Of a stretch of 64,000 nucleotides of DNA, positions 1 through 64,000 are shown piece after piece. The translations under genes and the position numbers were made by a program. The stretch comes from Pristiophorus japonicus. Its lineage: Eukaryota. The DNA is taken from positions 36,456,001 through 36,520,000 of the forward strand of contig NC_091998.1 of assembly GCF_044704955.1 (NCBI RefSeq). Reading direction: 5' to 3'. Position 1 is the first letter of the stretch; each line of letters begins with the position of its first letter. Under the pieces are notes generated by a model. It was not told where the DNA came from, made no database searches, and was given only the letters and a program-made list of their open reading frames with translations.

Positions 1-1625
1 ATTATGGTCACTCTTCCCCAAGGGGCCTCGCACAACGAGATTGCTAATTAATCCCCTCTCATTACACAACACCCAGTCTAAGATGGCCTCCCCCCTAGTT
101 GGTTCCTCGACATATTGGTCGAGAAAACCATCCCTTATGCACTCCAGGAAATCCTCCTCCACCGTATTGCTTCCAGTTTGGTTAGCCCAATCTATATGCA
201 TATTAAAGTCACCCATGATAACTGCTGCACCTTTATTGCATGCACCCCTAATTTCCTGTTTGATGCCCTCCCCAACATCACTACTACTGTTTGGAGGTCT
301 GTACACAACTCCCACTAACGTTTTTTGCCCTTTGGTGTTCTGCAGCTCTACCCATATAGATTCCATATCATCCAAACTAATGTCCTTCCTAACTATTGCA
401 TTAATCTCCTCTTTAAGCAGCAATGCTACCCCACCTCCTTTTCCTTTTATTCTATCCTTCCTGAATGTTGAATACCCTTGGATGTTGAGTTCCCAGCCCT
501 GATCATCCTGGCGCCACGTCTCTGTAATCCCAATCACATCATATCTGTTACCATCTATTTACACAGTTAATTCATCCACCTTATTACGGATACTCCTTGC
601 ATTAAGACACAAAGCCTTCAGGATTGTTTTTATAACACCCTTTGTCCTTTTAGAATTATGATGTAGTGTGGCCCTTTTTGTTTCTTGCCTTTGTTTACTC
701 GGCCTTCCACTATTGCTTTTTACCTTTCTACCATCTGTTTCTGACTCCATATTACTTCGCCCTGTCTCGCTGCATAGGTTCCCATCCCCCTGCCATATTC
801 GTTTAAACACTCCTGAAATGCATCAGCAAATGTTACCCCCAGGACATCAGTTCCAGTCCTGCCCAAGTGCAAACCGTCCCTTTTGTAAAGGTCCCACTTT
901 CCCCAGAACTGGTTCCAATGTCCCAGGAATTTGAATCCCTCCCTCTTGCACCACTGCTCAATCCACGTATTTATTCTAACTATCCTGCTCCCTCTACTCT
1001 GATTAGCACATGGCACTGGTAGCAATCTAGAGATTACTACCTTTGAGGTCCTACTTTTTAATTTAACTCCTAGCTCCCTAAATTCAGCTTGTAGGACCTC
1101 TTCCCGCTTCTTACCTATATCGTTGGTACCTATATGCACCACGACAACTGGCTGTTCACCCTCCCTCTCCAGAATGCTCTGCAGCCGCTCCGAGACATCC
1201 TTGACCCTTGCACCAGGGAGGCAACATACCATCTTGCGGCCGCAGAAACTCCTATCTATTCCCCTTAAAATAGAGTCCCCTATCACTATAGCTCTCCCAC
1301 TCTTTTTCCCGCCCTTCTGTGCAGCAGAGCCACCCATGGTGCCATGAACCTGGCTGCTGGCGCCTTTCCCTGGTAAGTCATCTCCCCCAACAGTATCCAA
1401 AACGGTGTATCTGTTTTGGAGGGAGATGACCACAGGGGACTCTTGCACTACCTTCCTGCTCTTGCCTTGTCTCTTGGTCACCCATTCATTATCTGTTCTA
1501 ACCCTTACCTGCGGTGTGACCAACTCACTAAATGTGCTATCCACAACATTCTCAGCATTGCACATGCTCCAGGGTGAGTCCATCCGCAGCTCCAGTGCCG
1601 TCATGCGGTCTGTTAGGAACTGCAT
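1..1625 (-). mobile_element. CR1-clade LINE, 5' portion: ORF1 (coiled coil + SGNH/GDSL esterase) and start of ORF2 APE endonuclease, running off the window edge
   Basis: ORF 720..1625 has IVIGDSILRG, VHIGTND and DGLHL esterase motifs; ORF 559..810 ends in LCLNARSIRNKVDEL (EN motif I); closely related to the 41768-46105 copy. Confidence 0.92.
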
Positions 1626-2455
1626 CCTTATTGAATACAGGAGTAGTGCCAGAGGATTGGAGGGTTGCCAATGTTATATCACAATTCAAGAAAGGGATAA
1701 ACCAGGAAACGACAGGCCAGTCAGCCTCACATCAGTGGTGGGGAAGTGACAAAATAAACTTTCATTTGGGAAGGCATGGATTAATCAAGGAGAGCCAGCA
1801 TGGATTTGTTAAAAGTAAATCGTGTCTGACGAACTTGATTGAATTCTCTGACGAGGTAACACAGAAGGTTGATCAAGGTAGTGCAGTAGATGCTGTAAAT
1901 ATGGACCCCCGGAAGGCACTCAACAAAGTGCCACACAGGAGAAGATGGAAGCCCATGGAATTTAGGGGAATGTAGTGGTATGGGTGCAGTAAAAGCATTA
2001 TAAAGTTTTCAGATGCTATGAAACTTGGCAAAGTAGGAGATCATAATGAGGATAGTTATTGGCTTCAGGCTGACATAGACAGGATGCTGAAATGGGCAGA
2101 AGTATGGCAAATGGATTTCAATGCAGAGAAGTGTGAAGTGATGCACTTTGGGAGGACGAATATGGAAAGACAGTATACTATAAATGGCAGGATTTCGAAA
2201 AATACAAATGAGCAGAGGGACCGTGGTATCGATATACACAAACACTTAAAGGTGATACGCCAAGTTGATAAGGTGGTCAAAAAATCATATGGGTTACTTG
2301 GTTTTATAAATAGAGGGATAGAATCTAAAAACAAAAAGATCATGCTAGAACTTTATGAATCACTGGTTAGGCATCAGATGGAATATTGTGGACAATTCTC
2401 GGCATCACATTTCAGGAAAGATGTAAAGGCATTAGAAAGGGTAGAGAGGAGGTTA
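1626..2455 (+). mobile_element. Degenerate CR1 ORF2 (RT) fragment
   Basis: VPEDWRVANV, SQHGFVKSKSCLTNL, WQMDFNAEKCEVMHFG motifs with frameshifts and deletions. Confidence 0.85.
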
Positions 2456-2686
2456 AGAACATAAGAATTAGGAGCAGCAGTAGGCCATAAAGCCCTTCGA
2501 GCCTGCTCCGCCATTCAATAAGATCATGGCTGATCTTCAACCTCAACTCCACTTTCCCGTCGAATCCCCATATCTCTTGATTCTCCTAGAGTCCAAAAAT
2601 CTATTTATCTCAACCTTGAATATACTCAATGATTCAGCATCCACATCCCTTTGAGGTAGAGAATTCTAAAGATTTACAACCCTCTG
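2456..2686 (-). mobile_element. CR1 3' end fragment
   Basis: AAGAACATAAGAA tail and GAGCCTGCTCCGCCATTCAATAAGATCATGG 3' UTR shared with other CR1 copies in the window. Confidence 0.8.
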
Positions 2687-3685
2687 TGTTATGTCCTGAA
2701 TAAAGTAATGTGATTGAGTACTGTAGACATAAGTGTGACAGTCTCTTTATTCTAACTCCAGAGTACTGGCACAGCAAGGGAGGCCCGCCCATGCGCAGCG
2801 CTCCCAAGGGATGCAGGGATCCCTTGGGACTCCAACAGATACGCCCTCCGGTGGCGGTAGAATGCTGGCTACATAGGGTTGCATATACATCATCACTCCC
2901 TCCCAAAAGTCAACGGTATACCCATTCACAGGGTGAGACGATCCCGGGTCCCCTGCTCCTCAGTCAACCGTCTCGGCACAAACGCAGGTGCAGGTGAGCC
3001 AGCCGGTTCCCCGCCGGGCTGCTGTGCAGCCGGCCCCGCTGGGCTACCGGGGACGACGAGCCCGGCCCTGCTGGGCTACCGGGGACGACGAGCCCAGCCC
3101 CGCGGCCAACCGTGACGTCGGCCGCCACCCGCGTATGCGTCAGAGGGCCAAAGCTGGCGGCGTCCTCCTCAGGCTGCCCGCGGCCATCCATGAACCGCAG
3201 CTCGGCCCGGTCCAAATGCTCCCTGCAAGTCAGTCCATCTGCGAGTCCGACCCGAAACACCCCACTCCCCTCCCCGGCTACGACAGCGCCAGCAAGCCAT
3301 CCGGGACCACGTCCACAGACGGCACAAACACAGGGTCACCGACCCCAAATACTACGCGACAAACCCGCGCGATCATGGCACACGCCCCGCCGATGACGCC
3401 CGCCCTCGACGCGATCACGGAGACCAGGGTGGACGAGAGAGAGTCCTGCCCCGAGCACCCCCTTCATGAGCAGCTCGGCTGGGGAACCCCGGCGAGCGAG
3501 CTGGGTCCGGTGCGGTAGCTGCGCAGGACCCGGGACAGGCGGGCCGGCAGGGAGACCCCCCGACACACGTCCCAAGCCCCGCTTAATGGTCCGGACCGCC
3601 CACTCTGCCCGGCCGCCGGATGCGGGCCCGAATGGAGCAGATGCGACGCGAACCGATCCCATCGCGGGCCATGAACTTCATAGAC
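2687..3685 (-). mobile_element. Gypsy (Mag-like) LTR retrotransposon remnant: 3' LTR (2687-2892), PPT and A-to-G hypermutated integrase C-terminal region
   Basis: TG...CA bounded ~206 bp LTR with minus-strand AATAAA; adjacent PPT (TCACTCCCTCCC on +); ORFs 3336..3662 and 2964..3260 align to the integrases at 28572 and 31971-32473. Confidence 0.85.
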
Positions 3686-3691
3686 TATCAC

Positions 3692-3945
3692 TAAAAGCAA
3701 GACTTGCATTTATATAGCGCCTTTCATGACTTCAGGACGCCTCAAAGATCTTCACAATGAAGTATTTTTGAAGTGTGGTCACTGATGTAATGTAGGAAAC
3801 ACAGCAGCCAATTTGCGCACAGCAAGCTCCCACAAACAGCAATATGATAATTGGTTTTTAGTGATGGTGGTTGAGGGATAAATATTGGCCAGGACACCGG
3901 GGATAAAACTTGGTTTAATATCTCATCTGAGTTATGGCACCTCAG
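3692..3945 (-). mobile_element. Deu-domain SINE (SacSINE1/AmnSINE1-like), 3' part
   Basis: GCATTTATATAGCGCCTTT tail and CAGCCAATTTGCGCACAGCAAG core, repeated at 7893, 25275 and 52600. Confidence 0.8.
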
Positions 3946-4600
3946 ACTGTGCAGCACTCCCTCAGTCCTGCCCCTCCGACAGTGCGGCGCTCCCTCAGTA
4001 CTGCCCCTCCGACAGTGCGGCACTCCCTCAGTACTGCCCCTCCGACAGTGCGGCGCTCCCTCAGTACTGCCCCTCCGACAGTGCGGCACTCCCTCAGTAC
4101 TGCCCCTCCGACAGTGCGGCACTCCCTCAGTACTGCCCCTCCGACAGTACGGCACTCCCTCAGTATTGCCCCTCCGACAGTGCGGCACTCCCTCAGTACT
4201 GCCCCTCCGACAGTGCGGCACTCCCTCAGTACTGCCCCTCCGACAGTGCGGGGCTCCCTCAGTACTGCCCCTCCGACAGTGCGGCACTCCCTCAGTACTG
4301 CCCCTCCGACAGTGCGGCGCTCCCTCAGTACTGCCCCTCCGACAGTGCGGCACTCCCTCAGTACTGCCCCTCCGAACTGCGGCACTCCCTCAGTACTGCC
4401 CCTCCGACAGTGCGGCGCTCCCTCAGTATTGCCCCTCCGACAGTGCGGCACTCCCTCAGTACTGCCCCTCCGACAGTGCGGCACTCCCTCAGTACTGCCC
4501 CTCCGACAGTGCGGCACTCCCTCAGTACTGCCCCTCCGACAGTGCGGCACTCCCTCAGTACTGCCCCTCCGACAGTGCGGCACTCCCTCAGTACTGCACT
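3940..4600. repeat. 33-bp minisatellite (~20 copies) expanded from the SINE body
   Basis: Unit CAGTACTGCCCCTCCGACAGTGCGGCACTCCCT; single-copy form visible in the SINE at ~25585-25625. Confidence 0.95.
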
Positions 4601-5064
4601 GACCATGTATGTGAACGAGTTTGACTGTGCAAGTTATAAATACAGGAAAGGTTTATGAAAAGCAGGACATGACAGGATAGCCGGTGTAGCTCAAGCTATT
4701 GGATTCCAATCCACTTCCTCCACAACCTTCTGTGCCGTTGAGAAGCTTACCGTGCCTTCTGCTCACCCCAGTGATCAGCCGCGAACAACTGCTCCAGTGC
4801 CTGGGGGTTTTAAACCACGGCCTCCTGACTCGGGCCTGATCACTACCCCCGCCCTCCCTCCCCCCACCCCCGCCACGAATCACGGGTTACACTGTCCCAG
4901 GGAAGTGAGTTGCAAGGAGAGACTCGAGTCATAAGAACATAGAAATAGGAGGAGTCGGCCCCTCGAGCCTACTCCGCCATTCAATACGATCATGGCTGAT
5001 CATCGACCTCAACTCCACTTTCCCGCCTGATCTCTATATATAGAGACGTGCGGGGGGGGGGGGG

Positions 5065-5392
5065 AATGTGTGCAGTCTCTGGGTGTGGGTGTGGGAGTGG
5101 GCGATGGGGAGTGAGTGTGTGTGGGCGATGGGGAGTGAGTGTGTGTGTGTGTGTGGGCGATGGGGAGTGAGTGTGTGTGTGTGTGTGGGCGATGGGGAGC
5201 GAGTGTGNNNNNNNNNNNNNNNNNNNNNNNNNNNNNNNNNNNNNNNNNNNNNNNNNNNNNNNNNNNNNNNNNNNNNNNNNNNNNNNNNNNNNNNNNNNNN
5301 NNNNNNNNNNNNNNNNNNNNNNNNNNNNNNNNNNNNNNNNNNNNNNNNNNNNNNNNNNNNNNNNNNNNNNNNNNNNNNNNNNNTGATGGGGA

Positions 5393-5423
<31 letters not shown>

Positions 5424-5444
5424 GGGGTGGGTGGGTGATGGGGA

Positions 5445-5476
<32 letters not shown>

Positions 5477-5534
5477 TGGGGAGTGTGTGTGTGTGTGATG
5501 GGGAGTGAGTGTGTGTGTGTGTGTGTGATGGGGA

Positions 5535-5581
<47 letters not shown>

Positions 5582-5685
5582 CGATGGGGAGCGAGTGTGT
5601 GTTTGTGTGTGGGCGATGGGGAGTGAGTGTGTGTGTGTGTGTGTGTGTGGGTGATGGGAGGGGAGGTGTGTGGGGGTGATGTGGG
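5065..5685. repeat. (TG)n / GATGGGGAGTGA compound microsatellite spanning an assembly gap (N 5208-5383)
   Basis: Direct inspection. Confidence 0.95.
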
Positions 5686-6149
5686 CATATAATTATAGTT
5701 ACAGGGTTAAATTTAAGATTGTGTCTAAAAGAATGAAGGGAGAGATTAGGAGAATGTTGTTTACACAGAGTTGTTAGAAGAGGGAACGCTCGACCAGAAA
5801 CAGTGCAACAGTCAGGAAACATCCTAACAATCGCTTCTCAAGGTCACAGAAGGTTCTGGAAGAAGTGGTTTGGAACAGCTAACTTGTCTACTTTAAAATC
5901 AACTATTTCTGTCCAGTCCAACTCTGTCACCGACACACGGACACTCAGCAAGCCCCCACCCCGACACTGACGCCCCTCCCACAGGAGGGCGGGATTCTGG
6001 GAGGGGGCCAGCAGCCTGGCTCCGTAAACCAATATCTTGCTCCACAATAGACGACAAACTGGCCGATTGTTAATCGTGGGCCGGAAACGGTGGGAATGTT
6101 TTCCTGCACAACTCGCACCGGTTCTGTACAGCACAGACTGAGATTACAG

Positions 6150-7090
6150 CCCCACGCCCCCACACACAGCCCCCACACCTCTTCCCCCCCACCTCCCCAC
6201 ACACACCCAGCCCCCTCACACCCAGAGGCTGCCCCCACCACACACACACCCAGCCCCCTCACACCCAGACACTGCCCCCCCACACACACACCCATCCCCC
6301 TCACACACACACCCAGAGACTGCCCCCCCCCCCCACACACACACCCAGCCCCCTCACACCCAGAGGCTGCCCCCACCACACACACACCCAGCCCCCTCAC
6401 ACCCAGAGACTGCCCCCCCACACCCACACCCAGCCCCCTCACACCCAGACACTGCCCCCCCACACACACACCCATCCCCCTCACACACACACCCAGAGAC
6501 TGCCCCCCCCCACACACACACCCAGACCCCTCACACCCAGAAATTGCCCCCCTCACACACACCCATCCCCCTCACACACACACACCCAGCCCCCTCACAC
6601 CCAGACACTGCCCCCCCCCCCCACACACACACACCCATCCCCCTCACACACACACCCAGCCCCCTCCCACCCAGAGACTGCCCCCGCCCCTGCCACACAC
6701 ACACCCATCCATCCCCCACACCTCCGCCCCTCCCCCACACTCAGTGAAAGCCCCTCCACCCCCTTCACCCCCCCCCACCACAAACCCAACCCCCTCACAC
6801 AGCACCCCCCCAACCAGTGACAGTCCCCCGCCTCAGAGCCCCTGTATCTGCCCCAAACCCCCTCTGACTACCCATACACACCCATCCCCCACACTCACCC
6901 ATCCCCCTCACACCCAGTGACAGTCCCCCCGCCACACACACAGAGATTGCCCCTCCCACCCCCTGTAACTGCCCCAAACCTCCTCTGACTACCCCACCCC
7001 GTGACTGCACCCCCCTCACACACACCCATCCCCCCCACACCGAGACGGCCTCCAACCCCTCCCCGAGATTGCCTCAGACACCCCACACCA
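6150..7090. repeat. C/A-rich degenerate minisatellite (CCCCCTCACACCCAGA units)
   Basis: Direct inspection; produces spurious Pro/His/Thr ORFs. Confidence 0.9.
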
Positions 7091-7212
7091 AACAGAATTG
7101 AGACCCAGTTCTGTTGGTGACGGGGTGGCGGGAGGAATTGAGAGAAAGAAAAGTAATGTATTGTGCATTTATGTAGTGCCTTTCACAACCACAAGGCATC
7201 CCAAATCGCTTT

Positions 7213-7890
7213 AGGAACATAGGAACAGTAGAAGGCCATTCAGCCCCTGGAACCCATTCCACCATTCAACATGATCATGGCTGATCAGTGACCTAACTCC
7301 ACATCTCTTTATTTGTGGGAGAGAGCTCCACACTTGTACTGCCCTTTGTGTGGAGAAGTGTTTCCTAACTTCTCTCCTGAATATCCTGGCTCTGATTTTA
7401 ATGTTATGCCCCTTGTTCTAGACTCTCCCAGCAGTTGAAAAAAGTTTCTCTCTATCAACCCAATCAACTTCTTTCAAAATCCTAAAAACCTCAATCAAAT
7501 CCCCCTGCAAGCTTCTATATTCCAGGGAATACAAGCTTACTTTGTGTAATCTCACCCTTGGAGCCCGGGTAACATTCTGGGGAATCTGCGCTGCGCGCCT
7601 TCCAAGGCCAATATATCCTTTCAACGGTGCGGTACCCAAAACTCCAGATTGGTCTAACCAGGGCTTTGTACAGCTGGAGAAAAACCTCCTCCCCTTTATA
7701 TTCCAGCCCTCGGTATAAAGGCCAATGTTCCATTAGCCTTTGATTATTTTTTGTACCTGACCTTTACATTTCACTAAGCTGTGTACATGGACCCCCAATC
7801 CAATCTCTCTGGACCACCACTGTTCCTAGCTTTTCACCATTTAAAGAATCCCGATCTATCTTTCTACAGCCCACAGTGGATGGCTTCACA
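7213..7890 (-). mobile_element. Old CR1 3' fragment
   Basis: GLEYKGEEVFLQLYKALVRP and LYSLEYRSLQGDLIEVFRIL motifs. Confidence 0.8.
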
Positions 7891-7892
7891 CT

Positions 7893-8170
7893 TACAGCCA
7901 ATGACGTACTTTTGGAGTGTAGTCACTGTTGTAATGTGGGAAACGCGGCAGCCAATTTGCGCACAGCAAGATCCTACAAATATCAATGTGATAATAACCA
8001 AATAATCTGTTTTATTGATGTTGCTTGAGGGATAAATATTGGCCCAGGACACCGGGGATAACTCCTCTGCTCTTCTTCAAATAGTGCCATGGGATCTTTT
8101 ACATCCACCTGAGAGAGCAGACGGGGCCTCGGTTTAACGTCTCATCTGAAAGACGGCACCTCCAACAGTG
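7893..8170 (-). mobile_element. Deu-domain SINE fragment
   Basis: Same core as the 25275 and 52600 copies. Confidence 0.8.
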
Positions 8171-8254
8171 TATCCCTCTTCTTTCAATAGTGCCATGGGA
8201 TCTTTTGCGTCCATGTGCGAGGATTTTGTTTTAACACCTGTTGTTCACCATTTA

Positions 8255-10400
8255 CACAAACGATTTGGACTCGGGAATCGGAAGTACAACTTCAAAATTT
8301 GCGCATGACACCAAATTTTGGGTAGGGGTGGGATAGTTAACACAGAGGAAGACTGCGACAAAATACAAGACATTAATAAACTTGCATGCAATTGGCCAGT
8401 GAGCTTCAGTATCTATCAGTGCGAGGTAATACATGTTGGTTGGAAGAATAAGGAGACCACAAACGCCTTGGAAAATAAATGTGGCAACAGAGCAGAGGAA
8501 CAGGACTCCGGGGCACAGATACACACATCACTAGAAGTAACAACGCAGGTTAACAAGGCCATAAAAAGCAAACACAGCACTGGGTCATTTACAGAATTGA
8601 AAAACAGAGAAGTTATGTTAAACTTGTACAAAACCTTAGTTAGACCACACTTGGAGTACTGTGAACAGTTCTGGTCTCCATGTTATAAAAAGGATACAGA
8701 GGCACTGGAGAAACATAGAAAGAGAAAATAGGTGCAGGAGTAGGCCATTCGGCCCTTCGAGCCTGCACCGCCACTCAATAAGATCATGGCTGATCATTCC
8801 TTCAGTACCCCTTTCCTGCTTTCTCTCCATACCCCTTGATCCCCTTAACCGTAAGGGCCATATCTAACTCCCTCTTGAATATATCCAATGAACTGGCATC
8901 AACAACTCTCTGCGGCAGGGAATTCCACAGGTCAACAACTCTCTGAGTGAAAAAGTTTCTCCTCATCTCAGTCCTAAATGGCCTACCCCTTATCCAAAGA
9001 CTATGTTCCCTGGTTCTGGACTTCCCCAACATCGAGAACATTCTTCCCGTATCAAACCTGTCCAGTCCCGTCAGAATCTTAAATGTTTCTATGAGATCCT
9101 CTCTCATCCTTCTAAACCCCAGTGAATAAAGGCCCAGTTGATCCAGTCTCGCCTCATATGACAGCCCAGCCATCCCTGGAATCAGTCTGGTGAACCTTCG
9201 CTGCACTCCCTCAATAGCAAGAACGTCCTTCCTCAGATTAGGAGACCAAAACTGAACACAATATTCCAGGTGAGGCTTCACTAAGGCCCTGTACAACTGC
9301 AGTAAGACCTCCCTGTTCCTATATTCAAATCCCCTAGCTATGAAGGCCAACATACCATTTGCCTTCTTTACCGCTTGCTGTACCTGCGTTCCCACTTTCA
9401 GTGACTGATGAACCATGACACCCAGGTCTCGTTGCACTCCCCCTCTTTTCTAGACTGCTGCCATTCAGATAATATTCTGCCTTTGCGTTCCCGCCCCCAA
9501 AATGGACAACCCCACATCCATCCACACCATACTGCATCAGCCATGCACCTGCCCACCCACTCAATCTGTCCAAGTCACCCTGCAGCCTCCCAGCGTCCTC
9601 CCCACAGCTCACACCACCACCCAGTCCAGTGTCATCCGCAAACCTGGAGACACTACACTCCATTCCCTCATCCAAATCGTCAATGTACATTGCAAAGAGC
9701 TGGGGTCCCAGCACTGAGCCCCGTGGCACCCTACCAGCAACTGCCCGCCACTCTGAAAAGGACCCGTCCATCCCTACTCTCTGCCCCTGCCCGCCAACCA
9801 GCCCACCACTCACGCCAGAACACCACCCCCAATACCATGCGCCCCGATCTCGCTCACCAATCTCCTGTGTGGGACCCCACCAAAAGTCCTCCGAAAGTCC
9901 AAATACACCACATCCACTGGTCCTCCCCCGTCCACCCCACCAGCCACATCCCCAAAAAATTCCAGAAGATTCGTCAAGAAGGTGCAACAATAGTTACTAG
10001 GATGATAGCAGAACTGAGGTTTATACCCATTAGGAAAGATTGAACAGCCTGGGGCCCTTTTCTCGGGAAAGGGGAAGACTGAGGGGTGAGCCGATAGAGG
10101 TCTTCAAGATGATGAAAGGGTAGATGTCGAGAAAATGTTTCCACTTGTGGGGGAGTCCAAAACTAGAGCTCATCCACATATGTCAGTAATAAATCCAATG
10201 GGGAATTCAGGAGAAACTTCTTCACCCATGAGAGCGGTGAGAATGTGGAACTCACTGCCACAGGAAGGGGTTGAGGTGAGTAGCACAGATACATTTAAGG
10301 GGAAGCTGGATAAACTTACGAGGGGGAAAAGGAGGAGCTTGTGGAGCATAAACACCGGCACGGACCAATCGGGCCGAATGGCCTGTTTCTGTGCTGTACA
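8255..10400 (+). mobile_element. Old CR1 3' fragment split by a younger CR1 insertion (halves 8255-8712 and 9977-10400)
   Basis: GGCACTGGAGAA and AGAAGGTGCAA rejoin as ALEKVQ; AGAA duplicated at both junctions. Confidence 0.8.
8713..9976 (-). mobile_element. 5'-truncated CR1 insertion; 3' part normal, 5' ~490 bp A-to-G hypermutated
   Basis: ORF 8802..9437 nearly identical to the ORF2 C-terminus of other copies; ORF 9334..9990 is RT core with Gly/Arg/Ala/Asp substitutions. Confidence 0.92.
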
Positions 10401-10789
10401 TGCGATATAAATGTTAGTTTATTTTATGATTGGCCGATGTTGAGTCAGTGCAGTTTCTGCTCTCTCTCCCACATCCCTTTCAACCGCTCACCAATTCTTC
10501 AAGTGACACACTGCTGCTCCACCCCACCAGCTCAGCCTTAGATGTGAATATACAGAGTTTCCTAATCCAGGTGATGAATGCAGTTTATAACATCTCATCA
10601 CTCCCGACTACTCACTGCTTCTCCCCTGTCACCAATCGCTTAGCCAAGTCCAACTTTCAGCCACGATACCGAATGCCTGAGGTGTGTGTGGCAGCCTTTC
10701 ATGTGGAACCTTAACCAGAGCTTTCTTGCAGTCAAACATCACACCACAAGGCTGTTCAACAATTTCTCAGAAATGGCAGAAGTGGGAAC

Positions 10790-11245
10790 AACCCCAACAC
10801 CTAACAATACTCCAAATATCCCAAGTACCCCCACAAAACACCCCGAATATCCATCCACCACCCCAGCCCCCAAATACCCCCACAAATCACCCCCAGAGCT
10901 CCAACCCCCAATCCCAGACAGAGCCCCCACACACAGCCCCAACCCCCAACCCCTAAACAGAGCCCCCACCCTGACCCCCCACACACAGCCTCAACCCTCA
11001 TCCCCCACACATAACCCCAACCCCCACACAGAGCCCCAACCTTCACCCCCCACACAGAACCCCAACCCTCACCCCCTACACAGAGCCCCAACCCTCACCC
11101 CCCACACAAAGCCCCAACCCTCACCCCCTACACAGAGCCCCAACCCCCACACACAACCCCAACCCCCTACACAGAGCCCCAACCCTCACACATAGCCCCA
11201 ACCCCCCCCTCACACACACACACACACACACAGCCCCCCACCCAC
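10790..11245. repeat. C/A-rich minisatellite (ACAGAGCCCCAACCC units) at the intron 5' end
   Basis: Direct inspection. Confidence 0.85.
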
Positions 11246-11251
11246 ACTTAC

Positions 11252-11332
11252 CCAGAAGATGATGTTGAAAACGAACAGGACGTATTTGAAGACACAGCTG
11301 ACCTGCGCCCCCTGGTACTTGTAATGTGGCAT
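11252..11332 (-). CDS. TSPAN14: First coding exon of a TspanC8 tetraspanin, best match tetraspanin-14 (MPHYKYQGAQVSCVFKYVLFVFNIIFW)
   Basis: 27 codons from gccgagATG to TGG then GTAAGT donor; VSC-KY-LF-NIIFW motif and 81-nt exon typical of TSPAN14/5/17; linkage to DNAJC9 (both on human 10q) favours TSPAN14; later exons not found in the window. Confidence 0.75.
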
Positions 11333-11600
11333 CTCGGCAACCCGCGTCCCGCTGTCGGTGCACCCAGCCCCGGGGGTCCCTGCCCGGGGACCCGCTCTCC
11401 CTGCCCGGCTCCGGCTCCAGCCGCCGCCGCTGCCGCTGCCGCTGCCCCTGCCCGCTCTCACTCACTCACTCACTCACTCCCTCCCGGGGACACTGGCTGA
11501 AAGCAGCGCTTCATGTTAAGGCGGAGCAGGAAGCGGAGAGACTCGGACCCGCCTTAAAGCGTCAGCCAGAGCCGGAACCTGAGAGAGAATACAGAGAGAG
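11333..11600 (-). promoter_or_regulatory. CpG-rich 5' UTR / promoter of the tetraspanin gene
   Basis: GC/CpG-rich with (GCGGCA)n, contiguous with the ATG and lacking a polypyrimidine acceptor. Confidence 0.55.
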
Positions 11601-11764
11601 AGATGCAGTGAGGGACCTGGGGCTTGGAGCGGAGTCGATGAGATGCAGTGGTTCCCTGCCCACTGTGTCCTTCTGTATCCCTGCCATGGGCGCTATGGTT
11701 GCCCCATTGCACAGCCAGGCATTGCCCCAAAGAGCGCTACCCCTGTACCAGAGGCTGCATACAC

Positions 11765-12665
11765 TTGAGCGCATCCAAAACACGGCTGCCCGTGTCCTAA
11801 CTCGCACCGAGTCCCGCTCACCCATCACCCCCCTGCGCTCGCTGACCCGTGTCCTAACTCGCACCGAGTCCCGCTCACCCATCACCCCCCTGCGCTCGCT
11901 GACCTGTGTCCTAACTCGCACCGAGTCCCGCTCACCCATCACCCCCTGCGCTCGCTGACCCGTGTCCTAACTCGCACCGAGTCCCGCTCACCCATCACCC
12001 CCTGCGCTCGCTGACCCGTGTCCTAACTCGCACCGAGTCCCGCTCACCCATCACCCCTGCGCTCGCTGACCCGTGTCCTAACTCGCACCCAGTCCCGCTC
12101 ACCCATCACCCCCTGCGCTCGCTGACCCGTGTCCTAACTCGCACCGAGTCCCGCTCACCCATCACCCCCTGCGCTCGCTGACCCGTGTCCTAACTCGCAC
12201 CGAGTCCCGCTCACCCATCACCCCCTGTGCTCGCTGACTCATATCCTAACTCGCACCGAGACCCGCTCACCTATCACCCCCTGTGCTCACTGCCCCGAGT
12301 GCTAACTCGCACCGAATCCCGCTGACCCATCACCCCCTGCACTCACTGACCTACATTGGCTCCCGGTTAATCAACGCCTCGATTTCAAAATTCTCATCCT
12401 TGTTTTAAAATCCCTCCATGGCCTCACCCCTCCCTATTTCTGTGATCTCCTCCAGCCCTACAACTCTCCGAGATGTCTGTGCTCCTTCAATCTGGCCTCT
12501 TGAGCATCCCCAATTTCCATCACTTCGTCATCGGTGGCCGTGCCTTCAGCTACCTGGGCCCTAAGCTCTGGAACTCCCTCCTTAAACCTCTCTGCCTCTC
12601 TACCTTTCTTCCTTTAAGATGCTCCTTAAAACTTACCTCTTTGACCAGACTTTTGGTCACCTGCC
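11765..12665 (+). mobile_element. L2 LINE 3' fragment containing a 55-57 bp tandem array (~10 copies, 11789-12350)
   Basis: IQNTAARVLTRT...SPITP...LHWLPV and GGRAFSYLGPKLWNSL motifs; unit CCCGTGTCCTAACTCGCACCGAGTCCCGCTCACCCATCACCCCCTGCGCTCGCTGA. Confidence 0.88.
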
Positions 12666-14352
12666 CTACACACCATCCTGACTATAATATATCGCCATTC
12701 CTTCAGTGTCACTGGAATCCTGGAACTCCCTAACAGCACTGTGGGAGTACCCTCACATAAGAACATAAGAAATAGGAGCAGGAGTTGGCCATTCGACCTC
12801 TCGAGCCTGCTCCGCCATTCAATAAGATCATGGCTGATCGGATCATGGACTCAACTCCACTCCCCGCCCACTCCAAATAACCCTTTACTCCCTTATTGCT
12901 CAAAAATCTGTCTATCTCCATCTTAAATATATTCAATGACCCAGCCTCCACAGCTCGCTGGGGCAGAGAATTCCAAAGATTTACAACCCTCTGAGAGAAG
13001 AAATTCCTTCTCATCTCCATTTTAAATTTGCGACCGCTTATTCTAGATTCCCCCACGAGGGGAAACATCCTCTCTGCATCTACCCTGCCATGCCCCCTTA
13101 TACATTTCAATCAGATCACCTCTCATTCTTCTAAACTCCAGTAAATATAGGTCCAACCTGCTCAACCTTGCTTCATAAGACAACCCCTTCGTCTCAGGAA
13201 TCAACCTCGTGAACCTTCTCTGTACTGCATCCAATCCTTAAAAATGGAGACAAAACTGTACGCAGTACTCCAGGTGTGGCTTCACCAATATCCTGTACAG
13301 TTGTAGCAGGACTTCCCTGCTTTTATACTCTATCCCCCTTGCAATAAAGGCCAACATTCCATTTGCCTTCCTGATTACTTGCCCTACCTGCATACTAACT
13401 TTTTGTATTTCATCTACAAGGACTCCCAGGTCCCTCTGTACCGCAGCATTTTATAGTCTCTCGTCATTTAAATATTAACTTGCTTTTTTATTCTTCCTAC
13501 CAAAGTGGATAACCTCACATTTTCCCACATTATGTTCCATCTGCCAAATTTTTGCCCACTCACTTAACCTATCTATATCCCTTTGCAGATTCTTTGTGTC
13601 CTCTTCACAACTTGCTTTCCCACCTATCTTTGTATCATCAGCAAATTTGGCTACATTACACTCCATCCCCTCATCCAAGTCACTACTATAAATTGTAAAT
13701 AGTTCAGGCCCCAGCACTGATCCCTGTGGCACCCCACTAGTTACAGTTTGCCAATCCAAAAATTATCCATTTAGCCCGACTCTCTGTTTTCTGTTAGTTC
13801 CATCCATGCTAATATATTACCCCCAATCCCATGAGCTCTTATCTTGTGCAGTAACCTTTTATGTGGCACCTTATTGAATGCCTTCTTCAAATCCAAATCC
13901 ACTACATCTACTGGTTCCCCATTTATCCACCCTGCTTGTTACATCCTCAAAGAACTCTAGCAAATTTGTCAAACATGATTTGCCTTTCATAAAACCATGC
14001 TGACTCTGCTTGAATGTATTATGATATTCTAAATGTCCTGCTACGACTTCCCTAATAATGGACTCCAGCATTTTCCCAACAACAGATGTTAGACTAACTG
14101 GGCTATATTTTCCTGCTTTCTGTCTCCCTCCTTGAATAGGTGTGTTACATTTGCAGTTTTCCAATCTGCTGGGACCTCTCCAGAATCCAGGGAATTTTTG
14201 TAGATTACAACCAATACATCCACTATCTCTACAGCCACTTCTTTCAAGACCCTAGGATAGTTTTAGTCCCATTAGTTTGCCTAGTACTTTTTCTCTAGTG
14301 ATAGTAATTGCTTTAAGTTCCCCCCTCCTTATAGCTCCTTAATTATCTATTA

Positions 14353-16935
14353 TTACAGACCTCCAAACAGTAGTAGTGATGTTGGGGAGGGCATCAAACA
14401 GGAAATTAGGGGTGCATGCAATAAAGGTGCAGCAGTTATAATGGGTGACTTTAATATGCACATAGATTGGGCTAACCAAACTGGAAGCAATACGGTGGAG
14501 GAGGATTTCCTGGAGTGCATAAGGGATGGTTTTCTAGACCAATATGTCGAGGAACCAACTAGGGGGGAGGCCATCTTAGACTGGGTGTTGTGTAATGAGA
14601 GAGAATTAATTAGCAATCTCATTGTGCGAGGCCCCTTGGGGAAGAGTGACCATAATATGGTGGAATTCTGCATTTGGATGGAGAATGAAATAGTTAATTC
14701 AGAGACCATGGTCCAGAACTTAAAGAAGGGTAACTTTGAAGGTATGAGGCGTGAATTGGCGAGGATAGATTGGCGAATGATACTTAAGGGGTTGACTGTG
14801 GATGGGCAATGGCAGACATTTAGAGACCGTATGGATGAATTACAACAATTGTACATTCCTGTCTGGCGTAAAAATAAAAAAGGGAAGGTGGCTCAACCGT
14901 GGCTATCTAGGGAAATCAGGGATAGTATTAAAGCCAAGGAAGTGGCATACAAATTGGCCAGAAATAGCAGTGAACCCGGGGACTGGGAGAAATTTAGAAC
15001 TCAGCAGAGGAGGACGAAGGGTTTGATTAGGGCAGGGAAAATGGAGTACGAGAAGAAGCTTGCAGGGAACATTAAGGCGGATTGCAAAAGTTTCTATAGG
15101 TATGTAAAGAGAAAAAGGTTAGTAAAGACAAACATAGGTCCCCTGCAGTCAGAATCAGGGGAAGTCATAACGGGGAACAAAGAAATGGCAGACCAATTGA
15201 ACAAGTACTTTGGTTCGGTATTCACTAAGGAGGACACAAACAACCTTCCGGATATAAAAGGGGTCAGAGGGTCTAGTAAGGAGGAGGAACTGACGGAAAT
15301 CTTTATTAGTCTGGAAATTGTGTTGGGGAAATTGATGGGATTGAAGGCCGATAAATCCCCAGGGCCTGATGGACTGCATCCCAGAGTACTTAAGGAGGTG
15401 GCCTTGGAAATAGCGGATGCATTGACAGTCATTTTCCAACATTCCATTGACTCTGGATCAGTTCCTATCGAGTGGAGGGTAGCCAATGTAACCCCACTTT
15501 TTATAAAAGGAGGGAGAGAGAAAACAGGGAATTATAGACCGGTCAGCCTGACCTCAGTAGTGGGTAAAATGATGGAATCAATTATTAAGGATGTCATCGC
15601 AGCGCATTTGGAAAATGGTGACATGATGGGTCCAAGTCAGCATGGATTTGTGAAAGGGAAATCATGCTTGACAAATCTTCTGGAATTTTTTGAGGATGTT
15701 TCCAGTAAAGTGGACAAAGGAGAACCAGTTGATGTGGTATATTTGGACTTTCAGAAGGCTATCGACAAGGTCCCACACAAGAGATTAATGTGCAAAGTTA
15801 AAGCACATGGGATTGGGGGTTGTGTGCTGACGTGGATTGAGAACTGGTTGTCAGACAGGAAGCAAAGAGTAGGAGTAAATGGATACTTTTCAGAATGGCA
15901 GGCAGTGACCAGTGGGGTACTGCAAGGTTCTGTGCTGGGGCCCCAGCTGTTTACATTGTACATTAATGATTTAGACGAGGGGATTAAATGTAGTATCTCC
16001 AAATTTGCGGATGACACTAAGTTGGGTGGCAGTGTGAGCTGCGAGGAGGATGCTATGAGGCTGCAGAGTGACTTGGATAGGTTAGGTGAGTGGGCAAATG
16101 CATGGCAGATGAAGTATAATGTGGATAAATGTGAGGTTATCCATTTTGGTGGTAAAAACAGAGAGACAGACTATTATCTGAATGGTGACAGATTAGGAAA
16201 AGGGAAGGTGCAACGAGACCTGGGTGTCATGGTACATCAGTCATTGAAGGTTGGCATGCAGGTACAGCAGGCGGTTAAGAAAGCAAATGGCATGTTGGCC
16301 TTCATAGCGAGGGGATTTGAGTACAGGGGCAGGGAGGTGTTGCTACAGTTGTACAGGGCCTTGGTGAGGCCACACCTGGAGTATTGTGTACAGTTTTGGT
16401 CTCCTAACTTGAGGAAGGACATTCTTGCTATTGAGGGAGTGCAGCGAAGATTCACCAGACTGATTCGTGGGATGGTGGGACTGACCTATCAAGAAAGAGT
16501 GGATCAACTGGGCTTGTATTCACTGGAGTTCAGAAGAATGAGAGGGGACCTCATAGAAACATTTAAAATTCTGACAGGTTTAGACAGGTTCGATGCAGGA
16601 AGAATGTTCCCAATGTTGGGGAAGTCCAGAACCAGGGGTCACGGTCCAAGGATAAGGGGTAAGCCATTTAGGACTGAGATGAGGAGGAACTTCTTCACCC
16701 AGAGAGTGGTGAACCTGTGGAATTCTCTACCACAGAAAGTAGTTGAGGCCAATTCACTAAATATATTCAAAAGGGAGTTAGATGAAGTCCTTACTACTAG
16801 GGAGATCAAGGGGTATGGCGAGAAAGCAGGAATGGGGTACTGAAGTTTCATGTTCAGCCATGAACTCATTGAATGGCGGTGCGGGCTAGAAGGGCTGAAT
16901 GGCCTGCTCCTGCACCTATTTTCTATGTTTCTATG
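14353..16935 (+). mobile_element. Young 5'-truncated CR1
   Basis: Uninterrupted 800-aa ORF and (TTTCTATG)n tail. Confidence 0.95.
14441..16843 (+). CDS. CR1 ORF2 (C-terminal part of APE endonuclease + reverse transcriptase), N-terminally truncated
   Basis: MGDFN, SDHNM, QGSVLGP and FADD motifs; no stops. Confidence 0.9.
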   Translation: MGDFNMHIDWANQTGSNTVEEDFLECIRDGFLDQYVEEPTRGEAILDWVLCNERELISNLIVRGPLGKSDHNMVEFCIWMENEIVNSETMVQNLKKGNFEGMRRELARIDWRMILKGLTVDGQWQTFRDRMDELQQLYIPVWRKNKKGKVAQPWLSREIRDSIKAKEVAYKLARNSSEPGDWEKFRTQQRRTKGLIRAGKMEYEKKLAGNIKADCKSFYRYVKRKRLVKTNIGPLQSESGEVITGNKEMADQLNKYFGSVFTKEDTNNLPDIKGVRGSSKEEELTEIFISLEIVLGKLMGLKADKSPGPDGLHPRVLKEVALEIADALTVIFQHSIDSGSVPIEWRVANVTPLFIKGGREKTGNYRPVSLTSVVGKMMESIIKDVIAAHLENGDMMGPSQHGFVKGKSCLTNLLEFFEDVSSKVDKGEPVDVVYLDFQKAIDKVPHKRLMCKVKAHGIGGCVLTWIENWLSDRKQRVGVNGYFSEWQAVTSGVLQGSVLGPQLFTLYINDLDEGIKCSISKFADDTKLGGSVSCEEDAMRLQSDLDRLGEWANAWQMKYNVDKCEVIHFGGKNRETDYYLNGDRLGKGKVQRDLGVMVHQSLKVGMQVQQAVKKANGMLAFIARGFEYRGREVLLQLYRALVRPHLEYCVQFWSPNLRKDILAIEGVQRRFTRLIRGMVGLTYQERVDQLGLYSLEFRRMRGDLIETFKILTGLDRFDAGRMFPMLGKSRTRGHGPRIRGKPFRTEMRRNFFTQRVVNLWNSLPQKVVEANSLNIFKRELDEVLTTREIKGYGEKAGMGY

Positions 16936-19517
16936 ATACTTTTAGTGTCTTCTACTGTGAAGACTGATACAAAATATTTGTTCAAAGTCTCTGCCATTTC
17001 CCTGTTCCCCATTATTAATTCCCCAGTCTCATCCGCTAAGGGACCAATGTTTACTTTACTCACTCTTTTCTTTTTTATATACCTGTAGAAGCTCTTACTG
17101 TCTGTTTTAATATTTCTTGCTAGTTTACTCTGATAAACTAGCTTCTCTCTCGTTATTATTGTTTTAGTCGTCCTTTGCTTGTTTCTAAAGATTTCTCAAT
17201 CCTCTGGCCTACCACTAGTCTTAGCAACATTGTATGCCTTTGTTTTCAATTTGATACCATCCTTTACTTCCTTAGTTAGCCACGGATGGTTCATCTTAAA
17301 GGCTTTCTTTCTTACTGGAATTTATCTTTGTTGAGAGTTATGAAATATCTCCTTAAATGGCTGCCACTGTTTATCTATCGTCTTACCCTTTAATATACTT
17401 TCCCAGTCCACTTTAAGCAGCTCTGCCTTCATACCTTTTGTAATTACCTTTATTTAAGTTCAGGACACTAGTTTGAGACCCAAGTTTCTCACCTCAAACT
17501 GAATTTGAAATTCTCCCATGCTATGACCATTCTTCACGATAGGATCCTTCACTACGAGATCATTAATTTATCCAGACTTGTTACACATTACCAGATCTAA
17601 AATAGTCTGCTCCCTGGTTGGCTCCACAAAGTATTGTTATAAGAAACCAATCCGCATACACTCTATGAACTCGTCCTCAAGGCTACCTTTGTCAATTTGA
17701 TTTGTCCAATCAATATGAAGATTAAAATCGCCCATGATTATTGCTTTATGTTTCTTACAAGCCCCCATTATTTCTTGTCTCTATACTCTGTCGTACAGTG
17801 TAGCGACTGTAATGGGGCCTATAGACTGCGCCCACCAGTGGCTCCTTTCCCTTACTATTTCTTATTTCCACACAAACTTATTCTACATCTTGATCTTCTG
17901 AGCCAATATCACCTCTTACTATTGCACTGATCTCACCCCTTACTAACAGAGCTACCCCACCACCTTTTCCTTTCTGCCTGTCCTTCCGAAATGTCAAATA
18001 GCCCTGAATATTCAGTTCTCAGCCTTGGTCACCTTGCAGTCATGTTTCTGTAACGGCTATCAGATCATACCCATTTATTTCTATTTGTGCCGTCAACTCA
18101 TTGATCTTGTTACGAATGCTGCGTGCATTCAGATAAAGAGCTTTTAAATTTATCTTTTTACCCTTTTTCCCTGCTCTCACTCTACTTCCTAGTGCACTCT
18201 TATGTTTATACGCTCTGTCCCTTCCTGTCATCCTCTGGTATCATTACCCCCATCGTTACCCTGCACGATTACCTGCCCCTTTCTCCTTTCTCTTTGTCTT
18301 TTAAATTTCCCCTCACCTGAACTCCCCCCCCCCGCCCCCCCATTATTTAGTTTTAAACCCTCTCTACAGCCCGAGTTATTTGATTCGGCAGGACACTAGT
18401 CCCAGCCTGGTTCAAGTGAAGCCCGTCCCAAAGGAACTGCTCCCTCTTATCCCAGTACTGGTGCCAGTGCCCCATGAATCAAAACCCATTTCTCCCTGAC
18501 CAATCTTTGAGCCACGTGTTTAACTCTCTGATCTTATTTACCCGATGCAAATTTGCTCGTGGTTCAGGTAGTAATCCAGAGATTATTACCTTTGTGGTTC
18601 TGCTTTTTAATTTAGCCCTAGCTGCTCACACTCCCTCAGCAGAACCTCTTTCTTTGTCCCACCTGTCGTTGGTACCCACGTGGACCACGACAACTGGATC
18701 TTCCCCCTCCCACTCCAACTTCCTCTCCAGCCCAGAGGAGATGTCCTTAACCCTGGCACTGGGCAGGCAACACAGCCTTTGGGACTCATGCTCTCGGCTG
18801 CAGAGAACTTTATCTATCCCCCACTACTACTACATTTCTTTTTACTCCCCCCACTTGAATGGCCCCTGTACCACGGTGCTGTGGTCAGTTTGCTCATCCT
18901 CCCTGCAGTCCCTGCTCTCGTCTACACAGGGAGCAAGAGCCTCGAACCTGTTGGACAAGAGCAAGGGCTGAGGCTCCTCCATCACTACCTCCTGGGTCCC
19001 CATACCTGCCTCACTCGTAGTCATATCCTTCTGTCCCTGACCACGGACCAAATTTGAATGAATTAAACTAAGGAGTGTGACTGCCTCCTGGAACACAGTG
19101 TCCAGGTAACTCTCCCCCTCCCTGATGTGTCGCAGTGCCTGAAGCTCGGACCCCAGCTCATCAACACGAAGCCGAAGTTCCTTGAGCCGCCAACACTTGC
19201 TGCAGGTGTGGTCGCCGTGGATCACACTGGTGTCCAGCAGCTCCCACACGCTGCATCTGCAACACATCACCCACCCCGCCATCTCTAGTGTATTTTAGTT
19301 AATGAATTAGGTTGTCAAGTTTTGAAATGTCACATTTTCTATGTATAGTTTTAAAATCTGTAATCGCGGCTCTTAATTTAAACCGATGCCCAAGTTTAGA
19401 AAAAGAGAGCAATACTCACCAACCAATCACTTACCTGCTTTCCTGTGACATCACATTTTGTTTTTTTTTCTCTCCCCTCACAGGTCCGTTCGCTCTTCTC
19501 CCAGCGAGTTCTTTTAT

Positions 19518-19695
19518 CCCCCGCGGGTCTCGGGAGCGCTTCTCCCCCGCGGGTCTCGGGAGCGCTTCTCTCCCGCGGGTCTCGGGAGCACTTCTCTCCC
19601 GCGGGTCTCGGGAGCACTTCTCTCCCGCGGGTCTCGGGAGCGCTTCTCCCCCGCGGGTCTCGGGAGCACTTCTCTCCCGCGGGTCTCGGGAGCAC
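19518..19695. repeat. 26-bp tandem repeat (~7 copies) at the CR1 5' end
   Basis: Unit CCGCGGGTCTCGGGAGCGCTTCTCCC. Confidence 0.92.
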
Positions 19696-20101
19696 TGGTC
19701 TCAGCCGCTGTTTTGTACATTCACCACACGGACTGCAGCGGTTCAGGGCGGCGGCTCACCACCATCCTTTTGGGGGCAATGAGGGATGGGCAATAAATGC
19801 CGGCCTCGCCACATCGCAGGAACGAATAAAAATTACATTCCTTCTGTGCTTCGGTACCAAATGTTGTTTGATAACACTTGTAAGATTATTATGGATTAGT
19901 TGCTTTTTTAGAATACTTATTTTACTATATTTAGTGGTGTAATCATTAGTAATGGATTTATAATTGTGTTTAAGAATTCATAGAATCATAGAATGGTTAC
20001 AGCACAGAAGAAGGCAGTTCAGCCCATCGAGCCCATAAAAGTCTGCAATTGTCAAATGTATGCATTGGTAATCTGAGTTATGTTAGACATGTCACCCTTT
20101 G

Positions 20102-23100
20102 TGTTCTAGTAACGACTCCACGAGGCAGTGTGTTGTACTTGAACTGTAGTGACCTTAGTCCTTTATTCGTTAACTCCAGAGTGAGGATCACACCTGGTGG
20201 CCTGCCTTTTATACTAGGCCAGGCACACCTGTGCAGGTAACCTACAAGTCTCTCACTGCTGTGCCCCCTGATGGCACACCTTGAGATAGTACCAACAGTA
20301 GCCATGTAGGATACATGACATCACTCTCCCCTGAGCCTTTAGTGCAAATCGCCTCTGCATTGACTGTGCTCTGGGCTTAGCGCTATGTGGGCTCTTGGCG
20401 GGTCGTTTCAATCTTGGGTGAGTGGTTGGTGCAGTAGAGTGCTGGTGGTTGCTGTTTGTGTGTGTCCCTGACTACTCCATTCTCGCCCCCGCCCTCCCCC
20501 CACATATAGATTATGTCGGAGGCTCATAACATTCATATACATTCAAGTTCAGGGAAAATGTTACATTTGTGGTTCCGTTGTGAGACAAGTACGTTAGACT
20601 AGTGAGATACCGTATCGATGCAGTGACCAGTGCGTGAGGACAAGCTAGTTCCAGAACTGCTGGATTGTGTCCCTGCAGTCTGGTGGTGGCTCAGTGCCCA
20701 GTGCTGGCAGTGGGAGCCCGGTTGGCTCGAGGTGCCTGCTCTCGGGGCTCTTGCCGTGGTCCCTAGCGTCGGGCCGGTTCACAGATGCCTGTGACCTCCC
20801 TGTCCTTTCTTTGTGCCCTGGGTCGCTGCTGCTTCCTGAGGAGCTGTCGTCTAGCAGTGCACAGGGAACTGCTGACTCGCTGGCCTGAGCGTCGCTTGGT
20901 TTGAGATCCTGACTGGTCCCGGTCCCCTTTGGGGGAACTGTTGCGGGTGACCCTTCGTTTCCGGGTATGGCTTTGGTGGCGATGGGGTCTGGGGGCTGTG
21001 CCTTAGCACCGTCTGCCCCTTCAGGCTCGTGGCAGTTGGTGCCATCGGGTGCCTGAGAGGTGGAGCCGATCAGAGGCAGGGTATCGATACCGGTGCCGTT
21101 GCCCTGCTGAGATTGCTTGCTCTGCAGCTCGTGTGTGTTGGCTGCTTGTGGCCACACTCCATGGTGCATGACTCTGGTCCCTGGGATGCAGGCTACAGCA
21201 TTGGGTAGCTCGCCGGACCTGTGTGCTCCCGATGGGTGTCTGCATGCAGTTGAAACCCTGCATCACACAACTTTTCCTTACTTATGATGGACACTCTGTG
21301 GGTCCGACCGCGATTGCGCGACTTTTCCTCACTGGGTGCATGTACACAATTCAGATTATTAATTACACATTTTACATGTTTTGTCTCTGACTTACAAATA
21401 CTATTACATTGTTTAATTGTATGGAACTGTCCCTTTAATTGTAGTGGATTGCAGGCCTCCTTTAAGAGAGCCTTGCTTTCTTTACCCCAATCCGCTTCTC
21501 CGTTTGGTGCCACGTGTTGCTCCATCAGCGCTGCACCTCGTGGTCTGGCCGCGGCCATCTTTTTCTTCAGCACCTCACCTCGTGGTTTGGGTGCCATCTT
21601 TCTTCCATCCACGACTGGGAGAAATTTAGAATTCAGCAGAGGAGGACAAAGGGTTTAATTAGGAAGGGGAAAATAGAGTTATGAGAGGAAGCTTGCTGGG
21701 AACATAAAAACTGACTGCAAAAGATATGTGAAGAGAAAAAGATTAGCGAAGACAAACGTAGGTCCCTTGCAGTCAGAATCAGGTGAGTTTATAATGTGGA
21801 ACAAAGAAATGGCAGACCAATTGAACAAATACTTTGGTTCTGTCTTCACAAAGGAAGGCACAAATAACCTTGCAGAAATACTAGGGGACCGAGGGTCTAG
21901 CGAGAAGGAGGAACTGAAGGAAATCCTTATTAGTCAGGAAATTGTGTTAGGGAAATTGATGGGATTGAAGGCCAATAAATCCCCAGGGCCTGATAGGCTG
22001 CATCCCAGAGTTTTTAAGGAAGTGGCCCTAGAAATAGTGGATGCATTGGTGATCATTTTCCAACAGTCTATCGACTCTGGATCAGTTCCTATGGATTGGA
22101 GGGTAGCTAATGTAACACCACTTTTTAAAAAAGGAGGGAGAGAGAAAATGGGGAATTATAGACCGGTTAGCCTGACATCAGTAGTGGGGAAAATGTTGGA
22201 ATCAATTATGAAAGATGAAATAACAGCGCATTTGGAAAGCAGTGACAGGATTGGTCCAAGTCAGCATGGATTTATGAAAGGGAAATCATGCTTGACAAAT
22301 CTTCTAGAATTTTTTGAGGATGTAACTAGTAGAGTGGACAAGTGAGAATCAGTGGATGTGGTGTATTTGGATTTTCAAAAGGCTTTTGACAAGGTCCCAC
22401 ACAAGAGATTAGTGTGCAAAATTAAAGCACATGGTATTGGGGGCAATGTATTGACGTGGATAGAGAACTGGTTGGCAGACAGGAAGCAGAGAGTCGGGAT
22501 AAACGGGTCCTTCTCAGAATGGCAGACAGTGACTAGTGGGGTGTCGCAGGGCTCAGTGCTGGGACCCCAGCTATTTACAATATACATCAATGATTTAGAT
22601 GAAGGAATTGAGTGTAATATCTCCAAGTTTGCATGAAGCTGGGTGGCGGTGTGAGCTGTGAGGTGGATGCTAAGAGGCTGCAGGATGACTTGGACAGGTT
22701 AGGTGAGTGGGCAAATGCATGGCAGATGCAGTATAATGTGGATAAATGTGAGGTTATCCACTTTGGTGGCAAAAACATGAAGGCAGAATATTATCTGAAT
22801 GGCAGCAGATTTGGAAAAGGGGAGGTGCAACGACTCCTGGGTGTCATGGTACATCAGTCATTGAAAGTTGGCATGCAGGTACAGCAGGCGGTGAAGAAGG
22901 CAAATGGCATGTTGGCCTTCATAGATAGGGGATTTGAGTATAGGAACAGGGAGGTCTTAATGCAGTTGTACAGGGCCTTGGTGAGGCCTCACCTGGAATA
23001 TTGTGTTCAGTTTTGTTCTCCTAATCTGAGGAAGGACATTCTTGCTATTGAGGGAGTGCAGCGAAGGTTCACCAGACTGATTCCAGGGATTGCAGGACTG

Positions 23101-25262
23101 ACATATGAGGAGAGACTGGATCAACTGGGTCTTTATACACTGGATGAGAGGGGATCTCACAGAAACATATAAAATTCTGATGGGACTGGACAGGTTAGAT
23201 GCAGGAAGAGTGTTCCCGATGTTGGGAAAGTCCAGAACCAGGGGACATAGTCTAAGGATAAGAGGTAAGCCATTTAGGACTGAGATGAGGAGAAACTTCT
23301 TCACTCTGAGAGTTGTTAACCTGTGGAATTCTCTACCGCAGAGAGTTGTTGATGCCAGTTCATTGGATATATTCAAGAGGGAGATAGATATGGCCCTTAT
23401 AGCTAAAGGGATCAAGGAGTATGGAGGGAAAGCAGGAAAGGGGTACTGAGGGAATGATCAGCCATGATCTTATTGAATGGCGGTGCAGGCTCAAAGGGCC
23501 GAATGGCCTACTCCTGCACCTATTTTCTATGTTTCTATATTTCTATGTTTCTGCCTCCGAAGCTGGGAAGTCGCCTCTGGATCCGATTTTCTCCCTCCGG
23601 AGTCCTGCCACTGGAGCCTGGAAGGTGCGTTCGGGTCGTCTCAGCTGGATCATCTCCACGCAGTCGTGCTGAGCGGTCTGTGCCTCGGGTGCTGTGCTGG
23701 TCTGCTCTCCGGTGTCTGGTCCACTCTCAGGTGAGGGCTTGCTTTGTCTCTGAGCGCAAAGGGCTTCGATCGCTGGAGGGGTGAAGTCTTCCCATTTTTT
23801 ATGGATCTTGGTCCATCACCTGCAACAATCCACAGAGGTAACTTGTGTACCGCACCATCATGGAGTACCTTTACATTCACACTACCAACGATTGGGATGA
23901 TTTCATTGGTGTAGATGTGCAGCCTACATGAACCGGGACCAACTTGGGTCATTCAGCTTGATTGTCCCATAGGCTCTCAAAGGCTGCTTATCACTGACTG
24001 GCTCACCCCCGTGTCCACTTCCATGAAGACTGGAACACCATCTATCTCGACTTCCATCTTCAGCGGGGAACACTCGGTGTTGCAAGTAAACATACTATGT
24101 ACCTCCCTGTGGGGCTGGGCTGTCTCTCTGACTATCGTTTCATAATCCGCGCTGGATTCATGGCCATCTGCAGACTCTTCATCAACAAAGTGAGTCATAT
24201 TTCTATTACACATTCGCTGGAGGTGGCCCTTTGTGCTGCAGCCTTTGCACACATAGTCTTTAAAATGGCACTGGTGAACCCTGTGATTCCCTCCGCAACA
24301 CCAGCATGGTGCTACACGATTAGCCCCCCTCAGCGGACTCTGAGTTAAGGGACTCGGGCCTGTTCTCTCTTCCCTGAGAGGATTCGCGCTCTACAGTCCA
24401 GCTCCTGAACGGCACCACTCTGTGCACAGTACCTGCCGGGTTTGAGTCCTGAAGGTGAGACATCTGCCTAGAGCCGCAGGTCGAGGTCATGAATGACTGG
24501 CTCACAGAGATGGCCTTCTGCAGGGTGACTGGTATCCACCGATGGTAGCTTGTGAAGAAGGCCCTCGTGGCCAATTCCAGTGACAAAAATGTCCCGCAGC
24601 GCTTCGTTGAGGTGGGTGCCGAACTCGCGCGGTGCCGCCAGCCTCCTGAGGTCTGCGGGGTACTTCGCGATTTCCTGGCCTTCGGGCTGTCGGTGGGTAT
24701 AGAACCCGTCTCTGGCTGTGAGGATGCTCTCCTTGGGCTTGAGTTGCTCCTGGATCAGGGTTACGAGCTCCTTGTATGTCTTGGTCGTTGTCTTCGCTGG
24801 TGCCAACAAGTTCCTGACGAGGCCATAGACGTTGGGCCGACAACTGGTTCGCAGGACAGTGCGGCGCTTATCAGCCAGTGCGGCCGGGTCGTCTCCTGCC
24901 AGGTCATTTGCTGTGAAGAAATGTTCCAGTCTCTCGACAAAGGCGTCCCAATCATCACCATCGGTGATCTGCTGCAATGTACCAAGGGTAGCCATTTTCA
25001 CGTGAAAGTTCGCAATCCCGTTGCCAGTTGTTGTGTCCTTAGATGCTCTAACAATGACTCCATGAGGCAGTGTGTTGTACTTGAACTGTAGTGACCTTAG
25101 TCCTTTATTTGTTAACTCCAGAGTGAGGATTACACCTGGTGGCTTGCCTTTTATACTAGGCCTGGCACACCTGTACAGGTAACCTACAAGTCTCCCACTG
25201 CTGTGCCCTCTGGTGGCACATCTTGAGATAGTACCAACAGTAGCCATGTAGGATACATGACA
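20102..25262 (-). mobile_element. Non-autonomous Gypsy (Mag-like) element: LTRs 20102-20320 and 25029-25262, gag + protease only, TSD CTTTG
   Basis: Matching LTRs; PBS-like TGGCAACGGG; PPT at 20321; gag WDAFVERLEHFF..ND, protease EVDTGVSQS; CTTTG at 20097-20101 and 25263-25267. Confidence 0.88.
21612..23551 (+). mobile_element. 5'-truncated CR1 nested in the Gypsy element
   Basis: RT ORF pieces 21728-23449 and CTATGTTT tail. Confidence 0.92.
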
Positions 25263-25274
25263 CTTTGAGAAAAA

Positions 25275-25685
25275 GAAGGAATAACTTGCATTTATATAGC
25301 GCCAGACATCCCAAGGCACTTTACAGCCAATTAAGTACTTTTTGGAGTGTAGTCACTGTTGTAATGCAGGAAACGCGGCAGCCAATTTGCACACAACATG
25401 CTCCCACAAATAACAATGTGATAATGATCAGATAAACTGTTTTAGTGATGTTAATTGAGGGATAAATATTAGCCATGAAACCGGGGATAACTCTCCTGTT
25501 CTTCTTCCACATAGTGCCGTGGGATCTTTTACATCCACCTGAGAGAGCAGATGGGGCCTCGGTTTAACGTCTCATCCAAAAGGCGGCACCTCCAACAGTG
25601 TAGGACTCCCTCAGTACTGCACTGGAGTGTCAACCTAGAATTTTGTGTTTACGTCTCTGGAGTGGGACTTGAACCCACGACCTTT
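25275..25685 (-). mobile_element. Deu-domain SINE, near full length
   Basis: tRNA-like B box (GGTTCAAGTCC on minus), Deu core and ATATAAATGCAAG tail. Confidence 0.85.
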
Positions 25686-25701
25686 TCCCATAATTAAAGT
25701 C

Positions 25702-26427
25702 TGTTACGGAACCATAAACCGGATAGCCTGGGGTGAGAGAGAGGACTGAATAGGGAAGTTGTGGGTGAATTAACGATAGTGGGATCTTAATCAACAGTAA
25801 GAATGAGGCACAGGGTGGAGCTAGCTGTGGGAACAGAGGTCAGTTGTAGTTGTAACCGTATTGGGATATTATGAGAAGGAAAAAGGCCGGTGTAGTGCCT
25901 GGCTGTAAACTGAACTGTGGGCCTCTCACAGGACCATCAAGGACGCCATTTCACGTCAGTATGGGGCATGTTCCTTTGTGCTACCATAACTTCCCCAGAT
26001 ATGAGACTTGGTGGTGAAAAACAGATGATGTCAGGGGGTTAAAAGACCAGAACCTGAATAAGCAGAGGTTCTGTGCACGTGGTATCTTCAGGATTGGATT
26101 TTGGGGAACTGGATGTTAGTTCAGACAGGTTCCGTAGCCTTTGAATAGTAGTAAGGGTATAAGAAGGGGGTTCTGACAGCAACAGAGGGTAGAGGATTTC
26201 AGGAAGAAATCAGGGGATATCCGAGAGATAGAGACAAGATGCAAGAAACACAGGGTGTGGCTTCCCCACTGTCGTGCCTTCTACCCAGAGTATAACGGGG
26301 CAATATACATCTCAATTATGCTCCATAAAATGCTGCTCAAATACTATAATGTATTTAGTCTTGTTTGTGCTGAATAAAGTTTCATCATTGTTACTAATAC
26401 GGGCCAACTTCGAACCTTTCGGAAACA
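25702..26427 (+). mobile_element. Probable solo LTR (~726 bp; BEL/Pao- or ERV-like)
   Basis: Inverted termini TGTTACGGAA...TTCGGAAACA; flanks AAGTC/AAGCC (4 of 5 TSD); TATAAGA near 26157 and AATAAA near 26373. Confidence 0.6.
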
Positions 26428-26699
26428 AAGCCCTTCAAAGATCCCTACACACTCCTGTGAGGCACCTTGCAAAGTTTAACTATGTTAAAAGCGCTACCTC
26501 GAGACCCGGCTATTCCAACACACTCCTGGCTGGCCTCCCATCTTCCACCCTCCATAAACTCGGCTGCCCCCGTGTCCTAACTCACACCAAGTCCTGCTCA
26601 CCCATTACCCTCTGGCTTCCGGTTAAGCATCACCTCGATTTCAAAATTCTCATCCTTCTTTTCAAATCCCTCCATGGCCTCGCCCCTCCCTATCCCTGT

Positions 26700-29095
26700 A
26701 ACTATAATGCATGTACATAAGGTCTGCCCACCAAAAGGGGGCACTACTGTCAGAGGTCCTGGGTCATAGGTACACTCATGCTGGGCCCAGTATATAACCC
26801 GAACTTCACCTTTGTATCTTCACTTCTGGAAGCCAATAAAAATTGACCAGGTTACAACTAGTCACTGGCTCACAGTACGGAGTCCATTGTATCATTTCAT
26901 ACACCATAACTGTCGACGAGGCAAATATGAACCCACGCAAAAGTATAGCGAGCACAGCACGATCGAATAGTGTTGGAATTCTCGAGAGATTCAATGAGCG
27001 AGAGGATTGGGGAGATTTTACGGATCGTCTTGAGCAGTATTTCGTGGCAAATGACCTAAACAAAGACAAGGATGCAGAGAAGCGCAGGGCAGTTCTTCTC
27101 ACCGTCTATGGCCCCACGACCTATGTACTCATCAAGAATCTGTTCTCACCCACTATTCCTACAGAAAAGGATTACAAAGAACTGTGTGCTCTAGTTCGGC
27201 AACAGCTTAAACCCACAGAAGAAATCCTCATATCCAGATATCGTTTCTATACGCATGTTCGTCCAGAAGGCCAGGACGTAGCGGCATTTATTGCTGACCT
27301 GCGACATCTTGCAGGGCCTTGCAAATTTGGGCCTGCATTGGAAAACATGCTGTGTGACTTTTTCATGATCGGGGTCAACCACGAGGCGATCTTAGGTAGA
27401 CGCCGGACCACAGCAAGGTCATCACCATCGCCCAGGCTTGCATGTCCATAAAGAAAAGCACGAAGCAGGTATCGCGACAAAACAGGAACTCCACGGCAAG
27501 TACTGTGCACAAAATTGTATCGACGGCTGGCAGAGCTACACATGGCAGGGCCTACTCGACTGCATCAACAAGACCGGGAGCCGCTCAAAGTTCGCCATCG
27601 AGGGCCTACTCGACTGCGTATGCGAGAACGGGAGCCGCTCAAAGCCTGCCATCGAGCGCAAATCCGAGCTCAACGTGTTGGCGTTGTGGGGGCAATCACC
27701 AACCCCATCAGTGGCGCTTCAGGCAGTGGTATGCAGAGGGTGTGTGAGGACGGGGCACCTTTAGTGGACGTGTCCACAGCGGAGCAAGCGAGCTGCGACA
27801 CACCATGTGGATTTGGCGATGCAGCCCGAGGCATTTGAGAGCTCCGAGGAGGAAGTGTATAGTGTACATGCGTTCCTAACAAAAAGCCAACCGATAATGA
27901 TGGAGGTAAAATTAAATGGCATGCCAGTATCCATGGAATTAGACACGGATGTGAGTCAATCGATAATGAGCCAGAGGACTTTCGAAAAGCTGTGGGAGAC
28001 CAAGGCAGAGAGACCCAAGCTGAGCCTGATAAATGCGAAGTTGTGGTACCTACACCAAAGAGCTCATACCAGTGATCGGAAGTGCAGCAGTAAGAGTGTC
28101 GTACGAGGGAGTGGTTCATGATCTACCGTTATGGATTATCCCGGGCAACGGCCCATCGTTATTTGGCAGGAGTTGGCTCAAGAAAATAAAATGGAAATGG
28201 TACGATATCAAAGCTTTGTCATCAGCGGATGATGATTTGTGTGCTCAAGTGCTGAGCAAATTTCCCTCACTGTTTGAACCGGGAATTGGCAGCTTCAAGG
28301 GAGCCAAGGTGCAGATTCACCTAGGCCCAGACGCAAGGCCCATCCATCACAAACCAGGGCGGTCCCGCACATGATGAGAGAAAAGGTTGAGTTCGAATTG
28401 GACAGGCTACAATGTGAGGGGGTCATCTCACCGGTCAAATTTAATGAACGAGCCAGTCCCATTGTTCCGGTCTTAAAGAGCGACGGCACGGTCAGGATTT
28501 GTGGAGACTACAAGGTCATGATCAACTGAGTTTCAAAACAAGATCAGTACCCGCATCAGTGCAGCACTAGCATGCAGTTAAGCAATGCCCCAAAGGAAGC
28601 TCCGCTCAGTCTGTGGTCATGGCCATCCAAACCGTGGTCTAGAATCCACATCGACTTTGCGGGCCCCTTCCTCGGTAAAATGTTTTTTGTGGTGATGGAT
28701 GCAGACACCAAATGGATAGAATGTGTGATCATGTCATCCAGCACTTCCACTGCCACCATTGAGAACCTGAGAGCCATGTTTGCCACACATGGTCTGCCAG
28801 ACATCATTGTCAGCAACAACGGACCATGTTTCACGAACCTGAAGTTTCAAGAGTTCATGAAACGCAACGGCATAAAACACGTGAGGTCAGCCCCGTTCAA
28901 AGTCACGCCCAATGGTCAAACAGAGCGGGCAGTTCAAACTATCAAGTTTGAAACACGTAACTCACGGTTCCTTGCAGACACACCTGTCACGCATACTGTT
29001 CAGATACAGGACCACACATGCACACCAGGGTTTCACCTGCGGAACTATTGATGAAGAGAGGCCTCAAAACCAGGCTCTCTCTAGTCCATCCTGAC
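26700..29095 (+). mobile_element. Gypsy (Mag-like) element: 5' LTR (~26700-26909), PBS, gag, protease, RT start, deletion to integrase core; 3' end lost
   Basis: PBS-like TGTCGACGAG at 26911; gag DRLEQYFVANDL; MELDT protease; PWSRIHIDFAGP integrase. Confidence 0.88.
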
Positions 29096-29190
29096 CCTGG
29101 GATCACTGGGACAGATCACACAGTGACCCTGGGATCACTGGGACAGATCACACAGTGACCCTGGGATCACTGGGACAGATCACACAATGA
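29092..29190. repeat. 32-bp tandem repeat x3 at the Gypsy truncation point, followed by G-rich low complexity
   Basis: Unit TGACCCTGGGATCACTGGGACAGATCACACAG. Confidence 0.85.
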
Positions 29191-30109
29191 CAGGGATGGT
29201 GGAGTGTTGATGGGGTGATGGGGGGTGGGGGGGGGTTGGGGGGAGCGGTGTTGAGGCATTGATTGGGTAATAGGGGGTGACGGGGGGGAGGGGGTGTGAT
29301 GTGTGACAGGGGGGTGTGAGGTGGTGACGGGGGGTGACAGGTGGGGGGTGCAACCCCCCGCCCCCCCCCCACCAGCCCCGCACCCTCCCCCCATCACAGG
29401 TCCTGCTTCTCTCAGCGATACTATTGCCAAGCCTGAGTCCCTCCCGCCAGGCCCAGAGCCCGGTGCACAACAGCCGGCCAATGGTCAGATCCAGGCCAAG
29501 TACTCCCCGCAGGCAGGTTGTTGTATCCTGCGGCTGGGGCCTGAATGCTCCCCGCTCACTGGGCCAGAGTTCCGTTACCCAGTCCTGGTGCACACCCTCA
29601 AGCTGATGAGAAGCGTCTCCAATTATCGCTGCTGCCGGTCACTTATATACGCTGAACCACCTCTGTGCACAGAACTAGTGGTGCCATTGTGTGGGGCTTT
29701 GGACACTTCAGGAAGAATGTCAGGACTAGAGAGGGCACTTACAAGGGTCAGTAAAATAATCCCAGTGAGGAGAGGCTTTCGTGATGAGGAGAGATGAGAA
29801 ACTGGGGCACTTTCCATTCCAACATCTGGCGATCTGATAGAGAGCTTCAAAACGATGAAGGGTTTCAATAAGGGAGATCAGGGAAAACCATTTTAACTGT
29901 TGGCAACTGTCAATAACTGGAGGGATTACATTTTAAGATCATCAAACGAATGAAAGGGGAAATTCGATTCTTTACACCGAGAGTGGTTGGGCCATGGGCG
30001 GCCAGTGACTGGGTGAGCCTTGCTCTCCTCTACTGTAGGGTGAGTCCCCTTATGGCAACAAACTCAACTCAGTCCCTTGGGGACAGTCAGTTCCCCTCCG
30101 TATTCTGCT

Positions 30110-31487
30110 ACTTGAACGTCCCTGAACGTGTTGTCGCCTCCCAAATTCGGGCCCATCTTTCCCGGAGCTCTATGTCTGAATCCCTCCAGTCAGGTTTCTG
30201 CGCCTGCCACAGCACCGAAACAGCTCTCAACAAAGTCACCAATGACATCCTTTATGACTGACAAAGGCAAACTCTCTCTCCTTGTCCTTCTCGACCTGTC
30301 TGCAGCCTTTGACACGGTTGACCACTCCATCCTCCTCCAACGCCTCTCCACCTCCGTCCAGCTGGGTGGGACTGCACTCGCCTGGTTCCATTCTTATCTA
30401 TCTAATCGTAGCCAGAGAATCACCTGCAACAGCTTCTCTTCCCTCCCCCACATCGTTACCTCTGGTGTCCCCCAAGGATCTATCCTTGGGCCCCTCCTAT
30501 TTCTCATCTACATGTTGTCCCTTGGCGACATCATCCGAAAACACAGCGTCAGTTTCCACATGTACACCCAGCTCTACCTCACCACCACTTCTCTCAACCC
30601 CTCCACGATCTCAAAATTGTCAGACTGCTTGTCCGTCATCCAGCTCTGGATGAGCAGAAATTTTCTCAAATGAATATTGGAAAGACCAAAGCTGTTGTTT
30701 TCGGTCCCCGCCACAAACTCAGTTCGCTAGACACTGACTCCATCCCTCTCCCCAACAAACTGTTCGCAACCCTGGTGTCATATTTAACCCTGAAATGAGC
30801 TTTTGACCACATATCCATAGCATAACTAAGACTGTCTATTTCCCCCTCCGTAACATCGCCCATCTCCACCCTTGCCTCAGCTTATCCGCTGCCGAAGCCC
30901 TCATCCATGCCCTTTGTTACCTCCTGATTTGACTATTCCAACACACTCCTGGCCGGCCTCCCACATTCTTCCCGACATAAACTAGAGGTGATTCAAAACT
31001 CAGCAGCCCGTGTCCTAACTTGCACCAAGTCCCGCTCACCTATCACCCCCTGTGCTCGCTGACCTACATTGGCTCCTGGTTGAGCAACGCCTCAATTTCA
31101 AAATTCTCATCCTTGTTTACAAATCCCTCCATAGCCCTCTCCCCTCCTTATCTCTGTAATCTCCTCTAGCCCCACAACCCCCTGAGATGTCTGCGCTCCT
31201 CTAATTCTGCCCTCTTGAACATCCCTGATTATAATCGCTCCACCACCGGTGGCCGTGCCTTCTGTTGTCTCGGCCCCAAGCTCTGGAACTCCCTCCCTAA
31301 ACCTCTCCATCTCTCTACCTCTCTTTCCTCCTTAAAACCTATCTCTTTGACCAAGCTTTTGGTTACCTGTGCAAATTTCTACTTAAGCAGCTCGGTGTCA
31401 AATTCTTATCTCACAATGCTCCTGTGATGTGCTTGAGACGTTTCACTGTGTTAAAGGTGCTATATAAATGCAGGTTGTTGTTGTTGT
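30110..31487 (+). mobile_element. L2 LINE 3' portion with (GTT)n tail
   Basis: LLDLSAAFDTVDH and GVPQGSILGPLLF motifs; TATATAAATGCAGGTTGTTG tail. Confidence 0.9.
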
Positions 31488-33381
31488 TGTAAAGTCCTTA
31501 CTCTACAGCATGAAACCACACGAGGCACATTCTGGGGACAAGGTTACTCTGTGGCCTTAACTCTTTATTCACTCCAAAGTCAATGACCCTGCGTGGGACC
31601 TCCCTTTTTATACCTGTGTGATCAGGTAAGGAGTGTCTCCCACAAGTTCACCCCTTGTGGTCAAGGTGTGCATCAAGGTTGAGTGTATACAGTAATACAG
31701 TGGTGTTACATTGTAGTTACATACATGACATCACCTTCCCCGCCCCCACCTCCAAAGTCTTACTGGGATCATAGGTTTAGTCTTTCAGGTGGTCTACGCT
31801 CCCTCGTGGAGCACCGCAGTTGGGGCTCTGGTTGTTGGACACTGACGTGAGTGTCTGTCACCTGTGGTGATTCCGGCCTGTCCGGGCTGACCGCAGGGAC
31901 TGTGCATTCCTCTGATTGCTCTTGTTGCTCGTTCACTGGCGGTGTTGTGAGCTCCACCTCATGGTCTTCTTCAGGTTCCTCTGTGTCGGTGCTGAACCTT
32001 TTTTTTTACTTGGTCCAGACACTTATGGCATATCTGACCATTGTTGAGTTTTACCACGATGATCCTATTCCTCTCTTTGCCAATTACAGTGCCCTCAAGC
32101 CATGTGGGCCCCATGGTGTGATTGAGGATGAATACAGGATCATTTATTTCTATACATCTCCCCCTCGAATTACGGTCATGGTACTCGTTTTGTGACTTGC
32201 GCTTGCCCTCAACTATGTCGGTCAGGACTGGGTGAATGAGGGACAACCGAGTTTTGATTGTCGTTTCATTAGTAGCTCGGCGGGCGGGACCCCCGTGAAC
32301 GAGTGCGGTCGGGATCTATAGGCCAGCAGGAGGTGCGATAGGCGGCATTGTAGGGAGGGTCCTTGAATCCTGAGCATACCGTGCTTTATGATTTGGACCA
32401 CATGTTCCGCCTGGCCATTGGAGGCCGGCTTGAACGGCGCAGTCCTGACATGGTTGATGCCATTGCCCGACATAAACTCTCAGAATTCGTAGCTTGTGAA
32501 ACATGGTCCGTTATCACTAACCAGGATGTCCGGCAAGCCATGGGTTGCAAAAATCGCACGTAGGCTTTCCACAGTGGTGGATGATGTGCATGAATTCAGA
32601 ATGATGCACTCGATCCATTTTGAGTATGCAGCTATCACAATAAGGAACATCTTAACCATGAACGGGCCCGCATAGTCAACATGAATGTGTGACCATGGCC
32701 TGGTGGGCCAGGGCCACAGGCCCTGGGGGCATTACCCAGCTGGGCACACGTCGTGTACCTGCGAACAGAGTGTTCCAGGTCTGAACCAATTCCAGCCCAC
32801 CAAACGTGTGACCGGGCAATGGCCTTCATCAGCACAATGCCTGGGTGCTCGCTGTGGAGTTCCCTGATGAATGCCTCCCTGCCCTTCTGGGGCATAACTA
32901 CCCGGCTGCTCCATAGTAGACAGTCGGATTAGATGGAGAGCTCATCCATCCGTCTGTGGAACGGTCTGACCTCCTCAGGGCATGGTCCGTGTGCGGGCGC
33001 CCAATCCCCAGTCAGGATACATTTCTTAATCAGGAATAGGAGGGGATCTCTGTTTGTCCAGATTTTGATCTGGCGGGCTGTGATGGGGGAGCCTGTGCTG
33101 TCAAAGGCATCGACAGTCATGACCATCTCGGCGCTTTGCTCCGCTGCCCCCTCAGTGGTGGCCAGCGGAAGCCTGCTGAGCGCATCAGCACAATTTTCAG
33201 TGCCGGGCCGGTGCCGGATGGAGTAGTCATAAGCAGCCAGCGTGAGAGCCCATCGCTGTATGCGAGCTGATGCGTTGGCATTGACAGCCTTGCTGTCTGA
33301 CAACAGGGATGTTAATGGCTTGTGGTCCGTCTCTAATTCAAACTTCCTACCAAAGAGATACTGATGCATTTTTTTTACACC

Positions 33382-34584
33382 TTAGACACATGCAAGCGTT
33401 TCCTTCTCGACCATCCCATATCCCCGTTCTGCTTGAGAGAGCGACCTGGAGGCATAAGCCACAGGTTGTAGCTGACCCTCAGCATTACCCTGCTGCAACA
33501 TACACCCAACCCCATAGGACGATGCATCACATGTCAGAACCAATTTTTTACAGGGGTTGTACAGGGTCAACAACTTGTTTGAACAAAGTAGGTTTTGCGC
33601 CTGATCAAAAGCCCGTTCCTGACAATCCCCCCAAAACCAATCGCAACCCTTACGCAGGAGCACGTGTAGCGGCTCCAACAACGTGCTCAAGTTCGGCAGA
33701 AAGTTCCCGAAATAGTTCAACAGTCCCAGGAATGAACGCAACTCCGATGTATTGCAGGGCCTGGGTGCTCGTTGAATCGCCTCTGTTTTGGATTTGGTGG
33801 GCCAAATCCCATCTGCAGCAACCCTCCTGCCTAGAAACTCAACCTCAGGAGCTAAGAACACACATTTAGACTTCTTGAGTCGCAGGCCTACCCGGTCCTG
33901 TCGGCGTAGCACCTCTTCCAGGTTGTGGAGGTGTTCCTCGGTGTCTCGACCCGTGATGAGGATGTTGTCCTGGAATACGATCGTTCCAGGAATGGATTTA
34001 AGCAGGCTTTCCATGTTTCGTTGAAAAATCTCGGCCGCTGATCGAATGCCAAACGGACACCAGTTATAAACGAACAGTCCCTTGTGCGTGGTGATGGTGG
34101 TCAGTAGTTTAGATTTGCCGGCCAGTTCCTGGGTCAAAGAGGCTGAAGTGAGGTCCAACTTGGTGAACAGCTTGCCGCCTGCCAGCATGGCGAAAAGGTC
34201 CTCCGCTCTCAGGAGCGGGTAATGATCTTGTAGGGACACCCGATTGATTGTGGCCTTGTAGTCGCCACAGATCTTGACAGAGCCATCCGCTTTTAAGATG
34301 GGAATGATGGGGCTCGCCCAGTCACTGAATTCAACAGGCGAGATGATGCCCTCTCTCAACAGCCGATCCAATTCGCTTTTGATCTTTTCCCGCATCACAT
34401 ACGGCACCGCTCTGGCTTTGTGGTGCACTGGCCTGGCGTCCGGGGTGATGTGTATCACTACTTTAGTGCCTTTGAAAGTCCCGACGCCAGGTTGGAATAG
34501 TGAATCGAATTGTTGTAGGATTTGTGAGCACGAACTTCGCTCCATAGATGACATTGCGTGAACATCCCCCCATTTCCAGTTCAT
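33382..34584 (-). pseudogene. Gypsy pol fragment (RT + RNase H start); catalytic motif degenerate (FQDN)
   Basis: WASPI, ICGDYK, PFGIRSA, FQDNIL and TCDASSYG motifs. Confidence 0.85.
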
Positions 34585-34919
34585 CTCGGCTAATCAGCTC
34601 CTCCCCAACAGTGCGGGACCATTGACCTGGACAATCCAGAGTGGCAGCCAATTCACTAACCTGTTGTGTGTGACAGTCAACATTGCACAGCCTAGCACCG
34701 GAATGATTTCTTTAGTGTAAGTCCGTAATTGTGTCTCAATACATGCTGATTTGGGTCGACTGGCTTTAAGTGGTCATAGCTTCTCAAATTGCTGAACGCC
34801 CATGAGTGACTGGCTGGCCCCAGTGTCCAGTTCCATGTGTACAGGGATACAGTTTAATAAAACCCTCATCATCATTGGTGGCGTTTTGGTGTATGAACTG
34901 TGAATATTCGCCACATGGA

Positions 34920-36128
34920 TACAAGCATTCGATAAGGTGCCACACAAAAGGTTACTGCAGAAGATAAAGGTACACGGGGTCAGAGGAAATGTATTAGCAT
35001 GGATAGAGAATTGGCTGGCTAACTGAAAGCAGAGAGTCAGGATAAATGGGTCCTTTTCGGGTTGGAAATCGGTGGTTAGTGGTGTGCCACAGGGATTGGT
35101 GCTGGGACCACAACTGTTTACAATATACATAGATGACCTGAAAGAGGGGACAGAGTGTAGTGTAACAAAATTTGCAGATGACACAAAGATTAGTGGGAAT
35201 GCGGGTTGTGTAGAGGACACAGAGAGGCTGCAAAGAGATTTAGATAGGTTAAGCGAATGGGCTAAGGTTTGACAGGTGGAATACAATGTCGGAAAATGTG
35301 AGGTCATCCACCTTGGAAAAAAAAACAGTGAAAGGGAATATTATTTGAATGGGGAGAAATTACAACATGCTGCAGTGCAGAGGTGACCTGGGGGTCCTTG
35401 TGCATGAACTCTTTTGGGATCCTTGTGCATGAATCCCAAAAAGTTAGTTTGCAGGTGCAGCAGGTAATCAGGAAGGCGAATGGAATGTTGGCCTTCATTG
35501 AGAGAGGGATGGAGTACAAAAGCAGGGAGGTCCTGCTGCAACTGTACAGGGTATTGGTGAGGCCGCACCTGGAGTACTGCGTGCAGTTTTGGTCACCTTA
35601 CTTAAGGAAGGATATACTAGCCTTGGAGGGGGTACAGAGACGATTCACTAGGCTGATTCCGGAGATGAGGGGGTTACCTTATGATGATAGATTGAGTAGA
35701 CTGGGTCTTTACTCGTTGGAGTTCAGAAGGATGAGGGGTGATCTTATAGAAACATTTAAAATAATGAAAGAGATAGACAAGATAGAGGCAGAGAGGTTGT
35801 TTCCACTGCTCGGGGAGACTAGAACTAGGGGGCACTGCCTCAAAATACGGGGGAGGCAATTTAAAACCGAGTTGAGAAGGAATTTCTTCTCCCAGAGGGT
35901 TGTGAATCTGTGGAATTCTCTGCCCAGGGAAGCAGTTGAGGCTAGCTCATTGAATGTATTCAAACCATAGATAGATAGATTTTTAACCAATAAGGGAATT
36001 AAGGGTTATGGGGAGCGGGTGGGTAAGTGGAGCTGAGTCCACGGCCAGATCAGCCATGATCTTGTTGAATGGCGGAGCAGGCTCGAGGGGCTAGATGGCC
36101 TACTCCTGTTCCTAATTCTTATGTTCTT
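34920..36128 (+). mobile_element. 5'-truncated CR1 nested between Gypsy gag and protease, TSD ATGGA
   Basis: ATGGA at 34915-34919 and 36129-36133; host frame EVQWVH/VANIHSS rejoins. Confidence 0.92.
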
Positions 36129-37994
36129 ATGGACCCACTGAACCTCGGCGTCCATCGATTTGCCCCAAAAGCCATCCTGCCTCAACGAACCCTCTTCTGG
36201 TCCATCAGCCTCATATATTAGTCTGGTTGCAGACTTCCTGCACATTCGAGCTAAGTGGCCACTGAGATTGCAGTTCCTGCATACAAACTGTTGAAATCTG
36301 CAAGAAATCTGCAAAATCTGTTTCCCCCCACGCCTCCAGCATGAGTTAAAGTTTCCATTGTTGGGAACAAAGGGTCTATGGCCAGGTATTCCGCATTGAC
36401 TGTCCCTTTGACTCCTCTTAAGTATCCTATTAGTGGGTGTCAATGGCTCCATCCCGGGTCGCATTGTCCACTGTGATGGCGTGAATGTCCGTTCAGCCTG
36501 CCATTGTCTCTGTTGAAGTCCTACTCTGGGGTCTATTGCTGCCTGGGGAGTGTCGGACTGCCCCTGCCTGCCTGCGGGGCTCTGAGTCGCATTGATGATG
36601 TTGGCTCCCTGATCCAACGTTAGAGGCAGAATTGCGCGCGTATATTATTTTTGTCTCTTCCTTCCCCGCCATGAAAGTTTGAGCTATCAACGCCGCCGCT
36701 TCCAAGTCAAATCCTTGGTCTCAATCAATTTGTGGAAAATTCCCGCGTGACCGATGCCCTTGATAAAGAAGTCCCTTAGCATCTCCCCCCTGCAGGCATC
36801 TGTGAACTTACAGAGGCTGGCCAAATGCCGGAGGTCCGCTATGAAGTCCGGTATGCTCTGTCCTTCATGACATCGGTGGGTGTAGAATCTGTGTCGGGCC
36901 ATATGTATGCTACTCACCGGTTTGAGGTGCTCCCCAATCAATTTGCTAAGTTCTTCAAAGGTTTTGTCCGCCGGCTTTTCGGGTGCTAGTAAGTCCTTCA
37001 TGAGCGCGTAAGTGTTTGGTCCGCAGCTGGTCAAAAGATGAGCCCTTCGCTTGTCGGCCGCTGCATCCCCCAGCCATTCTTTTGTAACAAAGCTTTGCTG
37101 AAGCCTCTCGACAACACAGTACCGTTCCTCTGTGTTACCGGTGGCCACTCTCGTGGGTCATGAATTCCTGTTTCTCATCACCAATGTAAACTCCTTACTC
37201 TACAGCATGAAACCAAACGAGGCACATTCTGAAGACAAGGTCACTCTGTGGCCTTAACTCTTTATTCACAGGACTCCAAAGACGATGACCCTGCTTGGGA
37301 CCTCCCTTTTTATACCTGTGTGATCAGGTAAGGAGCGTCTCCCACAAGTTCACCCTTGTGGTCAAGGTGTGCATCTAGGTTGAGTGTATACGTAATACAG
37401 TGGTGTTACATTGTGGTTACATACATGACAGTTGTTGTTGAGCTCCCTTGCACAGACATGCTCACACCTTGCCTCCAACTATTCTACACAAATCCCATCA
37501 GTGACCAGAATATCTCACTCACAGTAAATCCGACAGCCTTCCGAACGTCTGAGACCCCCCGGCTTCCCCTCGGAAACCCCTCCACCCTGGCTCCCTACTT
37601 CTTCCTCAGTGCGCTGCTTGAGGAGCCTGGAGAGCTCGAGGTGCTTGGGCCTTGGTTTGGGGTTTGGGCCGTTTTGCCTTTAGGTCGACAGAGTGAAGGC
37701 AATGTTTAATATCAAACAACGCCCCGCAGAGATGCGAAGGAGAATGCAACCCGGGTTTGTGAATGGGGTTGAGGAGACGTTCAGCTCCTGTCATGGACCT
37801 CTCGGAGCCAGAGCTGGGCCCTCTCTGGGTTACAGACAGTACAATATTCGCTTGAATAGTCTCTAACTCTGTGGGCCAGGAGCCCCGGCCTGAGACACTG
37901 CAGCCAGCAGCATGCTCACGCACAATGTGGCTGCCGTGACCCTTTCAGCTGCTGCAGCAACACTACACCTCAGCCCCTGCCGAGACAGCTACAG

Positions 37995-38333
37995 ACTGAA
38001 GCCTTACAAGGACACCCTTAAAGCCTCCCTGATAAAGTGCAACATCCCCACCGACACCTGGGAGTCCCTGGCCAAAGATCGCCCTAAGTGGAGGAAGAGC
38101 ATCCGGGAGGGCGCTGAGCGCTTTGAGTATCGTCGTCGAGAGCATACAGAAAACAAGCGCAGGCAGCGGAAGGAGCGTGCAGCAAACCAGACTCCCCACC
38201 CACCCTTTTCCACAATACCTGTGACAGGGACTGTAATTCCCGTATTGGAGTGTTCAGTCTCCTAAGAACTCACTTTTAGAATGGAAGCAAGTCTTCCCCG
38301 ATTTCAAGGGACTGCCTATGATGATGGTGATGA
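37995..38333 (+). mobile_element. RTE-clade (BovB-like) LINE 3' fragment
   Basis: YKDTLKASLIKCNIPTDTWESLAKDRPKWR motif; (GAT)n tail. Confidence 0.82.
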
Positions 38334-38812
38334 CTACAGACCAGCAATATGTGATGCAGATGCCTTGAGAAAAATTGGGCTGAGTCTGGGAGGATTACAT
38401 TGACCAGGAGCCTTGGTTCTAGTTCGACACAAAATCATAGAATCTTACAGCACAGAAGGAGGCCCATCGGCCCAATGTGTCCTTGAAAGAGCGACCCAAT
38501 TAGTCCCACTCCCCCGCTCTTTCCTCATAGCCCTGCTAATTTCTCCCTTTCACATATATATCCAATTCCCTTTTGAAAGTTATTATTGAATCTGCCTTCA
38601 GGCATCGCGTTCAGGATCACAGTAACTAACTGTATAAAAACATTCTCCTCATCTCCCGCCCTGGCTTATTTGCCAATTATCTTAAATCTGTGTCCTCTGG
38701 TTACCAATTAACCTGAAATCAAGCTAAATCCATCTACTAAATATAATCTAGAAGTAATTCTACTATAGCTGGAATTAAATTACTACTAACCAATAAATAA
38801 ATAAAAACTAGA

Positions 38813-39730
38813 AATGTCAGCACAGGTTGAGTGTCAGGACTGTAATATATGGGAGTTTGTGGACTTCAAGACTGTCCTGGATTGTCATATCGGCAGGAAA
38901 TGATTCTGCCTTAAGACACCCCGGCTCAGAGTCGGTGAGCTACAGTGCAAGTTAGAGACAACGAGGGGGGGATTTCTCCAGAGTACAGTTACACCTGAGA
39001 GGAAAGAACTGATGCAGGAAGGGGAGAGTGTGACTGTCAGTCAGCAGGGTAAGGGGTACCGAGGGGAGATAGAGGAGGAGGTCCCACAGATATTGGTCCT
39101 GCCCAACACATACAATGTACTTGTCATTGAGCCCTGATACTGCCTTTCTCACACCGTTTAACTTAATACGCTTCGTAAAAGGTCATTGACCTGAAACGTT
39201 AACTCTGTTTCTCTCTCCACAGATGCTGCCTGACCTGCTGAGTATTTCCAGCATGTTCTGCTTTTATTTCCGATTTCCCGCACCCTCAGTGTTTTACTTT
39301 GGGTACAATATACTCACTCCCCGTGAGGATAAGGAGAAAGACAGCAGGGAGGATAGCCACAAAGGGCTGGGACACGAGGGAGCTGTTCCACTGGGACGGG
39401 CTGCACACGAACCGGGCTGGGACCAAGATCCTCGCAGAAAGGATAAGTAGCGTGATAAAAAGGACTTTAAACTAATAAATGGCCGGGAGGCGTCAATCAG
39501 AAACAAATGTAAAAATGAGTGTTTAAACTTTTTTAAAAAGCCAGGAGCTGAGTTGAGGTCACAAGCAGTGATCTTCATACTCCGAGTGAATATTAACATA
39601 ACTGAAGTGGTTACAGCAGGAGTGAAAAATAAGAAAAGTGTTGTTAAACGGTGTGAGAGACGCCGTATCAGGGCAGGACAGGTTAGGGTCTCTTGTCCAA
39701 ATAAGGGGTTTATATACTGACACACAGAGC
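38813..39730 (+). mobile_element. Old CR1 ORF1 remnant with deletions
   Basis: MSAQVECQDCNIWEF Zn-finger start; + frame WDTRELFHWDGLHTNRAGTKILAERI...LN* is the esterase C-terminus. Confidence 0.7.
39178..39298 (+). mobile_element. Penelope-like (pLTR-derived) repeat fragment
   Basis: GACCTGAAACGTTAACTCTGTTTCTCTCTCCACAGATGCTGCCTGACCTGCTGAG recognised as a common chondrichthyan repeat; hammerhead CUGANGA core absent here. Confidence 0.55.
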
Positions 39731-40585
39731 AATAACAACTTGAATTTATATAGCGCCTCTACTCATTGGAGTTCAGAAGAATGAGAGGTGATCTAATCGA
39801 AACGTATAAGATTATGAGGGGGCTTGACAAGGTGGATGCAGAGAGGATGTTTCCACTGATGGGGGAGACCAGAACTAGGGGGCACGATCTTAGAATAAGG
39901 GGCCGCCCATTTAAAACTGAGATGAGGAGAAATTTCTTCTCTCAGAGGGTTGTAAATCTGTGGAATTTGCTGCCTCAGAGAGCTGTGGAAGCTGGGACAT
40001 TGAATAAATTTAAGATGGAAATAGACATTTTCTTAACCGATAAGGGGATAAGGGGTTATGGGGAGCGGGCAGGGAAGTGGGCCCGAGTCCATGATCAGAT
40101 CAGCCATGATCTTATTAAATGACGGAGCAGGCTCGAGGGGCCGTATGGCCTACTCCTGCTCCTACTTCTTATGTTCTTAAAACGTCCCAAGGTGCTTCAC
40201 AAAACAAATAAATTTGACACTAAGCCATATAAGGAGAAATTAGGGCAGGTGAGGGAGGTTTTAAGGAATGTCTTAAAGGAGGAAGGAGAGGTTTAGGGAG
40301 GGAGTTCCAGAGCTTGGGGCCCAGGCAGCTGAAGGCACGGCCACCGATGGTGGAGCGATTATTATCAGGGATGCTCAAGAAGGCAGAATTAGAGGAGCGC
40401 AGACAGCGTGGGGGGGAGGGGCTGTGGGGCTGGAGGAGATTACAAAGATAGGGAGGGGCGAGGCCACGGAGGGATTTGTAAACAAGGATGAGAATTTTGA
40501 AACTGAGGCGTTGCTTAACCGGGAGACAATGTAGGTCAGCGAGCACAGGTGGTGATGGGTGAGGGGGACTTGGTGCGAATTAGGA
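39730..40585 (-). mobile_element. L2 3' fragment with a + strand CR1 3' fragment (~39758-40178) inserted in its tail
   Basis: ORF 40220..40546 has L2 motifs; ORF 39766..40122 is the CR1 C-terminus. Confidence 0.82.
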
Positions 40586-42108
40586 AATATATATAAGAAA
40601 TAAATGGAATTAATTTGAGGCTCAAATACAGCTTGGAGCAGTGGTGGGTAAAATAGGTCATGTGTGGACCACCGATAAGGTCACTCCGACCCACCAATGG
40701 ACTCACTCAAACACCCGCCCCACCTGCTCCCATGTAAGGTCATTGTCTCTGAGGGAGTCATAGCCATTAACAGGCAGGTCGCTGCATCAGGGGATTGTTG
40801 CTGGAACCTCCGCTTTCAAGTTTGCAAAAATAAACCAACAATATGAAGGCTGCAGTGTCGGGCAGGTTGTGCTGCTAACAACTGTAGCTGCAGCCCCAGA
40901 CCCGGAGCCAGGATACAAATCGGATCTGGACCAGGTAGGAGTGACTCGGGGGGAACAGAAACCTACTGCGTTTTCTGCAGCTTGCAAATCAACAAAGTTA
41001 TTCACCCCCGAAAGCTCAGTTTCTGCAATGTGAAAGGTGAGTTATTTACCATTTGCAGTGACCGCAAATCTGAGCAAAAGTTCCAGATAACTGCACAGTA
41101 TTATAAATACTTTAAATATATAAACTGGCGCCATCGGCAGCATGACCCGGAATTGACACAATGGAATCGATTGGAAGATTGTTTACTTAGAAATATTTTT
41201 TTAACTTGCAGCGAGGTTTTAGTGTCAACTTGTCTCCCAAGGAATTTTCGCGACAAATTGAAAATGAGCCCTGGGTTTGATTTCAATCCAGCGAGTGAGA
41301 GAATGCTACTTTTGTTTATTGCTGCAGTTTGGCACAAGGTGTCTGAATTCCGCGCGGGGGCACCGCCAGTCTCGCGGCATAACTCTGGCGCAGACTCAGT
41401 TCCATCAGGTCCCTGCCCTTTCTGGGAGTTTCCTCAGTGAAGAGCGGGGGAGTTTCTCGCCTGGGGTGGGCAAAATCTGGCCCATGGGTAATATCCAGGC
41501 CGCCAGTTCATGCTCAGTTCACTGGACAGGGCAGGAACAGAACACAAGCCAGACCTTGAGCTGCACATTAGTCTGAGTCAAGCCATGGCTGCTCATCCAG
41601 ATGACTCTTAGTTATTCGTTGACAGGATGTGGGCAGCGCTGGCAAGGCCGGCATTTATTGCCCATCCCGAACCGCCTTTGGGAAGGTGGTGGTGAGCCGC
41701 CTTGAACCGCTGCAGTCCGTGTGGTGAAGGTACTCCCACAGTGCTGACTTTGTCACAGCGGTTGCGTACAGCAGGGAGTCCGGGGCCCAGCGTCGGCGGC
41801 AGTCGGGAGCAGCATCGGAGGTGCGTGGAGAGGCCTATAAAAGGCACAGCAGGGAGTCCGGGGCCCAGCGTCGGCGGCAGTCGGGAGCAGCATCGGAGGT
41901 GCGTGGAGAGGCCTATAAAAGGCGTGACTTGTGCAGCTACAGGGAGAAGGCAAAAAAGAAGTAGAAAGAAATCAAAAGGTGACATCACAGCCAAGAGGGT
42001 AAGTGATTGGCTGGTGATTGGTGAGTAGTTTTTCTTTTTTCTCTTCTATATCAGTGAGTAACTTTTAACATTGTTGTTGCCAATTTAAGTGTATCTAAGG
42101 GTTAAGTC

Positions 42109-43017
42109 ATGGCAGGAGAGCTCGGTCGGGTGTTATGCTCCTCCTGTACCATGTGGGAACTCAGGGACGACACCAGTGTCCCTGACGACTATATCTGCAG
42201 GAAGTGTATCCACCTCAAGCTCCTGACGGTCCGCGTTGCGGAGTTGGAGCTGAGGGTGGATTCACTCTGGAGCATCCACGATGCTGAGAATGACGTGAGT
42301 AGCACGTGTAGCGAGTTGGTCGTACCGCAGGGAAAGGGTCCACAGCCAGATAGGGAATGGAAGACCAACAGGAAGAGCAGTGCAAGGAAGGTAGTGCAGG
42401 AGTCCCATATGGTCATCCCCCTGCAAAACAGATACACTGCTTTTGGTACTGTTGAGGGGGATGACTCATCAGGGGAGGGCAGCAGCAGCCAAGTTCATGG
42501 CACCATGGCTGGCTCTGCTGCACAGGAGAGCAGGAAAAAGAGTGGGAGAGCAATAGTGATTGAGGATTCAATGGTGAGGGGAATAGATAGGCGTTTCTGC
42601 GGCCGCAACCGAGACTCCAGGATGGTATGTTGCCTCCCTGGTGCAAGGGTCAAGGATGTCTCGGAGTGGGTGCAGGACATTCTAAAAAGGGAGGGAGAAC
42701 AGCCAGTTGTCGTGGTGCACATTGGTACCAACGACATAGGTAAAAAAAGGGATGAGGTCCTACGAAACGAATTTAAGGAGCTAGGAGCTAAATTAAAAAG
42801 TAGGACCTCAAAAGTAGTAATCTCGGGATTGCTACCAGTGCCACGTGATAGTCAGAGTAGGAATCGCAGGATAGCGCAGATGAATACGTGGCAGCAGGGA
42901 GAGTTTCAAATTCCTGGGGCATTGGAACCGGTTCTGGGGGAGGTGGGACCAGTACAAACCGGACGGTCTGCACCTGGGCAGGACCGGAACCAATGTCCTA
43001 GGGGGAGTGTTTGCTAG
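42109..43017 (+). pseudogene. CR1 ORF1 (Zn finger, coiled coil, SGNH esterase), frameshifted near the C-terminus
   Basis: CSSC...CRKC, IVIEDS and VHIGTND motifs. Confidence 0.85.
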
Positions 43018-43119
43018 TGCTGTTGGGGAGGATTTAAACTAATATGGCAGGGGGATGGGAACCAATGCAGGGAGACAGAGGGAAACAAAAAGGAGGCAAA
43101 AGCAAAAGACAGAAAGGAG

Positions 43120-45868
43120 ATGAGGAAAAGTGGAGGGCAGAGAAACCCAAGGCAAAGAACAAAAATGACCACTGTACAGCAAAATTCTAAAAGGACAAAG
43201 GGTGTTAAAAAAACAAGCCTGAAGGCTTTGTGTCTTAATGCAAGGAGTATCCGCAATAAGGTGGATGAATTAACTGTGCAAATAGATGTTAACAAATATG
43301 ATGTGATTGGGATTACGGAGACGTGGCTCCAGGATGATCAGGGCTGGGAACTCAACATCCAGGGGTATTCAACATTCAGGAAAGATAGAATAAAAGGAAA
43401 AGGAGGTGGGGTAGCATTGCTGGTTAAGGAGCAAATTAAGGCAATAGTTCGGAAGGACATTAGCTTGGATGATGTGGAATCTATATGGGTAGAGCTGCAG
43501 AATACCAAAGGGCAAAAAACGTTAGTGGGAGTTGTGTACAGACCTCCAAACAGTAGTAGTGATGTTGGGGAGGGCATCAAACATGAATAAAGGTGCAGCA
43601 GTTATAATGGGTGACTTTAATATGCACATAGATTGGGTTAACCAAACTGGAAGCAATACGGTGGAGGAGGATTTCCTGGAGTGCATAAGGGATGGTTTTT
43701 TAGACCAATATGTCGATGAACCAACTAGGGGGGAGGCCATCTTAGACTGGGTGTTGTGTAATGAGAGAGGATTAATTAGCAATCTTGTTGTGCGAGGCCC
43801 CTTGGGGAAGAGTGACCATAATATGGTGGAATTCTGCATTAGGATGGAGAATGAAACAGTTAATTCAGAGACCATGGTCCAGAACTTAAAGAAGGGTAAC
43901 TTTGAAGGTATGAGGCGTGAATTGGCTAGGATAGATTGGCGAATGATACTGAAGGGGTTGACTGTGGATGGGCAATGGCAGACATTTAGAGACCGCATGG
44001 ATGAACTACAACAATTGTACATTCCTGTCTGGCGTAAAAATAAAAAAGGGAAGGTGGCTCAACCGTGGCTATCAAGGGAAATCAAGGATAGCATTAAAGC
44101 CAAGGAAGTGGCATACAAATTGGCCAGAAATAGCAGCGAACCCGGGGACTGGGAGAAATTTAGAACTCAGCAGAGGAGGACAAAGGGTTTGATTAGGGCA
44201 GGGAAAATGGAATACGAGAAGAAGCTTGCAGGGAACATTAAGACGGATTGCAAAAGTTTCTATAGATATGTAAAGAGAAAAAGGTTAGTAAAGACAAACG
44301 TAGGTCCCCTGCAGTCAGAATCAGGGGAAGTCATAACGGGGAACAAAGAAATGGCGGACCAATTGAACAAGTACTTTGGTTCGGTATTCACTGAGGAGGA
44401 CACAAACAACCTTCCGGATATAAAAGGGGTCGGAGGGTCTAGTAAGGAGGAGGAACTGAGGGAAATCCTTATTAGTCGGGAAATTGTGTTGGGGAAATTG
44501 ATGGGATTGAAGGCCGATAAATCCCCAGGGCCTGATGGACTGCATCCCAGAGTACTTAAGGAGGTGGCCTTGGAAATAGTGGATGCATTGACAGTCATTT
44601 TCCAACATTCCATTGACTCTGGATCAGTTCCTATGGAGTGGAGGGTAGCCAATGTAACCCCACTTTTTAAAAAAGGAGGGAGAGAGAAAACACGGAATTA
44701 TAGACCGGTCAGCCTGACATCGGTAGTGGGTAAAATGATGGAATCAATTATTAAGGATGTCATAGCAGTGCATTTGGAAAGAGGTGACATGATAGGTCCA
44801 AGTCAGCATGGATTTGTGAAAGGGAAATCATGCTTGACAAATCTTCTGGAATTTTTTGAGGATGTTTCCAGTAGAGTGGACAAGGGAGAACCAGTTGATG
44901 TGGTATATTTGGACTTTCAGAAGGCTTTCGACAAGGTCCCACACAAGAGATTAATGTGCAAAGTTAAAGCACATGGGATTGGGGGTAGTGTGCTGACATG
45001 GATTGAGAACTGGTTGTCAGACAGGAAGCAAAGAGTAGGAGTAAATGGGTACTTTTCAGAATGGCAGGCAGTGACTAGTGGGGTACCGCAAGGTTCTGTG
45101 CTGGGGCCACAGCTGTTTACACTGTACATTAATGATTTAGACGAGGGGATTAAATGTAGTATCTCCAAATTTGCGGATGACACTAAGTTCGGTGGCAGTG
45201 TGAGCTGCGAGGAGGATGCTATGAGGCTGCAGAGTGACTTGGATAGGTTAGGTGAGTGGGCAAATGCATGGCAGATGAAGTATAATGTGGATAAATGTGA
45301 GGTTATCCACTTTGGTGGTAAAAACAGAGAGACAGACTATTATCTGAATGGTGACAGATTAGGAAAAGGGGAGGTGCAAAGAGACCTGGGTGTCATGGTA
45401 CATCAGTCATTGAAGGTTGGCATGCAGGTACAGCAGGCGGTTAAGAAAGCAAATGGCATGTTGGCCTTCATAGCGAGGGGATTTGAGTACAGGGGCAGGG
45501 AGGTGTTGCTACAATTGTACAGGGCCTTGGTGAGGCCACACCTGGAGTATTGTGTACAGTTTTGGTCTCCTAACCTGAGGAAGGACATTCTTGCTATTGA
45601 GGGAGTGCAGCGAAGGTTCACCAGACTGATTCCCGGGATGGCGGGACTGACCTATCAAGAAAGACTGGATCAACTGGGCTTGTATTCACTGGAGTTCAGA
45701 AGAATGAGAGGGGACCTCATAGAAACGTTTAAAATTCTGACGGGGTTAGACAGGTTAGATGCAGGAAGAATGTTCCCAATGTTGGGGAAGTCCAGAACCA
45801 GGGGACACAGTCTAAGGATAAGGGGTAAGCCATTTAGGACCGAGATGAGGAGGAATTTCTTCACATAG
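43120..45868 (+). pseudogene. CR1 ORF2 (APE endonuclease + RT) in two frames
   Basis: NARS, ITETW, YRPP in 43120..43590; GDFN through FADD in 43532..45868. Confidence 0.88.
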
Positions 45869-46384
45869 AGAGTGGTGAACCTGTGGAATTCTCTACCACA
45901 GAAATTTGTTGAGGCCAATTCACTAAATATATTCAAAAAGGAGTTAGATGAAGTCCTTACTACTAGGGGAATCAAGGGGTATGGTGAGAAAGCAGGAATG
46001 GGGTACTGAAGTTGCATGTTCAGCCATGAACTCATTGAATGGCGGTGCAGGCTAGAAGGGCCGAATGGCCTACTCCTGCACCTATTTTCTATGTTTCTAT
46101 GTTTCTAACTGCGTGTCCCGCTGGGCTGTCTCAGAGGGCAGTTAACAGTCAACCACGTTGCTGTGGGTCTGGAGTCACATATGGGCCAGACCGGGTAAGA
46201 GCAGCAGGTTTACATCCCTAAAGGACATTAGTGAACCAGCTGGGTTTTTACAACAGTTTCATGGTCACCATTACTGATACTAGCTTTTTAATGAACTGAG
46301 TTTAATTCCCCAGCTGCTGTGTTGGGATTTTAACTCATGCTTCCGGATCATCAGTCCAGGCCTCTGGATTACTGGTCCAATAAC

Positions 46385-46775
46385 ATCATCATCATCATCA
46401 TAGGCAGTCCCTCGGAATTGAGGAAGACTCGCTTCCACTCTAAAAGTGAGTTCTCAGGTGACTGAACAGTCCAATACGAGAATTACAGTCTCTGTCACAG
46501 GTGGGACAGACAGTGGTTGAGGGAAAGGGTGGGTGGGGAGTCTGGTTTGCCACACGCTCCTTCCGCTGCCTGCGCTTGATTTCTGCATGCTCTCGGCGAC
46601 AAGACTCGAGGTGGTCAGCACCCTCCCGGATGCACTTCCTCCACTTAGGGCGGTCTTTGGCCAGGGACTCCCAGGTCTCGGTGGAGATGTTGCACTTTAT
46701 CAGGGAGGCTTTGAGGGTGTCCTTGTAACGTTTCCTCTGCCCACCTGGGGCCCGTCTGCCGTGTAGGAGTTCCGA
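46385..46775 (-). mobile_element. RTE-clade LINE 3' fragment
   Basis: Same family as 37995 and 59545; (CAT)n tail on +. Confidence 0.82.
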
Positions 46776-47079
46776 CTATGCTGCCGCTCCCCACTGAAGA
46801 AAGAGACCGGCGCTGCGACATTCCTCTGCTGGTACCAGAGTAAAATGGCAGGGATTCTCTAACACACGGGACTGGGTCCCAGAGCACCAGGACTCCAGGC
46901 AATGGCACAAGGTGTAGTTCAGGACCATTAAACAGTGAGCACCTCTCACATCGGAGCCCCGCAGACCCCAGCCGCTCTGACAGACACCCACGCCGGCTCT
47001 CACTACAACCCCTCCTATTAACACAGAAAATGAAACATAGAAAATAGGTGCAGGAGTAGGCCATTCGGCCCTTCGAGCT

Positions 47080-60110: not shown

Positions 60111-60324
60111 GCAGATCCAGCCAGTGTGTGTGTGCAGGAACAGTAAAGGCCGATAACTGTGGGAGAAGTTCAGCAGCTCAAGGCTCCCCAGCCGAAAGAT
60201 GCAGCTGGGGTGTGGACAACAGCCTGTCCCTGGCTCCGCCTTCCTGCTGCTGTTTGCTCACCCCGCTGGCCCGAGCAGGGAGCAGGACTGGGCCACCCTC
60301 GGCACCGACTGTGAATGTGGGTGG

Positions 60325-60550
60325 GGGCGGGTCGGGTCCGCGGGGCCGGGTCCGAGCGAGTGGGCGGGTCGGGTCCGCGCGGGAGGGGTGGGGGCGGGTC
60401 GGGTCCGCGGGGCCGGGTCCGAGGGTCCGCGCGGGGGTGGGCCGGGTCCGCGGGGGTGGTGGCAGGTCCGCGGGGGGGTGGCGGCGGGTCAGGTCCGCGG
60501 GGCCGGGTCCGGGGGTCCGCGCGGGGGGGGGGGCAGGTCCGCGGGGGCCA
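60325..60550. repeat. GC-rich GGGTCCGCGGGG degenerate repeat
   Basis: Direct inspection. Confidence 0.75.
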
Positions 60551-61519
60551 GGCCGCTTTTCAATGTGATTTTTCAAGCCAGCTTAAAAGATCGCGGAAAC
60601 TCCGTTTGCACAGAACGTAATTTGTGCTTAAAATCCGGCGATCTTGTGTGGGAGGGTTTGGCCAATTTTGGGTGAGCTGCGCTGATAAAACCAGCAAAAC
60701 AGAGCGAAAATGCAGGCCTCAGGTTTAATATTCCCCGCCCTGTGTGTGTGGGGGGGGGGTGACCCAGGGGGTTACAGCAGTGGGTGATCGATGGGGCCAC
60801 CACCTCACCTCACCAGGCGTGTCAATCAAACACTCGAGGCTGGGTTCTCCGGACCTTTGTGCTCCGGGTTTTGCCCCGGAGCGGTGTGAAAGGTGGCGGT
60901 GGTTTCTCCCGCGCCACGCCGCGATCCTTGGGTCAGGGTTCGCGGTAGCGCGGAACAGCGCCACGGGGAAGAGCTGCGCCGGGCGTGCAACGGCTCTGGT
61001 TGTGACATCGGCTCGAGTTTTGAGTCTTGCCCCGAAGCGCGCCCCGCATGAGCGCCTGGGAAATCGGGCGGTCCAACGATACCGACAGTGGAGAGGAAGC
61101 TCAAAGATGGACTCCTAAAGTGCGAGTGTTTTTTTCAGACTTTTGTGCGATTTGTGCTGTGGTGTTACAGGCAATGTTTTGGGAATGTATTTAGGTCTCT
61201 CCCCCCTCCCCGCCTCTCTCGGAGCGCTCCCGGCCCGGCTCTTTAGCTTGCGATCTTCCCAGAGGTGTACAGCGCCTCCCTTCGCGCTGCGCCCCCTGAC
61301 CAAACTTACCCACTGAGGCGCAAACTGTTCCCGGGCGCTAACTTTCCCGCCACACCGCCATTATCCCCCTCGAAAACAAACGCCTGAAATCCAGCCCTTT
61401 GGATCGAGCTGAAAGCTCAGAAGACATCTCAACACGACAGCACATTGGCTGAGACAAAACATATCATATTATAGGGGTGAGAGGCATAAGAATAAATATA
61501 AATCCTTCCGTTCCCTTAC

Positions 61520-61774
61520 CCGCCTCTTGCGGGCTCTCTGTTTGTTGGTGCTCTCCCTGGTGAATGCGGTGTAGGCTGGGAGTTCCTGCAGCTCAATGGC
61601 CGTCTCCAGGATAGCCCGGATCCGAGCCTCGTCCCCAGACACTGAACACAACACCGACTCCATGATGCCGTCCATATCCCCCTTAAACTCCACGTACGCC
61701 TGTTTGATGTCGACTGTCTCCTCTTCTGATCCTTTGTACTTGTCTTCAAACTCCTTAATGTCAGCCACCGTGAC
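61520..61774 (-). CDS. DNAJC9: DNAJC9 internal exon (VTVADIKEFEDKYKGSEEETVDIKQAYVEFKGDMDGIMESVLC...RARKRR)
   Basis: 255 nt, gcccAG / GTaagg, phase 0-0; YKGSEEE..DIKQAY..FKGDMD.IMESVLC signature; J-domain exons not in the window. Confidence 0.95.
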
Positions 61775-61889
61775 CTGGGCACAAGACAGGGTCATCAGCG
61801 AGCGTCCATCACACAGCGTCGGATGGGAGGGGTAGGGAGGGGTAGGCAGGGGTCAGATGGACAGGGCCCAATCACACGGCATCATGAAC

Positions 61890-63051
61890 ACCCCCGCCCC
61901 CCTCCACACACTCTCTCTTTCCCCCCCCACACACTTCCCCCCACCCACACACTCCTCTCCCCCTCCCCCCAACACACTCCTCTCCCCCTCCCAACACACT
62001 CCTCTCCCCCTCACTACTCTCCCCTCCCACTCCCCGCCCCCACTCTTTCTCACCCCACACACACACAAACAGTCCCCCCTCCCACAACCCCCCCTCCACT
62101 CTCAATCCTCTCCCCCCCTCCCACACACTCACTCCCCTCTCCCCCTCCCCCACCACATCGCCCCCCCCACCACCACACTCCCCCCCCCTCTCCCACCACA
62201 CTTCCCCCCCACCCTCCCACCACACCGCCCCCCCACCACCACACTCCCCCCCCCCCCCTCCCCTCCCCTCCCTCCCCCACCCCCCCCACCATCACACTTC
62301 CCCCCCCCCCTCCCCTCCCTCCCCACACCACACTCCCCCCCCCCTCCCCCTCCCCCCCCCCACACACTTCCCCCCCCCCCACACTTCCCCCCCCCCCACC
62401 ACACTTCCCCCCCCCCACTACACTTCCCCCCCCCCACCACACTTCCCACCCCCCCCACCACACTCTCCCCCCCCACCACACCACACTTCCCGCCCCCACT
62501 CTTTCTCACCCCACACACACACAAACAGTCCCCCCTCCCACAACCCCCCCTCCACTCTCACTCCTCTCCCCCTCTCCCACACACTCACTCTCACTCCCCT
62601 CTCCCCCCCCACCACACCGCCCCCCCCACCACCACACTCCCCCCCCCCACACCACCACACTCCCCCCCCCCCCCACACCACCACACTCCCCCCCCCCACA
62701 CACCACCACACTCCCCCCCCCCACACCACACTCCCCCCCCCCCCACACCACCACACTCCCCCCCCCCACACCACACTCCCCCCCCCCACACCACCACACT
62801 CCCCCCCCCCTCACCTCACTCCCCCCCCCTCTCCCACCACACTGCCTCCCCNNNNNNNNNNNNNNNNNNNNNNNNNNNNNNNNNNNNNNNNNNNNNNNNN
62901 NNNNNNNNNNNNNNNNNNNNNNNNNNNNNNNNNNNNNNNNNNNNNNNNNNNNNNNNNNNNNNNNNNNNNNNNNNNNNNNNNNNNNNNNNNNNNNNNNNNN
63001 NNNNNNNNNNNNNNNNNNNNNNNNNNNNNNNNNNNNNNNNNNNNNNNNNNN
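61890..63051. repeat. C-rich low-complexity tract ending in a 200-N assembly gap (62852-63051)
   Basis: Direct inspection. Confidence 0.92.
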
Positions 63052-64000
63052 CGGCACAGGTTCGCTGGTTACCGGGGTTACTGTTTGTAATCATGGCCTG
63101 CTTTGATGCCGAACCGGCCCAAGTCACTCTCACCATTATTCTCCCTCCAACAGACAAGGAAGAGGTCCATCGGAAAAGACTGAAGAAACTCCCTCACTTC
63201 TCTGATCATTTCGGGGGAGGGGGTCCGTCGGGGGGCGCTGCAGGCTTCGGAGGAGGAAGAGGAGGAGGCGGAGGAGGTGAGGCCTGGATTTTAGTTTGTA
63301 GATTGTAGAGTGGGGTCGGGTGGGGACAGGGCCCGTTCCCCTCGCCTGGCCGGTGAGGGCCGAGGTTGCCCAGATATTGGGTCTCGTTATGAGAGCTATT
63401 GCCCGGGAGGGCGAGGGTTGGGTGGGGGAGGGGGGAGGGGGGAGGGGAGTGGGGGGTCGGGGCTGTGGCGGGTTGGGCCGGGGGAGTGGGGGGAGGGCTG
63501 GTCGGGCGGGGTGGGTAGGTCGGGCCAAGAAGGCGGGTCGGTTTCGGGGGGGGGGTAGGGGGCGCGGGGCAGGTTGGAGCGATGGGAAACCGTGTCCGAG
63601 AGACTATTCCTGCACTCACAGGGTTTGTGTTGCTCTCTCGCCAGGCTATAACTTTAACTGGCCGGGCTATGTGAACAGTTTTGGAGGCCCGCACTGCACG
63701 TACCAGCAGGGGATGCAACACACTGGGGAATCACAGGGGGGCATGGAGCTAACCGGCGAGCAGAGACCCCAACCCAGAGCCCAGGACACAGACAGCTCCT
63801 CCAAGGAGGCCCAGCACATCAACCTGTCACAGCCAGGTACGTAATGCAGCGGATGTGATGTACATGGACTATCAGAAAGCCTTTGACTAGGCACATGGGA
63901 GATGGGAGAAGGGACATGGAATTAGCAGGGAGGCATTGGATTCAAAATGGGCAGGTACTCTGATTGGCAGGATGTGACTCGTGGTGTCCCGCAGGGATCT

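Follow-up and report, generated by a model that had tools for sequence, protein, structure and literature searches.

The window analysed here is the whole stretch of 64,000 nucleotides from Pristiophorus japonicus, and the features that concern us in it are the following.

2687 to 2895, minus strand: Gypsy-type 3' LTR (TG...CA) with AATAAA at 2751-2746 (sequence and A content)
2760 to 3686, minus strand: tract 1, an A>G hypermutated stretch (substitution skew, contig comparison and neighbour contexts)
2896 to 3686, minus strand: C-terminal half of a Gypsy integrase and polypurine tract, the 5' part of the element missing (homology, tblastn and substitution skew)
8709 to 9978, minus strand: 5'-truncated CR1-type LINE, with the end of the reverse transcriptase and the 3' tail (copy identity, RVT_1 and junctions)
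9439 to 9972, minus strand: tract 2, the A>G hypermutated 5' part of the LINE (four-way alignment)
11252 to 11332, minus strand: first coding exon of 27 codons, likely from a tetraspanin gene (sequence and weak PDB matches)

Two hypermutated tracts and their likely host intron

A sequence-only reading had placed both tracts in a tetraspanin intron. The tetraspanin assignment is tentative and comes from one exon, which is followed by a GTAAGT donor at 11251-11246 and whose 27 aa gave four PDB matches, all of them tetraspanins (CD53, CD81, CD9) and all weak (E 0.55-6.9); a Pfam search of the exon gave no match, and no second exon was found downstream. Tracts 1 and 2 are downstream of this exon, in what is likely its intron. 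They are ~6 kb apart, and in both the element sense strand coincides with the host strand.

Ty3/Gypsy elements carry the reverse transcriptase (RT) and RNase H, then integrase, followed by the polypurine tract and a TG...CA LTR. The last two are visible on inspection of the tract 1 element, and its integrase region matched RT-RNaseH-rve polyproteins in a protein homology search (E 2e-7); these homologues carry the RVT_1, RNase H and rve families, the RT being absent from the tract 1 fragment. The element was compared with three Gypsy relatives in the window, which are 49-61% identical to it. The sense strand showed 80 A>G changes versus 7 G>A against one of them, and 40 versus 4 and 10 versus 0 against the other two, while six comparisons among the relatives themselves gave no skew (p 0.05-0.44). 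The earlier claim of T>C on the plus strand, i.e. A>G on the minus strand, was thus borne out. Sense A content is 11% in tract 1 and 30-36% in the relatives, and by a composition-based estimate about 60% of the sense adenosines in 2896 to 3686 have become G. Clusters of sense-strand G>A, the APOBEC signature, are absent (7/122). The encoded peptide contains 18% Gly and 2% Lys, as against 3-8% and 2-9% in 23 homologues, and a protein search for similarly edited copies returned 23 matches, none of them Gly-rich.

Contigs of relatives were also compared around tract 1. Among the 40 listed of 139 difference rows, the window has C where these contigs have T in 18 of 27 rows between 2777 and 3522, and in one of 13 in the flanks; decay of CpG in the relatives accounts for at most the six of the 18 that lie at CpG. 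Seven such rows, among those listed, fall within the LTR at 2786-2888. The tract does not stop at 2940, as had been proposed, but continues into the LTR to about 2760, and the U3 part is A>G-changed. A content in the LTR is 17% before the AATAAA and 34% after it; on composition, rather than on a full count against relatives, the R-U5 end looks spared.

The LINE carrying tract 2, probably of the CR1 clade, sits inside an older plus-strand CR1 with AGAA flanks on both sides, and has a short tandem 3' tail. It is 81-85% identical to three window copies, and its RVT_1 match (E 3e-4) is below the cut-off; a related CR1 copy at 1-1618 carries Lipase_GDSL_2 (esterase ORF1) and Exo_endo_phos. In a four-way alignment with the window copies at 22291-23544, 44833-46106 and 15667-16940, private T>C changes on the plus strand were counted in fixed bins, and were observed at 59 of 142 T sites in 9401-9978 versus 9 of 159 in 8709-9400; private T>C in the former bin amounts to 1, 0 and 0 in the other three. 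With limits chosen from the data (9439-9972) the counts are 59/133 versus 9/167 in the rest (Fisher p 3e-16), a load of 44%, and the T>C claim holds for this tract as well. The other plus-strand changes in the tract are few (A>G 4/119, C>T 8/142, G>A 2/54), the C>T count showing that an APOBEC-type cluster of sense G>A is absent here too. Tract 2 makes up the 5' 530 nt of the LINE and is dense from 9486, while the 3' 730 nt looks spared; the GC content of the tract is 57%. A protein search for other copies of the tract gave two matches among 10 candidates, at 67% identity, and the CR1 tail motif had 0 matches in metagenome contigs.

Neighbour contexts of the changed adenosines

In both tracts the change is A>G and is confined to the element sense strand. 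The load is comparable to that of avian proviral A>G cases, in which near 50% of adenosines are changed (PMC12925331). A 5' U/A is favoured by ADAR and a 5' G disfavoured (PMC3113232; PMC5625713). In tract 2, 30 of 49 adenosines with 5' U/A are changed versus 22 of 64 with 5' C/G (p 0.007); for 5' G alone the counts are 12/35 versus 40/78 (p 0.11), and a 3' U gives the lowest rate (6/27 versus 44/80, p 0.004). In tract 1, 5' G is disfavoured (15/32 changed versus 69/87, p 0.001), whereas 5' U/A versus C/G gives p 0.31 and comparison with the second relative carries no signal (5' G 6/10, p 0.43). These statistics come from several contexts tried. In both tracts adenosines followed by another A are changed most often, and neither tract shows a preference for 3' G. 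The non-amniote motif group of PMC5625713, to which sharks may or may not belong, has the same most-changed context. The neighbour bias is hence partly ADAR-like, and its direction is right in both tracts. The brain of the elephant shark is rich in hyper-edited RNA (PMC5625713).

Origin of the tracts

Our best explanation, with a probability of about 0.6, is that ADAR hyperedited the RNA of each element, in two independent events, before it was reverse-transcribed. The element RNA would have been double-stranded in part, presumably with an antisense or inverted copy at its source locus, and an enzyme that is probably ADAR would have converted A to I there. Reverse transcriptase would read inosine as G, so that the A>G changes would have been fixed as the copy entered the germline, in two insertion events that were probably independent. 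The survivors would be those RNAs whose priming and integration ends stayed intact. Such editing more probably arose as a side effect of ordinary dsRNA editing than as a dedicated defence.

The sequence-only reading had favoured this order of events on the ground that the tracts stop at element ends. In tract 2 this is true of the 5' limit, which lies 5 nt short of the junction, but the 3' limit falls inside the element. The flanks are not hyperedited: one of the 13 flanking rows listed at tract 1 is of this type, and 8 of 51 T sites are changed in 9979-10390. The argument is nevertheless weak, because a duplex formed in the pre-mRNA by inverted repeats would have the same limits. Better support for pre-insertion editing, which remains the best fit, comes from the apparent sparing of the CR1 3' end and LTR R-U5, on which completion of retrotransposition depends, and from the lack of a close inverted partner in view. 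None was found in 1-11600, the best matches being 59-65% over 78-121 nt; the intron runs past the window edge and a partner could sit beyond. An unedited CR1 copy of the tract 2 segment is without structure of its own (z -0.5).

Local write-back is an unlikely alternative, though the foremost. Here the pre-mRNA would be hyperedited at inverted intron repeats and copied back, through gene conversion by a cDNA or through RNA-templated repair, or else R-loop DNA would itself be the substrate of ADAR; in vitro the enzyme is able to deaminate the DNA of DNA:RNA hybrids (PMC12925331). If true, write-back of a gene's RNA onto itself would account for host-strand changes in two unrelated repeats of one intron. 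Since the sense strand of each element is also the host strand, strand does not discriminate between write-back and pre-insertion editing. A scan of the window for A>G tracts in 203 overlapping segments (39 in the intron, 164 outside) flagged tract 2 and a stretch at 54.7-55.3 kb, which is a tandem satellite and was rejected as an edited tract. The earlier statement that no comparable tract lies outside the intron is confirmed for the 164 outside segments. A-poor plus-strand stretches at 20.6-21.2, 24.5-24.9 and 31.7-32.1 kb are minus-strand Gypsy sequence whose sense strand is T-poor, the wrong direction, and are taken as normal composition; no A/G cluster was found in the LTR pairs 20090/25035 and 31490/37190. 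Clustering of the tracts in the intron has a post hoc P of about 0.05, which is weak evidence and agrees with the earlier caution that two cases cannot establish clustering. The plus-oriented CR1 pieces of the intron do show a mild T>C excess (20/174 versus A>G 10/201, p 0.02), among them 8/45 in a segment (1630-1960) that overlaps an inverted match, at 59%, to tract 2. However, these partner arms reach 11%, not 44-60%; a control group outside is equally skewed (p 0.02); and the intron's other, neighbouring CR1 pieces in minus orientation show no editing (13/310). The common pre-mRNA partners, 3' CR1 fragments and solo LTRs, would moreover be expected to pair with exactly the parts that look spared. 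It is likely that the shared intron and strand reflect coincidence or retention bias.

A dedicated germline restriction, in which an adenosine deaminase loaded on retroelement RNPs would be the A>G counterpart of APOBEC3, appears improbable. Two unrelated element classes are affected within 64 kb, with a load that rewrites proteins, as in the Gly-rich tract 1 peptide. The tracts, however, are local blocks, as from a duplex, and restriction of L1 by ADAR1 is editing-independent (PMC5224506). Nor do the data show the proposed anti-retroelement system: editing did not keep either copy from inserting, and each is in any case a fragment.

Bursts of reverse-transcription errors caused by unbalanced dNTP pools, without a deaminase, are marginally less probable again. 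They would likewise give one-stranded changes confined to retrocopies, and the neighbour bias is weak; yet the same change would have to come from two different polymerases, at 44-60% of A and in sharply bounded blocks, and 5' G and 3' U are avoided.

Least probable is an artefact of sequencing or assembly, for instance through edited RNA reads that entered polishing or filled gaps. N gaps are present in the assembly, and the runs that match, presumed to be DNA, may be from the assembly's own sample, but a contig of run X1 (depth 20) matches 2856-3718 with 0 differences over 863 nt, across the 5' junction, and contigs of runs X3 and X4 do so over 637 nt. X3 and X4 comprise 2.5-3.8 billion letters of contigs, with no piece among those listed over 3493-3718; rare variants within high-copy repeats are lost from run contigs. 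Run X2, from another sample, has no piece listed over tract 1, a gap that proves nothing. For tract 2 the words are poorly represented (shares of 0.06-0.23 in seven runs, with no RNA run among those listed; 0.23 of 48 words at best); the low shares are compatible with an artefact and decide nothing either way. Both tracts are confirmed as real, DNA-run contigs supporting tract 1 and the assembly sequence alone tract 2.

Known systems and significance

Among the closest precedents are the fossils that APOBEC 'DNA editing' has left in LTR retrotransposons (Knisbacher and Levanon, PMC4866542), which share clustered sense-strand hypermutation of one type in elements that still integrated. Edited copies there are enriched in genes. 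Those fossils are G>A, whereas here the change is A>G and a LINE is affected besides an LTR element; non-G>A clusters were very rare in that large LTR screen. In Rous-associated virus as well as avian leukosis virus, ADAR-type A>G at roughly one in two adenosines, in the U3 and in an inverted-repeat region, is likewise recorded after reverse transcription (PMC12925331), but these are exogenous retroviruses in somatic cells, unlike the Gypsy and CR1 copies of an assembled animal genome. Across animals, ADAR hyper-editing of dsRNA derived from repeats (Porath et al., PMC5625713) gives the same clustered A>G with 5' G depleted, and chicken CR1 and elephant shark RNA are heavily edited; those edits are in RNA only, and ours are in DNA. 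ADAR1 also acts on the LINE-1 life cycle (PMC5224506), but no edits were found in L1 RNA, in contrast to the tracts here; in cell culture L1 RNA was unedited by ADAR1 over 2.5 kb, which counts against our best explanation. According to a 2016 review (PMC4982230), it is undetermined what part ADAR plays in the evolution of retroelements and in mutational suppression. The literature searched, in which subscription journals were thinly covered, yielded no account of retroelement copies in a germline that were hyperedited A>G; A>G counts may be present in supplements, e.g. of PMC4866542.

Neither a defence system nor a link to the host gene is established by two cases. That A-to-I editing is a routine heritable germline mutagen in this lineage, whether by genome-wide ADAR scarring of LINE and LTR RNAs or by intron-RNA write-back, is a tentative idea and rather unlikely. 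The suggested mimicry of CpG islands holds for tract 1 (70% GC, CpG o/e 0.94, an unedited Gypsy relative already having 0.66), which indicates that such editing can turn a repeat into a CpG-island-like stretch, but not for tract 2 (o/e 0.46). Germline copies with A>G blocks would be a fossil record of germ-cell RNA editing, readable from genomes alone, and would allow a direct census test of pre-insertion editing against RNA-to-DNA write-back.

Two A>G tracts in minus-strand retroelements

Both tracts, which lie in the likely intron of a tetraspanin-like gene, were compared with other copies in the window, contigs of public sequencing runs and protein homologues. Their host elements are:

2687-3686, minus strand: terminal portion of a Gypsy-type element that lacks its 5' part and comprises the C-terminal half of the integrase, a polypurine tract and a TG...CA LTR, carrying tract 1
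8709-9978, minus strand: 5'-truncated CR1-type LINE, 81-85% identical to three window copies, carrying tract 2

For tract 2, counting was restricted to sites at which the three window copies agree. T>C on the plus strand, that is A>G in the element's sense, was observed at 59 of 142 T sites in 9401-9978 vs 9/159 in 8709-9400, while the three copies had 1, 0 and 0 private T>C changes in 9401-9978. With limits chosen from the data (9439-9972), the counts were 59/133 vs 9/167 elsewhere (p 3e-16). The remaining transition types were at background level there, and the remaining divergence from the closest copy was similar inside (7.4%) and outside (6.0%). The tract runs up to the 5' junction and ends ~730 nt before the element's 3' end. 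The insertion target was an older plus-strand CR1, with AGAA on either side. The best of 7 public runs contained 0.23 of 48 words from tract 2.

Against three window relatives, tract 1 showed 80 sense A>G vs 7 G>A (510 columns), 40 vs 4 (244) and 10 vs 0 (79); no such skew was found among these relatives themselves. This confirms the sequence-only reading that two retroelements here carry plus-strand T>C tracts. In a comparison with 23 homologues (1351 amino-acid mismatches), A>G changes alone could produce 22% of the mismatches and G>A changes 3%, as against 7% and 11% for an unedited window copy. A contig of depth 20 from one public run had 0 differences to window 2856-3718 and two further runs matched 2856-3492; all three are a single sample, presumed DNA and possibly the assembly's source, with no second individual, and the match argues against an RNA-polishing artefact. 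Among the 40 of 139 rows listed, the window had C and the relatives' contigs T in 18/27 element rows (7 in LTR U3) and in 1/13 flank rows. In the flank past the 5' junction of tract 2, T>C was seen at 8/51 sites. Per 50 nt, plus-strand T numbers 17-18 at 2600-2749 but drops to 3-10 in most of 2750-3699 (with 13 at 2850-2899), which places the start of tract 1 near 2760; the poly(A) signal and R-U5 thus appear to lie outside it, spared. The suggested mimicry of CpG islands held for tract 1 (70% GC, CpG o/e 0.94), but tract 2 is not island-like.

A ~30-bp tandem duplication at 3030-3100 in tract 1 may be later than the editing, since the changed letters are common to both copies. The LTR U3 also holds an imperfect palindrome (28 bp, 2802-2829).

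Neighbouring bases and published parallels

In tract 2, 30/49 A were changed after U or A vs 22/64 after C or G (p 0.007), and A before U had the lowest rate (6/27). In tract 1, A after G was least changed against the longer relative (15/32 vs 69/87, p 0.001); with the shorter relative the 5' G effect was not significant. Neither tract passes the other's test. This bias follows the ADAR 5' rule, yet falls short of the strong depletion of 5' G that has been published (PMC3113232, PMC5625713).

APOBEC fossils are the established parallel, although these are G>A and our tracts A>G; other mismatch clusters were very rare in that screen (PMC4866542). A>G at almost half of adenosines is described for two avian retroviruses (PMC12925331). 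One account terms the mutational role of ADAR on retroelements undetermined (PMC4982230), another describes no editing of L1 RNA in culture (PMC5224506), and A>G clusters in cDNA traces are handled as RNA editing in a third (PMC2873906). Among the papers returned by our literature search, none concerned LINE or Gypsy copies with A>G hyperediting in the germline.

The surrounding window

11750-12350: CpG-rich 51-bp unit repeated in tandem, where a LINE-like repeat ends just upstream of the tetraspanin-like exon
20102-25261, 26700-29100, 31490-37430, 47900-49340: four further Gypsy-type elements
3960-4600, 52930-53490: two arrays in which a 30-bp unit, derived from a SINE-like repeat, has expanded in tandem
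54530-55936, 57580-58018: satellite of ~32-bp units
61541-61780, minus strand: DNAJC9 exon (HTH_DNAJC9, E 9e-26)

More DNAJC9 exons are likely near 59096-59310 and 58470-58600, which makes 11.6-58.4 kb intergenic with a minus-strand gene on each side. Two of the four Gypsy-type elements have both LTRs, 93% identical, and a nested CR1 in each. Skew flags at the ~32-bp satellite were false, produced by the satellite itself.

Editing before insertion or in place

We favour ADAR-type editing before insertion, as the sequence-only reading did, with a probability of about 0.62. Its argument from tracts stopping at element borders does not decide the matter, because a repeat duplex in pre-mRNA would also end there; strand is equally uninformative on timing, because each element has the orientation of the host transcript. 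What counts for editing before insertion is that no close inverted partner was found in 1-11600 (best 59-65% over ~100 nt) and that the intron's remaining minus-strand CR1 pieces are unedited (13/310). The parts that appear spared would be those which CR1 or LTR RNA needs for completing retrotransposition; common partners would also be expected to pair with these parts first, which would point the same way.

Editing in place with local write-back is improbable. In its favour, both tracts lie in the intron, which extends past the window, and 0 were found in 164 windows outside, as had been noted; from the intron's 22% share of assessable bases, this clustering has P ~0.05, post hoc. Plus-oriented CR1 pieces in the intron also showed T>C at 20/174 vs A>G at 10/201 (p 0.02), but one of two outside control groups had equal skew.

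The old plus-oriented CR1 pieces with mild T>C excess are at 1630-1960, 8200-8708 and 9979-10390. Near 1906-1908, a TTT>CCC-like run falls inside a stretch that matches tract 2 in inverted orientation at 59%.

Folding the CR1 segment of an unedited copy gave no more structure than shuffled sequences did (z -0.5), so that the proposed duplex would have had to come from a partner. Arrest of the elements by editing is not indicated, because stop codons cannot arise by A>G and each copy is a fragment. Two cases give no support to a dedicated system, which is nevertheless possible. Under editing before insertion, an antisense or inverted copy most likely formed a duplex with part of each element's transcript; ADAR in a germ-line cell would have hyperedited this transcript, which would then have been reverse transcribed and inserted.

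Follow-up and report, generated by a model that had tools for sequence, protein, structure and literature searches.

5′ transduction, in which upstream sequence is carried along, is known from L1 and SVA, and A>G clusters of the ADAR1 type exist in avian retroviruses. Among the closest described systems, editing of inverted Alu repeats in pre-mRNA resembles the present locus in the near inverted repeat on one transcript, in its one-strand A>G clusters, in the avoidance of sites with a 5′-G and in favouring A:C sites (PMC3091650). That record is in RNA, whereas here the edited molecule stands in chromosomal DNA, concerns a Gypsy pair with a predicted 8.7-kb loop and has 59% of its A's changed. 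ADAR1-type clusters in proviruses (BLV 3′ LTR, HTLV-2/STLV-3; PMC8025556) share the reading of inosine as G by a reverse transcriptase and its fixation in DNA, but they are short (~70 bp in BLV), somatic and made by a viral enzyme, while the tract described here measures 900 bp, is in the germ line and would be the work of an unrelated LINE that copied host intron RNA. APOBEC G>A changes in endogenous LTR elements likewise show a strand-biased copy with an unedited parent in the same genome, and cluster types other than APOBEC G>A are there called very rare (PMC4866542, PMC2873906). Stringent LINEs recognise a 3′ tail, begin at the tail repeat and move other RNAs with that tail (PMC1636434, PMC3747384). 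LINE 5′ transduction and such tail-based trans-mobilisation share with the present copy the upstream passenger, the priming at a tail repeat and the 5′ truncation. Unlike in these systems, the carrier CR1 could no longer code, the passenger is hyperedited, and what was copied was likely intron RNA that had not been spliced and reached kilobases past the tail. The accessible text of a review on ADAR and retrotransposons (PMC5974252) describes no such case, and full-text literature searches, covering main articles and few subscription journals, brought up no paper on an intron retrocopy hyperedited by ADAR, nor a germ-line one whose donor and partner had been identified, which is no proof of absence. 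Each ingredient is known.

The window analysed is a stretch of 64,000 nucleotides from contig C22 of Pristiophorus japonicus. A genome search with the LTR and internal part of the Gypsy element near its start returned many family copies, one of which was clearly closer, that at C4:290.56 Mb (hereafter the donor), and the junction between LTR and flank is present at just two sites in the genome, the donor and the window. From −2277 to 3679 the window copy forms one collinear block of 5.96 kb, 93.0% identical to the donor over 5,973 columns. Read from 3679, within the integrase, it passes through one LTR and two LINE fragments into a near full-length CR1 and ends in the microsatellite tail of this CR1 at C22:36453723, which lies 2,277 bases beyond the left edge of the window. 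Its features in the window are:

1–1621, minus strand: 5′ part of the near full-length CR1 LINE, collinear with donor C4:290557237–290561110
1621–2453, plus strand: old LINE fragment in opposite orientation, inherited from and collinear with the donor
2454–2686, minus strand: 3′ end of an older CR1, the Gypsy insertion site at the donor; unedited
2687–2892, minus strand: single (3′) Gypsy LTR; outer 83 bp unedited, inner 123 bp edited
2770–3679, minus strand: A>G tract, 150/254 A
2893–3679, minus strand: C-terminal half of the Gypsy integrase and downstream region; hyperedited, truncated at 3679
3030–3093, no strand assigned: 32-bp tandem duplication without counterpart in the donor; edits common to both units
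3680–3684, no strand assigned: probable target-site duplication of 5 bases (6 if base 3679 is counted), found again at the tail junction

Comparison of 2770–3679 with the donor showed 150 of 254 A's on the sense strand changed to G and 4 of 171 T's changed to C (Fisher p 3e-39). The remaining differences were G>A (7), C>T (6) and transversions (4), A>G amounting to 150 of all 171 differences and transversions to 2 of the 152 changed A's. Within the internal part alone (2893–3679), A>G was found at 139/224 and T>C at 3/140, together with 7 G>A, 6 C>T and 3 transversions. A sequence-only reading had recognised a Gypsy integrase with A>G hypermutation on its sense strand, and both claims were borne out; all four peptides quoted there are found in the stretch. 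It had also assigned normal T content to the adjacent LTR, which is correct for the outer 83 bp (A>G 0/29) and incorrect for the inner 123 bp (2770–2892), where A>G reaches 11/30 and plus-strand T drops from 0.244 to 0.163, the change point of editing lying at 2770, inside the LTR. The motif said to be intact in two other Gypsy copies of the window is so near 32400 and reads APFKVTPNGQTE near 28890. These copies (28791–29094, plus strand; 31964–32466, minus strand) are 66–69% identical to the donor and too distant as parents, and since the donor already has APFRPASNGQAEWAVQTIK, not every R/W difference from them is an edit.

Polarisation, with the commonest letter over 39 family alignments as reference, showed 137 of the 150 A>G changes to be derived in the window copy; 12 of the remaining 13 were donor-private A's reading G again and one was of another kind. 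Each of the 39 other family copies examined had at most 13 A>G at about 240 A columns. None of them shares the Gly/Arg-rich sequence of the window copy, and the spectrum, far from being strand-symmetric AT>GC with transversions, is one-stranded and almost free of these; either outcome had been named beforehand as evidence against hyperediting. The edited share depended on the 5′ neighbour (A 53/72, C 64/102, U 15/28, G 18/50), with 5′-G sites avoided (18/50 vs. 132/202 for other neighbours, chi2 p 4e-4; 17/48 once polarised). Upstream G is the least preferred 5′ neighbour of ADAR (PMC3091650). By 3′ neighbour the shares were 40/62 for G, 51/73 for A and 25/53 for U. The ADAR preferences for 5′-U and 3′-G were weak in the tract, as 5′-U (54%) fell below 5′-A (74%) and 3′-G reached 65% vs. 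70% for 3′-A. We regard ADAR acting on RNA as the almost certain cause of the hyperediting. An assembly artefact was ruled out by a contig of 863 nt, identical to 2856–3718 without any difference, from a sequencing run (X1) that may be the assembly's own sample.

Changes after insertion were also visible. Donor CA reads CG 60 times, TG 4 times, CA 37 times and TA once in the window copy, and the 4 TG beside 60 CG compare with C>T at 1/130 elsewhere; new CpGs created by editing would thus have decayed in part after insertion. The 32-bp duplication at 3030–3093 likely arose during or after copying, because both units carry the same edits.

The donor Gypsy has both LTRs with a 5-bp target-site duplication (TSD) on either side, and it interrupted an older CR1 that resumes beyond the other LTR. 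Its frame matches the Pfam profiles RT_RNaseH, Integrase_H2C2 and rve, and the order of RNase H and then integrase, the TG..CA LTRs and the short TSD are features of Ty3/Gypsy elements. As the donor keeps two LTRs and its own 5-bp TSD, the C4 locus is the original insertion and the window has the copy. The donor LTRs are only 80% identical to each other, with several indels, despite the one flanking TSD; recombination or conversion between subfamilies is a possible cause.

A Pfam scan of the donor region, covering 100 of 340 open frames in non-repeat parts and 7 element frames, located the donor within a gene. Exons matching CATSPERB_head flank it on the minus strand, at profile positions 41–109 (E 7e-5, under the cut-off) and 109–177 (E 3e-19), the second being the sole genome match. 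With AG/GT sites and compatible phase, they delimit an intron of 58,657 bp that contains both the donor and an inverted Gypsy copy. Five matches to CATSPERB_C follow downstream, in order and on the same strand; the CATSPERB_2nd profile had no match. The gene is listed as:

C4:290290787–290577514, minus strand: CATSPERB, spanning at least 287 kb

In the 220 kb around the donor most Gypsy-family pieces run antisense to CATSPERB, and the donor is among the few in sense orientation. In the mouse CatSper-beta is sperm-specific, and cartilaginous fishes have CatSper genes (PMC2572835); CATSPERB would be expressed in the germ cells of this animal.

The window copy lacks the features of an insertion by Gypsy integrase, having one LTR, donor flank included in the copy and a truncation within the integrase. 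Those of a CR1 retrocopy are present: a 3′ end at the tail repeat, 5′ truncation and a new chromosomal site. The duplicated word at 3680–3684 overlaps the tail repeat at the tail junction, and its chance at a blind position is 0.34%. No contig joining both flanks, such as an empty site would give, was found in runs X1, X5, X8, X12 and X14, other organisms giving only short unspecific pieces, and the left flank of the copy had no match in the 220 kb around the donor. Taken together, the window copy is very probably a target-primed LINE retrocopy with a 2-kb 5′ passenger. The donor CR1 has frames that match Exo_endo_phos_2 and RVT_1; besides these endonuclease and reverse transcriptase (RT) profiles, its tail and motif features lead us to take it for a CR1. 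Its ORF1, for which no Pfam profile match was obtained, is presumably esterase-like on account of its motif features. Two stops in ORF2 are common to donor and copy, at positions where 19/22 and 11/13 relatives have sense codons. Because of these shared stops, the ORF2 enzyme likely came from another CR1, i.e., by mobilisation in trans. It would have started at a tail internal to a longer RNA. Transduction in cis by an active LINE does not describe the case, the source ORF2 having already been stopped; the copy resembles a 5′ transduction made in trans.

These observations also bear on the proposal, in the sequence-only reading, of an independent hyperediting event in an element with a different replication route. 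The event is indeed separate from that in an edited CR1 at 8709–9978, which has its own junctions. A different route was not confirmed, since the Gypsy piece has one LTR and a junction inherited from the donor, is 5′-truncated and is attached to a CR1-tailed block; most likely the same LINE route brought both of the window's edited elements into the genome.

In the rest of the block editing was slight or lacking. The CR1 part was almost unedited relative to the donor (A>G 40/1231, T>C 12/895), the old LINE fragment at 1621–2453 showed A>G at 12/203 and T>C at 5/291 on the sense strand of the copy, and the older CR1 piece at 2454–2686 had one difference in 233 columns. The scenario that we propose, and which as a whole we consider probable, is that CATSPERB intron RNA folded on its nearest inverted Gypsy copy, was edited by ADAR and was retrocopied by CR1. 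The minus-strand pre-mRNA would have folded back so that the Gypsy copies paired as a stem, leaving the CR1 in a loop of 8.7 kb. ADAR would have hyperedited the Gypsy in the stem, and the CR1 would have stayed clean in the single-stranded loop. CR1 ORF2 made elsewhere would have bound the intact CR1 3′ end within this longer RNA and primed at the tail repeat on a nicked C22 target. It would then have copied 5 kb of single-stranded RNA and about 900 nt of the stem, reading inosine as G, before it stopped. Expression of CATSPERB in germ cells would have made the copy heritable, RNA editing thus having turned into a heritable change of germ-line DNA.

The source RNA was likely CATSPERB pre-mRNA rather than LTR read-through. 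An RNA started in the 5′ LTR of the donor Gypsy and continuing through the 3′ LTR and the CR1, with the same editing and CR1 copying, is improbable. This LTR does lie 5 kb upstream on the same strand, and the sequence cannot name the promoter. However, such an RNA must run past both the 3′ LTR, which carries AATAAA, and the end of the CR1, and then continue for at least 4.6 kb to the inverted copy, a span that intron RNA would cover by default, and the donor Gypsy is both CR1-interrupted and decayed.

The inverted Gypsy copy, 81% identical, starts 3.7 kb past the CR1 tail in the same intron. A's facing A, G or a gap in it were edited at 2/14 sites vs. 148/238 for those paired or in A:C (one-sided p 5e-4), the strongest sparing of mismatched A's among 40 copies; the test rests on 14 sites, and p is about 0.02 after correction for 45 copies. 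In a context-corrected model, this copy had a 2dLL of 12.3, the best of 45, followed by 5.6, and in the 19 other copies with at least 8 such mismatched sites 36–91% of them were edited. A:C sites were edited at 16/21, and A's beyond the reach of the inverted copy at 0/16. Between its alignment edge and the first edit lie 13 unedited A's, where pairing is poor. In human Alu data, editing at A:A (5.1%) and A:G (3.7%) is not below the helix average of 4.4% (PMC3091650). About six inverted copies of the tract lie within 220 kb, and a copy as near as this one is not rare. An inverted CR1, 86% identical, is present upstream in the same RNA and matches the CR1 part, which is nevertheless not hyperedited. 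RNAduplex gave 130/238 edited among paired and 20/63 among unpaired A's for the nearest inverted copy, vs. 127/239 and 23/56, 116/239 and 32/63, and 135/272 and 15/30 for the other three; this result points in the same direction, yet it was kept out of the main support because the program forces pairing past true homology. On the pattern of spared sites, the nearest inverted copy was probably the editing partner.

Slightly more improbable still than the start in the LTR is a different double-stranded RNA partner, namely another antisense Gypsy RNA from a farther inverted copy in the gene or supplied in trans. Three such inverted copies, 83–90% identical, lie at about −43 kb, −77 kb and +94 kb, and the edge of the first lies 12 nt from the first edit, with A's outside it edited at 0/27. 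Mismatched sites are, however, not spared for these copies (4/10, 4/8 and 4/5 edited, respectively), the −43 kb copy lies past the next exon, and a fully matching antisense RNA from the locus would also have left the CR1 exposed, which is clean.

An origin at the DNA level is very unlikely, that is, a segmental duplication or retrocopy later hit at C22 by GC-biased conversion, an A:T mutator polymerase or R-loop deamination. A local DNA process could explain why the window has two edited tracts on one strand, 6 kb from each other, but the change affects a single strand (T>C 4/171), transversions make up 2 of the 152 changed A's, and there is no WA restriction (5′-C 63%). The breakpoint lies exactly at the CR1 tail, C22 offers no close inverted Gypsy copy within 272 kb (best 66–72%), and the spared sites follow the copy adjoining the donor on C4. 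GC-biased conversion and an A:T mutator polymerase were rejected on the one-stranded, near transversion-free spectrum. Least credible of all is a Gypsy genomic RNA hyperedited, packaged and integrated by its own integrase with later loss of the 5′ part: ADAR-type A>G clusters are on record in proviral LTRs (PMC8025556), but the proposal fails because the flank is shared with C4 and descent of C4 from C22 is excluded by the two LTRs and TSD at C4, while 5 kb of donor flank past the LTR was copied along, the junction is the donor's own insertion site, the edits reach the truncation point and 0/39 other Gypsy copies are hyperedited here.

For the CR1 part, which in the proposed fold would lie in the loop of the CATSPERB intron RNA, changes derived in the window and polarised on the family comprised 11 A>G, 9 G>A, 7 C>T and 2 T>C, and the copy's own lineage accumulated 49 substitutions over the 3.9-kb CR1. 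The excess of A>G (40) over T>C (12) against the donor was without 5′-G avoidance. Between −2277 and 1620, 28 sites have a donor-private A where the window has the family G, compared with 7 mirror C/T sites. This asymmetry may stem from weak editing where A faces C, or from a donor biased towards G>A; A>G in the CR1 part occurred at 28/58 A:C sites vs. 38/117 (p 0.048), 5′-G avoidance again being absent.

The sequence-only reading had described the Gypsy tract as "also" hypermutated, and the other element meant was probably the 5′-truncated CR1 at 8709–9978 (minus strand). It shows A>G at 57/120 vs. T>C at 4/120 over 9500–9978, while its 3′ 770 bases are nearly clean; the copy ends within the edited tract and has its junctions in another LINE. 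Of its seven best relatives, four were A>G-rich with mostly private edits, in a search that favoured edited copies and so gives no frequency:

C3:274.38 Mb: A>G-rich CR1 relative, A>G 177/773, T>C 23
C5:77.28 Mb: A>G-rich CR1 relative, A>G 87/320, T>C 13
C1:440.62 Mb: A>G-rich CR1 relative, A>G 97/360, T>C 13
C3:18.20 Mb: A>G-rich CR1 relative, A>G 50/451, T>C 7

In three of the four, the tract begins about 800 bases from the tail. A short amplified family of about 870 bp (e.g., C22:36433391) consists of an internally deleted CR1 in which 55–65% of the A's read G. It numbers at least 40 copies, 40/40 scored places matching at 84–95%. As the same G sites recur from contig to contig (e.g., 43 shared and 1 private in 63 columns), the family is best read as amplified from one hyperedited CR1-derived founder.

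A tract detector that recovered both tracts of the window found no comparable tract in 60 blindly sampled pieces of 10 kb (244,696 scorable columns), its three weak flags being one C>T and two A>G in an unassigned high-copy repeat. Near the donor there were none in 115,970 columns (two weak G>A flags), and the C22 flanks contained one tract in 128,407 columns besides five weak flags in high-copy repeats. The notion that hyperedited copies abound everywhere was rejected, as the blind 600-kb sample was free of them, and that of C22 as a hot spot where three events took place independently was weakened, as the third tract belongs to the amplified family. The class of hyperedited copies recurs but is sparse, and the two tracts in one window may reflect chance together with selection by the scan.

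We consider the balance even on a broader proposition, namely that CR1 RT in this lineage routinely captures germ-cell pre-mRNA at internal CR1 tails. ADAR would then be a mutagen of germ-line DNA, single edited RNAs would have been fossilised with their folding legible, and at least one hyperedited CR1 derivative would have founded an amplified family. If this is true, such copies constitute a record, readable from the genome only, of transcription in ancient germ lines, of RNA structure and of the specificity of ADAR. RNA editing normally vanishes with the RNA, but here donor, host gene, likely partner and carrier could be read from the assembly. Three questions could be tested with genomes alone: do ADAR edits come to be inherited in the germ line of vertebrates, do stringent LINEs start at internal tails and copy nuclear RNA before it is spliced, and is LINE 5′ truncation brought about by edited duplexes (both edited copies in the window end inside their tract)? 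For repeat dating it matters that a divergent repeat copy, poor in A and rich in CpG, need not be old and may instead be young and edited. Elsewhere in the window, a 33-bp tandem array following a SINE-like repeat occurs in related copies at 3937–4597 and 52926–53486.

What the first reader, a model, noticed from the sequence alone, without database searches (positions are those of the whole stretch)
9485..9976. CR1 insertion with a dense, strand-specific A-to-G hypermutated 5' block: probable ADAR-edited RNA fixed in the genome
Seen: against the sister CR1 at 22290-22800, the sense (minus) strand of this block differs mostly by A>G. Examples: GATGTAACTAGTAGAGTGGACAAG becomes GATGTGGCTGGTGGGGTGGACGGG, and TATAATGTGGATAAATGTGAGGTTATC becomes TATGGTGTGGATGGATGTGGGGTTGTC. 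My manual count is roughly 60-70 A>G in ~490 nt, close to half the As, giving K>G, N>G/D, Q>R, T>A, I>V/M changes. The 3' part (8713-9480) is normal, and the block ends at the 5' truncation point with unedited host beyond. As after G often survive (GATGAC). Established: ADAR deaminates A to I in dsRNA, disfavours a 5' G, and RT reads I as G; APOBEC3 editing gives G>A instead. Inference: a hyperedited LINE RNA served as the TPRT template in the germline.
Basis: partly seen in the sequence, partly recalled or inferred. Interest (0 to 1): 0.82.

Follow-up and report, generated by a model that had tools for sequence, protein, structure and literature searches.

The report
RNA-edited retrotransposons written into the genome
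This jumping-gene copy has about half of the A's in one stretch changed to G, likely because the RNA-editing enzyme ADAR altered its RNA before it was copied into the chromosome; dozens of other copies in the same genome carry the same mark, and one marked copy likely founded a family of about 900.

Summary
Against 29 close relatives the block has 63 of 135 sense-strand A changed to G, the 3' part 2 of 203 (p=1e-27). Other changes are at background. The 5' neighbour follows ADAR's order; in 16 other copies U .75, A .64, C .36, G .21. No other copy matches the block above 87%, and read-derived contigs carry 14 of the edits exactly. I found at least 46 independent hyperedited events genome-wide. 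Two motif scans gave 39 sense A>G hits against 4 mirror hits. Three of those 4 are inverted pieces edited on the strand that reads into a downstream sense CR1 3' end, so the edits follow the template RNA. An evenly spaced sample gave 1 edited copy in 128. One hyperedited, internally deleted copy with a minisatellite head founded a family of at least 902 copies; none of 100 listed is unedited. Best reading: ADAR edited CR1 double-stranded RNA, and CR1 reverse transcriptase fixed it in the germline (0.88). Ten literature searches found the APOBEC G>A counterpart but no report of this.

The parts
8713..9976 (-). 5'-truncated CR1-like LINE insertion: RT-coding 3' part, 3' UTR and tail
   Evidence: 85% to 22291-23544; RT motifs in translation; close relative L038 hits Pfam RVT_1 at E=1.4e-11
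9486..9952 (-). A>G hyperedited tract, 63 sites
   Evidence: exact read contigs over 9460-9589
8713..9484 (-). unedited 3' part (2 of 203 A>G; 16 of 754 columns differ, about 2%)
   Evidence: 94-95% to the closest copies
8709..8729 (-). 3' microsatellite tail of the (TTTCTATG)n type, ending in the 4 bases shared with the target
   Evidence: sequence
8709..8712 (+). AGAA: left copy of the 4-bp target duplication or microhomology
   Evidence: host flanks join with no loss when projected on 5 relatives
9977..9980 (+). AGAA: right copy at the 5' junction; 2 nt also match the element
8400..8712 (+). older LINE that received the insertion, left half, opposite orientation
9977..10300 (+). older LINE, right half, unedited
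21613..23544 (+). unedited sister CR1 copy used as comparator
   Evidence: A>G 11, T>C 10

Best explanation
This is a 5'-truncated CR1-like LINE copy whose A>G tract was likely made by ADAR deaminating A to inosine in a double-stranded stretch of the template RNA, and likely fixed when the CR1 reverse transcriptase read inosine as G during insertion in the germline. Shown: the tract, its strand, its sequence context, its confinement to the insertion, and its recurrence in at least 46 independent events. Also shown: inverted CR1 pieces edited on the strand that reads into a sense 3' end, and a family of at least 902 copies sharing one edited core. Inferred: ADAR as the enzyme; pairing with antisense CR1 RNA from read-through transcripts as the duplex (about 60%); mobilisation by CR1 protein that recognises the largely spared 3' end, in trans or made before editing; a single edited founder for the family.
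For: Spectrum: in tracts of 16 other copies A>G is 1308 of 2904, A>C 17, A>T 22, T>C 34. Context at -1 is U .75, A .64, C .36, G .21; best triplet UAG .81, worst GAU .09. Two motif-picked sets, motif columns excluded, repeat it: U .75/.71, A .67/.73, C .46/.43, G .27/.29. PMC8586724 (passages) gives 5' A/U/C as favoured and 5' G as disfavoured. Strand: sense patterns gave 14 and 25 hits, and all 37 non-self loci show A>G excess. Mirror patterns gave 1 and 3. L175, L258 and L257 are inverted pieces upstream of a sense 3' end. L186 carries 1.6 kb of antisense CR1 with 134/355 A>G on the read strand, -1 U 49/82 and G 7/45. The evenly spaced sample gave an edited copy of another subfamily with the same context (L113). 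Family core: 79/117 and 49/72 A>G against 8 and 7 other changes; 902 junction matches. The genome has six A_deamin loci, with ADAR1-like and ADAR2-like exons.
Against: No RNA was examined, so editing of CR1 transcripts in this organism is not shown. PMC5224506 and PMC8677026 (passages) found no editing of transfected human L1 RNA by ADAR1 or ADAR2 with Sanger sequencing. PMC2873906 (passages) found no excess of A-to-G clusters in human or Xenopus DNA traces. Mirror hit L259 (9 T>C in 104 nt) has no adjacent sense 3' end and is unexplained. In L258 the sense part complementary to the edited inverted piece is itself unedited, which does not fit a simple intramolecular hairpin. In the focal copy alone the +1 G preference is not significant (p=0.70). 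Exact read support is listed for only 130 of the block's 490 nt, possibly from the assembly's own sample.
Confidence: 0.88

Rival explanations
1. The CR1 reverse transcriptase itself sometimes misreads template A in bursts, through nucleotide-pool imbalance or DGR-like adenine-directed mutagenesis.
For: It would give the same strand rule (edits on the read strand, stopping at insertion ends) and tract-like bursts.
Against: A>C and A>T stay at background (17 and 22 against 1308 A>G), whereas DGR mutagenesis gives A-to-N (recalled). Sites without G at +1 are still edited at 0.36-0.54, so slippage onto a neighbouring G does not explain it. The -1 order is ADAR's.
Confidence: 0.05
2. Adenines were deaminated in DNA, either in the cDNA or an R-loop during insertion or later in place (ADAR on hybrids, or an unknown deaminase).
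For: ADARs can act on the DNA strand of RNA:DNA hybrids in vitro (recalled, no call).
Against: Deamination of first-strand cDNA would read as T>C on the sense strand, the opposite of what is seen (39 against 4 hits). In-place editing would not stop at junctions, yet host flanks are unedited. In L175, L186, L257 and L258 edits follow the read strand whatever the CR1 orientation.
Confidence: 0.04
3. The tract is a sequencing or assembly artefact.
For: Listed exact read contigs cover only 9460-9589; 9736-9879 has little or no cover in run X1; X1 may be the assembly's own sample.
Against: Exact 70- and 90-nt contigs at depth 15, like the flanks. The mark follows element orientation on both chromosome strands. 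It carries later decay mutations and is shared by 902 dispersed copies.
Confidence: 0.02
4. The block belongs to an ordinary G-rich CR1 subfamily or a recombinant with one.
For: A G-rich family with shared Gs does exist in this genome.
Against: The focal block has no match above 87% among 40 scored hits and shares at most 4 of its 27 other derived changes with any copy. Edits ignore codon position. The G-rich family covers other parts of CR1 and itself shows the editing spectrum.
Confidence: 0.01

Closest known systems
APOBEC 'DNA editing' of genomic retroelements (PMC4866542; PMC3880073; Carmi 2011, seen only as a citation)
   Same: A host deaminase acts during one retrotransposition cycle and leaves a heritable, strand-specific cluster of one transition in a minority of copies (lizard L1 0.26%, PMC3880073 passage).
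   Different: There it is C>U on cDNA, read as sense G>A, mostly in LTR elements and not found in lizard CR1. Here it is sense A>G with ADAR context in a CR1-like LINE, so it points to RNA editing before reverse transcription. 'ADAR' occurs 0 times in the main text of both papers.
ADAR A-to-G hypermutation of retroviruses (RAV-1, avian leukosis virus, HTLV-2/STLV-3 in culture; PMC8586724 passage)
   Same: Inosine-containing RNA is reverse transcribed into A>G-rich DNA with 5' G avoidance.
   Different: Those are exogenous viruses in infected or cultured cells. Here the edits are inherited, recur in dozens of independent insertions, and founded a family.
A-to-I hyperediting of inverted repeats in transcriptomes (Alu and others; PMC2873906 passages)
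   Same: Same chemistry and context; inverted repeat copies are the likely duplex.
   Different: Those edits stay in RNA; that study saw no such excess in DNA traces.
ADAR1/ADAR2 restriction of human L1 (PMC5224506, PMC8677026 passages)
   Same: ADAR binds LINE RNA-protein particles.
   Different: Reported as editing-independent, with no edits found. The copies here suggest editing does reach mobilised LINE RNA, at low frequency.
VNTR composite retrotransposons SVA and LAVA (abstract listings)
   Same: The 902-copy family is a non-coding composite with a minisatellite, foreign pieces and a retroelement 3' end, often truncated at the 5' side.
   Different: It has a CR1 tail, a 37-38-bp unit at the 5' side and an edited core. 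It is unrelated in origin; abstracts describe those families as hominoid-specific.

Membership tests
ADAR hyperediting signature | Dense A>G with other changes at background | tested here: met
   63/135 focal; 1308/2904 in other copies, A>C 17, A>T 22
ADAR hyperediting signature | 5' neighbour U, A over C over G; G depleted | tested here: met
ADAR hyperediting signature | 3' neighbour G favoured | tested here: inconclusive
   pooled others 0.53 for G, p=9e-8; focal alone p=0.70
ADAR hyperediting signature | Edits on the RNA strand | tested here: met
   39 sense hits against 4 mirror hits, 3 of them inverted pieces
ADAR hyperediting signature | Double-stranded RNA substrate identified | tested here: inconclusive
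   antisense CR1 RNA is captured and edited (L175, L186, L257, L258); the focal copy's partner and donor locus are unknown
ADAR hyperediting signature | Inosine in RNA; dependence on ADAR activity | not testable with these tools
   needs RNA data or an assay; ADAR-like genes are present
APOBEC DNA editing | Sense-strand G>A clusters | tested here: not met
   G>A 6 of 152 in the block
CR1 clade LINE | RT and AP-endonuclease in ORF2 | tested here: met
   RVT_1 E=1.4e-11 on L038; Exo_endo_phos only weak, E=0.023 and below cut-off, on L080
CR1 clade LINE | 3' short tandem-repeat tail, 5' truncation, little or no target duplication (recalled features) | tested here: met
CR1 clade LINE | RT groups with CR1 rather than L2 in a tree | not tested
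Diversity-generating retroelement mutagenesis | A-to-N (all three bases) changes | tested here: not met
Non-autonomous retroposed family (the 902-copy family) | Dispersed copies with their own flanks and tails, shared diagnostic structure, variable 5' truncation | tested here: met
   30 aligned copies, 2.3% divergence, G>A-dominated; 6 long copies end inside the minisatellite with unrelated flanks

The most novel reading that the evidence does not exclude
ADAR editing is a heritable germline mutagen of LINEs in this genome. Hundreds to thousands of CR1 copies are fossils of edited double-stranded RNA, including captured antisense strands. One hyperedited copy became the master of a new composite retrotransposon family of about 900 copies or more, so RNA editing directly created a new mobile element.
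Probability: 0.75. Interest if true: 0.88.

Novelty: new variant of a known kind. Interest (0 to 1): 0.82.

Why it matters
A-to-I editing is treated as confined to RNA, and cell assays say ADAR restricts LINEs without editing them. Here the edits appear to be inherited, which makes this an RNA-to-DNA route for mass mutation and the ADAR counterpart of APOBEC-edited retroviruses. The copies are a datable record of germline ADAR activity, its sequence preference and the extent of the duplexes it met, in a lineage with no such data. They make testable whether edited LINE RNA is mobilised and whether editing shortens insertions. The 902-copy family suggests editing can spawn a new element. Screens built on G>A or on ordinary alignment would miss these copies or file them as separate subfamilies.

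Tried and rejected
No RNA holder was listed for the stretch, so expression is untested. Relative depths of runs X5 and X6 in edited bins were not used, because the tool says contig depth cannot rank places and their library type is unknown. A local hairpin with the receiving LINE was rejected: it is about 64% alike and matches only the unedited 3' part. Above-chance sharing of Gs between the focal copy and the hits was not taken as common descent, since those hits were selected for likeness and share context preferences. Of 20 hits fetched, 15 were edited, L068 was ambiguous and dropped, and 4 were unedited. L186-188 and L199/200 were each counted once as duplicates. Window 16942-18170 (A>G 30, G>A 29) is not edited. 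The link between editing and 5' truncation is mixed: 5' end within about 100 nt of motif 1 in 6 of 13 edited against 3 of 46 sampled copies (p=0.002), but 5 of 17 against 4 of 44 for motif 2 (p=0.10); it is left as a lead. No convincing target duplications were found for family copies and no common 5' end. No A>G or T>C cluster was found outside CR1 in 307 kb of assessable sample. The focal block's 55-aa open piece hit no Pfam family. Three look-ups of earlier findings were empty. Carmi 2011 is not held.

Full report
THE OBSERVATION. The window holds a minus-strand LINE fragment at 8713-9976, 81-85% identical to three plus-strand sisters. Aligned to them, the 5' block differs mainly by sense-strand A>G: 71 of 141 against the 22291 copy, and 58 of 120 where all three agree. 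For a fairer yardstick I took the 29 genomic copies closest to the unedited 3' part and counted against the column majority. The block has 63 of 135 A changed to G, with G>A 6, A>T 3, C>T 2 and A>C 0; the 3' part has 2 of 203 (p=1e-27). The tract runs from 9952 to 9486. Edits are even across codon positions, as expected of a single mutagenic event. An A after G is edited in 12 of 38 cases, other As in 48 of 84 (p=0.011).

ANATOMY. The copy is 5'-truncated inside the RT domain (motifs; RVT_1 on relative L038) and ends in a short (TTTCTATG)-type tail. It sits in opposite orientation inside an older LINE. Projected on five relatives, the two host halves join with no loss, and AGAA lies at both 8709-8712 and 9977-9980. 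The host is unedited. The 3' part differs from its yardstick at 16 of 754 columns, so the insertion is old enough to have drifted and is inherited, not somatic (inference).

NOT AN ARTEFACT, NOT A SUBFAMILY. Contigs from DNA run X1 match 9460-9529 and 9500-9589 with no difference at depth about 15, similar to the flanks, and cover 14 edited sites. Most records were not listed, the rest of the block lacks long exact pieces in the list, and X1 may be the assembly's sample. Among 40 scored hits in the 5.9-Gb genome the block's best other match is 87%.

A GENOME-WIDE CLASS. Of the 20 best non-self hits fetched, 15 carry their own A>G tracts with different boundaries, up to 193 A>G against 6 T>C; one was ambiguous and 4 were unedited. 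None of the other 58 copies picked with unedited queries had a tract. Pooled over those 15 and the ambiguous one, A>G is 1308 of 2904 and A>C and A>T are 17 and 22. The -1 neighbour gives U .75, A .64, C .36, G .21 (p=2e-78 for G); UAG is edited at .81 and GAU at .09. This matches the ADAR preference stated in PMC8586724 (passages). Exact-pattern scans count the whole genome. A motif with four fixed A>G gave 14 hits including this one, against 63,504 for the unedited motif. A second motif with three fixed A>G gave 25. All 37 non-self loci show A>G excess, and the context repeats with motif columns excluded. After merging duplicates I count 44 independent events, plus L113 and L175, so at least 46 (list; L257 and L258 came later and are not counted). 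Tracts reach about 3 kb. In 80 evenly spaced 10-kb stretches, 1 of 128 assessable CR1 copies was hyperedited (L113, an older subfamily, same context), 95% interval 0.02-4.3%. Two of the 15 copies reappeared among the 13 motif-1 hits, which suggests about 100 or more edited copies at that one site (my rough estimate, biased low). Editing falls from 0.25-0.31 of As in the body to 0.03 in the last 60 columns. That fits a need for an intact 3' end, though ascertainment contributes.

THE STRAND RULE. Mirror patterns (fixed T>C at the same places) gave 1 and 3 hits. L175 is an inverted CR1 piece joined directly to a sense 3' end, with 55 T>C on CR1 sense, which is A>G on the strand that reads into the tail. 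L258 is similar (52 against 1), but its downstream sense copy is unedited. L257 is similar with a foreign piece between. L259 is a short old fragment I could not explain. Separately, L186 carries 1.6 kb of antisense CR1 of another subfamily abutting its 5' end, with 134 of 355 A>G on the read strand and ADAR context. So edits follow the template RNA, not the element's orientation, and antisense CR1 RNA was both edited and captured. L196 and L198 share one tandem junction but have 31 and 19 Gs at 78 sites, 14 in common, which suggests one donor edited twice.

A FAMILY FOUNDED BY AN EDITED COPY. Five motif-2 hits on different chromosomes agreed at 93-100% of A/G states. A search with one returned 39 other full-length matches at 92-95%. 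The 30 aligned copies share a structure: a 37-38-bp minisatellite, an unedited piece of another repeat, the start of CR1 ORF2, an internal deletion, the CR1 3' end, and each copy's own tail and flanks. Against unedited parents the ORF2-start part has 79 of 117 A>G with 8 other changes, and the 3' part 49 of 72 with 7 others; As after U are edited in 11/11 and 13/13. A degenerate junction pattern accepting A or G gave 902 matches. Of the first 100 listed, 86 are identical in the edited form and none is the all-A form. Copies differ by 2.3%, mostly G>A. A single edited founder re-mobilised in trans is the simplest reading. L209 shows fresh A>G in its minisatellite, a probable second round (by eye).

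MECHANISM. Shown: pattern, strand, context, recurrence and confinement to insertions. Inferred: in a genome where assessable CR1 alone made 135 of 800 kb sampled, sense and antisense CR1 RNA pair; ADAR converts many As to inosine; CR1 protein recognises the 3' end and copies the RNA, reading inosine as G. The genome has six A_deamin loci, with exons best matching ADAR1 and ADAR2 structures. Rivals are weaker. RT error should give other A changes or a +1 G rule. Deamination of cDNA gives the wrong strand. In-place editing should cross junctions. Whether editing promotes truncation is open (p=0.002 at one motif, 0.10 at the other).

WHAT IS KNOWN. I read passages, not whole texts or supplements, of PMC4866542, PMC3880073, PMC2873906, PMC5224506, PMC8677026 and PMC8586724. 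The first three describe APOBEC G>A editing of genomic retroelements. The next two report that ADARs bind L1 but found no edits. The last lists ADAR hypermutation of avian retroviruses. Ten searches listed no report of ADAR-edited LINE copies fixed in a genome or of a family founded by one. I saw only listings and abstract openings for most results. The library lacks most subscription papers, including Carmi 2011, and supplements of the APOBEC screens may tabulate A>G controls that I did not see.

VERDICT. Real and correctly read by the first stage. It is one example of a genome-wide class and a new variant of deaminase-edited retroelements. Confidence in ADAR followed by reverse transcription 0.88; interest 0.82.

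Noticed in passing
G000-wide; L201-L230, e.g. L202, L184:1248-2100: Composite non-coding family of at least 902 copies: minisatellite, repeat piece, hyperedited CR1 ORF2 start, deletion, hyperedited CR1 3' end and tail.
   Followed up: yes
L175:1094-1697; L239 (extends L186); L258:1400-1751; L257:1247-2235: Inverted CR1 pieces edited A>G on the strand that reads into a downstream sense CR1 3' end.
   Followed up: yes
L259:1345-1542: Short old CR1 fragment with a T>C cluster (9 in 104 nt) and no adjacent sense 3' end; unexplained exception.
   Followed up: partly
L196 and L198, around 1250-1650: Same tandem junction of two CR1 subfamilies, differently edited; one donor locus possibly edited twice.
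   Followed up: partly
L209, 5' end of the family copy: Its minisatellite shows fresh A>G changes, a probable second round of editing.
   Followed up: partly
L113:5541-6400: Hyperedited copy of an older CR1 subfamily (64 of 244 A>G), found in the evenly spaced sample.
   Followed up: yes
L257:254-1007: A further sense A>G-rich copy of another subfamily (75 A>G, 12 T>C against a distant yardstick) right beside an edited inverted piece.
   Followed up: no
window 14354-16935 and 43537-46101: Two CR1 copies of a younger subfamily, 96% identical over 2.6 kb, both unedited.
   Followed up: partly
window 3937-4597, 52926-53490 and 11785-12351: Tandem arrays (about 33/66-bp and 56-bp periods); the first two are related to each other but lack the motif of the family's minisatellite.
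   Followed up: no
window 16942-18170: Old LINE fragment with A>G 30 but G>A 29; not taken as edited.
   Followed up: yes
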